Source of the DNA: Mobula hypostoma | Lineage: Eukaryota | DNA: 64,000 bases | Assembly (NCBI RefSeq): GCF_963921235.1 | Contig: NC_086097.1 | Coordinates: forward strand, 165,232,001 to 165,296,000 | Direction: 5' to 3' | Shown: piece after piece, positions 1 through 64,000 of the stretch | How the letters are laid out: every line of letters starts with the position of its first letter | How positions within the stretch are numbered: position 1 is the stretch's first letter | Position numbers and translations under genes: made by a program | The notes under the pieces: generated by a model | The model's database searches: none | What the model saw: the letters and a program-made list of their open reading frames with translations, nothing else | What the model was told of the DNA's origin: nothing

Positions 1-379
1 AAGTGTTTGTAACTCTCTGTTCTAGTAGGATCAGTTCCAGCTTGGAAAGGTTGTTTATATTTAGATAAAAAGCATTGGTGGGTCACTTCAAGGTATTTAT
101 GTTACAACAGTGATGTGAATAATGTTAAAAGTGTCCAGTGGTTTGCTTGATTGGCTGGAGCTTTTTTGAATGTTGGGGCTGCATTCATCCAGGTAAGTGG
201 GGGTATTAAAGAAACGAAGCTAGTCTAGTGTTCCAAGATAGCAGGATTAGAGAATGCTAGTTAATAATCGATATTGGGGCTTTGGTCAGGAAAAAGAAGG
301 GTCCATATCTTGAGTATTTTCAGCTGGGACAAATGAAGCCCTTAGGTACAAGGGTTGTTGGTGGGCAGAGGGAACATGA

Positions 380-1200
380 GGTATCCTTGGAATAAAGGAA
401 AATCCCAAACAATTCTATTTATATTAAGAGCAAAAGGGTAAATGGGGAGAGGCTAGGTCTCCTTCAGGATCAATTACATATGGGTTTTCCAGAGGTAAAG
501 GAGTTCTTCAGTAGATACTTCTCATCATGATTTACCATGGAATGAACTAGTGAGTTCAGAGAAGTAAACACAAATTCCCTGAAAAATATCCACATTATGA
601 ACAAGGAGGTGCTTGGCAGTCTTCAAGGACATAAAGGTGGACACATCTCTGGTACCTGGCAAATTGTATCTTTGGATGTTGTGGGAAGCAACTGTTGGAT
701 CTTTGTTAGCCACAGCCAAGGTGCAGGAAGGTGGTTAATGTGTACCTTTAAGAAAGGCTGCAAGGACAAGCCAGGGAATTACAGGCAGGTGGGTTCAACA
801 TCAGTGGAGGGGAAATTAACTGGAAAGGATTTTGAGAGACAGAAGTTATCTGCAGTTGGAAAGACAAATTGAGTAAGGTTTTGTGTCTGGAAAATAATGT
901 CTCATGAATTTAAGGTTTTTGAAAATGTGACCAAGAGGATTGATAAGGGCGTGTTGGTAGATGTTGTCTCCATAGACCTTAGCAAGGACTATGACAAGGT
1001 CCCATGTGGTAGATCACATCCAGAGTGAACTAGCCAATTGGATGCAAAATTAGGTTTGTGATGCAAGACATGAGGATGTTAGTGAAGATTGATTTTTGGA
1101 ACGGAGTCTGTGATTAGTAGGTTGCCATATGGATTACTGCTGGGTTCCCTGTTGTTTGCCATTATATCTTAATATTTGGATGAGAATATACTGTATGTAG
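380..1200 (+). mobile_element. Degenerate CR1 LINE ORF2 fragment
   Basis: FKKGCKDKPGNYRQVGSTSVEGK and a DLSKDYDKVP-like motif, with many stops and frameshifts. Confidence 0.75.
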
Positions 1201-1946
1201 CATAGTTGCAACAGTGTGTCATGTGAAGTTATTGCTTGACTGATTAAGTGTTTTCCCCTAATCTCTATTGACTTCAGTTTTCCTTGGCCTTGCCATGCTA
1301 AGGCTGCATCACTATTGAGAGTAGTTAATTTCATATCAAGTTCCTCTTTTTTCCATTTTTGAAATTAAATTGGAGCCAATTGACCTTGGTAGGATCTTAA
1401 ATTAAGCTTTGGTCAGCATTTCCATCAACCTGAGTGTACTGATGGGCTGGATTAAATGTGTAAATTCATTGACCCCGTGAAAGATAAACTGGAAAATGCT
1501 TCAGTGGGTAAGGCAAGAGCCAGAGTTAACATTACAGGTCAAAGATCAACTCATCAGAGGTGTAAACAGGAATCACCTTAGTTTTTAAGTTGCAGAAAAA
1601 GTGGGGACCACCCTTTGAGATGGTGTGTTGTTCCAGAGAGAGGCCAAGTACATGTACAAGAGGTGATGTGGCAATGCATAGTACTGAGCATGGATCTTAA
1701 GAATACAGTTGTTTGAGAATGTTTAGATAGCTTGAATATGCCTTTGATCTTAGGTGAATTTGAATTAAGTAATCTCTGGTGGAATCAATTTGAACTGGAG
1801 ATGTTGCCAAGGAAAAGTGTGTAGCTGTGGTAGTGAGTTTTAGTGAACATATTGCAGATAAGAAGGCAACAGAAAGCAGTGAGGGTAAACAAGATAAATG
1901 AGGTCCTGCCGAAGGTTTCAGCCCAAACCATCAACTGTATTCTTTT

Positions 1947-2345
1947 AACAACACACATAAAAGTTGCTGGTGAACGCAGCAGGCCAGGCAGCATCTCTAG
2001 GAAGAGGTACAGTCGATGCTTCAGGCCGAGACCCTTCGTCAGGACTAACTGAAAGAAGAACTAGTAAGAGGTTTGAAAGTGGGAGGGGGAGATCCGACCA
2101 TTTCGGATCTCCCCCTCCCCCTCCCCCTCTTAAATCTCTTACTAGCTCTTCATTTCGGATCTCCCCCTCCCCCTCTTAAATCTCTTACTAGCTCTTCTTT
2201 CAGTTAGTCCTGACGAAGGGTCTCGGCCTGAAGCATCAACTGTACCTCTTCCTAGAGATGCTGCCTGGCCTGCTGCTACGTTCACCAGCAACTTTTATGT
2301 GTGTTGCCTGAAATTCCAGCATCTGCAGATTTCCTCATGTTTGTG
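1947..2345. mobile_element. Penelope-like element terminus with inverted (palindromic) arms, inserted in an older Penelope-like relic
   Basis: Two inverted arms. 13-bp TSD actgtattctttt at 1934-1946 and 2346-2358. A ~46-bp tandem duplication lies at the inversion junction (~2099-2196). The older relic continues at ~1900-1946 and ~2346-2447. Confidence 0.8.
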
Positions 2346-3563
2346 ACTGTATTCTTTTCCGTAGATGCGGCCTGGCCTGCTGAGTTCCTTCAGCATTTTT
2401 GTTTGTGTTGCTTGGATTCCAGCATCCGCTGATTTGTCTCTTGTTTGTAAATGGGGTGCTTAGAAATTTTGTCGAAGTGTGAAGTACCCACTCTGCAGCT
2501 TAAAACAAATTCTCTTTCTCACTTTCCAGAGATCTTCAACTTGAAATGTGAATACTGATTTTCTTCACAGATGCTCCATGACCTGCTGAGTATTGCAAGC
2601 ACTTTTTATTTTTAGTTCAGGCTTCCAGTTTTTGAGGTTTATTTGATTTTCAAAATTGGAACTTTGGAAAATGGTAATGTTGCTGGTGTAGACGTGCAGA
2701 TTAACAATACGGGCAGCATATCCTCATACATAACATCCAGAAAACTGTCTGGGCTCGTGCTATATATAATAATATTAAAACAGATCAAATTTTCTTAAAA
2801 CTGATATTTGCAACAGTGTGCTATCTGGAGGAGTCCAATTATTTATCTTCCATTCAACCCCTAAACACCAGCATTTGTTGCTGTTTCTGCTTGGTGAAGG
2901 AGCAGTTCTATGCAATTGACTTTGTACTGCTATATTGCCTCATGGCTGAGGCAGCTCCTGCAATTATGGTGCAACTCTCAAAGATGCTAGTGAGGTTACT
3001 TTGCGGGATTAGTTAGGTGTGATTTTGCTGTTTCAATTCAATGCCTAGTTTGATCCTGGATGGTCTGTTTGATTTTATTCCTCTTTTACTCTGTGGAAGC
3101 CGTTTGCCATCTATGGCTTATTGGCCTACTTCAGAGAAAAGGTAAAAATTAACCACGATACTGAAGTTATTTATAAACCGGACCTGCAAAGACAACAGGT
3201 TTTCTTCCTCAAAGAATGTTAGGTAACCAAATAAATTTTTACATTTAGCTTTTCTAGTAGCTTTAGGATCACCCTCAATATTAATTTTGTTTAATTGTTT
3301 TAAAATACTGTTTTATTTTTGGTGGAATTGAAGTTGGCAAAAAATGACTTGAAACTAACATGACTGAATGGTTCTTTAAACCCTTCCCACCATTTCCACC
3401 CCCGTGATTAATTGCAACTAAAAATATTTACAACACAGAGGTTTTGCAGATGCTGGAAATCATGAGCAGCATGCAAAAAATGCTGGAGGAACCCATCTAT
3501 GGAGGGCAGTAAATAGTCAATGATTCAGGCAGCAACCCTTCATCAGGACTAATAAAAAATCGG

Positions 3564-4245
3564 CAAAACACATAAAATTTGCTGGTGAACACAGCAGGCC
3601 AGGCAGCATCTCTAGGAAGAGGTACAGTCGACGTTTCGGGCCAAGACCCTTTGTCAGGACTAACTGAAAGAAGAGCTAGTAAGAGATTTGAAAGTTGGAG
3701 GGGGAGGGGGAGATCCAAAATGATAGAAGACAGGAGGGGGAGGGATGGAGCCAAGAGCTGGACAGTTGATTGGCAAAAGGGATATGAGAGGATCATGGGA
3801 CAGGAGGCCTAGCGAGAAAGAAAAGGGGGAAACTTCCGCTAATGCCCCACCTCCCCCTCGTACCCCATCTGTTATTTATTTATATGTACACATACTTTTT
3901 TTCTCCCACTGTACCCCTTGCCATCCGCTGTTCCCCCCCCTTTTCTTTCTCCCTAGGCCTCCTGTCCCATGATCCTCTCATATCCCTTTTGCCAATCAAC
4001 TGTCCAGCTCTTGGCTCCATCCCTCCCCCTCCTGTCTTCTCCTATCATTTTGGATCTCGCCCTCCCCCTCCAACTTTCAAATATCTTACTAACTCTTCTT
4101 TCAGTTAGTCCTGACAAAGGGTCTTGGCCCGAAACGTCGACTGTACCTCTTCCTAGAGATGCTGCCTGGCCTGCTGCGTTCACCAGCAACTTTTGTGTGT
4201 GTGTTGCTTGAATTTCCAGCATCTGCAGATTTCCTCGTGTTTGCG
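3564..4245. mobile_element. Penelope-like element terminus with inverted arms
   Basis: Minus arm 3564-3830, plus arm 3831-4245. TSD ctaataaaa(a/t)atcgg at 3549-3563 and 4246-4260. Confidence 0.85.
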
Positions 4246-5603
4246 CTAATAAAATATCGGTTTGTTAATATTATTTGAAGGTGACTCTTAAAATCAATTT
4301 AATATATTAAGATCGTATGCAAAATGGTGTTTCTTTTCTGACAGTATGATCTAGTCATGTACTATTTACAGGACTTTGCGAAGTGAGACCTGATTGTCAC
4401 TTTATCTGTTCAGATTACTTGATAATGCAGACCAAGAAATGTTGGTTCACAGCATTTAACATGGTATAATTAGACAGGTTAATTATTTTAAATTGGGTTT
4501 GTAAATACGTTTGGAACCTGTGGTAACAAATATAACTCCTCAGATTTTTATTAGGCCAAAATTCCTGTACTAGTACTTTATCAATGCATTGTGCAGATCC
4601 AAAGGTTGTCAGTAACTATAACTACATTGGGCAGAATTAATTTTTTTATGATTTCAAATTTTTGAACAATTATAAACTTACATATGATCTGGTGCAAACT
4701 TTAAAGATGGGGGTTTCTGTTATTTTCATACACCAAACTAGTTTACTTACTGTAACAATGTTTTTCCTAATGTCCAGGGATAATGGAACTTAATGCAGAG
4801 GATGGATGTATTAAATTACATTTAAATGTTAGATATTTGAACTTAAGAATTTGGTGCATGAATTGCCACACCTTAGCTGTTTGTACCATGCATTATTCTG
4901 ATTTACAGTATTTCCACAGCTGGTTTGAATTATCAATTTATTAATTACTAACACTTTTAAACTAAAGCTGGTTTGATGTATTCTGTCTGTAAGCCTAAGA
5001 GTGTAGTGTTTTAACTTGGCAAATTCCAGTAGTTTCCTGCACGCACAGTTAGCTATTACATCTGAGCTATATAAGGCAGGAAGTGAAAGATTCATTCAGT
5101 TGTTCACATAGTCCATTTATGGCAGCTGCCTTTTGTGTTTTTGTAGCAAAACCCAAAGTGGGTGAAAACATGATTTGTGTTCATTTCCCTTTAACAACAT
5201 GAATGGAGGAAAGCCAATATTTCCCATCTATTTTCATTGGAAACACGATATGCTATCTGGATGAAAATAAGCATAGTTCAGTAGCTTATTAAGAACATAA
5301 CTGTCGTTCTTTTGGGTTCTTTAAGCTGCTACTGCTTGGTAACTGCCAATTGCTAAATGTTACCATTTCTGAACAAAAAGTTAAAAATATGACCATTAAA
5401 AGCCTTCCCATAGAAAATACAAATTCTGCTTACAATAGTTTGTAGTTCATTATTTAAATAGATGGGATGTTTGAAAAGTTTAGATGAACTGCCATATAGT
5501 ATAGTTGTTTCTCTATATGAATTTACATTTTTTATATTATTCACTTTTGATCGTGACTACCTGATCATCTTCCCTTTCAAAACTGTCCAAAAGTAGTTTT
5601 AAT

Positions 5604-6922
5604 CAATGTTCCCTCTAATTTTTAGTAGTCAGGATGCGCAAAAATCTTAAGTTGTGCAAATTTTTTTCCTGTGACAAAAGTATGTGCGCACTGAATGTAC
5701 ACATGTAGGTTTACAAAATATTTGACATAAAACTGCACAGAATAACAACAAAATAACATACATATTTAAGTCACTTATTTTTTTTCTTTCTCCTGTCTTT
5801 GGCATTTACCCATTCTTTGTAAACTCTATCTAGACTAATAGAACTTCCATCCAATTGATAGTTTTTGATTCTCATTAACATATCCAAATGACATTCACCT
5901 AAACAGTTTCTCAGCTTGTTTTTGAGTTGATTCATTAGGCTAAAACCTTGCTCACAGTCAGCATTAGACGCAAGAAAGGTTCCCTCAATGTCCATCAACT
6001 GTGCAAGGTCGCAAAACTGTTCATTTTGAAGTACAAATGCCACCATTTGAGCAAAGTTTGAAATGCGTTTGGATTTAATTTTTTCTTGCATGGAAAATTT
6101 GAAATAATTAAACTATCTATTACAATATTTTCAGCTAGAAAATCATGATATTTTAGACATAAGACATTAACTTGTTCACCGCCAAGTGTGAAGTCACAAT
6201 CTACAATTGCGGAGAAATCGAAAGCTGACCATTCTTGTACCTCAACTTTGATCTCCTCTGGGTTTGATCGTTTCGCATTCACTCATCTGCACTCAACCGT
6301 AACATGCGTAGCATTCCTGTAACGGGTAATGACGGGTTCTGTTGCCTGAGCTTTTGCACACCGTCCAAATGCGATTTACTTGCCAAATGACGCTTCAAAA
6401 AGTCAAGTTTCCAAATATCATCCCACTTCTTTCCACTCGCAAATTCTTCAGCAACTTTTGCATCACAACATAAATATTTCTCGTAGCTGAACGTTCATGA
6501 CTTCATGAGCAGTTTCTACTCTTTTGTTATGCCATTCAACTTTAAACAAATTTGCAGTTCTTTTGGGCTTCACGCCCTTCGCTTCCTTTGAATTCGACAT
6601 AGTGAATCAATACTTTTTTCAATAAAAACTTAGTAAGCTATCAACAGGATTTGAAACAAAGCTTTGTAAACTTTACGATATGAACACTGTCCGTGGAACA
6701 GGAAAGGCGAGGTGACGTAAATTAGTGATGTGCATTGTGATATTTGAAAAAATGACTAACTAGCTAACAGAAACAGCTAAAAGATTATTTTCAATAAGAT
6801 TAATTATTAATTACTACATTATTTTAGGTAACTAACCTTTTGTGTGCACATTAACTTCCTTTGTGCGCTGGTTGAAAAACGTGTGTGCCCACACACACGC
6901 GCACAGCTTAGAGAGAACTATG
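5604..6922 (-). mobile_element. Internally deleted hAT DNA transposon (ZNF862-like transposase ends)
   Basis: 8-bp TSD gttttaat at 5596-5603 and 6923-6930. Imperfect TIRs caatgttccctctaa / catagttctctctaa. ORF 5771-6091 encodes the hAT C-terminal dimerisation motif (FLASNADCEQGFSLMNQLKNKLRNCL). An N-terminal zinc-finger-like remnant starts near 6600. Confidence 0.85.
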
Positions 6923-7698
6923 GTTTTAATACTGTATTTTTTACTTGTAAATACAAAACTGCTGACAAGGCTGAATTGCATAATGATCCTGTCACTGGAC
7001 TCCTCTTCCAGAGCTATGATCTATAGATTGAGAGATGTTTAAATCCCAGTAGCATCTGGGGAATTCAGATTCAAGTAAATAAATTGAAAAGAAATCTAAT
7101 TTAATGCTAGCATTGGTAGTAGTGACCATGAAATTGGTCTATTGTCATCAAAAACACATCTGCTTCAAATGACATCCTTCAAGCAGGAAACTTGCCATCC
7201 TAGTCTGTTGGAAACTCGAGATCCAGAGCAATATGATTTGACCCTTAAATTGTCCTGCACTTTATGAATGAGAGTTTGAAATAAGTTGAGTTTTAGCAGA
7301 GAACTGTACAACTAAACTTAAGTAATAATGTTTTGACAAATTTGATTTCCTGTTTCAGTAGGTTTGTTTGCCGCAAGAGATCTGACATTTTATATACTTT
7401 TGACTTTGTAAAATGATGAACCATATTGGTTTTAAATGTGAAAAATAGCAGAAGCAGGCTATTGGACGATTTAAGCTTGTTTCGTTCTATAAGATCATAG
7501 CTGGTTTGATCTTGACCTCTAATCCTCATTCCTACCATTTTCCCATGACCCTTGCACTTAAAGTTTCTTTTTTTTTAAGATCTATTTTAGTCTGAATGGT
7601 GGGGCCCTTGATGTTGGATATTGCTTTCTTGTGGCAGTGCTGCTTGTAGATGTGCTCATGTTGGGGAGAGCTATTTAGAGAAAGATGTCATCTTTAAT

Positions 7699-8121
7699 TG
7701 TCGTTGTCGTGGCTATCCCTCGAGGTCGAGGATGATGGTCTTCGTTCTGAAGAAGTGGCCCACAGAGCAAAGACACTTGTGCGTGTATTTGTTTAACGTG
7801 TACTTGTTGTTGCACTCCAAGAAGCACACGATACTTCACAAATCATCCAACTGATTCCAGTGGCATGGAATGCACGATGATTGGAGCTGATGGACTTGTT
7901 GCAGCCTTCATCCGCCTTCACAGCCGTTGAGTTCGACATAACTTCATCCGCCTGTTCCACCGTTGAGGTCTTGGTTGGATTGTTCTTCGTCAGGGACCTC
8001 ACCCTCGACCTTATCGCCATGGGTGACCCTACCAGGAGCATAGGTCCAGACGGCATCGCTCTCGGGATCACAGGACCATACAAGCTTCTCCACCGCGACA
8101 AGGTGACAATCCGTGGAGAAG
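7699..8121 (-). mobile_element. Short non-autonomous RTE-like retroelement (5'UTR joined to 3' end, no RT)
   Basis: 10-bp TSD catctttaat at 7689-98 and 8122-31. The minus-strand 5' end resembles RTE/Expander-type 5'UTRs as I recall them (gtcaccttgtcgcggtggag...ctcctggtagggtcacccatggc). The 3' end has a stem-loop and an (ACGACA)-like tail. Confidence 0.7.
8047..8121 (-). ncRNA. Putative HDV-like self-cleaving ribozyme
   Basis: P1 CUUCUCC/GGAGAAG; P3 ACC/GGU; L3 UUGUCGC; one G-C pair in P1.1; a P4 hairpin; J4/2 GCGAU; imperfect P2 CGGAUUGU/GCCGUCUG. P1 nucleotide 1 is the first base of the element. Confidence 0.55.
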
Positions 8122-9267
8122 CATCTTTAATATCATTATCAAAATGTTGCCTTTTGTTTTGCCATATTTTATATGATAAATTACAATCTGTTATGGTATT
8201 TTATTTGGTATCCAGGACTTAATAATAAATTTATTCTGCAGTTCATATCTTATTGTTCGTGTTAGTTTCACAGGCTCTTAGAAAATTACAAGAATGCTTG
8301 CAAGGGGTTCAAGAGGTTTTGTTGGAAGGGTTTCCATCCCTCCAGCCCCCACCGTTCACATTAAATCACATTTTATTTCATCATATGTGAATTGAAGTTT
8401 TGTAATTATTGCCATGAAGCAAAAGTTAGTGTGAATCACAAGAGTGTAAAATTCAATGTGCTGTGTGTTGCAAAACGTGTTTTTGTCCTGTTACTCGAGG
8501 TTCAGTTCAGCTACGTGTATGTATATATCTGGGTGATCATATTGTGAATTATAACATAACAGGGCCATTATCTTTTAAAGCAAAGATGACATTTAAAAAA
8601 CTTTTTTTCTCTGATGTGTTTGTTCTTCATGAGGAACAACATGAATAATTTTTAGAAAATATTTTATTGCATTTTACAGGGAAACGTGGTTTAGCTCTGT
8701 GTGAACAGTTTCCTGTTTTCTATGTCATTGTTTGCCATTGCTGCTTGTTCAGTCAGCTATGTCTGAGAAAAGATTTTGTGTAACACTGTAGCCTATTATG
8801 ATGCATTTGATATGGGGGCAGTTTTTCTGTTGCCCTGAAATTGCTGGCCACCTACCGTGTGCCTTGCTGTTTGGTGCAATGTTCTGCTGGGTGACCATCT
8901 GTCAGTACATTGGCATGAAGATATCTTTGCTTGGACAGCTTCCTGCACTTAGAATGACTTTGATAGCAGATGAGGAGCTGCTTCAAGATTCTCCGACTGC
9001 CAGAGCTGTTAATTTAATGAATGCTTGTCAATGTCTTTGCCTACATTCAAGTACACTATACAAAATAAACTTTTCAAAACAAATTTTAAAAGATAACAGA
9101 TTAGAGCTAAAGAAGCAATTTTCAAATTAGCAAGCCACCATCATTTGTGTCACAGGTTTCATTTGCTGTTTGAAGATATAGGCCATCCCCAGGTTACAAA
9201 TGCAGGATTTATGGACAGACAGACACACAAATGAGTCCTCTAATATTATTAAATTTAAAATACTTTT

Positions 9268-10890
9268 TGTTGTGTTTTGCAACTAAATGAAAAACTGATT
9301 GAAAGTAAAACAAGAGAGCTGCGAATGCATGTCTAACTTTGACTTTTATGCGAGGTGTGCACATATCACGTGGTGGCATGATGTCATATGCCATTTTTGT
9401 ACGTTTACCTATAAGCCTTAATGTGTTGTGTAAATAACAAAGAAAGCTTAATCAAACAATGTTTACAATATTCAAATATTACTGAAATATTAAATGTACA
9501 ACTCTCCTCCCTGCTAAGCTATAAATTCCAGCTGGATATAGAATGCATCTCAACTATCTATCTAAACAGTATACTATATAATACAACTACTATATAGACA
9601 TCCATAGCATCGTAAATTTTAAATTGTCCCATTCAGGCCTAAAGATTGAATTGCTGTGGAAGATTTCTTTCTTTTGTGGGATGATGTCTTCCCTAACTGT
9701 GGGCGGTGGGGGGGGGGTGCGTGGTGCGTGAGGGTGGCGGTCACCCTGCTTGGCAGGTGAGTTTCAGGGTCTGGGGTCTCCTCGGTGGATGTATGAGTTG
9801 ATTCTGGGACTGCAGGAAGTTATGGCAGCTTTGGACATCTTTCTTCTCTAATAATTGCCTCTGCTGTCCTCAACTGATTGATGTGTTGTCTTCAGATGAC
9901 ATCAGACGCAATCTCCACTGTGTAGGAGAATAGTGCAGTTCTGTCCTTAATCTTTCCAAGTACCCACTTTTGATCACCTCTGTAGTCCCTTGCCAGGACT
10001 GAAGCATTGAACCTCCTTGTTTGAGGAGCCCTCAGTTTAACTCAGCTGTTTGTCCTGCTTACTCCTCCTGAGATTAGGTTTGAAGAGATCCAAGTGAGAA
10101 CACGGGATGACCCAGTTACAGCATAGATAGTGAGTGGGTTGTGGAGTGTGCTACATTACAATAAGCAAGGAGGCAATTAGCGAGCCTCTGGTTCAGTATT
10201 AGTATAGTGTGTTCTGCTGGCGTTGCTGGCAGTGTGTTCTTTAGACTGCAGACAATATTTCCACCTTTCATAGCTGGGTGGTATGGTGCAGATGTAATGT
10301 GTCTTATTCTATTCATTTTCAGGATTAACAAACTGTTTCACCACAAACAGTGGTCCATTGTCACTGACTTAGTTTTCTAGAACACCAGTCCTTTGAGAAG
10401 TGGCTTCTCAACACATCAACAGTGTGCAGGGCTGTAATGGAGGCTATTGGGAACACTTCTGGCCACTTAGTAGCTGTGTCCATTAACTACCAAGAAATTT
10501 GTGCCCATGAATGGTCCAGCAGAATCTACATAAATCCTTTGCCCAGTGCAATGGAAGCCATTCCCAAGAATGGCGAGGTGCTGCTCTTGGCATCTTCTGG
10601 ACTAGTTGGCATCCTGCACATTCTACGGCAAGCTGCCAGATCTGCTCATCAATCCCAGACCACCAGACAAAGCTTCAAGAAAATGCTTTCATTTTAACCA
10701 TGCTTAGATTACCGTCATGTAGCTCCTCCAACACTTTAGCTCTCAGTTTAGATGGAGCAACAATTCTCAATCCCCACACAAGTCAACCTCCATCAAGGAC
10801 AAGTTCATTTTGGTGCTAGTAAAAATGGGGGAACTGGCATTTCACCTGCACATTCCCGCCATCCTGTGTGCCATCATGCCAGCTATCATG
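9268..10890 (-). mobile_element. Degenerate Ty3/Gypsy LTR retrotransposon remnant (integrase, PPT, 3' LTR)
   Basis: Integrase-like segments (KWPEV, DNGP, RIRHITSAPYHPA). Minus-strand PPT agggaggagag at ~9502-9512, next to an LTR-like segment at ~9268-9501. Confidence 0.75.
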
Positions 10891-11235
10891 TAGACCTGAC
10901 AATGTGGGGTCTTTTTTTGTTTCCCTTAGGATCATTGCTTCTGATTTGAGTCAGGAAGAATACATCAGGAATGCGTCCTCTACTCTTGACGTATTCTTCC
11001 TGGATCAAGTCAGTGTCCTCTTGTAAATTTTGATGCCATTCATTGTAATACTGTGTTTTTAAAAAAAAAAAATACCATATTGCTTTTGGTGTATTTGCCA
11101 ACCTACTAATAGGTTCGAACTATGGACACGTAAAAACAGAGCCAATTCATTACCTGGGTCTGCAAATCAATTTCATTTATCTTTTTTTCTGATGGAATGT
11201 GGATCTATATTATTAGAAGGATGCAAAATCTTTGA

Positions 11236-13010
11236 GATATAGAAACATAGAAAATAGGTGCAGGAGTAGGCCATTCGGCCCTTCGAGCCTGCACCGCCAT
11301 TCAGTATGATCATGGCTGATCATCCAACTCAGAACCGTGTACCAGCCTTCCCTCCATACCCCCTGATCTCTTTAGCCACAAGGGCCATATCTAACTCCCT
11401 CTTAAATATAGCCAATGAACTGGCCTTAACTGTTTCCTGTGGCAGAGAATTCCACAGATTCACCACTCTCTGTGTGAAGAAGTTTTTCCTCATCTCGGTC
11501 CTAAAAGGCTTCCCCTTTATCCTCAAACTGTGACCCCTCGTTCTGGACTTCCCCAGCATCGGGAACAATCTTCCTGCATCTAGCCTGTCCAATCCCTTTA
11601 GGATTTTATACGTTTCAATCAGATCCTCCCTCAATCTTCTAAATTCCAACGAGTATAAGCCTATTTGATCCAGTCTTTCATCATATGAAAGTCCTGCCAT
11701 CCCAGGAATCAATCTGGTTAACCTTCTTTGTACTCCCTATGTGGTAAGGATGTCTTTCCTCAGATTAGGAGACCAAAACTCCACACAGTACTCCAGGTGT
11801 GGTCTTACCAAGGCCTTGTACAACTGCAGTAGTACCTCCCTGCTCCTGTACTCGAATCCTCTTGCTATAAATGCCAGCATACCATTCGCCTTTTTCACCG
11901 CCTGCTGTACCTGCATTCCCACTTTCAATGACTGGTGTATAATGACACCCAGGTCTCGTTGCACCTCCCCTTTTCCTAATCGGCCACCATTCAGATAATA
12001 ATCTGTTTTCCTGTTTTTGCCACCAAAGTGGATAACTTCACATTTATCCACATTAAATTGCATCTGCCATGAATTTACCCACTCACCTAACCTATCCAAG
12101 TCACCCTGCATCCTCTTAGCATCCTCCTCACAGCTAACACTGCCGCCCAGCTTCGTGTCATCCGCAAACTTGGAGATGCTGCATTTAATTCCCTCATCCA
12201 AGTCATTAATATATATTGCAAACAATTGAGGTCCCAGCACTGAGCCTTGCGGTACCCCACTAGTCACTGCCTGCCATTCTAAAAAGGTCCTGTTTATTCC
12301 CACTCTTTGCTTCCTGTCTGCCAACCAATTCTCTATCCACATCAATACCTTACCCCCAGTACCGTGTGCTTTAAGTTTGCACACTAATCTCCTGTGTGGG
12401 ACCTTGTCAAAAGCCTTTTGAAAATCCAAATATACCACATCCACTGGTTCTCCCCTATCCACTCTACTAGTTACATCCTCAAAAAATTCTGTGAGATTCA
12501 TCAGACATGATTTTCCTTTCACAAATCCATGCTGACTTTGTCTGATGATTTCACCACTTTCCAAATGTGCTGTTATCACATCTTTGATAACTGACTCTAG
12601 CATTTTCCCCACCACCGATGTTAGGCTAACCGGTCTATAATTCCCTGGTTTCTCTCTCCCTCCTTTTTTAAAAAGCGGGGTTACATTAGCCACCCTCCAA
12701 TCCTCAGGAACTAGTCCAGAATTTAAAGAGTTTTGAAAAATTATCACTAATGCATCCACTATTTCTTGGGCTACTTCCTTAAGCACTCTGGGATGCAGAC
12801 CATCTGGCCCTGGGGATTTAACTGCCTTTAATCCCTTCAATTTACCTAACACCATTTTCCTACTAACATGTATTTCCCTTAGTTCCTCCATCTCACTGGA
12901 CCCTCTGTCCCCTACTATTTCTGGAAGATTATTTATGTCCTCCTTAGTGAAGACAGAACCAAAGTAATTATTCAATTGGTCTGCCATGTCCTTGCTCCCC
13001 ATAATCAATT
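11236..13010 (-). mobile_element. Young 5'-truncated CR1 LINE (RT domain, 3'UTR, tail)
   Basis: ORFs 11737-13008 and 11329-11712 are in the same frame, separated by a single TAG. Motifs [28 protein letters not shown]. (TTCTATGT)-type tail. Confidence 0.95.
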
Positions 13011-14149
13011 AAGTCATTAAGTATATTAAGTATATAGTGGATATGGCTTCAATAGTTTGAGGTGTAGATTTAAGAAGAAAGTGAGGAGCAGTTTGCTTTT
13101 CCCAGAGAGTAATAAATATCTAGAATTTTCTGCTCAGGGAAGCAGTAAGGACTACATTATTAAATATATTTAAGATACAGTTAGATGGATTTTTGAAGTG
13201 TAGAGTAACTAAGGGTTGTGGAAAAAAGCAGGTAGGTGGAACTGATCCAGGGCCAGATCAGCTATGATCTTCATGAATAGTAGAATAGGCTTGAGGACCA
13301 GTTGTCCTAGTCCTGCACCTATTTCTTATAGGTAAGTTAGGTGAATGGGCAAAATTTGCCAATGGAATATGACACAGAGAAGCATAATTTCAGTACCAGT
13401 TCATAGATCTCAGAACTGTTGCTTGGGATCAAGAGATTGAGCAGATTGGTCCTATACTATGTAGTTTAGAGGTTACCATATAAGTTACTTGTTTAAGGCA
13501 GAAATGAGGAATTTCTTCTCAAAGGGTTGTGAATTTTTAAAAAACTTTTGCAGAATGCTGAGTCACTAAGTATATTCAAGTCTGAAATGTTAATTTTCTC
13601 AACTTTGACAATACAAAGTTATGAGGACAAAGCAGGAAGTTGAGGTTGTAGCTAGTATCAGATCAGCCGTGAGTGATGAGTAGGCTCAGCATCCTTCATG
13701 AACTATTATTAAGCCCATTTCTTAACTGTTTTCTTAATATGTTCTTCATCTTTTCAGCTATATAACTCAATTTTTGTGAGGCTTCTCCAAATCTACAGCA
13801 CTGTTTCTTGATTTTTTTTCCTTTCTCTGCTCTCTGTTTGCACTACTAATTTAATTATATTTATAATTAATTTTCTCGTTCTTTTGTCAAGTTATGTGTG
13901 ATAAACTGCCTTTTGCTAAGACACAGTAATTTATAAGTTAGGTGCATTAAATGTTGCTGAAAATTTAGCTGTCATGTCAACCACTTTATTTTTGGCAAGG
14001 ACAGACAGCTTCAAATGGTCTTCGTACTAATTTTTCTTGGTTTATAGTTCTGGAGAGATTTGAAACTTAGAAAGGCTTAATCTTATAGTGCTAACAGAAA
14101 ATGTTTTTATTTTGCCTTGTAACTTGTGTTTTCAAAATATTTCAGAAGG

Positions 14150-15948
14150 AAAATGGGGAAAAAAATTTCTGGAAACTTAACTTGTGAGTATCGCACTAGT
14201 GGTTAGGGAAGTTACTGAAAAGATTCTTAGGGAAAGGATTTATGAGCCTTTAGACAAACATGACCTAATTAGGGATAGTCAGTGTGTCTTTATGCAGGAC
14301 AGGTTGCGTATTAGTAAACAATAAAATTTTCAAAGAGGTATCAAAAGTGATAAAGGTAGAGCTGTGGATGCTGTCTACATTGATTTTAGTAAGGTGTTTG
14401 ACAAGGTCTGTCATAGGTGGCTCATCCAGAAAATTCAAGATTGTTGATTGTCATTTCAATTGCACAAGTGTAAAGAGAACGAAATAATTGTTTCTTCGGC
14501 TCCGATGCAGCACAAAAAAAACCAATAAGATAACGCAATAATTTTTTTAAAAAAACAATAATAATACATAAGATTACTTGCATACAAAGTATGTCCAAAA
14601 AGTAATGTTAGGCACAGGAGTGTATGCTCCTAGGGTGACTGACAGGAAATGATAAAGTAGTGGTGGTGGGGATGTGGAGGGCTGGGCTAATGGCTGGAGA
14701 TATTGATCAGCCTCACTGTTGGGGAAAGCAACTTTTTGAGTGTGGCATGGACGCTACAAAGATTCCTTGTGTGAGTGGAACAAATCAGTCCATAAGCAGG
14801 GTGAGTAGGATCTTTAATGGTGTTACTCGACCTTTTCCAGCACGTATCTGTCGACATGTCCTTGATGGCGTGTAGGCTGGTGCTGGTGATGCATTGGGCG
14901 GTTTACATACCCTGCACTGATGCAGCTTGTTAGATGCTCTCTGCTGTGCATCTATAAAATGGCAGGAGTGTAGATATGCATAGTCCAGCATTCTTCAGCT
15001 TCCTCAGAAAGTAGAGACGTTGGTAAGTTTTCCTGATTATGTAAAATGTGTTCTGTGACCATGAGACGTTTTACACCCTCAGAAGTTTGAAACTGTTGTG
15101 CCGCCAATGCAAAGAGGGATGTGGGTTCAGCTGAAAAGGTGCATAGGATCCATGGTGAATTGGCCATGGATTCAGTGTTGGCTTGCCCATAGAAGACAAA
15201 GTAGTGGCACTTATTTCAGCTGGAGGTCTATGCCTAGTGGTGTTTTGCAGCTATCCATACTGGGACCTCGGGTGTTTATGATATGTGGAAATTACCTGGA
15301 TAAAAATATAGATTGGTGGGCGAGTTAGTTTCCAGGCAGTATGAATATTGGATAGCATTGAAGACTGGCAAAGAATATAGCAGGATATACAATAGATCAG
15401 TTGCAAATATGTATGAGGAAATCTGGCAAATCTGAAGCTTTACACTTTGGGGCATCAGATGTCAAGATGCAGTATTAATGTTGAGACCCTTAACAGGATG
15501 TTGCAGCTTTATAAAACTGTGGTTAGGATGCACCTAGAGTACTGCATTCAGTTCTGATCGTACCATTATAGGAATAATGTGGAGGCTTTGGAGAGGGAGC
15601 AGAAGAGGCTTGCCAGGATGCTGCATAGATTCCAGGGCATGTGCTTATAAGGAGAGATTGAATAAACATTTTTTTCTCTCTGCAACGACAGATGTTGAGC
15701 AGAAGTCTGATAGAGGTTTATAAGATTATGAAAAGCATGCATAGGGTAGACAGTAGTATCTTTTTCCCCAGGTTGAAGTCCAATACTGAAAGACATGCAT
15801 TTAAAGTGAAAGAGGATAAGTTCAAAGGAAATGTGCAAGACAAGTTTTTTTTTGCACAGGAAGTGTTAGGTGCTTGGTATGTGCTGCCTGAGGTGATGGA
15901 GGAAGCAAGTACAATAGGGGTGTTCAAGATGCTGTTAGGTAAGCACAT
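14150..15948 (+). mobile_element. Old CR1 RT fragment, interrupted by a Rex1/Babar-like fragment (~14450-15095, minus strand) and by Tc1; resumes at 17464-17610
   Basis: Degenerate DFSKVFDK and VRMHLEYCIQF motifs. The 3'UTR continues after the Tc1. Confidence 0.7.
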
Positions 15949-15949
15949 A

Positions 15950-17463
15950 CAGTACTGTGCAAAAGTCTCGGGCACGTGTAAAAAAATTCTGTAAATCGAA
16001 AATGCTTTCAAAAGTAATGAAATGAAAAATTTCTAAATAAAATTCATTATAAAACACAGTAAAATTTTTAAAAATACTAAATCAAATTAATATTTGGTGT
16101 GACGACCCTTTGCCTTTAAAATTGCATCAATTCCCGTAGGTACACTGTCATACAGTTTTATAAGAAAAGTGGCTGCTAGGTTCCAAGCATCTTGGAGAAC
16201 TTGCCACAATTCTTCCGCAAACTAGCTGACTCGCTTGCTTCTGTTTCTCCAGTTAATCCCAGACAGCCTTGCTGTTGAGATCAGGGCCCCGTGGAAGCCA
16301 TCCCATCTGTGCAAAATTCCTTGTTCTTTTCGCTTAAGATAGTTCTTTATGACCTTGTCTGTGTGTTTTGAGTCATTGTCCTGCTGCAGAATGATTTCGG
16401 GACCATTCAGACATCTCCCTGGTGGCACTGCATGATGGATGATAATCTGCTTGTGCTTCTCAGCATTGAGGATTCCACTAATTCTGACCAGATCACCAAC
16501 TCCATTTTCAGAAATGCAGCCCCAAAGCTGCAGGAAACCTCTGCTTGCTTCACTGTCGGCCACAGACACTCATCCATGTAGTTCTCTCCAGCTCTTCTAT
16601 GGATAAACTGCCTCCTGTTTGAGCCAAAAATTTCAAATTTTGACTCGTCAGTCCAGAGCACTTGCTGCCATTGTTTGCCACTCCGGAGGAATGACTTTTT
16701 GGCAGCAACTACTTCTAACAAGACCTCTCCAGTGGTTTCTGAGAGTTCGGAGCTGATTGCAGTGCTGGAGTTTTTCCGATTTAGAAGGGACGTCAGTTTG
16801 ATGTATCTCTCGTCCGCTGCACTCAGTTTCCGTGGCCGACCAATGTGTTTCTGATCCTCAACCTTGCCCAGTTCTGTGCTTCCTCAGAAGAACTTGGACA
16901 GTACATCTTGAAACTCCTGCCACACAATTTCTGCTTGGGTGAGACTTTGCTGATGCAGGATGACCAACCTTGTGTCTTGTTCCTCTGCTCACTCTTGGCA
17001 TGGTGTAAGAATTGATGATTTGAAGATTAAACTGTCACATTTACAGCACCCTCACCTTTTAGTTTGGTTGTCCTTTGTCTAGTTTGATGCCTCCTACACC
17101 TGTTTCAGTTAATCAGTTTAGTTTATTCAACTCAATATGTCATTCATCCTAGTGTTTGTTATCTTTGGTTAATCACGGACCTACAAGAGTGTAGGTCTTA
17201 CCTATGTACCTATGTAGGTCTCACCTACCTATTTACCTACAAAGTAATTTTGTTTTTGTTTCTAAAGTAGTTTATTACTTAATGTTACTTTCTTTAACAA
17301 AATACGAAAATTTCTCTTACAGTTAATTTTTCGGAAAATGAATGTTTAGGAATCTAACATTTGCTCTTTTCTACTGACACTCTAATGCAGAAGACACAAA
17401 TAAACATATAAAACAAAACCTATATTAAAAATCTCAGGTACTTATGAGTTTTGAACAGAACTG
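15950..17463 (-). mobile_element. Tc1/mariner transposon, degenerate
   Basis: TA TSD. Imperfect TIRs cagtactgtgcaaaa / cagttctgttcaaaa. Transposase motifs VLWTDESKFEIFG, WGCISENGVG, QQDNDSKH. Confidence 0.92.
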
Positions 17464-17841
17464 TAAATGTGCAGGAAATAGAAGGACATGGACCATGAGC
17501 AGGTTGGAAGTGATCAATTTTATTGTGCATCTGATCACTAGTTGGTTCTGCACAACATTGTGGGCCAAAGAGCCTCCTCCTGTGCTGTTGTGTTCCATGT
17601 TCTATATTTTGTCTGTTTTCCTTTTGATGCAAGGTCCAGCTGATGGGAAAATTATGCTGTCAATTCAACTAGTTCTGATGTTTAGGATTTATTAAAATCA
17701 AATTCGTAAACAGTTGATACAGAAAATAATTTTCACTTTTGGCTTTCAGTGCGTTCAATTTTCTTGTGAATTTGGTGGCTTTTGTACATGGCATCACTAA
17801 GATAATGCTCATTTTTAAAAATTGGAAATGGAAGCATACAA

Positions 17842-18053
17842 CAGGAATTCTGCAGATGCTGGAAATTCAAGCAACACACATCAAAGTTGCTGGTGAACGC
17901 AGCAGGCCAAGCAGCATCTGTAGGAAGAGGTGCAGTCGACGTTTCAGACCGAGACCCTTCGTCAGGACTAACGAAGGGTCTCGGCCTGAAACATCGACTG
18001 CACCTCTTCCTACAGATGCTGCTTGGCCTGCTGCGTTCACCAGCAACTTTGAC
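17842..18053. mobile_element. Short palindromic Penelope-like insertion
   Basis: Inverted arms meet at ~17970. 14-bp TSD atggaagcatacaa at 17828-41 and 18054-67. Confidence 0.85.
17934..17969 (-). ncRNA. Minimal type I hammerhead ribozyme motif (core intact, weak stem II)
   Basis: AGUC-CUGACGA-AGGGUCUCGGUCU-GAAA-CG-UC-GACU. Confidence 0.6.
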
Positions 18054-19699
18054 ATGGAAGCATACAAGCTGGGTTTTAAAAAGAAACATACAGCTTCAGG
18101 CACAATTTTGATTATTTTATATCTTTTATATTTTATTTTCCACTGTAATTCCCAGTACAATTAGGACCAAAGGCAGCATTGCATATTGTGGTATCTCATA
18201 CCATGGCTAAAGTCAAACTGATGCTTATATTCAAGTTTTGCATTAGCCTACTTTTTCAGATCTATGCTATCAAATTTCAATATTTGGGTCTCTTGGAATC
18301 TGGAGTTCTCATGCATAATGCATGACTACCTCATTTTGTGGTCAGTGTTTCTTATTTTATGTTTAAGCACATAAAAGATAAATGACCAGGCATATAGGGA
18401 GCAAGTGGAAATATGATATTGAGGTAGAAAATCAACCACAATAATACTGAATGCAGATTAGATTTGAATGGCAAAGTAGCCACACCTATTCTTTTATCTT
18501 TTTCCCTGTGTATCTATATGCGAAGTAGAAGGGGAGTTCTTGGCTATATAAAGGCTCTTTAGTAGTGTTGCAGCAGACACCCCCCCCAAAAAAAAAGTAT
18601 TTTTGAACTGCCTAGGGATATGTCAAAAGTTCTGAGATCTATGAACTGGTACTGAAATCTATTAAATTGCCCTGTGGCCTCTTGTTTGAGCTGCTTGTAA
18701 CATTTATATATAAGCAAATGTTATGTCATCACCTTTACTAAGTAGATTGAGAGTAGAACATCTAGTCCTCACATTTTCTGTTCTTCTCTCACTCTTCCCT
18801 CCCCCCACCCCCATTTTAGCCACCACAGTTTGGTTTGTTGTCCACGATAATCTTGTGTGGTTATCTTTTATGTGTTTACCCATTTGTTGGGATGTGCAAC
18901 CAAGTTACAGGGAGTAATGTTTTGACAAGCAATAACTAAGCTTTTGGAGACTCTCTGAAGCATTGTGCATGTTCATAAACTTTTATAAGTATGCTCCCTT
19001 GAATGCCTGCTGGTGCTTTACAACTAAAGATTGATTAATCTGCTCAGAAAAGATTTTGAACAACGGACTTCACTCTATTCATGTTCCTCCATTTGTTTGA
19101 GAACTTCAGATTAATCTGACGCTATCATCTACAGTACTCTGGTAATCGAATGTCGATGGGCCTATGAATTAAATATTTATGCTTGATCCCTTATGCTACT
19201 CCTCTCCAGCAGGCTGGAACTGATGTCAATTGTCTTTGTAGTTCATTGATTGCAGGTCAACGATCATTCATAATGTCCTCCAAAGTTTGTTCTTTGGATT
19301 TGATAGACGTATACAAAATTGAGGAGTATAAATAGAGTAAATGCAAGCAAGTCTTTTCCACTGAGGTTGAGTTAAGGATGAAAGATGAAAAGTTTAAGGG
19401 GAACATGAAGGATAACTCCTTCACTCAGGGTCAGGAGAGTGTGGAACAAGCTGCCAGTGCATGTGATACATGCAAGCTCAATTTCAATGTTTAAGAGAAG
19501 TTTGGATAGGTGCATGAATGGTAGGGGTATGAAGGGCTATGGAGGGTAGGTCAATGGGAGTAGACAATTTAATGGTTCAGCATTGACTTGATGGGCCAAA
19601 TGGCCTGATTCTATGCCATACTTTTCTATGACTCTAATAGTGTTCTCCGTGAACAGGGTAGGGCTAAAATTATGGCATGTGCTCCATGTAATGTCTCTT

Positions 19700-20270
19700 T
19701 AATACCTTGCTTAATGCTATGATAATACCTCAAGTTTATTCTTGTTGGAACAGGGTGTGATGCAGCTCCTTTACACGGCATAAGAAGTTGGGGAGCATGG
19801 TCTGCATGCTGGGGGTTCTTGATGATGGATGTTGCTTTCTTGTGGCAGTGCGCCTTGTAGGTCTTCTCTATAGTGGGGGTGGGGGGAGCTTTTCCTGTAA
19901 TCAACTGGGCTGTACCTACCACTTTTTGTAGGCTTTTCTGTTCTTGGAAATTGGTGTATCCATACTGGGCCATGATGCAAACAGTCAGAATACTCTCCAC
20001 TGTGCATCCACAGAGGTTTGTCAACGTTTTAGTTGGTGTGTTGAATCTGTGCAAGCTCCCAAGGAAATAGAAGTGCTGCCATGCCTTCTTTTGAAATGCT
20101 GCTTAAGTGTTAGTCCCAAGACACATAGCCTCACAGGATAAAACCAAGAATTTGTTACTAACCCCTCTCCATCTCTGATTTTCCCCCAATGAGGACTGAC
20201 TGATGGACCAGAAACCTGTAGTTAATAATCATTTCTTTGGTTTTGCTGACATTGAGTGTGAGACTGTTGT
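19700..20270 (-). mobile_element. Rex1/Babar-type LINE C-terminal fragment
   Basis: KTLTNLCGCTVESILTVCIMAQYG...KSLQKVVGTAQLITG. Confidence 0.75.
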
Positions 20271-20436
20271 ACAAAATAAATTATTGGTTCATTCTTACAT
20301 TGCTTTTCATGTAAGTTTTCTGTGTGAAATTGGCTTCTGTGTTTACCATTGTTATAATACTGATTACACTTCAGAGTGATTTGTTTGGCTTGGATTTTGA
20401 GTGGCCTTGCTTTGCAAAAGGAATTAAATTTATGTA

Positions 20437-21530
20437 CAGTTGCAAGAAAAAGTTTGAGCCCATTTTCTGCATTAATTACATAAAATGTGGTCTAGTCTTC
20501 ATCTAAGTCACAATAATAAACAAACACAATCTACCTAAATTAATAACATACAAACAATTGTACTTCTCACGTCTTTATTGAACACATTGTTTAATCATTC
20601 ACAGTCCAGGCTGGAAAAAATATGTGATCCCTTGTATTTAGTAACTGGTAGAACCTCCTTAAGCAGCAATAACTTCCACCAAACATTTCCCATAGCTGTG
20701 TCTCAGACTAGCACAACAGCAAGGAGGAATTTTAGACCATACCTCCATACAAAACTGTTTCAGTTTATTAATATTTTTGGGATAAGTTGCATGAACAGCC
20801 CTCTTCAGGTCGTGCCACAGCATCTCAATTGGGTCAAGGTCTGGACACTGACCTGGCCTTTCCAAATTATGAATTTTCTTCTTTTTAAACCATTCTGTTG
20901 TTGATTTAAGTCTGATTTATACTTCTGCGTCAAATGTAGACCGCAACAACTGTGATTGGTCCACTTAGTAGCATCGCATTTCCAGTTGCTTTTCTCCGCC
21001 ATGTCTGTACCCTGATGCGAAATAAATGGTTGGAGATGATGAACCAAATCGTCAAATCTACCTGCCGATATCTGCAAATATTTGAAATGCATTTCCTCAT
21101 CCATGGCTCTCATGAAGAAACTCAACACAGTGGCATAGAAACCCCATCGCCAGCTAGTGTCTTGGCGGTGAATTGCAAAGTGACGCAGATACAACAACAC
21201 ATGCTCACTACGGTGTAGGGCTACGCAGAACTATAAATCAGGGATACAGTGTAGCCCGTACGCACAAGTATAAATCAGGCTTTACTCTTGTGTTTTGGAT
21301 TATTGTCTTGTTATATCATCCAACTTCTATTAAGCTTCAAGTGACAGATTACTACCCTGATATTCTCCTGTAAAATGTCTTGATACAATTTTGAATTCAT
21401 TGCTCCCTCAACAATTGCAAGCTATCCAGGCCCTGAGGTGACAAAGCAGCCCCAAACCATGATGCTATTTCCACCATGCTTTGCAGTTGGGATGAGGTTT
21501 TGGCAAGGGTATACAGTGCTCTTTTCCCTC
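20437..21530 (-). mobile_element. Tc1 transposon fragment (second family), interrupted by a Harbinger element
   Basis: TA-cagttgcaagaaaaagttt terminus. Motif [21 protein letters not shown] (SPDLNPIE-type). Confidence 0.85.
20909..21281 (-). mobile_element. Non-autonomous PIF/Harbinger element
   Basis: 3-bp TSD TTA at 20906-08 and 21282-84. TIRs agtctgatttatacttctgcgt / agcctgatttatacttgtgcgt. Transposase-like remnant [19 protein letters not shown]. Confidence 0.85.
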
Positions 21531-21984
21531 TAAACATCTTGGCTGTTGCTTGAATCATGGGTCATCTTTGTATGATCAGTTGTAATCTCTTTTTAAACAT
21601 ATACAACCATTGTAGAGTTTTATCATCTGCAAATTTAGTCACTGTTAACTGTATGCCTTCGGTTTTTCATGAAAATAACAACCAATTTCAGAGAGTTGAA
21701 AAGCTGCTTCAACAAATTCTAAGCTGCTTTTTAGTTTCAATTTGATGTAGTTTGATTAAATTATCTGTGCAGCAGCATAACAAGGCTGCTAAAAGTCCCT
21801 AATAAAGTCAGAATGTCTTGTATGGAAATGAATGCACAAGTAGTGACATTTAAGCTATTTGTTGTTTGAGAAATGCTTTGGGACATCCTTGGTCTTAAAA
21901 GATATTATCTTCATGCCTTAAAAGTGGTGACTGGCTTCCAATCTCTTGATCTTCTGAGCTGAACATTCAGTTTAAAGTGCTGCA

Positions 21985-22280
21985 TTGTAGTTTTGCAGTT
22001 AGCGTAACACTTTACAGTGCCAGTGATTGGAAAATCAGGATTCAATTCCTGCTGCTATTCGTAAGGAGTCTATACATTCTTCCCATGACTGTAAGTTTAC
22101 TCTGGGTGTTCCTGTTTCATCTCGTATTCCAAAGGTTAGGGTTAATAAGCATGCAATGTTGGTACTGGAAGTATGAAACTACTTGCAGGCTGCTTAGAGC
22201 CTATCCTCTGTGTTGGGACATTGATGTAAATGGCATATTTCAATGTATATTTTGATATACATATAAAAAATAATGCAAAT
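21985..22280 (+). mobile_element. Degenerate tRNA-derived SINE
   Basis: B-box-like ggattcaattcc followed by the body ctgctgct...taaggagtctatacattcttcccatgac. Related copies at ~36700-37130 (-), ~39365-39510 (+) and ~48650-48846 (-). Confidence 0.6.
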
Positions 22281-23120
22281 CTTTAATTTTGATAATGGAT
22301 TGATAATTCATAATATTTCTCAAAATACTAGTGACAGCAGCACCAGATGAACTTAAAAATGAGGTGTCACTGGGTTAAACTACAACAATGTGCACAATCT
22401 GCAAATTGTGCAATTAAAGCACCATTGAGTAGGAATCTAGGCAATCCCATAATCAGTAGATCAGATTAAACCTCTTGTGTTTCTGCCACTGGTAGTTGTG
22501 GATGGTAGTAGGCCATTAAACAGCTGGCAGGAGAATAAGAATCCAGGAACATTCACTTTGTACCTGTTGGGGTGGGGGAAATTAAACAGTGAGCAGGAGA
22601 GTAAGTGAACAGTGGACATCCCCATTAACTGTTAATTAGACTGTTGTATCATGCTAAAAGATAGGTTGAAGCATTTACAGCCAAGTTTATCCAGAAATGC
22701 AGGGTCAGTGGTTAATTTTACTTTCCTCCTAAGATCCCCACTGTTGTAGAAGCCAGTTTCAGTTCTTGACTCACGTCACAACCTATGGATTCACCTTCAA
22801 GTACTTTACAATTCTTGTGTTCACTGTTATTTATTTATTTATTTTCTGTATTTGGGCACTGCCTTTTGCACATTGGTTGTCAGTCTTTATTTGTGTGTAG
22901 CTTTTCATTGATTCTATTGTAATTTTCTACTGTGATTGCCTACAAGAGAATGAATCTCAATTTTGATAATGCTATTTATTAGGAAATGCCTGAATGCATC
23001 AGATACTCAAAGGACTATGAATTCAGGGCACCCCTGTTGTAGTACTGAAGTTTGTGTTTTAGAACTTCAGGAAGCTGTGGCAGAGTTGTTCCAGTACAGA
23101 CCTGTCCTCTACCTATGATT

Positions 23121-23434
23121 AGTAAAGGCATCCGTTAGTCTTGCAAGACCATGGATCTGCGCCTGGAAAGTCTTCACTCTCCAGGGTGCAGGCCTGGGCA
23201 AGGTTGTATGGAAGACCAGCAGTTGCCCATGCTGCAAGTCTCCCCTCTCCGCGACACCAGTGTTGCCCAAGGGAAGGGCATTAGGACCCATACAGCTTGG
23301 CACCAGTGTCGTCGCAGAGCAATGTGTGATTAAGTGCCTTGCTCAAGGACACAACACGTTCCCTTGGCTGGGGTTCGAACTCATGACCTTCAGGTCACTA
23401 GTCCAATGCCTTAACCACTTGGCCATGTGCCCAC
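23121..23434 (-). mobile_element. Full-length tRNA-derived CORE-type SINE with an RTE-like 3' end
   Basis: A box TGGCCAAGTGG, B box GTTCGAACC, CORE-like gtgtccttgagcaaggcacttaa. 12-bp TSD ctacctatgatt at 23109-20 and 23435-46. Confidence 0.85.
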
Positions 23435-23859
23435 CTACCTATGATTGTAGAACAATTGACCAGCTATGTCTAAACCACAAATAGCATATAACATAAAAAA
23501 TAGAAGCAGTAAACGGTCATTTGACCCCAGGTGTTGCTCCAACATTCATTAAGATTATGGCTGAATGTTTTATTAATTATGGTGCCATTTTCTACACTGC
23601 CCTTTTCCTCCTGGATTATTTCATATTGTACCTTCCTTTTCTATCCATGATTTGGTCATTCATTGCTGAATTCCTGACTTTTTCCAATCCATGGATGTTT
23701 TCTTCTGTTGTGAGATTATAAACATTTACTTTTTGATCTAATACTGTTATTTCTTGTAAACCACTCACTTATTTTCTTGTTAGCTGAAATTACTAAATTG
23801 GAGAAAGGCTAATTAAAACAGTGTTAACCAGGAGCTCGGGCAACTGTTATTGGGAAGTC

Positions 23860-25180
23860 CATACCTGATATATGGGAGTCGTTTGATGGCTTGCTGGTCA
23901 GAATTCAGAAGCAACATGTTCCTGTGAAGGATAAAGACTAGGATGATAAGATGTTACAAATTAAGGAAGTTAAAATTGGATGGGGCCTTTGAGTAATACA
24001 AAGCAAGCTGGAAATTGGAGAAAAGGCTGAAACAGACTATGAAATGTCCTTGGCGAGTAGGATTAAAGGATCCTAAGGCGTTTTATACATACATTTAAAA
24101 CTTAGGCAGAGAATTTATACCTGGAGTGAGAAGATACAGGTGAGGTACTAGCTGGATACCTTGTATCGGTATTCACCAAGGGTAGGACCTTGTGGATTGT
24201 AAAATTAGGGAGGGGTGTGCTGATATTCCAGGGCATGATGACGTCAAGGACAAGATGATCTTTAAGGTCAGGGCTTGATGGGGATCTATCCTAGGTTGTT
24301 GAGATATACAAGGGAAGAACTTGATAGGTGTCTCTATATCCTCTTCAGCCACAGTTGAGGTCCCAGGTGACTGGAAAATAACCACTGTTCCTCTGTTTAA
24401 GAAGGGGTGAAAGAGACAGACCAGTGATTTATAGGCCAGTGAAACGTATATCAGTGGTAGGAAAATAAGATTCTTAAGGATAGTCAGCATGGCTTTGCAT
24501 GGGAAAAATTTGTGTTGCAAACTTGATTGAAATTTTTTGTGGAGGTGATGAAGATGATTGAGGGTATGACTGTGACTATTGTATATGTGGAATTTAATAA
24601 AGCTTTCAACAAAGTCTCTTATGATAGGCTGATCCAAAAGATTAAGGCAGATGGGATCCATAGAAACTTGGTAGATTGGATTCAAAATTGTCTTGGCCTA
24701 GAAGACAGGTAGTGGTAGAAGGGTATTACTCTGATTGAAGGTCAACAAACACAAGGATCAATGCTGGGAGTTCTGTTTATGAAGGATATAAATGGTTTGG
24801 ATGAAAATTATTAGTAGGTTTCTAGACAACACAAAAATTGGGATAGTTAGGAAGGTTGTCGAAGGATTAAGCACACACACAAGTCGAAAATTTGGGCAGA
24901 CAAATGGTGGATGGAATTTAGACAAGTTTGAGGTGCTGCTCTTTGGGAGGCCAAAACTAAAAGTATAAAGGGCAGGACCTTTGGGAGCATTGTGGCAATG
25001 AGAGGCCTTGGGTTCCCTGAAGATTGTAAACAACATGTACAGCATTCTTCCCACCATCTTTCAGGGTGTTCAGTATAAAAGTTGGGAAGTTATGTTACAG
25101 CTGTATAATGCTTTAGTTAGGCCACATTTTGAATATTGTGTGCTAGTCTGGTTGTCATGTTACAGACACAATGTTAGAGG
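23860..25180 (+). mobile_element. Old CR1 ORF2 fragment
   Basis: YVEFNKAFNKVSYDRLIQK and LYNALVRPHFEYCV. Confidence 0.75.
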
Positions 25181-25224
25181 ATTTTATGGGAGTGTGGAAG
25201 AAGCTTGAAGTCCAAAGTCCTCAT

Positions 25225-25850
25225 TAGGGAACAGAGGTGGAGAGGGTCAGTAGCTTTAAGTTCCTTGGTGACAATATTTCAGAGGATTTGTCTTGGGACT
25301 ATCACAAGTGTCATCACAAAAGGCATGACAGTGCCTCTACTTCACTGGAAGTTTGAATAAATTCAGATTTGTGATTGAAAACTTTGACAAATTTCTTTAG
25401 ATGCACAGTGGAGAGTATCCTAGCTAGTTGCATCATGGTGTGGTATGGAAATGCCAATACTCAGAAATGGAAAAGACTACTAAAAGTGATTAATACACCC
25501 GAGTCCATCGCAGGCAAAACCCTAACCACTGTTGAGTGTATTTACATGGAGTGCTGCCACAAGAAATAGCATCCATCACCAAAGACCCCCACCATTCAGG
25601 CCTGGTACTCTTACTTGCTACTACCTGGCAACACAGAAGCCTTGGGTCCCACACCATTAGGTTCAGGAACACTTATGATGCTACAGCCATGAGGCTGCTC
25701 AACCATTGTGCATAACTTCAATAACCGCTACTCTGAACTGATGCTTTGACCTATAGACTAATTTTCAAGGACTCTTTACAGCTCTTTATTTGCACGGTTT
25801 CTCTTCTTTTGCACATTGGTTGTTTGTCACATTTAGTCTGTTTGTGTATA
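25225..25850 (+). mobile_element. Rex1/Babar-type LINE 3' fragment
   Basis: FKFLG, then KTLTNFFRCTVESILASCIMVWYGNA. Confidence 0.75.
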
Positions 25851-26249
25851 GTCTACTGCCCTTGCAGTGCTTTGTCTACAAAGTTAGGCAGGGAGTCAAG
25901 CACTTTCTCAAAAATCACCCAAGCTGAAAGCTATTTTCAGGGTTTTTAATGAGAAAATTTTGTGAAACTGCAGAAGGTTAAGTAAAACGCATATTAGGTT
26001 CAATACAGAATTGTTGCACATTAATATTATAGATTGTTCCTACTATCAGCATTAAACAAGGAAATGAACATGTGCAACATTCTATAACTATGCTGTGGAC
26101 TACAGTGAACTCATGGCGCGACAATAGCTTAATAGCGATGAATGATAAACATAATACTTCCTTCAAGGTAAATCTACTGAATGTTTATCAGCATTAAGAA
26201 GCTGAAGACTTATAGATATTGCTGTTTCAAGGGAAAATAGAGTGGATGA

Positions 26250-28030
26250 AGATGGATGTCTTTCTACCGTGAGTGCTTCAAGTCAAAATCCAAATTAACC
26301 CGTGCAGGAAATGATGTAAAACAAATTATATTTATACAAGATGAATTTATACAGATATATTTATACAAGATGAACTGTATAAAAAAGGAACAGAGCCTCT
26401 AGAGGCAGAATACCCCCCTGCCTGACTATACAATGTCAAACTTAACTACTGAAACTAAAAGTCAAATGACTATTTCATTACCCCTGGCAAAAGAATGTAC
26501 AATCTCAGAGGCTAGTCTTGAAGCAGTCTTGCTGAGAGGTCTTTAACTGTTCTTGCTTCGAAAGTGTCATCCTTCATGACATGCTTGTAATGTCTGATGT
26601 GTAGACCAGTGAAATGATGAGTGGGGTGCCTCTGAAGTGAGTTGTACTCTCTTAATATGTCCTCAAACTCACTGTAGCCCATCAGAGCCAAGAAAGGGGA
26701 AAGAGTTCACTGAGATAACTTTGAATGCAGAGAGATTGTACTGCTCACCTGCCTTATGTGTCTGCCAAGCAACAGGAGAATCTCAGCAGAAGAGCTGAAG
26801 TGGGAGAATCTTGTCAGCTCTGTTCTTAAGATGTGAATGATTGCATGCATCTTCAGGAGCTGTGATTTCATCCCTGGTGTTGGGAATATGGTCACACTCA
26901 ATGAGGGTTGGCAGGGATAATCAGATCTCCCCTCCTATTGACTTCACAACAAGTCCTCTGACTCTGCTTCCCACAACTTCTGATATTGCAGAACATGTCA
27001 TTAGAGTGAACATGTTCTGCTGCAGGTGTGCTAGAACCAGTCTCCCAGGGTGCTAGCCCAGAACTTATAGCTGTATCTGTGTCTAATTCTTAGGTGTAAG
27101 ATGGTTGTGAGCTCAGTTTCCTGGAGAGCACTGGTGCTTACTGCACCACTATTATGTGTCTATCTCTGTTCTGAAATATATTGTTACTGCTTCTCCAGTT
27201 CTCCTTGCTATTATCATCGGATTCTCCACCACTTTCCAGATGACTGTCTCGTCCACATCTGGACTGACTCTGCCTCGTCTTTCCTGGCAAGTCTCAGCAT
27301 CTCACTCAAACTGTTGTCCAATTGGTGATTTATCACCACAGCCTCGTGCAGCAAGTGAGGGCTGTGCATTTGGTTCTGCAGTAGCTTCTGTTAAGAGGCA
27401 AGCCACTGACGCAATTAGAGCATTTTGTGTGCTCTGTTTAAGTGACCTTGGAAACTTCTCACTTTCTACCTTAAATAAGGATTCATCTTTCTTTAGATTT
27501 GAATCTGAAGCAGAGGATGCAAATTCAGGAGGAGGACTGGGTAAAACAGTGGTATGAAGCATAACAGGAAGCTGGTTCCTTTGTTGATATGATGTCACCC
27601 TCTGTTGAGCAACCATGTCATATTAGAGGGCTTGCACCAATGGTCAGTTCTTCAGTCACCATCCCAGAGAGACGACCACTCCTGTCTAAGTTAGCTGCTA
27701 CTTCATGCGCTTTTGTCTCTGCTAAAACAGCTTCAACTTTGTGCTCCTCCTTGAGTGCAAGGTAGCCGCTACACAAGCTTTCTCCATGTCTTTGAGCTTT
27801 TTCCATCAGTATTTCAACTTTGTGCTTAGCATACACTGCTTTCATTCTTCCTGCTTCAGCTCTGGCAGGCTTGTGCTGCAGCTTTGGTACTTGTTTTGCT
27901 TGAGTGTCACAAAGACGCTATCAACGCGCCTCATTCTGACCTGATTTCCAGGGCTCAACAATCGACATTGCTGGGTTCAGAAGCTGACATTATAGCGTAG
28001 TGTTCAGATGAGTCTCCAGCCTGCAGGCTA
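26250..28030 (-). mobile_element. Heavily deleted BEL/Pao LTR retrotransposon remnant
   Basis: Ala/Lys-rich gag-like N-terminus (RAEAGRMKAVYAK...) and a SAEILLLLGR motif typical of the BEL region after the protease. Confidence 0.5.
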
Positions 28031-28089
28031 TACCATTGAAGACAATTTATCTTTTCACTTGGTTTGATCAAGGCATCGTGCAGATAAAA

Positions 28090-28428
28090 AGATTTTTCTT
28101 GAGAAGATCAGGTTCTGTCAGTAACCTGACTTTGTGTGACTTTCTTTATATAGGGCAGGGCAGCTCTTCAATCTTATCTCATTGATTGGAACACCTGACT
28201 CCAAATAGCTTTTGTAGAAGGCATTACCCCAGAGGTTCACATACTTTTTCCAGCAAATACACATAATATTGGACCATTTTTCTCAATAACTAATTGAACA
28301 AGTATAATGTTTTTGTGTTCTCTTTATCTAGCTTTAGGACTTGCATGAAGATGTGATCACATTTTAGGTCATATTTTTGCAGAAATAGAGAAAATTCTAC
28401 ATGGTTCACAGACTTTCTGGCACCACTG
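28090..28428. mobile_element. Tc1 terminal fragment
   Basis: Ends ...ttcacagactttctggcaccactg-TA, similar to the inverse of the 20437 terminus. Confidence 0.65.
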
Positions 28429-28550
28429 TATGCACTGTTTGATAATAAATTTACTATGAACTTTGGAAGAGACTTACCATAGGATTGCCTGGATTAGAGT
28501 GCATTAGCTAGAAGGAGAAGATGGGCAAACTTGTAGTGTTTTCTCTAGAC

Positions 28551-28587
28551 CAGGGGTCCACGGCATAAAAAAAGGTTGGGACCCTTG
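28551..28587. mobile_element. 37-bp minimal hAT (Charlie-like) MITE inside a CR1 fragment
   Basis: TIRs caggggtcc / ggacccttg. Degenerate 8-bp TSD ctctagac / ctttaaac. The same terminus occurs at 41738. Confidence 0.55.
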
Positions 28588-29401
28588 CTTTAAACCATCA
28601 GAAGTTGAGGGATGACCTGATGGGTATATAAAATGCTGAGAGGAATGCACAGAAATATTTTCTGGTGTTTTAATGTCAATGATCGTTGCTTTACTGCTGC
28701 TTACATGCGGGAGAGAGGGGAGCTGGGGGGGTGGATTTTGGTGCTCTAACATTTAACTTATTATTTGGGGCCATTCCTCTGTTTTTTGTGGATGTTTGTG
28801 AAGAAAAAGCATTTCAGGATGTATTTTGTATACATTTCTCTGACATTAAATGTACCTTTGACATACAAAAGGACATTGATTTAAGGTGAGAGGGAGAAAA
28901 TTTTTTTTGTGAGCAATTTTTTTTTCACCATGTTAAGTGCCTGGAATGCACTGCCAGAGAGATAAATGAAAGCAGATACAATAGCAACAAGGTATTTAGT
29001 TAGATAGATTAATAGGCAGGGGGTGGAGGGGCATACTATGTGCAGTCAAATGGGATTAGTTCAAAGTGGCATCATGATGGGCCAAAAGACCTTTTCTTCT
29101 ATGGAACAGTTTTTTTCTGATGGGTTTCTGCAAGTCTGTTACACACCACAGCCATAAACTTGAAAATCCTCATCACTTTGTTTTTTTCGTTTTGGACAGT
29201 AAGTTTTTTTCAGGAATGTAGTAAATAATTTCAGAAGCATTCCTGTACATCCAGCATATGTTTTGTCTGTCACATGACTCACTTGGAAGAGTCTTTTTCA
29301 AAAGAAAGAAAAACTTTACAACCAATATTTTGACAGCCACAAAATTGGCTTGACTGCAACTTTGATGTTTTTCATCATTTATGTGGAAGAGTTGATCTTA
29401 T

Positions 29402-30525
29402 AGGAAGAGGTACAGTCGACGTTTCGGGCCGAGACCCTTAGTCAGGACTAACTGAAAGAAGAGCTAGTAAGAGATTTGAGAGGGGGAGGGGGAGATCCGA
29501 AATGATAGGAGAAGACAAGAGGGGAAGGGATGGAGCTAGGAGCTAGAAAGTTGATTTAGCAAAAGGGATATGAGAGGATCATGGGACAGGAGGTCCAGGG
29601 AGAAAGAAAAGGGGGAGGGGGGGAAAACCCAGAGGATGGGCAAGGGGTATAGTGAGAGGGACAGAGGGAGAAAAAGGAGAGAGAGAAAAAGAATGTGTGT
29701 ATATATAAATAACGGATGGGGTACGAGGGGGAGGTGGGGCATTAGCGGAAGTTAGAGAAGTCAATGTTCATGCCATCAGGTTGGAGGCTACCCAGACGGA
29801 ATATAAGGTGTTGTTCCTCCAACCCGAATGCGGCTTCATCTTTACAGTAGAGGAGCCTGTGGATAGACATATCAGAATGGGAATGGGACGTGGAATTAAA
29901 ATGTGTGGCCACTGGGAGATCCTGCTTTCTCTGGCAGACAGAGTGTACACCTATGTCCCATTCCCATTCCATTCTGATATGTCTATCCACGGCCTCCTCT
30001 ACTGTAAAGTTGAAGCCACACTCAGGTTGGAGGAACAACATCTTATATTCCACCTGGATAGCCTCCAACCTGATGGCATGATCAAACTTCCGCTAATGCC
30101 CCACCTCCCCCTCGTACCCCATCCGTTATTTATTTATATATACACACATTCTTTTTCTCTCTCTCCTTTTTCTCCCTCTGCCCCTCTCACTATACCCCTT
30201 GCCCATCCTCTGGGCTTCCCCCCTCCCCCTTTTCTTTCTCCCTAGGCCTCCTGTCCCATGATCCTCTCATATCCCTTTTGCCAATCAACTGTCCAGCTCT
30301 TGGCTTCATCCCTCCCCCTCCTGTCTTCTCCCATCATTTTGGATCTCTCCCCCCCCCCCACTTTCAAATCTCTTACTAGCTTTTCTTTGTTAGTCCTGAC
30401 GAAGGGTCTCGGCCCAAAACGTCGACTGTACCTCTTCCTAGAGATGCTGCCTGGCCTGCTGCATTCACCAGCAACTTTTATGTGTGTTGCTTGAATTTCC
30501 AGCATCTGCAGATTTCCTCGTGTTT
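29402..30525. mobile_element. Penelope-like element with long inverted arms that include the end of the GIY-YIG endonuclease
   Basis: Arms meet at ~29950. Encoded C-terminus HSVCQRKQDLPVATHFNSTSHSHSDMSI...EEQHLIFRLGSLQPDGMNIDFSNFR. TSD gagttgat(c/t)ttat at 29389-401 and 30526-38. Confidence 0.9.
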
Positions 30526-32109
30526 GAGTTGATTTTATGTTTGCTTTTACGTAGAAGGGCTTGCCCCAGTTGCTTTTTTGTGTGTGGATAAGTGGGTTGG
30601 TATCCACAGGTAATTCCTTAAATACCTGACAAAGGAACTGAGCATATCAATTTAAAATTGAGCATTGTTTTGAAAGCATTACAGGAAAAGATGGTGGAAC
30701 TGAATTTCACAGCAATTTTTAAGATTTGAGCAGGTACCTGGGAAGGATTGATTTCTAGAGTAATGAAGAAAGCTCGTTGTCTGTGAACCTTTGGGAATGC
30801 AGGCAGCTCTTTCAAAGAAGTATGATTTTTGTTGCATCTGATCATGACTTTGTTTCCCTCTTTTGCCCCTGTTGCTGCTAATTCACCAATCTGCAGGATC
30901 TGCTTAACATTAAACTTCATACAACATAATCAGAATTTCACATATGTTACTTATTCTGCCATTTCTTCAATCAAGTGCCACACCTACCAAAATATATGTG
31001 CATAGTTTGTAATTTTGCTGATAAAATGGACTCTGCTGCTAGAAAGTTCTGAGGCAGCATTCTTATCCTTACAATTGGTAACTGAGCTCGTACTAAAGAA
31101 CACAGCCACTCTGCCATCTGGAAGCATGTTCTGCCAGTATCAAACAAATATGAAAAATGTATTCATCTAGGAAAAATGGAATTCCTCTTGCAGAAAGTCC
31201 TGAGATCAGGCAGCTCGTGTTTGTGCCCCATATAAATCAATATGTCATGTTGTGGCAGGAAAAAAATTTGAGTATTGTTTTGAACTTACAGAATTTTCTC
31301 AGTATGCAATTTGTTTTGTGCTAGAGTTGCATTTGTCTGATTTAGCAATGTGTGTGCTATATAAACAAAAGAAAATGGAAAATGCTTATGTAGCAACATG
31401 AACCAAGAAAACTTCCTCTGCTATTCATTTAGAGTATAGGATTGTAACCACTACAACAAGATTTATTCTAAAGCTAATGTTTTTCAGATATGCAAATAGG
31501 CAGTGCATGTAAGTTGACTTGTTTTCGAAGTAATGTTGCAAGACATAGCCAATATACAACCTTTTGATTGTATATTTTCCATGAGATTAACAGGCCACCT
31601 TAGACGAAGTACTTGAGTAAAGCTATCATGACTAAGATAATCTGAACAAAAGACTGGCGTCATTGACAAGTCCAATTTTCAAAGTAAACCTAATTTCTGT
31701 ATTTTCAAAATAATTTTTAGAGGTGCTATATTATTTTTTATTATTATTGTTAATACTACTCTACCTGCTCACCCAAAGTTACTTTATTAATAGACAAATC
31801 AGATTTTTCTATCCCACAATCCTATTTATTACACACCAGCATGGTGAGCCAGCATGGCCTTTGTGCAGGGCAGGTGTTATCTTACTAACTTAATGGAGCT
31901 TTTTGACAAGGTAACAAGAGAGGTTGGGCAGTGAGGGCAAAGTAGGGCAGTGGATTTTGTCTACATGGATTTTAGTAAAGCATTTGACAAAGTCCCTCAT
32001 GGGAGGCTAACACAGAAGATTAAGATGCTTGGGGTCCATGGTGAATTTACTGTTAGGATTCAGAACTGGCTTGCGCATAGAAGAAAGAGGGTAGTGGTTG
32101 AAGGGAGTT

Positions 32110-34895
32110 AAGATCATAAGTCATAGGAGCAGAATTAGGCCACTTAGCCCATCGAGTCTGCTCCACTATTTAATTGTGACTGATCCTTTTTTTTCCCCTT
32201 CTCAACCCCATTTCCTGGCCTTCTCCCCATAACCTTTGCCGTGTCCAATCAAGAATCTATCGATCTTTGCCTTAAATACACTAAATGACCTGGCCTCCAC
32301 AGCTGCACTTGGCAACAAATTCCACAAATTCACCACCCTCTGGCTAAACAAATTTCTCTGCATTTCTGTTTTGAATGGACACCGAAAAGTTTCAATGAGA
32401 TCCCCCCCCCCATCCTTCTAAATTCCAGCAAGTACAGACCCAGAACCATCAAACGTTCGTCATATGATAACCCTTTCATTCCTGGAAGCATCCTTGTGAA
32501 CCTCCTCTGGCCCCTCTCCAATGCCAGCAAATCTCTTCTAAGATGAGGAGCCCAAAACTGTACACAACACTCAAGGTGAGGGCTCACTTTATAAAGCCTC
32601 AGCATAACATCCTTGCTCTTGTATTCTAGATCACTTGAAATGAATGCTAACATTGCATTTGCCTTCCTCACCACTAGTTCAACCTGCAAGTTAACCTTTA
32701 GGGTATTCTGCACAAGGACTTACAAGTCCCTTTGCATCTCAGATTTTTGGATTTTCTCCCCGTGCAGAAAATAGTCTGCACATTTATTTCTACTACCGAA
32801 GTGCATGACCGTGCATTTTCCAACATTATATTTCATTTGCCATTTTCGTGCCCATTCTGATCTGTCTAAGTCCTGGCAACAAAGCCATCTATTTCATCAT
32901 CTAAATCATCGATATACAGCATAAAAAGAAGTGATCCCAGCACCAACCCCACTAGTCACTGGCAGCCAACCAGACAAGGATCCTTTTATTTCCACTTGCT
33001 GCCTCCTACCAATCAGCCAATGCTCTAACCTTACCAGTCACTTTCCTGTAATACTATGGGCTCTTAACTTGGTAAGCAGCCTCATGTGTGGCACCTTGTG
33101 AAAGGCCTTCTGAAAGTCCAAATATACAACATCCGCTGCATCCCCTTTATCTATCCTACTTGTAATCTCCTCAAAGAATTCCAACAGGTTCATCAGGCAG
33201 GGTTTTCCCTGAAGGAACTAAAGGGAACCATGCTGACTTTGTACTATCTTGTCCTGTGTCACCAAGTACTCCAACACTTCATCTGGAACAGTTGACTCCA
33301 ACATCTTCCCAACCGCTGAGGTCTATAATTTCCTTTCTGCTGCCTTCCTCCTTTCTTAAAGAGTGGAGTGATATTTTTGCACTTTTCCAGTCCTCTGCTA
33401 CCAAGCCAGAGCCTAATAATTTTTGAAAGATCATTTCTAATGTTGCCACAATCTCTAATGCTACTTCTTTCAGAACTCTAAGGTGCAGTTCTTCTGGTCT
33501 GGGTAACTTATGTACTTTCAGATCTTTCAGCGTTTTGAGCACCTTCTCCCTTGTAACAGTAACTGCACCCACTTCTCTTCCTTCACACACTACAACATCT
33601 GACACACTGCTAGTGTCTTCCACAATGAAGACTGATGCAAAATGTTCATTTAGTTCATCTGCCATCTCCTTGTCCCCCATTATTATTTATGCTGCCTCAT
33701 TTTCTAGCGGCCCTTTATCCACTTTTTTATTTTTTTACATACTTGAAAAAGCTTTTACTATCCACTTTGATATTATTTGCTAGCTTGCTTTCATATTTCA
33801 TCTTTTCCCTTCTAATGATTCTTTTAGTTGCTCTGTAGGTTTTTAAAAAGTTCCCAATCCTCTATCTTACCACTAATTTTTGCTTTGTTGTATGTTCTTT
33901 CTTTTGTTTTTACATTGGCTTTGACTGCCCTTGTCAGCCACCGTTGTACTATTTTGCCATTGGAGTATTTTTTTCATTTTTGGAATGCACATGTTCTGCA
34001 CCTTCCTCATTTTTCCCCAGAAATGCACGCCATTGCTGCCCTGCTGACATCCCTGATAGCAGCTCCTCCCAATTTACTTCGGCCAACTCCTCTCTCATAC
34101 TACTGTAATTTTCCTTACTCCACTGAAATACTGCTATGTCAGACTTTACTTTCTCCCTATCAAATTTCAAGTTGAAGTTCATATTGTAATCACTGGTTTT
34201 TAAGGGTTCTTTTACCTTAAGCTCCCTAATCGCCTCCAGTTCGTTACATAACACCCAATCCAGTATAGTTGATCCCTTAGTAGGCTCAATGACAAACTGC
34301 TCTAAAAAGCCATCTCTTAACCATTCAACAAACTCACTCTCTTGAGATCCATTACCAACCTGATTTTCCCAATTTGATCTGATTTGATCTGCATGTTAAA
34401 ATCTCCCAACACTATCATAACATTGCCCTTTTGACGTGCCTTTTCTATTTCCTGTTGGGAAGGCTGTGTATAACTGCCATCAGGGTCCTTTTACCCTTGC
34501 AGTTTCTTAACAAGGATTCAACATCTTCCGAACCTATGTCACATCTTTCTATTGATTTTGATGTCATTCTTTATCAGTAGAGCGACGCCTCCCCTTCTGT
34601 CTACCTTGTTATCCCTCCGATAAGACGTAACCTTGGACATTCAGCTCCCAACTACAACCATCCTTCAGCCATGATTCAGTGATGGCCACAACATCATCCT
34701 GGCAATCTGTAATAGTGCAACAAAATCATCTACCTTATTTCTTACACTGTCCGCATTGTGATACAATACCTTGAGATACTGTATTTGTTACCCTTTTTGA
34801 TTTTGCATTGCTGATGTACTGATACTCACCCTGTTGACTGCGACTTTCTCCCATCATCTGCCCGCCCTTCCTGACAGTCTGACTGCACGCCATCT
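32110..34895 (-). mobile_element. CR1 LINE (most of ORF2 plus 3' tail), inserted in an older + strand CR1 (31840-32109, resuming ~34900)
   Basis: APE and RT motifs with many disruptions, and a CR1 3' stem-loop/tail at ~32110-32160. The host CR1 reads through the junction (gaagggagtta|ctcgagctgg). Confidence 0.9.
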
Positions 34896-35199
34896 TTACC
34901 TACTCGAGCTGGAGATCTGTAATTAGTGGTGTTCCGCAGGGATTTGTACTGGGGCCTTTGCTGTTTGTGCTGTATATAAATGACCTGGGTGAAAATGTTT
35001 CCAAGTGCATCTTTCTGCCAAGAGCCATTGCATTTTTTTTTCTCATTTCAGATCTCCAGGAACACTGATGGGGGGGGGCGGGGTTCAGAGTAAATTAGGA
35101 AATTGAGTTGTATTTGTGTCTTTAAAAAGAAAATGCTTCCAGAGAGGTTAGTGATCCTGGAAACGGCCTTGAAGGAGGCAAGACATGAGATTGCTGGGG

Positions 35200-36560
35200 C
35201 TTTGAAATGTCCTCTCTAGGTGTAGACAAGGGTCCTGAGGACTGGTGAGTGGCTAACGTTATACCTCTATTTAAGAAGGGAACAATGGAACGTCCTAGGA
35301 TGGCGAATCTCTCGTCAGTTGTAGGGAAGATGCTGGAGAAAATTAGGGATAGGATATATGAGCATTTGGAAACCCGTGGCCTAATTGGGGAGAGCCAGCA
35401 TGGCTTTGTGTGACCAGGTCGTGTCTTAACAACTTGATTGATTGTTTTGACAAGGTGACGAGAGGTTGATGAAGGTAGGGCAATGGATGTGTCTGCATGG
35501 ATTTTAGTAAGGCATTTGACAAAGCTCCTCATGGAAGGCTAATCCAGAAGATTAAGATGCTTGGGGTCTGCAGCAAATTGTCTGTTTTCATTCAAAACTG
35601 GCTTGCATATAGAAGACACAGGGTAGTGGTTGAAGGGAGTTATTTGACCTGGAGGTCTGTAATTAGTGGTATGGCGATATAGGCAAATACATTAGAAGCT
35701 TTTAAGAGTTGTTCAGATAGGCATATGAATGTGAGGAAGATTGAGGGATTTGGACATTGTGTAAGTAGGAGAGATTGGTGTTTGGGTGTTTTGATTTGCA
35801 TTTCAACTGGTTCGGCACAACATTGTGGGCTGAAGGGCATGTTGCTGTGCTGTTCTATGTTCTGAATCCCCAAGAGCTTTATAACCTCCATCCCAGAGTT
35901 GCTAAAGAAATAATGGATCTTCAGGGAATGATTGTTATCAACTTAGAGAATTCTTTTTTTCTCTGCATACTGGAAAATGGCAAGTGTGACACCTCAGTTT
36001 AAGAAATGGAATGAGAAAGGAGCCAGAGCACTTTTGACATGTAGACCTATGGCAGTAGTTCGAAAAAAAAAATTGTGGAATTTATATAATGAAATTGATA
36101 TCCAGGTGAGTAAGTATGAGTATATTGAAGGAAAATCTTGTTTGACTGTTCCATTGGGATTCTTTGAGGATGTGTATCTAGTAAAGAAGATGGGTTGGAG
36201 GCAGTGAATATATTCTATTTAAATTTGCAGAAGACCTTTTACTGAAATCTCACATTGGAGGTTGCTGAACAAGATTGGGTCATATGGATTTGGGAGTAAT
36301 CACTGTGGATTAAGAGTTGATTAACTGATATATAACTGGGAATAAACGGATCCATCTAGAGTTCACAAGTAACAAGCACTGCACAGTAACATCTGTGTTC
36401 AGGGCTCCATCGGTTTGTAGTTTATGTCAGCAATTTCTCTCAGAGGACTAAGTCTAACACTTCCAAAATTATTGTTGACATAAAATTTAAGTGGGAATGT
36501 GAACAGTGGCAAAGGTGCAAAGAGGCCTCAGAAGTTATTAACAAGAATGAGTGGGGAGCA
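35200..36560 (+). mobile_element. Cluster of old CR1 fragments
   Basis: DFSKAFDKAPHGRLIQK and related motifs. Confidence 0.7.
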
Positions 36561-36764
36561 ACATGCAGGTAAAGTATGTTGTGAAAAGATGATTAGCTGT
36601 CTGTGTCACATGTACTTCAAAACAGTGAAATGTATTGTTTTTGTCATTTTTTTATTTTGTGGAGCAGTCTACGAGGATCGCCATGCTTCTGGCACCAACA
36701 TAGTATGCCCACAACTCCCTAATCCTAATTGTACATCTTTGGACTGTGGGAGGAAACCAGAACA

Positions 36765-36998
36765 CCTGGAGGAACTCGGCAGGCTGGGCAGCATCTATGG
36801 AAATGAGTAAACAGTCAACATTTCGGGCTGAGACTCTTTGTCAGGATTAGAAAAATAATATTCTTTTTTCCCCCAGTCCTGCTGAAGGGCCTCAGCCCAA
36901 AACGTCAAGTATACTCTTTCCCGTAGATGTTGCCTGGCCTGCTGAGTTTCTCCAGCATTTTGTGTGTGTTGCTTGGATGTCTAGCATCTGCAAATTTT
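36765..36998. mobile_element. Older palindromic Penelope-like insertion inside a SINE
   Basis: Inverted arms carry degenerate hammerhead motifs at ~36813-36848 (-) and ~36875-36910 (+). Confidence 0.65.
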
Positions 36999-38968
36999 TT
37001 GGCACCCAGAGGAAACTCACATGGTTATGGGGAAAAACCTGCAGACTCCTTACAGACAGTGGCAGGAATCGAACTCCGATCAGTAATGACTGGTACTGGG
37101 AAACAACTGCATTTACTACACTACTGTGCCACTTCTAGATGTGGGGTCATCCACTTTGATCAAACAAAAACAACACTGCTGGGATTTTTAAATGATGAAA
37201 GATTTGAAATCAAGTTCACAGAGATCTGGGAGTGCATAATTTACTGAAAACAGAAGAGTAAGTGCATTAGGCAATTGGGAATGATGATTTTATTGCAAGA
37301 TTTTGTAATAATGTTTTACGATTATATAATGTCTTGCTAAGACTTCACTGTGTACTATTTTGGTCATCTTTCCTAAAAACAGATTTCTGTTGTGAAAAGG
37401 AGTTCATTAGATTGGTTCCTGGACTTGAAAATTTAACATAAAAGCACAGCAAGTAGTCAGCAAGAGGAACAACTAACTTTTCATTTCATAGATCAGAACA
37501 GTTGACAAAAGATCTTTGACCTAAACATTTAACTTTTTCCACAAATGCTACCAAACCCTCTGAGTGTTTCAAGCATCTTCAGTTTTATTCTTGGGCTGGT
37601 GGATCTCCTCACCTGGAAAGGGGTAAAGGTAGAATAGGTCTCAGTTATCTAGAATTTAGAAGAATAAAAGTTGATCTATTGAAAGCTGCAACATTTGTGA
37701 AGGATGACTTGACAAAGTGGATGAAAAGGCTGGAAGGGGAAAAATTTCTGCAATATTAGGATGCTGAGTCTTTGGAATTACCTACTCCAGAGGACTTTAA
37801 GCCTCATTCATTGTTTCCGTTATGAACAAAGATCACTAGGTTTCTGGATATTAAGGCTTCAAGGAATTTGAAGGGGCAATTGGGTGTTTGGAAAAGTTAA
37901 ATCACAGGCTTGTATGGCTGAGCAAGCTTGAAGGGTCATGTAGCTCACAGGCACACATCTCATTAAAATTAAATCAGATATTAAGATCTGCCATTCAGTA
38001 ATGAAAACAATTTTTGCACGGCTATTTCTTATTGATTTTAATAAGCTTTCTATATTTGTTAGTCTAACATGGCACTGGATCAGTGTGCTAATTCTCAAGT
38101 ATAAAAACTGGGGAATTAAGAGGAAGCTTGCATTGCCTGGTTGGACTCCATGGAGAATCTGCCAGTACAGCATTGGTGTCCCGGGGCTAACATTAAACTG
38201 AATGTTAGACCGCATTTCATTGCTTGAGTTTTAGTCAGTCTTCGTAGGCTCCCAGGTTCAGCTGCTAGAGGACTAGTTTGGGCAACATGCCAGATCAACT
38301 TTACTCCAGCTCAATGATTCACTATGCTGTTTCCTTTCATATTTGCCCTATAGTGCGAAAGCCTTCACTTGCTGTATGCATGACTGATGTGTTGCTATAT
38401 TTTATCACTGTACATTGCAGATTCTTCCAGCTTTCTTTATCTGGATGATCTTGCCTTGACCCACAACACCACCTCATGAGTCAAGAAGACGTGACATTAT
38501 CCATACTTTCTAAGGAGTTTGAGATCTGCAAGGTTCCCTGCCCTGATTCAAACAACTTTCTACATGAGCACCATTGACAGTGTCTTGTCTGGCTACATCT
38601 TTGTGTAGTACAGAAGCTGCAAGGCATCGAACTATAAGATCCTTCAGAGGATGGTTAAAAATCACTAAGAGGATCACCAGGGTCTCCTCCCCCCACCCCC
38701 CATATTTATGATATTTACCAAAAGCAGTGTATATGAAGGACCCAAAGCATTGTTGAGATCCCTACCACCCATCCCACAAACTCTTTGACCCACTGTCTTC
38801 AGGAAGGAAGTACAGGAGCATTTGGTCTAGGACTGCCGGACTGGGTCACAGCTTCTTCCCTCAGGCTGTAGACTCATGAATACCCTGTCACCACCAAGGT
38901 CTCGTCATTAGGACAGCGAGCGGTTTACCTACACAGCACACTGCATGAACTTCGCATTATATTTTGTT

Positions 38969-39243
38969 GCGCAGACACGAGGAAATCTGCAGGTGCTGGA
39001 AATTCAAGCAACACACACAAAAAGTGCTGGTGAACGCAGCAGGCCAGGCAGTATCTATAGGAAGAGGTACAGTCGACGTTTCGGGCTGAGACCCTTCGTC
39101 AGGACTAACTGAAAGAAGAGATAGTAAGAGATTTGAAAGTGGGAGGGGGAGGAGATCCTGAAACAGCCGGAAACGTCGACTGTACCTCTTCCTATAGATG
39201 CTGCCTGACCTGCTTCATTCACCAGCATTTTTTGTGTGTGTTG
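38969..39243. mobile_element. Palindromic Penelope-like insertion within a Rex1/Babar-type 3' fragment (~38550-39360)
   Basis: 13-bp TSD attatattttgtt at 38956-68 and 39244-56, with inverted arms. Confidence 0.85.
39071..39106 (-). ncRNA. Minimal type I hammerhead ribozyme motif, intact
   Basis: Stem I AGUC/GACU; core CUGACGA; stem II GGGU/GCCC; GAAA; palindromic ACGU in place of stem III; GUC cleavage triplet. Confidence 0.72.
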
Positions 39244-39528
39244 ATTATATTTTGTTCTGTTTTATGTTCTGTGTGATATTTTGTGGGCGCTCTGCAGTCC
39301 AGAAGAATGTTTCATTTGGTTGCATACATATACAATAGTAAGATGACAATGAACTTGAACTAATACGGTTGTCACACAAATTCAGTGACCTAGGTTCAGT
39401 CCAGACTTTCATGTTGTCTATATGGAATACGTGTGTTCCCATGTGACTGTGTGGACTTCTTTGTGTGATCCAGTTGCTCCCACATCATAGAGATCTGCAA
39501 GTAGGTTAATTCAGTAAATTACCTTAAA

Positions 39529-40476
39529 TGCAGCATCTCCAAGTTTGCGGATGACACGAAGCTGGGTGGCAGTGTTAGCAGTGAGGAGGATGCTAAGAGG
39601 ATGCAGGGTGACTTGGATAGGTTGGGTGAGTGGGCAAACTCATGGCAGATGCAATTTAATGTGGATAAATGTGAAGTTATCCACTTTGGTGGCAAAAATA
39701 GGAAAACAGATTATTATCTGAATGGTGGCCGATTAGGAAAAGGGGAGGTGCAACGAGACCTGGGTGTCATTATACACCAGTCATTGAAAGTGGGCATGCA
39801 GGTACAGCAGGCGGTGAAAAAGGCGAACGGTATGCTGGCATTTATAGCGAGAGGATTCGAGTACAGGAGCAGGGAGGTACTACTGCAGTTGTACAAGGCC
39901 TTGGTGAGACCACACCTGGAGTATTGTGTGCAGTTTTGGTCCCCTAATCTGAGGAAAGACATCTTTGCCATAGAGGGAGTACAAAGAAGGTTCACCAGAT
40001 TGATTCCTGGGATGGCAGGTCTTTCATATGAAGAAAGACTGGATGAACTGGGCTTGTACTCGTTGGAATTTAGAAGATTGAGGGGGGATCTGATTGAAAC
40101 GTATAAGATCCTAAAGGGATTGGACAGGCTAGATGCAGGAAGATTGTTCCCGATGTTGGGGAGGTCTAGAACGAGGGGTCACAGTTTGAGGATAGAGGGG
40201 AAGCCTTTTAGGACCGAGGTTAGGAAAAACTTCTTCACACAGAGAGTGGTGAATCTGTGGAATTCTCTGCCACAGCAAACTGTTGAGGCCAGTTCATTAG
40301 CTATGTTTAAAAGGAAGTTAGATATGGCCCTTGTGGCTACAGGGGTCAGGGGGTATGGAGGGAAGGCTGGGTTCTGAGTTGGATGATCAGCCATGATCAT
40401 AATAAATGGCGGTGCAGGCTCGAAGGGCCGAATGGCCTACTCCTGCACCTATTTTCTATGTTTCTATGTTTCTATG
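39529..40476 (+). mobile_element. Young 5'-truncated CR1 LINE
   Basis: Open frame from KFADD to the stop (39601-40377, 258 aa). Tail tttctatgtttctatgtttctatg. Same subfamily as 11236-13010. Confidence 0.95.
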
Positions 40477-40919
40477 TCGGTGGTGAGAGCATTAGAGATT
40501 TGCTGGGTATGTAAGTATTATTGACTCAGTAAGCTGAATTGCTTTTTGTAAATATTGTAAGGAAATATGGAAATTTTTCTTAACTAGACTGGGGAGAAAA
40601 ATGGGGCGTATTTTTCAAGTAATAAGAAATTAATGGAATTTACAGGGGAATTGAGAAATAATTGTCACTTAATCATACTATGTTTGAGTTGAGAATGATG
40701 GGGCAGGCTTGAGGGGCCTGATGGCCAACTCATGCTCTTTCCTTGTGTGCTCTGCTTACAGAGAGTTGTTTAATTTTGAATCAACTGTCTTATGTTTCCA
40801 GTTTATACTTTGAAGTGATGACCTGAGAATCATCTTGGAAACAATGAATTCCTTTCACAAGTTAGTATGAGGATTTTTTGCATTACGGTATCCTATTTAG
40901 TCACCTCCATCAATCATCA

Positions 40920-41720
40920 TTTCTGTTGGATTGTTCCACATGGATCTGTTCTGGGATCCTTCCTCTTTGTGATTTTTATAAATGACCTGGATGAGGAAGC
41001 AGAAGGGTGAGTTAGTAGGTTTGTTGATGACACAAAAGTTGGGGGCGTTATGGATAGTCTGGAGGGTTGTCAGATGTTACAGCAGGACTTCAATAGGATG
41101 CAGAACTGGGCTGAGATGTGGCAGATGGAATTAACCCAGATAAGTGTGAAGTGGTTCATTTTGATAGGTCAAGTTTGAAGACAGAATATAATATGAATGG
41201 TAAGACTCTTTGCAGTCTGAAAGACAGGGAAATCTTGGTGTCCGGGTCCATAGGATACTCAGAGCTGCTGCACAGGTTGACAGTGTTGTTAAGGCATATG
41301 GTGTGTTGGCCTTCATCAACTGTGGAATTGAGTTCAAGAGCCGTGAGCAAATATTATAGCTATACAAGACTTTAGACCCCACTTGGAGTACTGTGTTCAG
41401 TTCTGGTCATCTCACTACAGGAAAGATGTGGATACTATAGAGAGAATACAGAAGAGATTTACAAGGATGTTTCCTGAATTGGAGAGCATGCCTTATGAGA
41501 ATAGTTTGAGTGAACTTGGCCTTTTCTCCTTGAAGTGATGGAGGATGAGAGGTGACCTGATAGGGGTGTATAAGATGATGAGAGGCATTGATCATTGGAT
41601 AGCCAGAGGCTTTTCCCCCAGGGCTGAAATGGTTGACATGAGGGAGCATAGTTTTAAGATGCTTGGAAGTAGGTACAAGGGGAAATGGCAAAGGAAAGTT
41701 TTTCACACAGAGTGGTAAGT
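40920..41720 (+). mobile_element. Old CR1 RT fragment
   Basis: VPHGSVLG, FVDDTKV and PHLEYCVQFW motifs, disrupted. Confidence 0.75.
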
Positions 41721-41737
41721 GAGTTGGTCTTTTAAGA

Positions 41738-41900
41738 CAGGGGTCCCCAACCTTTTTTGCACCACGGACTGGCCGACGGAGGGGGGTTGTTAATCACGAC
41801 CGGAATATAGGTGATAAGTTAACTAAAAGTCACTTATAAGTGGCTAATACACTCAATTTCGTTTCTAGAAGGGTTTATCTAACGAACTTAGTATTAAGCA
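41738..41900 (+). mobile_element. hAT (Charlie-like) left-end fragment
   Basis: caggggtccccaaccttttt terminus; no matching right end found. Confidence 0.55.
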
Positions 41901-42494
41901 CACCATATATTTGATGCCGTGCAACATCAATGATATTCTAAATGCTCAGTCATGTTATGAGTATAGACTACTTGAGATGGAGTATGGGTGGGGGTAGGAA
42001 TCAAAATTAATGTAATCATGTTTTCACTTAAATCGAAGATGTCCTCAATGGTGGGGGGAGGGGGCTTGTACCCATGATCAAGCTTGCTCAGTCTACAACC
42101 GTCAGCAACCTCTTTCAATCCTGTGCACTGATTTTCAGGAACCTGGACCCTTTCTACCACTGACCCCTCAGTGAGGATTGGTGTGTGATCTCTTGGCTTC
42201 CCATTCCTGAAGTCCCCAGTTAATTTCTTCATCTTTGCTGACATTGACTGCATGATTGTTGTTGTGACACCACTCAACCAGCTGGTCTATCTTGGGCCTG
42301 CATGCTTCTGAGATTCTGCCAACAACCTGTGGTTGTGAAAAAGGATATAGTGCTTTCCCGGCATATATGACGAATAAGCTCTTGGGTTACTGGTATCAAT
42401 TTTAACCAATGTTTCGATAACAAACTGTCATCTTCATCAGGGATGATATTGTGATTGGGGGCTCTGAAGGTGTAGATCCAACTCTTGTTTGAAG

Positions 42495-45400
42495 CATGGG
42501 TCCAATATCCTAGCACAGATTTAATAGAGTTGTTAGGGAGGGTTTAAACTAATTTGGCAGGAGGATCGGGCTTAGTGATAGGGCTGAGGAAGGGGGAAAC
42601 AAATAAATCAAAGATAGCGTGTAACAGAGATGATAGAAAGGACAGGCAGGAGGTTAGGCATAATCACAGCCAATGGGATGATTTACAGGGCAATGGAGGC
42701 ATGGTGTAGTTAAAACAGAAAGCAACAAATACTGGACTGAAAGTGTTATATTTGAATGCACGCAGCATAAGAAATAAAATGGACAATCTTCAAATTCAGC
42801 TACAGGTTGGCAAGTATGATGTTGTGGCCATCTCTGAAACTTGGCGAAAGGATGACTGCCATTGGGAGCTGAACATCCAAGGATATACAATGTATCAAAA
42901 AGATAGGTTAGTAGGCAGAGGGGGTGGTGAAATAATATTAAATCATTAAAAAGGGATGACATGGGATCGGAAGGTGTAGACTCTCAGGGTTGAGTTAAGA
43001 AATGGCAGGGGTAAAAGGGACCATAATGGCAGTTGTATACAGGCCTCTAAACAGCAGCCAGGATGTGGATTACAAATTACAACAGGAGATCGAAAAGGTG
43101 TGTAAGAAAGGCAATGTCATGACAAGCGTTGGGGATTTTAACATGAAAGTGAATTGGGAAAACCAGGTCAGCACTAGACCTCGAGAGAATTTGTAGATGG
43201 CTTTTTAGAACAGCTTGTTGAGCCCACTAGGAGGATCGGCTGTGCTGAATTGGGTATTGTGCAATGATCCAGAGGTGGCAGTAGAGCTTAAGGTTAAGGA
43301 ACCCTTGAGGAACAATGATCACAAAATTATTGAGTTCACTTTGAATTTTCAGAAGGAGGAACTAAATTCCAATGTGTCATTTCAGTGGAATAAAGGAAAT
43401 TACAATGGCGTGAGAGGGGAACTGACCAAGGTAGACTGGAAAGGGACACTAGCAAGATGGACAGCAGAGCAGCAAAGGCTGGAGTTTCTGCAAAAAATGA
43501 GGGAACTGCAAGACAGATATATTCCAAATAAGAAATTTTTGAATGGAAGAAGGATACTACCGTGGCTGTTAAGTGAAGTCAGAGCCAAAGTAAAAGCAAA
43601 AGAGAAGGCATGCAAGGAAGCCAAAGCTAGTGGGAAGATAGACAATTGGGAAGCTTTTAAAAACTTGCAGAAGGAAACTAAGGTGATCATTAGGAAGGAA
43701 AAGATGAATAATGAAAGGAAGCTGGTGACAAATATCAAAGAAGATACTAAAAGCTTTTTTTAAAGTATATAAAGGGTAAAAGAGAGTTGAGGGTAGATAT
43801 AGGACCAATAGGAAATGATGCTGGAGATATTGTATTGAGAGACGCAGAGAAGGCAGAGGAACTGAATGCGTATTTTGCATCAGTCTTCACAGTGGAAGAC
43901 ACCTGCAGTGTACTGGATATTCAAGAAAGTCAGGGAAGTGAAGTATGTGCAGTGAAAATTACAACTGAGAAGGTGCTCAGAAAGCTCAATGATCTGAGGG
44001 TGGATAAATCTCCTGGACCTGATGGAATGCACACTTGGGTTCCAAGGGAAGTAGCTGGAGAGATTGCGGAGGTATTAACAATGATCTTCCAAGAAATGAT
44101 AGATTCTGGCATTTTACAGGATGACTGGAAAATTGCAAATGTTACTCCACTATTTAAGAATGGTGGCAAGCAGCAGAAAGGAAACTATAGACCTGTTAAC
44201 CTGACATCAGTGTTAGAATCGATTGTTAGGGATGAGATTACAGAGAACCTGGAGGCACAGAACAAAGTAGGCCAAGGCCAGCATGGTTTCCTGAAAGGAA
44301 AATCCTACCTGACTAACCTCCTGCAATTTTTTGAGGAGATTACAAACAGGGTAGACAAAGGAGATGCAGTAGATGTGATGTACTTGGATTTTCAGAAGAC
44401 CTTTGACAAGGTGCCGCACATGAGATTGCTTAGCAAGATAAGAGCCCGTGGAATTACAGAGAAGTTACCAACACGGGTGGAGCATTGGCTGATCAGCAGT
44501 AAACAGAGATTGGGGATATCAGTGGAGTTCCACAAGAGTCGGTGTTGGGGCTGCCGCTTCTTATGATTTATCTCAATGATTTGGAATATGGGATTAATGG
44601 ACTTGTAGCTAAATTTGCCAATGATACAAAGATAGTTGGAGGAGCGGGTAGTGTTGAGGAAACGGGGAGCCTGCAGAGAGACTTAGATAGTTTAGGGGAA
44701 TGGGCAAAGAAGTGACAAATGAAATACAATGTTGGAAAGTGTATGGTCATGCACTTTGAAAGAAATAACTGGGCAAACTACTATTTAGATGGGGAGAGAA
44801 TTCAAAGTGCAGAGATGCAAAGGGACTTGGGAGTCCTTGTGCAAGATACTCTGAAGGTTAACCTCCAGGTTGAGTCGGTGGTGAAGACAAATGCACTGTT
44901 GGCATTCATTTCTAGAGGTATAGAATATAGGAGCAGGGATGTGATGTTGAGGCTCTATAAGGCACTTGTGAGACCACACTTGGAGCATTGTCTGCAGTTT
45001 TGGGCTCCTTATTTTAGAAAGGATATACTGACATTGGAGAGGGTTCAGAGAAGGTTCACAAGAATGATTCCAGGAATGAAGGGGTTACCATATGAAGAAC
45101 GTCTGGCAGCTCTCGGACTGTATTCCCCGGAGTTCAGGAGAATGAGGGGGGGATCTCATAGAAACATTCCAAATGTTAAAAGGCCTGAACGGATTAGATA
45201 CGGCAAAGTTATTTCCCATGGTAGGGGATTCTAGGACAAGAGCGCAGGACTTCAGGATTGAAGGACATCCATTTAGAACAGAGATGCGGAGAAATTGCTT
45301 TAGTCAGAGGGTGGTAAATCTGTGGCGTTTGTTGCCACAAGTGACTGTGGAGGCCAAGTCATTGGGTGTATTTAAGGCAGAGATAGGTTCTTGATTAGCC

Positions 45401-45529
45401 AGGGCATCAAAGGTTATGGGGAGAAGGCAGATTGGTGGGGACACTTGGAAGAATTGGATCAGCCCATGATTGAATGGCAGAGCAGACTCAGTGGGCTGAA
45501 TGGCCTACTTCTGCTCCTATATCTTATGA
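42495..45529 (+). mobile_element. CR1 LINE: ORF1 end, disrupted ORF2 (APE + RT), 3'UTR
   Basis: GEGLN* ORF1 end; LYLNARSIRNK; GDFN; YLDFQKTFDKVPH; KFAND; tail cctatatcttatg. Confidence 0.93.
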
Positions 45530-45770
45530 GCCGCCATGCTTCTGTCCTAGCAGCTGCTTGGTGAATCTGTAGGGATTTGCAGTATTGGGATTGACATATT
45601 TTACGCTTTTAAATCCTGTAATATTTCTAACACAAAATGTTGCTTATGTTGTATTTAGTTACTGTAAATTAATATTTGAAATGGATATAAGGCTTTTAGC
45701 AAAAACAATGTAGTCTCTTCTTGACTATTACTGTCCATTGCAAATTTACAAAGCTGATCTTATTTGAAGT

Positions 45771-45901
45771 CCTGACGAGGGGTCTTGGCCCAAAATGTCA
45801 ACTGTACCTCTTCCAATAGATGCTGCCTGGCCTGCTGCGTTCCACCAGCATTTTGTGTGTGTTGCTTGAATTTCCAGCATCTGCAGATTTCCTCGTGTTT
45901 G
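45771..45901 (+). mobile_element. Solo Penelope-like 3' terminus (no inverted arm), starting at the hammerhead motif
   Basis: 12-bp TSD cttatttgaagt at 45759-70 and 45902-13. Confidence 0.8.
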
Positions 45902-46527
45902 CTTATTTGAAGTTTACAGCTTTGATACATAACTAACTGCATTGTGCATAAATCCTTGTAAAATCATGTACTGAGCAATTCTGTGCTATTTCTGCAGTCA
46001 TAGGTATTCACACAGTAAAAAATGATGACATTATACTTTATTAATATAATTTATAACCTTCCCTTGTGTATTTGCTATAATTTGCCAAAAATACTATCAA
46101 ATAATAGCAATTTAGATCTAGAACAGTCAAGCAAATTTCGTGACTTTGATGAAATTACACTGCCACTGGTAATGGAATTATTATTTTTGATGGTCTTTCT
46201 GTTTCCTTAATTTCCTTCGAAGTGTGTACTCTTCAGGCTGCTTAGTTTTGGCCATCCAAAAAAGGGGTGTTAACTTAACAGCAGAATCTGTACAAGGTTT
46301 TATTCTTTCCATTCCATATCTTGACTTGCTAATAATGGATCAGTGAGACATCTTCACAGGAAAGATGTAAAGTGTCCTTAATCGGACAAGTATTATTATT
46401 GACTTAGTAGGTGAGATTTATTAATTTTTATTGTGATAGATTTCATATTCTGATGCCAGTTAATTTTTAAAGGTATCCCCTAAAGAATTTCCAATAAAGA
46501 AATGTATTTGCATTCCATAACTGAATA

Positions 46528-46963
46528 CAGGTCGACCTTCTATAATCCGGCACCGTTGAGACCTGAGGAGTGCCGGATTAGTGAAAATGCCAAATTACAG
46601 AAGGATCACATTAAGCAATAGCTAACCGCCTCATGATACCTTTTAAAATATCAAAGGATTCAAAGGTTCATTTAATGTCAGAGAAATGTATACAATATAC
46701 ATCCTGCAATGCTTTTTCTTCGCAACCATCTGCGAAAACAGAGGAATGCCCCAAAGAATGAACAACAGTTATAACCCCTAAGTTTTCCTCCCCCTGCGCA
46801 CGTAAGCGGCAATCAGCAACAATTTCCCCCTCCCCACCGGCAAAAAATAAAGCGCACACACTACCAGCACTTAAGTGTGAGCTAAGCGATGGCAAAGACT
46901 TAGACTTGCAGTTACTCCAAAGACTACATTGCACTCGCAGTTATTGAGGGAATCCTTGTTAGC

Positions 46964-47000
<37 letters not shown>

Positions 47001-47402
47001 AGGTCACCACGTCTGATCTGAGGTCATGGGCAGAAGAGAATGGACCGCTGGCCGGGCGACGCCGGAGGGCAGTGCGCAACTGCTGGCAGGTGGGCGAGAA
47101 GGCGGACTGACCTAGCACGCGTCAGCTCCCCTGCTGCTGGCGGGTGAGACGGCCGGGTGCCGGGCGGCTGTGCCTCATGCAAGTTATATTAATAAATGCA
47201 GGAAGACAAGCAGGAATCGCCTGTCTGTGCTTACAAGAGTGTGCCAACACGTAAACAGATCTAGCGCAACCAAAACAATGCGCAGCAAAGTGGTACGGTG
47301 GCCTGGAAAATTCGAAATTACGGTTGCGCGGAAAATTTGAAATCAGTGTAGATTATCGAAGAAACTAGATAACAGGTAGTCGGATTAGTGAAAGTCGACC
47401 TG
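46528..47402. mobile_element. Tigger/Pogo-like non-autonomous DNA transposon containing a LINE 3'-tail insertion (~46653-46945, minus strand)
   Basis: TA TSD. TIRs caggtcgaccttctataatccg / caggtcgactttcactaatccg. The inserted tail matches ~28655-28862 in the opposite orientation. Confidence 0.8.
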
Positions 47403-47449
47403 TACCTCAAGAAAAATGCAATTTGTATTCTTTCTTTTTCAGATAAAGG

Positions 47450-47482
47450 ATGACCAAATTATTGCCTGAAACAGGCAGCTGA
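47450..47482 (+). promoter_or_regulatory. Upstream ORF (MTKLLPETGS*) in the 5'UTR part of the ANKRD12 exon
   Basis: ATG ACC AAA TTA TTG CCT GAA ACA GGC AGC TGA. It starts 7 nt into the exon, has A at -3, and ends 25 nt before the main ATG. Confidence 0.65.
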
Positions 47483-47507
47483 GGAGAAAGGATTAAAAAG
47501 CTGTAAA

Positions 47508-47594
47508 ATGCCCAAATCTGGGTCTTCCAGAACAGCACAGACTGAAAGTTCTGATAGCAACAGCAACATGGTTGAAAAACAGACTGGAAGGAAG
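47508..47594 (+). CDS. ANKRD12: First coding exon segment of ankyrin repeat domain-containing protein 12 (exon 47443-47594; 29 codons, phase-0 donor)
   Basis: Polypyrimidine tract plus AG acceptor (ttctttctttttcAG, 47441-42), ATG at 47508, donor AAG|gtaggt at 47594/5. Translation MPKSGSSRTAQTESSDSNSNMVEKQTGRK matches the human ANKRD12 N-terminus as I recall it ([29 protein letters not shown]) better than ANKRD11 (MPKGG...DMVEKQTGKK). Confidence 0.88.
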
Positions 47595-48846
47595 GTAGGT
47601 TATGCTTTATAATAGAATATTCTTGGAAATAATTTGTTTACAGGCATGTCTTTGTAATTTTGTAATAAAACTAAGAACATTTTCAGAAACAAATTCATTA
47701 AAAACTTGTTAGATTTGTAGTTCTGGAATACAGTTTTCAAAGATATATTAATTTTTAATTACTTTCCAAAGGACTTCCTAAATTCATATTTAGTAACCTT
47801 TTCTTTCCAATGAAAGTGTTACTAGAATTTACATGATATCCTTTTCTGATTATCTTTGTCAGGAATACTTGGTTTGAGTATTCATTACTTGTTTGGATGA
47901 GTTATCTGGTAGCAGATGGAAGTCTTTAATTTGTAAGGAGTTTGAATTTCTATTCATATAATTATATTTACTGTTTCATTTCCTGCATGGTAGTTTCCAG
48001 AAATGTGTTTGTCACTCTGGGGTGGAGCAGAATTGAACATTCAAATTTACATGTTTACTCCATTCTGCATCCGAGAAATAAATGAATTTTGTAGATTTCT
48101 GTTCAGATATGATTTGTCTTCAAACCTTCCAGATAGCGTAAGGTATCTTTAATGGAAGTATATAACATTGTCAGATAAATTCATCTTCTTTGCACATCTA
48201 TCACATAGACATAATTTTCCAAAAATAATATTTTTTTTCCCGATTCAATGAATCTGAATTTAAAATCCAATTGAGTCACTACTTTCAAATATTTTCTCTC
48301 TCTCCTATCCAGTCCCTGAAGAATGAGGATGACATCCATTCCAGTTTGTGGTTTCTGCATTGATTGATATGAGATCTGCTGTTAGTGCCACAAGTGGGGC
48401 TGGATTGTTTGGTGGGGTGGGGGAACAATATAGTTTTGTGAGGTGATGCATTCCTTTTGCTTTTTAAGGTGAACTTCTGTGTGTTCCTGAGCTGAATGGT
48501 CTCAGTGCTATCCATATAATTTCAATATTTTTGTATTTTTAAACAACATGGAAGGAGCCCATTTAACCCAATGAGATGATTAGGCTCTTGGGCTCATTCC
48601 TCCTTTATTCCTCCTGTAACCTATATTTCACATGCCATCAGCTCCCGTGCTGATTCTCCTGTTGCCCACCTACACCGGTGAGAAATTTACAGTGGCCAAT
48701 TAAAGGTCACACCTTTAGGACATAGAAGGAAGCAGAGCACCTGGAGAAAATGTATACAGTTATAGGAAGAATGTGCAAACTTCACACAGACAGCATCTGA
48801 GGTTGGTATCAAACTTGGGTCACTGGAGTTTTGCATAGCATCTGTA

Positions 48847-49535
48847 TGTAAGGGGTTTCTTCTTTTACGTTACTGCGTAGGCTAGTTAAAATGACTTCTT
48901 TGTTATGTTAACTGCTGAGAAAGTTCTCTCGCTAGCAGCTTGTTTGGGTTATATTATTGATAAGAGAGCAAACGAACCATTGGGATAGATGTTATTCTTG
49001 TGCGTCTGTAAGCTATTGTGATACACGGGTTTTTGGGACAGAAGGTGCGATGGGGAGAGAGAGTGGACGCGGTGCTGTGAGCTGGCTAACGGGGTCGGAC
49101 CCCGAGCAAGAGTCCGAGGTCCAGGGTCTTCGGCGAGGAGAGGAGACGGAGACAGACTCGTGTGGAGCGTCTGGTCAACCACTGTGGTTGTTCCCAGGCG
49201 GCGGGTCGAAATGGTGAGAGGGGACCGAATGGTGAAGTGAGGATCATTACTCGAGCTCCAACTGTTTGTGCATGAAGTGATTGAACTTTGATAAGTTTTT
49301 AAAAGTTTAGCCTTTTATTTTCCTTTTATATTCTATCTACTAATTATATAGTTCCAGTAATATCTATAAATTGTAATCAATTAATCGCATATGGTGTTTT
49401 CTCTGTGATTTGGCAGGGAGGGGTACATCACACAGCATCCACACAAACTTAATTACCCAGTTTGGCAGGGCCGAAGTCTGCTTCCCCTAGACGACAACGA
49501 GTTGAGCGAGCCTAAGGTTTACCAGGGGTACTACA
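48847..49535. mobile_element. Solo LTR (689 bp)
   Basis: TGTA...TACA termini. 4-bp TSD tgta at 48843-46 and 49536-39. No coding remnant. It interrupts a SINE. Confidence 0.7.
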
Positions 49536-52500
49536 TGTAATTGCTGTGCTAAAAACTTGTGGACCATAGATTCCTAGTTCTAAAAGGGAGTATTTTAAAA
49601 GTAATGTTTCAGGATCATTGTTGTATTTTTTCTGTCTACCTGTAATCTCCTTTATGATAGAGCTCAGAATAATATGTCTGTTTTATGGAGTCTGGTATTA
49701 GGCACACAAATGATGTAGCTTATCCAGCTGAGGCAACTGAATGTAATTGGGGCCTCATTGCCGGGGTACTTGTCCTGGAAGAGAATACTGACCTTTCTTT
49801 TCTTCTTGAGCCAGTCAGTTTAAGATTCTGCTGCAGGATTATTATTGGTATTACTCCTGTGCTGTGTAGGATGTCAATGCCTATGAAATGTAAAGGAAGG
49901 CAGAGATCTCTGTTGCCATGGGAACTAAGAGTTTTTTGCCCATTTCCCATGAAGAAAGCAATGCTAGTGCATTGAAGGTAATTTTTTTCTCTCAACATCT
50001 GCCTATACTCAAAGCTTGCTTTTGTTATGATGAGAGAAATCCATTGAACCTTGTGACTCCTTTGGTCAAGGGTTGGAGGCCTGTCTGTGTTGTGGTGGGA
50101 GAGAAGGTAGGAAAGAGGTTTGTTTGCTAGCTGCTATTCTGTTGTGTTATTCTGCTGAGCTTTGTGGGCATGCTATATTAACAGTGCAATGTGTGGTGAC
50201 GCTTGTGGGCTGTCCCAGCATTTCCTTCGGTGCGTTGGATGTTAACACAAAATGACATGTTACACTGTATATTTCAATAAACATATGACAAATAAATCTG
50301 AATCCAACTCAACAGTCCAGTCAGTTCCATTCTCCTCTTTGACCTGCCACTTATTTTTGTCATATGCTAATTATGTCTCCTTTTGATTCTTGTGCTACCT
50401 ATCTACACCTCTTTTTTTCTGTAGACAGCGAACTTGCCTTCTCATCTTTCGGACATGAATTTGGAACACCTGGCAGAAATGCACATAACCATGGAGAGAA
50501 CCTGTAAACTCTACACAAAGGATTTAATATGCTGCAAAATGCATTTTAGTTACTGTGTCAGTAACATGTGCGAATATCATGTCATAATAATAACTCACAA
50601 AATGAAGGATTGACATCCTCGCTATAGTTCTAAAGATTTGTGTCCCACGCTAGAACAGACTTCTGGTTAAGCATGTGGTATTTTTACATCTGATTTTCAA
50701 AATCCAGTCATCCTCTTTGGACATTCAGTGGCTTATTACTATTGCCAAATCCTATTCAGTCAACTTCCTGGGCGTTGCCACTTCCTGGTATCTTAACTGG
50801 ATCAACCACAGTCATGCCATGACTGCAAGAGTATAGATTGTTCAATAACAAATGATAACAATCCTGATCACAAAAGCTATTTGTCTTCTGTGGTTTCTTC
50901 CCACCAGAAAGCACAAGTCAGGAACGATGAAATATCTCCATTTGTTAGAAACTAAGGCATTTCTGATGACTTTTAACAGGTTCAGTACTATATTTTTAAA
51001 AAAAAGGTTGATTGCAAATCCCACCCCTAACATCCTCTTTCTTGAATATTCACATTTAACCCTGTCAGATGTATCCTCTAAGATGTACTAGAAGCCTGAA
51101 TATGCTTTTCCAACCACCTAGGATCACAGGTTCAGTATTTCAAGATAATAATATACAAATTCTCTTCCAAGCTGCATACCATTATATCTTATAGGAAATG
51201 GGTTTCTGTGCCTGCATTTTCCCTGAGTTAGAATCCTGAACTTTTATTATTGTGATATCTCATGTTGGAAAGTAAATTTGGTAATTTTTTTCTTATTGTC
51301 ACATCTACTGAGATGCTGTGAAAAAGCTTTTGTTTGTGTGTCATTCAGACAGATAATTCCAGAGATGAGTAAATCAAGATAATAAAAGAGAAGTGTTACA
51401 ATTACAGAGAAAGTACAGTACAGGTAGACAAAGTGGAAGGGCAATGACTATGTAAATTGGAAGATCAAGAGCTTGTCTTTTGGTGTGTGAGAGATCTGTT
51501 CAAGAGATTTTATAACAGCAGAATGGAAGCTGGAAGCTGTCCTTGAGACTGATGGTACATGTAGGTACATAGCTATTTTTCATCACTACAGTCAGAGTAC
51601 GATTTCTCTCTGACTCCAGGAGATGAAGCAGACATTTTACTATGCACCTTCTCAAGAGCAGTTCGCATTAGAAAATAAATGGAGTATTTCCCATGAGTTG
51701 AAAAGATGAAAAAAAAACAGTTGGTGTCATTTTCAGACAGTTTAATGGTAGAGGAAATTGACAGATCAGGTCTGATCTGAACATCCATTCTTTTCATTTG
51801 TGTATAAGAGCTATTAATATTATCTGATGGTGGCAACCTGCAATGAAATAGTTTGACTGAAAACCACTTCATTCTGGTGCACAATTTTTCAAAAGTGCAT
51901 CTGTTAAGTACATAGTTTTTATTGTGTAGGCTGGATCCTTTTCTCTGTTATGGGGATGGTGTAGAGACAACTTGAAAATACTAAAAGTTACTGAGAGGCT
52001 AAGTGAGGCAATATTACGTATGACGTGCTTCCAACTAACTAAATTCCAAGTTGAAGAAGTACATTTAATCCTTTATTACAAATCAACAATAAAATCATTG
52101 GACTATTCCATAATTCATGTAAAAGTAATAGGATCAAATTGAAACAAGGACGAGCGGTCAGTGAAAATATCTGCTCCCTACTCACCCCCTTTCTGTTCTA
52201 CCAAACAGGTGACTATATTCATTTATTTTAACCGCTAATTCCCACCCAAACCCAATGACGAATTACCTTAACCCAGAATGAAGGTACACAACATAAATTC
52301 AATACAGACAGACAATAAATGGGTACATGGCTACTGCATCCAATTATAATACTATAATAATTACATTTATTTATTACTTATTACTGAATAGGAAACATGA
52401 AATCCTTAAGGATAAACATATTGTCAGCACATTTTAACATTATGCAAATGTCATCTTTCTTCTTTAAACCAAGTCCTGTAACAGTCATCTGGGCCAGAGG

Positions 52501-52977
52501 TTATTAGCACTTAGCCCAGTACAGAGTAACTTTACTACCATTGTCTTTCAATTCAGTATGTCAAGTCAGTGTCACGAAGTCAAACAACCAAAGTAATTGA
52601 AGCTTCTAGAGCTGTAGCTTCTCAAATGTCTACCTCCTGTAGAAGACAGATCTTGGTTTTAGGCCTGTCCAGACAGCTGATCTTGGTCATGATGCACACC
52701 TGTCGCATAAATCCTCTTCTGGAAAGGCTGGATGACCCTGACCGTGATCCCATAAGTTTCAAAGCACTGTGTCATCAACTGTAAGTGCAAACTTTCCTGG
52801 GAGGAAATTGTGCTTTGTACACGACCTTTTCTGGCATTCCTGTAACTGTGGTAAATACTCCTTGACCCACTGTTTCCAAAACAAGTTTTACATGTATTGG
52901 ACCTGCTTCCATCTACAATGAGCTTAAAGTGATGTTCTCTGAAAAGTTGCTCCACAGTCAAGCACACGTGGAATTTC

Positions 52978-55900
52978 ACAAGACAAAGGAGCAGAAGTAG
53001 GCCATTCAGCCCATTGAGTCTGCTCCGCCACTCCACCATGAGCTAAACTATTCTTCCATCCAGTTCCAATTTCTGGCTTTTTCCCCATATCTCTTGATAC
53101 CCTGATTAATTAGATACCTATCAATCTCCTCCTTAAACACCCTCAATGATCGGGCCTCCACAGCTGTATGTGGCAATGAATTCCATAAATCCACAACCCT
53201 CTGGCTAAAAACATTTCTCTTCATCTCTGTTTTAAATGGGTACCCACTAATTCTAAGAATGTGGCCTCTTGTCCTGGACTCACCCATCAAGGGAAACAGC
53301 CTTTCCACATCTATTCCGTCCAACCCTTTTAACATTCGGAATGTTTCTATAAGATCCCCTCTCATTCTTCTATACTCGAATGAATACAGTCCAAGAGCCG
53401 ACAAACGCTCCTCATATGTTAGGCCCTGCATTCCAGGAATCATCCTCGTAAATCTTCTCTGAACTTTCTCCAACATCAGTACATCCCTTCTAAGATAGGG
53501 GGCCCAAAACTGCACACAGTATTCCAAATAAGGTCTCACCAGTGCCCCATAGAGCCTCATCAACACCTCCTTACTCTTGTACACTATTCCTTTTGAAATG
53601 AATGCCAACATAGCATTCGCTTTCCTTACTGCCGATCCAACCTGGTAGTTAACCTTTAGGGTATCCTGCATGAGGACCCCCAAGTCCCTTTGCACTTCCG
53701 ATTTTTGAATTTTCTCCCCATCTAAATAATAATCTGTCCGATTATTTATTCTTCCAAAATGTACAACGGTACATTTCTCAACATTGTATCTCATCTGCCA
53801 TTTCTTTGCCCACTCTCCTAAACTGACCAAATCTCTCTGCAACCTTTCCGTTTCTTCAACACTTCCTGCTCCTCCACCTATCTTGGTGTCATCTGCAAAC
53901 TTAGCCACAAAACCATGTAATCCAGAATCTAAAATCATCGATATACATTGTAAAAAGAAGCGGTCCCAACACCGACCCCTGCGGAACACCGCTGGTAACG
54001 GGCAACCATTAGAATAGGATCCCTTTATTCCCACCCTTTGCTTTCTGCCTATCAACCAATGCTCCACCCATTCCAATATCTTTCCTGTAATTCAATGGGC
54101 TGTCATCTTACTAAGCAGCCTCTTATGCGGCACCTTATTGAAGGTCTTTTGAAAATCTAAATACGCAATATCTACAGTCTCTTCCCTTGTCAATCTTACT
54201 CGAGATTACCTCAAAAAATTCCAATAGGTTGGTGAGGCAGGATCTTCCCTTCATGAAACCATGTTGGCTTGGGCCTATCTTGTCATGCACCTCAAGGTAT
54301 TTTTCATAACGTCGTCCTTGAGGATCGATTCCAATATCTTTCCCACTACCGATGTCAGACTAATAGGCCTGTAATTTTCTTTTTGCTGCCTCCCTCCTTT
54401 CTTAAGCATCGGAACTACATTTGCGACCTTCCAGTCCTCTGGAATCAAGCCAGAGTCTATTGATTCCTGGAAGATCATTTCCAATCCCTCCACAATCTCC
54501 AAAGCCGCCTCCTTCAGAACCCGTCGGTGCACCTCATCCGGTCCGGGAGACTTATCTATTCTTAGTCCATTTAGCTTCCCAAGCACTTTCTCTCTAGTAA
54601 CCTTGACTGTACCTAATTCTATTCCCTGAGACCTCTGGCTATCAAGTATGTTGCTAATGTCTTCCACTGTGAAGACTGATGCAAAATACTCATTTAGTTC
54701 CTCTGCCATCTCTTTGTTACCCATTATAATTTCTCCAGCATCATTTTCAATCGGTCCTATATCCACCCATGTCACTCTTTTACTCTTCATATATTTAAGA
54801 AAACTCTTAATATCCTTCTTTTATGTTAATTGTCAACTTACTTTCATAATTCATCTTTTCTTTCCTAATGACTTTCTTAGTTTCCTTCTAAGTTTTTAAA
54901 AGTCTTCCAGGTCCTCATTTTTCCCACTAATTTTTGCTTCCTTGTACACAGTCTCTTTTGCTTTTATTTTAGCCTTAACCCCTCTTGTTCGGCACACTTG
55001 TGCCATTTTTCCATTCATGATTTTCTTGTTTCTTGGAATATATTTTTCCTGCACTTTTCTTATTTCTGCTAGGAATTTCATCCAATCCTGCTCTATCGTC
55101 CCTCCATCTAGCTTACTTTCCAATTGACTTCAGCCAGTTCCTCTCTCAAACCACTGTAATTTCCTTTGTTCCACTGAAATATCGATAAACCTGATACCAG
55201 CTTCTCCTTTTCAAATTTAAAACTGAACTCAATCATATTATGATCACTACTTCCAAGGGGTTCCATTACCTCCAGCTCCTTAATTGCCTCAGGTTCATTA
55301 CACAGCACCCAATGCAAAACAGCCGATCCCCTGGTGGGCTTATGGACAAGCTGCTCCAGAAAGCCATCCCGTAGGCATTCTACAAACTCCCTCTCCTGAG
55401 ATCCAGTACCTTCCTGACTTTCCCAATCCACTTTCATATTAAAATCCCCAATAATTACCTTGACATTTTCTTTCTGACACGCTTTTTCTATTTCCAGCTG
55501 TAACTTGTCCACATCCCGGCTGCTGTGTGGAGGCTTGTATATAACTGCTATTAGTGTCTTTTTACCCTTGCCATTTTTTAACTCGACCCATAAGGATTCT
55601 ACCTCTTCTGATCCTATGTCCCTTCTTTCTAGTGATTTGATATCATTGCTTACCATCAGGGCCACGCCACCCCCTTTACCTACCTTCCTATCTTTCCTAT
55701 ACACTGTGTATCCTTGGATATTCAGCTCCCAATCACATCCATGATTTAGCCATGACTCGGTGATGGCCACAATGTCATATCTTTTAACCTGTAGCTGTAC
55801 AACAAGGTCATCCACTTTATTTCTAACTGTGTGCATTTAAGTACAGTACACGTGGATCAGTATCTGTTACCGATTTTGCTATGTTTCCATCGCACAGCAA

Positions 55901-57073
55901 AATATTCTGTCTATTCACCTGCCTGTCCTTCTTGCCATTTTTGCTGCACAGTATCTTTGACTTATTTCTATTTTCCTCTTCCTTGACCCTAACACCCTGG
56001 TTTCCTTCCCCCTGCCAACTTAGTTTAAACCCTCCCTAACAGCTATATTAAACAATCCCACCAGGATATTAGTACCCTTTGAGTTCAGGAGTAACCCATC
56101 GTTTTTGTATAACTCGTACCCTCCCCCAAAATAGATCCCAATGATCCAAGAATTTGAAGCCCTACCCCCTGCACCAGTTACTTAGCCACACATTCATCTG
56201 CTTAATTCTGCTATTCATACCTTCATTAACGCGTAGCTCAGGCAGCAATCCTGAGATTATTACTCTGGAGGTCCAGCTTTTCAATTTTCTTCCTAGCTCC
56301 CAGTAATCTTCCTTCGGGACCTCCTCTCTTTTTCTGTCTATGTCATTGGTACTAACATGTACCAAGACTTCTGGCTGCTCGCCCTCTCTCCTCCGAAAAC
56401 TCTGGATCCTATCTGAGATATCCCGTACCCTGGCACCAGGGAGGCAACACACCATCCGGGTATCCTTGTCCAGCTCGCAGAATCTCTTGTTTGTTCCCCT
56501 CACTATGGAATCCCCTATAACTACTGTATTTCTCCTTGCTCTCTTGATCACGGCACTGGGCAGAGTGCCAGAGTCCCGTTCACTGTGGTCTTCCTCTGTC
56601 AGGTCAACCTCTCCAACAGTATCTAAAACGATATATCTGTTTCTGAGGGAAAATGTCACAGAGGTGCTGTGCACTCTCTCTCTATAGGTATTATCAATCA
56701 CCTCCTCACTTTCCCTAACCAGCTGAAGGTCATCAAGTTGCAGCTCCAGATCCCTAACACGGTCCTTAAGGAGCCTCATCTCAATGCACCTGATGCAGAT
56801 GTAATCCTTGTGGAGGCTGGGAGTCTCCCAAGGTCCCCACATCTGACACTCCAAGCACAACACTAATCCTAGATGCATACCTCTAATGCTACTGTTATTA
56901 CTAAATAAATAAACCTGTAACTTATCCCTTTACTATGAGACTCAACAGTCGCAGGAAGCCTCTTCCCGTTTCTGCCTAAGCCCGTTGAGCCAAAGCCCTA
57001 TCACTCTGCAGCCTCTCACTCCACTGCCCGCAGGATACGGTGGTGTTCTTTTTAAGCCTTCCGTGCTCTGAAA
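52978..57073 (-). mobile_element. Full-length CR1 LINE (5'UTR, ORF1, ORF2, 3'UTR) nested in the BEL/Pao element
   Basis: ORF1 56162-56878 has a zinc finger, leucine zipper and SGNH esterase motifs (VVIGDSIVRG, CLPGARVRD, VHVSTND). ORF2 fragments at 55108-55836, 54275-54790, 53048-54076. Possible 6-bp TSD aatttc at 52972-77 and 57074-79. Confidence 0.93.
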
Positions 57074-59477
57074 AATTTCCTTTTTCTGTGGTGTGGAATG
57101 TACCAGACTTGCCCATCACTGCGTTCCAGATCCTGAGCGGGTACTCTCTCAGCACAGCCTTTGGAGATGACATCCTTCATGAAAGCTGCATAGTCAGTGT
57201 AAAATGACAAATCCCTCTTAAAGCTCTTACTTAAATTCAGAGCACAATGTTCCGCAATCTTCCTATATTTGGAATGTTAACCACCTTTCTCTGGTAAGCT
57301 AATCTTGTAGTAGCCATCCACCAGTTTTGCAGAATTTGCAACCAACTCCATGAACTTGTGGTCTTTCCTTGACGAACCAGGCTGCTCATCCTGACTGCAT
57401 TCAGCAAAGTTTGTGTTAAACTGCTGCTGCCAAAGCTCATCCAAGTTCGAAACTGAGATCCTGCTGTCAGCTCGGCAGTGCACGATCTTTTCCTTGCTCT
57501 CCTTTCAGTGGTCCACAGTCCAACCCAGCATTGTTCAAATTGCATAGAGTCCATCATTAACACTGCTACTCACTTGCAATGGCTCCAAAGCTTTAGGCAC
57601 ATTTGTCCCTATCCGCAGCTCAATTTCTGAATCAACCTCTTGGCAAATGGACATATTTCAGGTGAGACCATCCCTGGAGATCCCTCTGTCATGGAATGTT
57701 CCCTCCATTGACAGGCATACTTTCCTGTGAAGAGATGTTAAATAGTTCACAATAATTTTCACCATCTAAACCAGCCACGTCCAATTCTGAAATAGTCTGG
57801 AACTCACAACCTTCTCTTGACCCATAGTCTGTAAGAGAATGTGAGTCTTTTTTCCCTGTAAGGTTGAGCTTGTTCCATTTAGGCCCATTGTGCAGAAAAC
57901 TGCTATACTACATTAATCTAGGAAAGCACAAGTAACCACCGTCTTGTTACCTTTCTTAGACTTCACGTACTGGAACTATAGGAAATTTACATTCATGATC
58001 AGCAGCCCCATAAGGCCCCTGGATAACAGAACACTGATCACTGATCACTGATCTGTCTGATTCTTTCCTAGCTTGTTCTGATTCTGCTCTCCCTTCCTGT
58101 GAGTGGATATGAAGTATGATGGGATGCCTAAAACTGCAAAACTTGCATGAAAGACACTTCCTGTGATCTTTGCTGATGCGTCCTGTACACAAATAGCCAC
58201 CATTTTCCTTTAGGAAGACAATCTTCTCACTATGGCCTTTTTCTCCAGCTGAGGGCACAAATCTAATGCGTGTCCACCCCCACAGAACAGGCAAACCCTT
58301 TTGACTGATGAGACCATTTCCCTCCTTTTAGTTCCAGGTTCAGTATTAGCTTTACTTCCCACAGAGGCCACAGTAGTGGCAAAGCTGCTTCCTTTAGCTC
58401 TAGAACAATGTTGTTACTTAGTTTTTTTCATACCTTTGCTTATTGCAGGTAATGGATGGAACATCCTGCATATTCCCCAAACACTGAGTTTGTTGCAATC
58501 TTTACTTGCCTTTCAGTAACATTACCAATTTTAATGAAAGTAGCCTTAGAATTGTGCCTTTCTTACAATTCACAGGCCACCATTTAACTTCTATCCCTAA
58601 GCTTATGAGGCAGTTTCTTTAGAACAGTCAGCATATTAGCAGGCATATGGTCTTATGGTCATATCCAGCTCACTTTATGCACTGCACTTTAATGGAATTG
58701 CAATAGCCTCTAAGAAAAAGACTGAAATCTTGAAGAGCTTTCACATCTTCAGATTTGATGGATATCCATGAAAGAACCTTTTCCATGTAGGTGGATGCAA
58801 TTTTCTGTTTATTATCAAAATGTTCCTGTAGTAAAGCCTTAGCCTTGACATATTCTCTCTTAGAGTCAACATTCTGGCAACTTCTAACAAGTTCCCTAGG
58901 ATGACCCCCTCATGTACTGTTTCAAGGAAACAGAGGCAGTCACTATGGCTGTCAGTCTTGCTTTCTACACTGTTTTCATAGGCCTTCATGAATGCATGAT
59001 ATTAAAATGGATCACTGTTGAAGATTTGAATCTTTTAGGCAAAGGTGAAAGATGTTTGTGTGCAAATAAGGTTGTTGTTTTATTTAGTTTCCTCTTAATA
59101 TCCAAAATGCTGTTTGATCTCTGTCATCTGAAACAAGTGTTTCCATGCTGTAAGTGAATGTTCCTATGAGCACCTGGAGCTGCTGGATGTGAAATAGATT
59201 CAGAGTGCTTCAGTAGTGCAGACTGAGAGTAAACACCCTGAACTACCTCTTAGGGGTTTTATTCATATTTCCCAGACATTTGAGGAATGAATAAATCAGC
59301 ACTGACCTTGGGTGTTTTTTGACTGTCCTTATGCATTGGACTGTCCTTATGCAGCACTTTAATCACTGAACATACATGAAGCCCTTAGCACCCTAACCTT
59401 AGCCATACTTGCAACGATTTCTTACCCCATTTTCCTTCCTTTTCCATTGCTGTTCCTCTTGCTCTTCCAGTGCATAT

Positions 59478-60000
59478 TTAGATTAGATTATTAGTTTATG
59501 AGGACACGTAGTCCTCTTTTATTGTTATTTAGTAATGCATGCATTAAGAAATGATACAATATTCCTCCGGTGTGATATCACAAAACACAGGCAGACCAAG
59601 GCTGAAAAAACTAACAAAACCATATAATTATAACATATAGTTACAACAGTGCAACAATACCATAACTTGATGAAGAACAGGCCATGGCACAGTAAAAAAG
59701 TTCAAAGTCTCTTGAATGTCCCACATCTCATGCAGACGGGAGAAGGAAGAAAACTCTCCCTGCCATGCCCAACCACAGTCCGACTCTGAGTCATCCGAAA
59801 ACTTCGAATCTCCGATCAGCCGTCCGACACCGAGTACCGAGCACCATCCCTATCCGAACGATTCAACCTCAGTCTCGGTCGCCAGCAGCAGGCAGAGCCG
59901 GGGATTTTGGGGCCTTCCTTCCTGAAGATTCTCGATTGCCCAGTAACAACGGCAGCGAACTGGTGTTTCAGAAATTTCTCCAGATGTTCCTCTGTGCTTT
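59478..60000 (-). mobile_element. LINE-type 3' fragment with (TAATC)n-like tail inserted in BEL gag
   Basis: ttagattagatta tail, and a GC-richer body that differs from the flanking gag sequence. Confidence 0.5.
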
Positions 60001-61459
60001 GTCCTTCAATTGGGAAACATGGTCTGTTGGAAAGTAAGGCATGTCTTCATTCATTGCAGTAGCATCAGATTGAACATGGCCATCAATGTGAAATGTTTGA
60101 GCCATCTATGGTTTTACATCCTCTTTTAATGCTGTGTTTATCAATGCTTGTGAACCATTCATTTTGTTTTCCTGTTCATCTTTGGGAGGTAAAAGAATCA
60201 CTGTGTGATGTAGCTTAGTGGCAGCTTCACAAAGGTTAGCCAAGTTTTCAAATTGAGATTGCATCTGTAAGGCACTTTCCTTATTTTTCATAAGATCCTT
60301 AAGTAATGGTATTAAACCTTCAATTTTGTTCACAATTGTTCTACACTCCTTTTGAAGACTTTCAGTTTTATTCACTAAAACTTTGGTAGTAATTTTAACT
60401 TCTCTCTTGCCGGCCTCCATTTCAGAGCCACTGATGTCAATCCCATCCTTTGATCCACACATGTTTGCAAAACGCATTTGCGTTGTTCCGTTAATCAACA
60501 CAGGCAACAAACAAGCTACTCGGGCATCTACAGCACGTGAACCAAACTAAATAAACAGTGTTCAATTCAAATGTCAGCAAATGGGACAATATTTCAGCAC
60601 TTAGGAACTTCACAAACCAGACAACAAGCCAGAGCTTTAAACTCTTCAATAAAACAGAACAAAGAACCATCAAGCAAACGCCATATGATCGAGCAACGGT
60701 CCCCAATGGACAGGCAGTACCGACCAAACTGTGTTCCATCCATAAATACACAGCATGAATCAACACAGCCATAGGTAGGACTGCCACTTCAGCTGCTCAC
60801 ATTGCCAATATGCCTTCTCACGTTCTGTGTTGCGATGGTAGTTACCTCAGATAACAGCTGGCCTTTCTTTGTGTTCCTTTCTGTTGGAGTTCTTTTTCCA
60901 CCAACAAGTCCAAGCAATTTTCTTCGTTTAGAATGTGATACATTGTACAAAATAGTCTGTGCTGATGGCTTTGCCATAAACTGGTTTTTGGCATGTGGGA
61001 AAAAAATTATTGTTGACAAAATGCAGTGACTACTTGAAAACAAACAAAAAGTCACTGGGAGGCTAAGTGAGGGAGCATCACACTGTATGGTGTGCTTCCA
61101 ACTAACAAAATTCCAAGCCAAAAACTCCATTTAATCCTTTGTTAAAACCAACAATAAAATCATTCAACTCTTCCATAATTAATGTAAAAGTGATTGGATC
61201 AAATTCAAACAAAAATGAATAGTCAATGAAAACTATGTGCTCCCTACTCACCTCTTTGCAACAGGTGACTATATTTGTTTATTTTAACTGCGACTCAGTA
61301 CCACACGCCACACACTAACCGCTGTCCAAACCCATGTGATAAATTACCTTAACCCAGAGTGAGGATGTGCAACACAAATACAATGCAGGCAAAATATAGA
61401 TACATGGCTCCTGCAGATGGGAATCAGAATTTCTTGCAAACAGGGTAGCAACCTGCAGA

Positions 61460-63600
61460 ATTGCTTTCTTGCCACTTTTCATCCTTCAAGTATCTCATTT
61501 GTCCTTGCCTGTCTATACTTGCGATGCACCTCCATTTTTTTCCTTAACTAGAGCCTCAATATCTTTTGAAAACCAAGGTTCCCTAAACCTGTTGTCTTTG
61601 CCTTTTATTCTGACAGGCACATACAAGCTGGTGTTTGTTCTGAAATGTTCACTTTTGAAGGCTTCCCACTCACCAAGTACACCTTTACCAGAAAACAGCC
61701 GGTCCCAATCCACACTTGTCAGATCCTTTTTGATACCTTTCTCCAATTTAGAATCTCAATCTGCAGACCAGACCTATATTTTCCGTACTTACTTTGAAAC
61801 TAATGGCATTATGATCACTAGATGTAAAGTGTTCCCCTACACTAACTTCTGTCACCTGCCCTGTTACATTCCCTAATAGGAGATCAAGTATTGCATACTC
61901 TCTCATTGGAACTTCTATGTACTGATTAAGGAAACTTCCCTGAACACACTTGGCAAGCTCTGTCCCATCTGGATTTCATGCTTATCCTCCAGTTCTGTAT
62001 ATTCTGAGGTGCTTGAAGAGTCCTATGTGGGATCCCCACATACTGTCCATTCTTGAGTGTCATTTATTTCAATGATTTGGATGTACAAAGCAAGGTTAGG
62101 AAGTTTGTAGGAGATAATAAAATAGCTGTTATCTTTAACAGTGACAAGGGTTATCAGGATTTACAGAGGGGTATTGATTAGATGGGTAAGTGGGCCAAGA
62201 ATTGTAAATAAAGTTTAATTTGGATCCGTGCAAGGTATTACACTTCTGTAAATGATGGGACTTGCACAGTAAGCAATAGGGCCCTGTGCAATGTTGTAGA
62301 ACAGTGAACCTAAGAGTACAAGTACATGATTCCCTGAAAATTGTATCATAGGTAGAAAAAGTGATTAAGAAACTTTTTGACTTTCTGGCCTTTATCCATC
62401 AGGTCACTGAGTTTAGAAGTTGAATGTTATATTGCAATTGTAGAAGACATTGGTGAGAACGCTTTGGAAGCTGGGATATTACGTTAAGATATAGATGATA
62501 TCACATTTGGAATATTGTAGAACATAGAAATCTACAGCACATTACAGGCCCTTTGGCCCACAATGTTGTGCTGACCATGTAACCTACTCTAGAAACTGTC
62601 TGGAATTTCCCTACCGCATAGCCCTCTATTTTTCTAAGCTCCATATACCTATGTAAGAGTCTCATAAAAGACCCTATTGTATCTACTTCCACCGCCGCTG
62701 GCAGTGCATTCCATGTACCCAGCACTCTCTGCGAAAATCTTACCTCTGACATCCCCGTTGTACCTACTTCCAAGCACCTAAAATTATGCCCTCACGTATT
62801 AGCCATTTCAGCCCGAGGAAAAAGCCTCTGGCTATAAACACGATCAATGCCTCTCATCATATACACCTCTATGAAGTCACCTCTCATTATGTGATGCTCC
62901 AAGGAGAAAAGGCCAAGTTCTCCCAACCTATTCTCATATGGCATGCTCTCCAATTCAGGCAACATCCCTGTCATCCTGAGCAGCAGCTTTGAGTATCCTA
63001 TGGACACGGACCCCAAGGTCTCACTGATCCTGCTCACTACCAAGAGTCTTGCCTTTAATATTATATTCCATCTTCTAATTTGACCTACCAAAATGATCCA
63101 CTTCACACATCTGGGTTGAACTCCATCTGCCACTTCTCAGCCCAGTTCTGCATCCCCCAACTTCATTGTGTTTAGTTTTGGTTACTCTGTAGAAGAGATT
63201 TACGACAATGTTGCTGGGCTTTGAGGAGATGAGTTATAGAGAGAACTTGAGAAGGTATGGCCTTCTTTCCCTGGAGAGCTGGTGAATGAAAGGTGATCTT
63301 AGGTGTAAAATTATGTGGGGCAAAATAGGGTTAATGAGTACAGTCTTTCTGAGGATTGGGGAATCAGAACTAGAGGGGAGACATTTGATAGGATCTTAAG
63401 AGTCATGTTTTCACCCAGAAAGTTGTCAGTATATGAAATAAGCTGCAGAGGAAGTAGTTAAAATGTACTTGGATAGGCACACAGATAGGAAAGGTTAGAT
63501 GGATATGGGGCAAATCTATGCACATGTAACTAGATTAGATGGAAATATTGATTGGAATGGACTGGTTGGGTCAAAGGACTTGTTTCCATGCCCTGTGCTC
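61460..63600. mobile_element. Cluster of old CR1 fragments in mixed orientation
   Basis: DLTSVDWDRLFSGK (-, ~61460-61970); degenerate RT (+, ~62030-62460); 3' end (-, ~62520-63155); 3' end (+, ~63190-63600). Confidence 0.7.
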
Positions 63601-64000
63601 ATTGACTACGAACAGTGGGACAGGAAGTCCTTGACCAGATGGGTGGCTAGTATGGTGCTTCTTCTGTTTTTGTTAAGTTTCTGCACGTTCCCAACAAAGA
63701 GGTTTGATGTTCTTTGTACTTTGCTGGATGCTGCTGCTCTATTTTGATTGATAGCTAACAAGGGATTGCCAGGAGTGGGTAAGAATGATGCTCTTTTCAA
63801 AACAAGCTTTAGGAATTTTCTAAAGCATTTTCTCTATCATCCTGGTAATTATGGAGAGCTTACAATAGAGTGGACATTTCAAGAGCCCAATGCTGGTCAT
63901 ACAAACATGATTCTGATATTGGTCATACAGCCTACCCATGAGAGTTGGTTGACTTGCTCGAAATATTGGTCTGGGAAAGTTTGCTGATGAGACCAAACAA

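Follow-up and report, generated by a model that had tools for sequence, protein, structure and literature searches.

A two-ended RTE-type element in Mobula hypostoma with a predicted HDV-like ribozyme at its 5′ end

The element, its partner LINE and its copies

The window (the whole 64,000-nucleotide stretch of DNA analysed here) carries on its minus strand a 423-bp element bounded by TSDs, as the original prediction had it: positions 7699–8121 are flanked by exact 10-bp repeats at 7689–7698 and 8122–8131. The nucleotides of the element are numbered from position 8121 (nt 1), and its main parts are the following.

7699..8121, minus strand: whole bipartite non-autonomous RTE-type element, 423 nt
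8122..8131, minus strand: TSD, upstream copy, whose last base (G-1) is able to pair with C38
7689..7698, minus strand: TSD, downstream copy
7748..8121, minus strand: nt 1–374, the 5′ end of an autonomous-type partner (84–93% identity to partner copies)
7699..7749, minus strand: nt 373–423, the partner's last ~50 nt with the (GAC)n tail; the two parts overlap by 2 nt where they join

The element shows no similarity to RT, in agreement with the claim that it is non-coding. A 107-codon stop-free frame crosses the 5′ UTR (window 7799–8119, minus strand) and is also open in the partner copy L250; it has no Pfam match above the cut-off. No exact A or B box of a Pol III promoter is present, again as originally stated; one-mismatch A and B boxes at nt 163 and nt 210 would imply a start near nt 145, not nt 1, and a tRNA search on the element found none. 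A search of phage records with the element gave no match. Elsewhere in the window, a fragment of another very abundant repeat lies beside the insertion (7581–7661), a transposase-like frame occupies 16407–16883, and many long frames, at 11737–13008, 39505–40377, 43209–45234 and 53048–56929, read like CR1-type LINE fragments.

The original prediction had called for a search for an autonomous RTE sharing both ends with the element, and such a partner, 3.87 kb long, is present at full length in the same genome. Contigs from two public runs, which depart from the element at position 7749 into sequence resembling the end of a zinc-finger frame, lead to it. The full-length copy L250:1125–4991 has an 11-bp TSD and the same first base as the element. 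A motif that precedes the shared tail in the partner has 1,402 matches in the genome (control 0), and all 30 fetched partner 3′ loci run on, partly or wholly, into the element's last ~50 nt (nt 373–423). The shared 5′ part extends to nt 374 in 28 of 30 partner loci and to nt 370 in the other two. Because the 5′ part matches partner nt 1–374 and the 3′ part matches the partner's end, the element corresponds to the two ends of the partner with a 2-nt overlap; in terms of sequence, it is an RTE-type LINE that has lost its interior and codes for no protein. It has no ORF product and no tRNA, 5S or 7SL head, and both parts match one same LINE, with L250 carrying both ends, as in bipartite LINEs. 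A Pol III SINE would carry at its 5′ end a head derived from a small RNA and containing A and B boxes; the head here is simply the 5′ UTR of the partner, and the earlier picture of a SINE-like element with an independent ribozyme head is not supported.

The RTE label of the partner is drawn not from a tree but from its APE-RT-C2H2 single-ORF layout, its length, its 5′ UTR motif and its TSD length, the range in RTE elements being that given in the available text of PMC6007223, and these fit an RTE-type element. Its best relatives are single APE-RT proteins of ~1,060 aa. Four partner loci were extended, including L250, the frames of which are broken and have RT and C2H2 matches; none of the four long partner copies retrieved showed an intact ORF (a listing of ORFs covered one of them). 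In two other copies, L275 and L279, the 3′ tail follows only ~1 kb past the 5′ UTR, which marks them as other internal deletions of the same LINE. Two other routes to the partner, through DUF6451 and through the RT of another RTE, yielded other RTE families instead. The locus L121:2757–5813 (minus strand), with a 1,018-aa open frame containing endonuclease, RT and DUF6451 and with a (GAA)n tail, also belongs to an RTE family other than the partner, and neither the descriptor nor the covariance model found a ribozyme at its 5′ end. In the accessible part of the supplement of Kojima 2018 (PMC5786205), one 5′ UTR motif of the family has 45 matches and three of the four family sequence motifs have none.

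The internal-junction motif of the short family has 1,558 matches in the genome with up to 2 mismatches (control motif 0), and 3,036 first-look candidates for the element came from a search of the whole 3.48-Gb genome. Mean identity of 74 full-length copies to their majority sequence is 96.6%; the focal copy differs from the family majority at 21 positions, and 39 other scored copies are 93–95% identical to it. TSDs of 8–15 nt (mode 10–11) were found in 50 of the 74 copies, the other 24 giving none; the TSD abuts nt 1 in 27 of the 50, overlaps it by 1–3 nt in 9 and falls 1–5 nt short in 14. The short family has amplified as a unit, with TSDs and a microsatellite tail. Thirty short-family loci, the focal copy among them, were picked by the 3′ part of the element: 13 begin exactly at nt 1, 17 in all begin within 5 nt of it, and the remaining 13 are 5′-truncated. 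Of 30 partner loci, 22, picked by sequence downstream of the shared part, also start at nt 1. Copies with 5′ ends scattered or extending past P1 would have spoken against the ribozyme, and what we observe is a pile-up at nt 1 in both the short family and the partner with no copy extending upstream. The 84 distinct upstream flanks have at most 5 nt in common.

The predicted ribozyme and its relatives

The proposed HDV-like core can be read in the element as originally described, with P1 paired 7/7 in Watson–Crick fashion, P3, a 7-nt L3 and a single G23–C38 pair as P1.1, and with P1 nt 1 directly adjoining the TSD. The predicted location of the remaining parts differs from the earlier one.

8115..8121, minus strand: P1 5′ strand, nt 1–7; predicted cleavage 5′ of nt 1
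8106..8112, minus strand: P2 5′ strand, nt 10–16
8092..8104, minus strand: P3 (nt 18–20 with 28–30) and L3 (nt 21–27; G23 in P1.1)
8084..8091, minus strand: P1 3′ strand (nt 31–37) and C38 of the one-pair P1.1
7990..8083, minus strand: predicted branched P4 domain, nt 39–132 (45–50/123–128, 53–56/112–115, 69–73/104–108, hairpins 75–87 and 93–101)
8047..8058, minus strand: C64 and P2 3′ strand of the original prediction; conserved, with nt 69–73 covarying with nt 104–108 instead
7985..7989, minus strand: J4/2 strand C-G-A-A-G with predicted catalytic C133 (plus-strand g7989)
7977..7983, minus strand: P2 3′ strand, nt 139–145, 7/7 Watson–Crick with nt 10–16

We compared the homologous 5′ ends of six families, namely the focal family, B, C and H from the same genome and E and F from metagenome contigs, the last two represented by 2 and 1 sequences. 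The covariation that had been asked of the fold is found in P1, where 41 of 42 pairs are kept (reached by 2 of 720 permutations), and in P1.1, which is G-C in three families and A-U in three; it is absent from the proposed GU-rich P2 (nt 68–75), with 32 pairs compared to a permutation mean of 31.5 and 336 of 720 permutations reaching the value. The 5′ ends show further marks of HDV-like ribozymes: a P1 of 6–7 bp that would begin at the RNA 5′ end, P3, the conserved U, C and G of L3, and P1.1. The catalytic-core positions U21, C25, G26, C133 and A135 are kept in all six families together with a P1 beginning at nt 1, with some variation at other places (U-U at the base of P3 in family B, a 9-nt L3 in most copies drawn of family C). 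Cleavage in this class maps to P1 nt 1, according to the available text of PMC4908430. An HDV descriptor, composed after the element was seen, had one match in the 64-kb window (the element), 2 in 3.84 Mb of shuffled window and none in 2000 shuffles of the element. At gathering scores the window has no Rfam match, and near the element there is none at E ≤ 10 save one chance match; the delta-ribozyme model accordingly does not match, such a library match not being a defining property of the fold.

The best partner site for nt 10–16 in the focal family is nt 139–145. This distal P2, initially noticed through complementarity within the focal family, forms 41 of 42 pairs across the six families, 39 of them Watson–Crick (2 of 720 permutations reach this), and lies behind a conserved GA-C-N-A-A. 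In an unedited MAFFT alignment of 10 sequences, in which B, E and F are misregistered by one column in places, 5 of its 7 pairs show double changes, and none of 500 shuffles reaches its values on four of five measures, compared to 146–237 of 500 for the short P2 register. For the full model of 41 pairs, 87.7% of cells are paired and double changes occur in 21 pairs, which none of 500 shuffles reaches; when the model is slid along the alignment as a control, 35–53% of cells are paired. The fifth measure, further pair types, does not rise above shuffles for either the full model (97/500) or the distal P2 (486/500). The helix 69–73/104–108 shows double changes in four of its five pairs and was predicted without prompting by RNAalifold, together with P1 and two further helices within P4; P3 and P2 were absent from the RNAalifold prediction, in which L3 takes part in different pairs. 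When single sequences of the P4 domain are folded, they do no better than shuffles (z from −1.58 to +0.97).

These results relocate several parts of the original model. Its P2 register, gapped or ungapped, shows no covariation and only background-level duplex energies; its short hairpin does not make up the whole P4, the predicted P4 being branched and ~95 nt long by the RNAalifold helices and covariation; and the supported candidate for the catalytic base is C133 (g7989), ~70 nt further on than C64 (g8058). A P2 of at least 5 bp behind a J4/2 with C and A, as expected of an HDV-like ribozyme, is provided by nt 10–16/139–145 with C133 and not by the short register. C133 is kept in 111 of 112 focal-family copies and in 12/18, 28/30, 8/8, 2/2 and 1/1 copies of the other five families; these counts cover only copies matching both anchors, which allowed 2–6 mismatches, and so are inflated. 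C64 is nearly as conserved across families, which lies outside what the long-P4 model explains. With nt 139–145 and the C133 strand included, the predicted HDV-like ribozyme comprises the first ~146 nt of the element, and a construct from 8150 to 8040, as had been proposed, would omit the predicted catalytic strand. The sizes of P1, P2 and P4 are within the ranges of R2 ribozymes reported in the accessible part of PMC3774820.

The core of the focal copy is intact. G-1, A8 and C9 can lengthen its P1 to 10 bp (−17.3 compared to −9.8 kcal/mol for P1 and P3), and two changes weaken its P4 (−8.2 compared to −18.4 in copy L004), all these being nested energies only. The focal copy is predicted to misfold and is probably a poor cutter, because the 10-bp P1 would form at the expense of P1.1 and P3; a G-1 effect of this sort is discussed for L1Tc in the available text of PMC3185411. 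The whole core is kept in 64 of 95 aligned copies (of 104, 9 with indels being set aside), so better test copies than the focal one exist.

The long-P4 form seems to be common to several RTE families and to escape detection by Rfam. Family C (L121:1060–1483, minus strand, and L191–L219) is a second short, two-ended RTE family of ~420 nt with 4,856 first-look candidates; its predicted long ribozyme is the same apart from the sequences of P1 and P2, and its two ends resemble the RTE copy L165. The 9-nt L3 of most copies drawn results from a 2-nt insertion, yet these copies still start at P1 nt 1. Family B (L127:1050–4280, L168–L187; 22 matches) is an ORF-bearing RTE with the same ribozyme and an A-U P1.1, and the older relatives H/D (L365–L384, L399, L189; 65–80% identity between copies) have the same head with an extra P4-hairpin repeat. 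The covariance model finds the long-P4 form clearly in 3 of 80 metagenome loci and weakly in one more, many of these contigs possibly lacking the 5′ end. Among the regions upstream of 53 metagenomic RTE relatives, the short-P4 descriptor matches 3, compared to 2 of 53 reverse strands, and is therefore uninformative there. Two contigs have shorter folds. L364:258–342 (minus strand), from a viral collection, has the same P1/P3/L3/P1.1 core with a C1-G pair and a P2 that can close ~15 nt past P1, so that its HDV-like fold is minimal and lacks the long P4; in the metagenome contig L334:355–464 (plus strand), an HDV-like fold of the conventional kind, with a short P4, precedes an RTE-type ORF by 784 nt.

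Origin of the 5′ ends and of the deletion

We consider it likely that the element arose from an RTE-type LINE by internal deletion and was probably spread by the protein of that LINE, with a predicted HDV-like ribozyme in its first ~146 nt that would cut before nt 1. The original proposal of a non-coding retroelement mobilised by an RTE, its 5′ end being nt 1 of an HDV-like P1, is to that extent supported. Both halves derive from the partner, the copies have TSDs and a (GAC)n tail and stop at nt 1, and compensatory pairing is seen in P1, P1.1, the distal P2 and P4. A transcript would enter from upstream or start at a promoter within the UTR, the first ~146 nt would fold, and the RNA would be cut before C1 in a Mg2+-dependent reaction with C133 as the catalytic base. 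The partner protein would bind the 3′ tail and the RNA would be copied into a staggered nick by target-primed reverse transcription, the nick giving rise to the TSDs and the copy ending exactly at nt 1 or being 5′-truncated. Trans-mobilisation, transcription and cleavage are proposed here by analogy with R2 SIDEs (PMC3414825) and NARTc (PMC3185411), as described in the accessible parts of those papers.

The cut before nt 1 could in principle be made by the short ribozyme of the original prediction (nt 1–75, with C64 and the GU-rich P2), or by a transient co-transcriptional form of it acting before nt 104–145 are made. The short ribozyme fits a strict descriptor and forms 7 of 8 P2 pairs in the focal family, 9–10 of 10 aligned rows share C64 and the GAGAGC motif, and the focal short-P2 duplex (−5.7 kcal/mol) is among the best 4% of the local background. 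In typical copies, however, this duplex is at background level, only 4–5 of the 8 pairs form in families B, C and E, and the P2 that lacks covariation includes nt 69–73, which covary with nt 104–108; we regard the short form as very unlikely. The 5′ end could instead be set by a Pol II promoter within the element that initiates at nt 1, with the fold serving as a protective or protein-binding structure or with a ribozyme redundant in vivo. Such a promoter would also explain the 5′ pile-up; L1Tc Pr77 is a promoter and a ribozyme with the same +1 (PMC3185411), and Pol II transcription of bipartite LINEs is expected by Kojima 2018 (PMC5786205), in both cases according to the available text. It does not account for the retention, by six families, of all five core positions and of a P1 that begins at nt 1.

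The 5′ junctions bear on the same question. About one third of existing SVA insertions have a 5′ G attributed to the cap, a sign of capped templates in L1 and SVA (PMC3287187, available text), compared to a lone extra G in one of the 50 TSD-bearing copies here. By analogy with L1 and SVA, and assuming that RTE proteins copy the cap, this rarity would mildly favour an uncapped template; it argues against the Pol II promoter, which we consider unlikely. It is also conceivable that the fold is a relic, inherited from an active autonomous ancestor and dispensable to the short family: short copies simply inherit the 5′ UTR of the partner, no within-family covariation is visible at 96.6% identity, and the entire core is retained by only 64 of the 95 aligned copies. 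On the other hand, the core of the family majority is intact, short copies begin at nt 1 as the partner does, and the fold is also kept in family C, the other short family, and in the old family H, which makes a mere relic highly improbable.

The position of the deletion coincides with a possible pairing between the two ends, formed by the following segments.

7762..7774, minus strand: nt 348–360, 5′ arm of a predicted end-joining helix
7738..7749, minus strand: nt 373–384, 3′ arm, starting at the deletion junction
7723..7731, minus strand: nt 391–399, complementary 9/9 to nt 111–119 (8003–8011) in the P4 3′ strand and also within the tail's own hairpin

In the partner, nt 348–360 can pair with the 13 nt that start at the deletion junction, with 12 Watson–Crick pairs (5 of 300 shuffles are as good, compared to 289 of 300 for a deleted-region control), suggestive of a 13-bp helix linking the two ends at the deletion point; nt 111–119 of the partner are likewise complementary to its tail. 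Family B gives no signal of end pairing (249 of 300 shuffles), and four family-C copies, with the pairing at another place, give mixed results (111, 195, 7 and 10 of 300), so that end pairing is only a lead; when duplexes of the tail with the 5′ end were tested over long windows, the signal was weak, with 16 of 367 windows equally good. It is tempting to speculate that RTE RNAs loop through pairing of the 3′ tail with the 5′ UTR, that such looping is required for retrotransposition and guides the deletions, and that the ~146-nt branched-P4 ribozyme is an undescribed form common to vertebrate and invertebrate RTEs, a combination that we hold to be doubtful. If true, looping would explain why RTEs, unlike most LINEs, give rise to two-ended ribozyme-headed parasites.

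Comparison with known systems

HDV-like ribozymes of RTE, baggins, R2 and R4 elements were reportedly described in Webb 2009 and Ruminski 2011. Their presence at the 5′ ends of these elements and a proposed release from read-through transcripts are mentioned in the accessible parts of PMC6765202, PMC5786205 and PMC7761336, the last of which also mentions twister ribozymes in RTEs; compared through such citing papers only, they have a 5′-terminal HDV-like fold as predicted here. Two-ended non-autonomous RTEs are common, and Kojima 2018 (PMC5786205, available text), citing Ruminski 2011, ties the retained extreme 5′ end to a self-cleaving ribozyme. Like the present element, the Bov-A, RTESINE1/2, MAR4_MD and RTE-N2_Lch described there consist of RTE 5′ and 3′ ends joined by internal deletion, with no small-RNA head; the element belongs to a different family, with 374 + 50 nt, and a ribozyme structure is absent from the available text of that paper.

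The R2 SIDEs and R2/R1 SIDEs of Drosophila also combine an HDV-like ribozyme with a LINE 3′ end in a non-autonomous element, and their self-cleavage has been shown; R2 SIDEs are specific to a 28S rDNA site, low in copy number and have a large J1/2, whereas our element is dispersed in at least 1,500 copies with a 2-nt J1/2 and a long P4 (PMC3414825, accessible part). In NARTc and L1Tc (Pr77), too, the ribozyme is common to a non-autonomous element and its partner, is cut at C1, and has a single-pair P1.1 that can be disrupted by G-1; it is a minimal ribozyme of 77 nt, compared to the ~146 nt predicted here, belongs to the ingi/L1Tc clade of trypanosomes and is also a promoter (PMC3185411, accessible part). 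Neither this family nor the long-P4 form was found in the literature covered, although Ruminski 2011, Webb 2009, Repbase and Dfam, being outside that scope, may hold them; the failure to find a shark or ray example is weak evidence, most subscription papers and Repbase being outside the scope, and the available portion of a 2026 ribozyme-discovery preprint has no RTE or shark passage.

The ribozyme-headed two-ended arrangement is thus already published for derivatives of RTE, R2 and L1Tc, and what is added here is a further family of a known class and a structural correction of its predicted ribozyme. The correction makes the prediction testable with a construct of nt 1–150, a C133U mutant and better copies than the focal one. 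RTE UTRs serve in gene-writing templates (PMC13708176, available text), and for this reason their 5′ fold, and any pairing between the ends, has practical interest. With its partner and deletion point mapped, the element provides a vertebrate case for the suggestion, made in the accessible text of Kojima 2018 (PMC5786205), that the 5′ ends of bipartite elements are kept by their ribozymes.

What the first reader, a model, noticed from the sequence alone, without database searches (positions are those of the whole stretch)
39071..39106. Minimal hammerhead ribozyme motifs in the Penelope-like termini (about 15 copies or relics)
Seen: consensus AGUC-CUGACGA-A-GGG(UCUCGG)CCC-GAAA-CG-UC-GACU, which has the hammerhead core, a GUC triplet and the palindrome ACGU instead of stem III. 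Minus-strand copies: 2011-2046, 3626-3661, 17934-17969, 29414-29449, 39071-39106. Plus-strand copies: 2206-2241, 4107-4142, 30392-30427, 45768-45803, plus truncated arms near 17970 and 39170. Older relics lie near 1905, 3515, 36813 and 36875. Established: Penelope-like elements carry minimal type I hammerheads in their pseudo-LTRs that are thought to cleave as dimers via this palindrome. Inference: at this density the genome would hold a very large reservoir of these ribozymes, many inside introns.
Basis: partly seen in the sequence, partly recalled or inferred. Interest (0 to 1): 0.72.

Follow-up and report, generated by a model that had tools for sequence, protein, structure and literature searches.

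The report
Penelope retrotransposon hammerheads, mostly dead copies
These 36-base motifs are the already-described minimal hammerhead-ribozyme motif at the ends of a very abundant Penelope-like jumping gene; most copies here have mutated cores and are likely inert, and short copies genome-wide begin at the motif's front edge rather than at its cut site, which likely marks where the element's uncut RNA starts.

Summary
Observation confirmed: all nine listed 36-mers sit at the stated places, 15 copies or relics in all. They are pseudo-LTR ends of an endonuclease-positive Penelope-like element; a complete copy elsewhere in the genome has RT + GIY-YIG with a hammerhead in each direct repeat. This matches the minimal PLE hammerheads of Cervera and De la Peña 2014, so it is a new member of a known kind. 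The reservoir is numerically real (66,422 intact motifs by exact pattern; roughly 380,000 motif-bearing copies by extrapolation) but mostly decaying: 2 of 9 listed copies keep the core, old copies show no clear excess core conservation, and the window's pairs are inverted, so they would form hairpins, not dimers. The more informative result: copy 5' ends spike at the first three bases of helix I (7-15 times the cut site and one control position), not at the cut site; a whole older subfamily carries A6C; both arms of two insertions share core mutations. Uncut RNA is therefore likely the template. This scan already noted the 5'-end pile-up in three other genomes. Cleavage and RNA starts could not be tested.

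The parts
39071..39106 (-). Minimal type I hammerhead motif, core, stems and palindrome intact; predicted cut between 39075 and 39074
38969..39243 (.). Head-to-head inverted PLE end insertion (minus arm 38969-39158, plus arm from 39164), 13-bp TSD at 38956-38968 and 39244-39256; folds as one long hairpin
39164..39181 (+). Truncated arm holding only the 3' half of the motif
2011..2046 (-). Motif with A15.1G; arm of inverted insertion 1947-2345 (13-bp TSD) that split an older A6C relic
2206..2241 (+). Motif with the same A15.1G as its partner arm
1903..1945 (+). Old A6C-type relic starting at the second base of helix I; its tail continues at 2346
3515..3550 (-). Old relic of the motif (A15.1U)
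3626..3661 (-). Motif with G8A; arm of inverted insertion 3558-4245
4107..4142 (+). Motif with the same G8A and loop change as its partner arm
17934..17969 (-). Motif, core intact, one G-U pair in stem II; arm of inverted insertion 17842-18053 (14-bp TSD)
17971..17999 (+). Truncated arm starting inside CUGANGA
29397..30525 (.). Inverted PLE insertion carrying the C-terminus of the GIY-YIG endonuclease on both arms, then 3' UTR and motif; 8-bp TSD
29414..29449 (-). Motif with G8U
30392..30427 (+). Motif with G12A
36813..36848 (-). Old relic, G8A
36875..36910 (+). Old relic of the A6C subfamily, also G12A
45768..45901 (+). Short solo copy starting at the front of helix I (motif 45768-45803, G12A), 12-bp TSD overlapping its first three bases

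Best explanation
The motifs are the minimal hammerhead of the pseudo-LTR of an endonuclease-positive Penelope-like retrotransposon, left behind as 5'-truncated and inverted insertions that likely decay neutrally and were likely copied from uncut RNA. Shown: the complete element is pLTR-ORF-pLTR with the motif 3,513 nt apart in both repeats; copies end 55-75 or 100-112 nt past the cut site; their 5' ends spike at the first three bases of helix I and not at the cut site. Inferred: transcription starts at the A that opens helix I (a YYANWYY initiator-like match in young and old subfamilies; motif recalled); the RT primes internally in the tail, as shown in vitro for Anolis PAc, and either runs off that RNA start (short copies) or, from the downstream tail, copies the whole unit. 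In master elements the motif would cleave weakly, as a dimer or with help from the element's protein, as a side process that insertion does not need. Scattered genomic copies are mostly inert.
For: Complete element L032: 97.8% direct repeats, motif in each, 1,043-aa stop-to-stop frame, 12-bp TSD; Pfam RVT_1 E 6e-5 and GIY-YIG E 0.002, both under the curated cut-offs; relatives with the same domains, best named hit Chiloscyllium 72%. L032 reads through both cut sites in one insertion. 5' ends of 94 young copies: 23 in -24..-36 (2.5%/nt) against 20 in -40..-199 (0.27%/nt), p 1e-11. Genome-wide junction counts after dividing by capture chance: -32 6,546; -31 7,766; -30 3,637; -34 820; -42 759; -6 729; cut site 503. 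Old copies lacking the upstream tract also pile up at -30..-32 (22 of 61). No shared upstream exon in 70 junction loci. Older subfamily with A6C: 12 of 65 old against 0 of 23 young copies, own flank consensus, 2,840 pattern matches, 3 of 10 copies joined to an endonuclease C-terminus. Both arms share core changes at 2011/2206 and 3626/4107. PMC11167929: ribozyme mutants still insert in vitro.
Against: No RNA 5' end or cleavage was observed; only contigs were available. The mode is at -31, one base short of the predicted initiator A, and 6 of 7 clean TSD-abutting junctions have no extra cap-type G. -36 is also raised (2,000), apparently by microhomology. 37 of 70 junction loci are inversions where microhomology blurs the end by 1-3 nt. 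The cut-site pattern misses junctions that keep matching bases upstream, such as the stem I microhomology join seen in L097. Shared arm mutations could come from gene conversion. Pfam scores are below cut-off.
Confidence: 0.7

Rival explanations
1. Cut-and-circularise model (Cervera and De la Peña): the two pLTR hammerheads cleave as a dimer, the 3.5-kb unit is ligated into a circle, and RT copies more than one unit, so insertions look uncut.
For: L032 is 1.2 units long inside one TSD; motif conserved across subfamily consensuses; ACGU palindrome kept; dimer activity reported for related motifs.
Against: A circle has no 5' end, so it does not explain the spike at -30..-32; an A6C subfamily amplified although A6C nearly abolished Mg-dependent cleavage in another hammerhead; the double-hammerhead fold scores -7 to -12 kcal/mol against -27 to -32 for alternative dimers, tertiary contacts not counted.
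Confidence: 0.2
2. The front-edge pile-up is a structural or microhomology artefact: the new cDNA folds back on itself once the rod-shaped motif is copied, or AGUC/GACU microhomology favours inversion joins, with no RNA start there.
For: The 36-mer's predicted fold is a rod that closes exactly at -32; 37 of 70 junction loci are inversions; the pile-up has a shoulder from -24 to -36.
Against: Non-inverted copies with a clean TSD abut G(-31) with no microhomology (6 of 7); counts drop 8-fold between -32 and -34; several fillers re-copy GACGAAGG, as expected when RT runs out of template and realigns.
Confidence: 0.25
3. The AG opening helix I (or the CAG two bases upstream in the young family) is a splice acceptor, as in D. 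virilis Penelope, and the boundary reflects splicing.
For: Branch-point-like CUYAC/CUAAC, pyrimidine tract and YAG precede the motif in all subfamily consensuses (motif recalled); D. virilis intron ends at helix I.
Against: No common or exon-like sequence upstream of 82 junctions at -31, -32 and -34; no spike at -34; no GT..AG joint among the 30 joints shown (198 not shown).
Confidence: 0.1
4. One reading: the genome carries tens of thousands of working ribozymes that cut host transcripts, including introns.
For: 66,422 intact motifs; contigs of probable RNA runs cover the motif.
Against: 9 of 88 sampled copies fully intact; G12 changed in 42% of old copies; non-CpG core divergence median 0.115 against 0.124 in the tail; inverted neighbours dominate and bury the motif; monomers of this class were inactive in vitro and PAc needed its protein.
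Confidence: 0.08

Closest known systems
Minimal hammerheads (min-HHR) of metazoan Penelope-like elements (Cervera and De la Peña 2014, PMC4209133; read parts 1-2 of 4 and searched 2 of 3 supplements)
   Same: Type I topology, 4-bp helix I, unpaired A between positions 9 and 10.1, palindromic 15-16 positions without helix III, place in both pLTRs, many solo and opposite-strand copies.
   Different: Helix II is only 3-4 bp (7-8 in Schistosoma); young families have G10.1-U11.1; count far above the 4,000-9,000 reported for coelacanth and Xenopus (different descriptor); no shark or skate entry in the supplements searched; A6C subfamily not mentioned in the parts read.
Neptune/Nematis-type EN+ PLEs (Craig et al. 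2021, PMC8557442; passages)
   Same: RT then GIY-YIG, CX4CxxC linker, partial tandem, inverted 5'-truncated arm, optional 30-40 nt tail.
   Different: Neptune versus Nematis not resolved by a tree here; TSDs of 8-17 bp in non-microsatellite DNA.
PAc, Poseidon of Anolis carolinensis (PMC11167929; section 3 part 2 and passages)
   Same: Two internal RT start zones downstream of the hammerhead; uncut RNA as template; no ends at the cut site.
   Different: PAc's ORF starts inside the ribozyme; here the likely ATG is about 140 nt past the cut site; the 5'-end pile-up is not described in the text read.
D. virilis Penelope internal promoter (PMC2377424; passages)
   Same: Promoter inside the pLTR with initiator and downstream element.
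   Different: There the start lies 46 nt upstream of an intron that ends at helix I; here the inferred start is at helix I itself.
Non-LTR retrozymes (bioRxiv 10.64898/2026.07.22.740005; part 1 and passages)
   Same: Type I hammerhead, PLE-derived, found in one chondrichthyan.
   Different: Retrozymes are head-to-tail tandem arrays; the window's copies are dispersed and inverted.

Membership tests
PLE minimal hammerhead | Core CUGANGA...GAAA with U16.1 and H17 | tested here: met
   Met in L032, 39071, 17934 and 66,422 genome matches; not met in 7 of 9 listed copies
PLE minimal hammerhead | Helix I and II with unpaired base after A9 | tested here: met
PLE minimal hammerhead | Palindromic 15-16 positions in place of helix III | tested here: met
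   ACGU in subfamily consensuses apart from CpG decay
PLE minimal hammerhead | G10.1-C11.1 pair | tested here: inconclusive
   G-C in some subfamilies, G-U in the largest young cluster
PLE minimal hammerhead | Located in both pLTRs of a PLE | tested here: met
   L032 3593-3628 and 7106-7141
PLE minimal hammerhead | Compensatory changes in stems among relatives | tested here: inconclusive
   Stems nearly invariant within the genome; no motif found in the 2 distant loci fetched
PLE minimal hammerhead | Self-cleavage as dimer or with protein | not testable with these tools
   needs an assay; only contigs available
EN+ Penelope-like element | Single ORF with RT and C-terminal GIY-YIG | tested here: met
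   (E 6e-5 and 0.002, below curated cut-offs)
EN+ Penelope-like element | Partial tandem pLTRs, inverted truncated arms, optional tail | tested here: met
Neptune/Nematis clades | CX2-5CxxC linker between RT and EN | tested here: met
   CKRNKCYTC in L031/L032; definition
Neptune clade specifically | RT phylogeny with named references | not tested
   no labelled reference set fetched
Non-LTR retrozyme | Head-to-tail tandem units each with a hammerhead | tested here: not met
   window copies are inverted or solo

The most novel reading that the evidence does not exclude
The element's RNA begins at the first base of the hammerhead, so the ribozyme is a cap-proximal switch: protein-assisted cleavage removes a 32-nt capped leader and shuts off translation once RT has bound, while only uncut RNA is copied. 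Running off this start makes hundreds of thousands of 95-145 bp hammerhead-headed mini-copies that may carry the internal promoter and act as SINE-like parasites. A subfamily with A6C shows that Mg-dependent cleavage was dispensable for a large past expansion in a vertebrate.
Probability: 0.25. Interest if true: 0.65.

Novelty: new member of a known kind. Interest (0 to 1): 0.33.

Why it matters
The motif class is published, so the finding as written is ordinary. What adds value is population-scale evidence on an open question, namely what PLE hammerheads do: tens of thousands of insertion junctions show no trace of cleavage, mark a sharp boundary at the front of helix I, and include a subfamily with a core variant. 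With a near-intact element in the genome, the RNA start, the cleavage and its need for protein are each directly testable. The copy number (about 66,000 intact) is far above published vertebrate counts, although descriptors differ.

Tried and rejected
Rfam gathering scan of the window: no match. Pfam on the two short endonuclease fragments: none. Fold z-scores of the 36-mers are not significant (-1.5 to +1.3). Sequencing runs: no RNA holder on record, 22 contig-only runs; laying 8 of them gave no molecule ends and no GT..AG joint among those shown, uninformative on expression or cleavage. Fossil cleavage signature (copies starting at the cut site): 44 against 102 at control -6, rejected. Spike at the young-family CAG acceptor (-34): absent. 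Cap-derived G: G at -32 in 51 of 100 listed junctions by hand count against 29 expected, but largely explained by inverted arms and re-copied GAAGG, so not counted as support. A downstream-promoter-element match was off register (motif recalled). Distant relatives for covariation: 2 loci of 292 candidates, no convincing motif. Host gene of the window: only 49201-63998 was scanned by Pfam and gave retroelement domains only; left open. Lünse et al. 2016 not held; seen only as a reference title. Literature searches showed no paper on the 5'-end pile-up or on A6C in PLEs; most subscription papers, figures, one supplement of PMC4209133 and bioRxiv supplements were not visible.

Full report
Observation. 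All nine listed 36-mers lie at the stated coordinates. A profile built from window and genome copies finds 17 hits in the window, 15 of them bearing all or part of the motif, and none in a reversed 800-kb control. The consensus occurs exactly 4,891 times in the 3.48-Gb genome, control 0. The hammerhead reading is correct, but only 39071 and 17934 keep all 11 core positions; the other seven of nine have one core change each. Rfam finds nothing at its gathering scores.

What it belongs to. The insertion at 29397-30525 carries the C-terminus of a GIY-YIG endonuclease on both arms upstream of the motif. Searching with 56 aa of it gave 149,367 first-look candidates, 150 scored, two in frames over 1,000 aa. 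Locus L032 is a complete element: 720-nt direct repeats 97.8% alike, a motif in each (3,513 nt apart), a 1,043-aa stop-to-stop frame, and a 12-bp target duplication. Pfam gives RVT_1 (E 6e-5) and GIY-YIG (E 0.002), both below curated cut-offs; 1,249 relatives were found among 7,992 scored, with a bamboo shark protein as best hit at 72%, so the host is likely a cartilaginous fish. The CX4CxxC linker places it with Neptune/Nematis (definition in PMC8557442); no tree was built. The window's copies are 5'-truncated ends, six of seven insertions head-to-head inverted, with 8-14 bp duplications.

Size and state of the reservoir. Eighty evenly spaced 10-kb stretches from 18 large contigs hold 150 hits, extrapolating to about 650,000 (bootstrap 526,000-782,000); 88 span the motif, about 380,000. 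A strict pattern (core, 3-bp stem I, stem II, palindrome) matches 66,422 times, control 0. Of the 88, 27 keep the core and 9 keep everything; among 65 old copies G12, which lies in a CpG, is changed in 42%, and non-CpG core divergence (mean 0.109, median 0.115) is close to the tail's (mean 0.160, median 0.124); the profile search favours core matches and mixed subfamilies inflate the tail, so this is no sign of selection on copies. The tail is conserved too, so promoter or protein-binding roles could share the constraint.

Dimers. Neighbouring copies within 1.5 kb are head-to-head in 35 of 63 pairs, same-strand in 19. The 39-kb insertion folds into one hairpin of -157 kcal/mol that pairs the cut site. 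The monomer's predicted fold is a rod pairing GACG of the core with CGUC at the cut site, and a double hammerhead scores far worse than other dimers in a model that ignores tertiary contacts. Published monomers of this class were inactive and dimers weak (PMC4209133); Anolis PAc cleaved only with its protein, and core mutants still inserted (PMC11167929).

Where copies begin and end. For 94 young copies chosen only by their tail (90 loci from the first 5 Mb of contig 1), 3' ends fall in two zones, 55-79 and 100-114 nt past the cut site, like PAc's two internal RT starts. 5' ends cluster at -24..-36 (23 of 94; 2.5%/nt against 0.27%/nt at -40..-199; p 1e-11). Genome-wide patterns demanding four mismatches upstream of a given base give, after dividing by capture chance: -42 759 (many are 2-nt deletions), -36 2,000 (recurrent microhomology), -34 820, -32 6,546, -31 7,766, -30 3,637, -6 729, cut site 503. 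Eight positions were measured, not the whole profile. Among 70 loci at -31 and -32, 37 are inversions, 19 have a clear duplication, 14 do not; 7 abut G(-31) directly, 6 of them without microhomology or extra G; no shared exon is seen; several fillers repeat GACGAAGG, consistent with RT running out of template and realigning. Old copies show the same edge: 22 of 61 without the upstream tract end at -30..-32; window copies 1903 and 45768 are examples. TTAGTCC and CCAGTCC match the YYANWYY initiator with A at -32 (motif recalled). I infer an RNA start there; fold-back of the cDNA and splicing remain rivals.

Cleavage looks dispensable for copying. L032 passes through both cut sites in one insertion. 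An older subfamily carries A6C (12 of 65 old, 0 of 23 young; its own flank; 2,840 pattern matches; 3 of 10 held copies join an endonuclease C-terminus). A6C cut the Mg-dependent rate of another hammerhead by orders of magnitude while sparing Mn-dependent cleavage (PMC7151607, passages). Both arms of two window insertions share core changes, so their templates were likely already mutant, unless the arms converted each other.

Not shown. No raw RNA reads were available; contigs give neither ends nor strand.

Novelty. The motif and its place are published. My searches found no paper on the front-edge pile-up or on A6C in PLEs, within the library's limits. This scan recorded the pile-up in three other genomes (seen after my own counts). 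Verdict: new member of a known kind, interest 0.33.

Noticed in passing
window 1903-2447: A young inverted PLE insertion landed inside an older A6C-type PLE end, duplicating 13 bp just past the cut site.
   Followed up: yes
L032:3560-3592 and all subfamily consensuses: Branch-point-like motif, pyrimidine tract and YAG directly upstream of the hammerhead; sense intronic copies could act as cryptic splice acceptors.
   Followed up: partly
L228, L233, L251, L253: Fillers at the 5' junction re-copy 5-9 nt of the motif, suggesting realignment of the cDNA end at the template boundary, reminiscent of telomerase.
   Followed up: partly
G000:C2:12242896-12243220: Three same-strand motif copies 145 nt apart, a small head-to-tail array that could be retrozyme-like (listing).
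   Followed up: no
cluster 7 (e.g. L105:8600-8708): A further young subfamily (4 copies, 6.7% divergence) with loop UUCCRG and different flanks.
   Followed up: no
window 11239-13008, 32114-35640, 39505-40467, 42520-45529, 52976-56929: Several CR1-type LINE copies; 11239-12188 and 39524-40467 are 94.7% alike; 56162-56929 has a GDSL-like ORF1.
   Followed up: no
window about 52650-60550, minus strand: Fragments with DUF5641 and weak DUF1759 matches, the kind seen in LTR retroelements (recalled); broken.
   Followed up: no
window 16407-16883, minus strand: Tc1/mariner-like transposase fragment by eye.
   Followed up: no
L036:1-2799: 933-aa open L1-type ORF2 next to a PLE copy.
   Followed up: no
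L031:3137-6244: Second near-full PLE frame (1,036 aa) without an upstream pLTR hammerhead; one endonuclease histidine changed.
   Followed up: no
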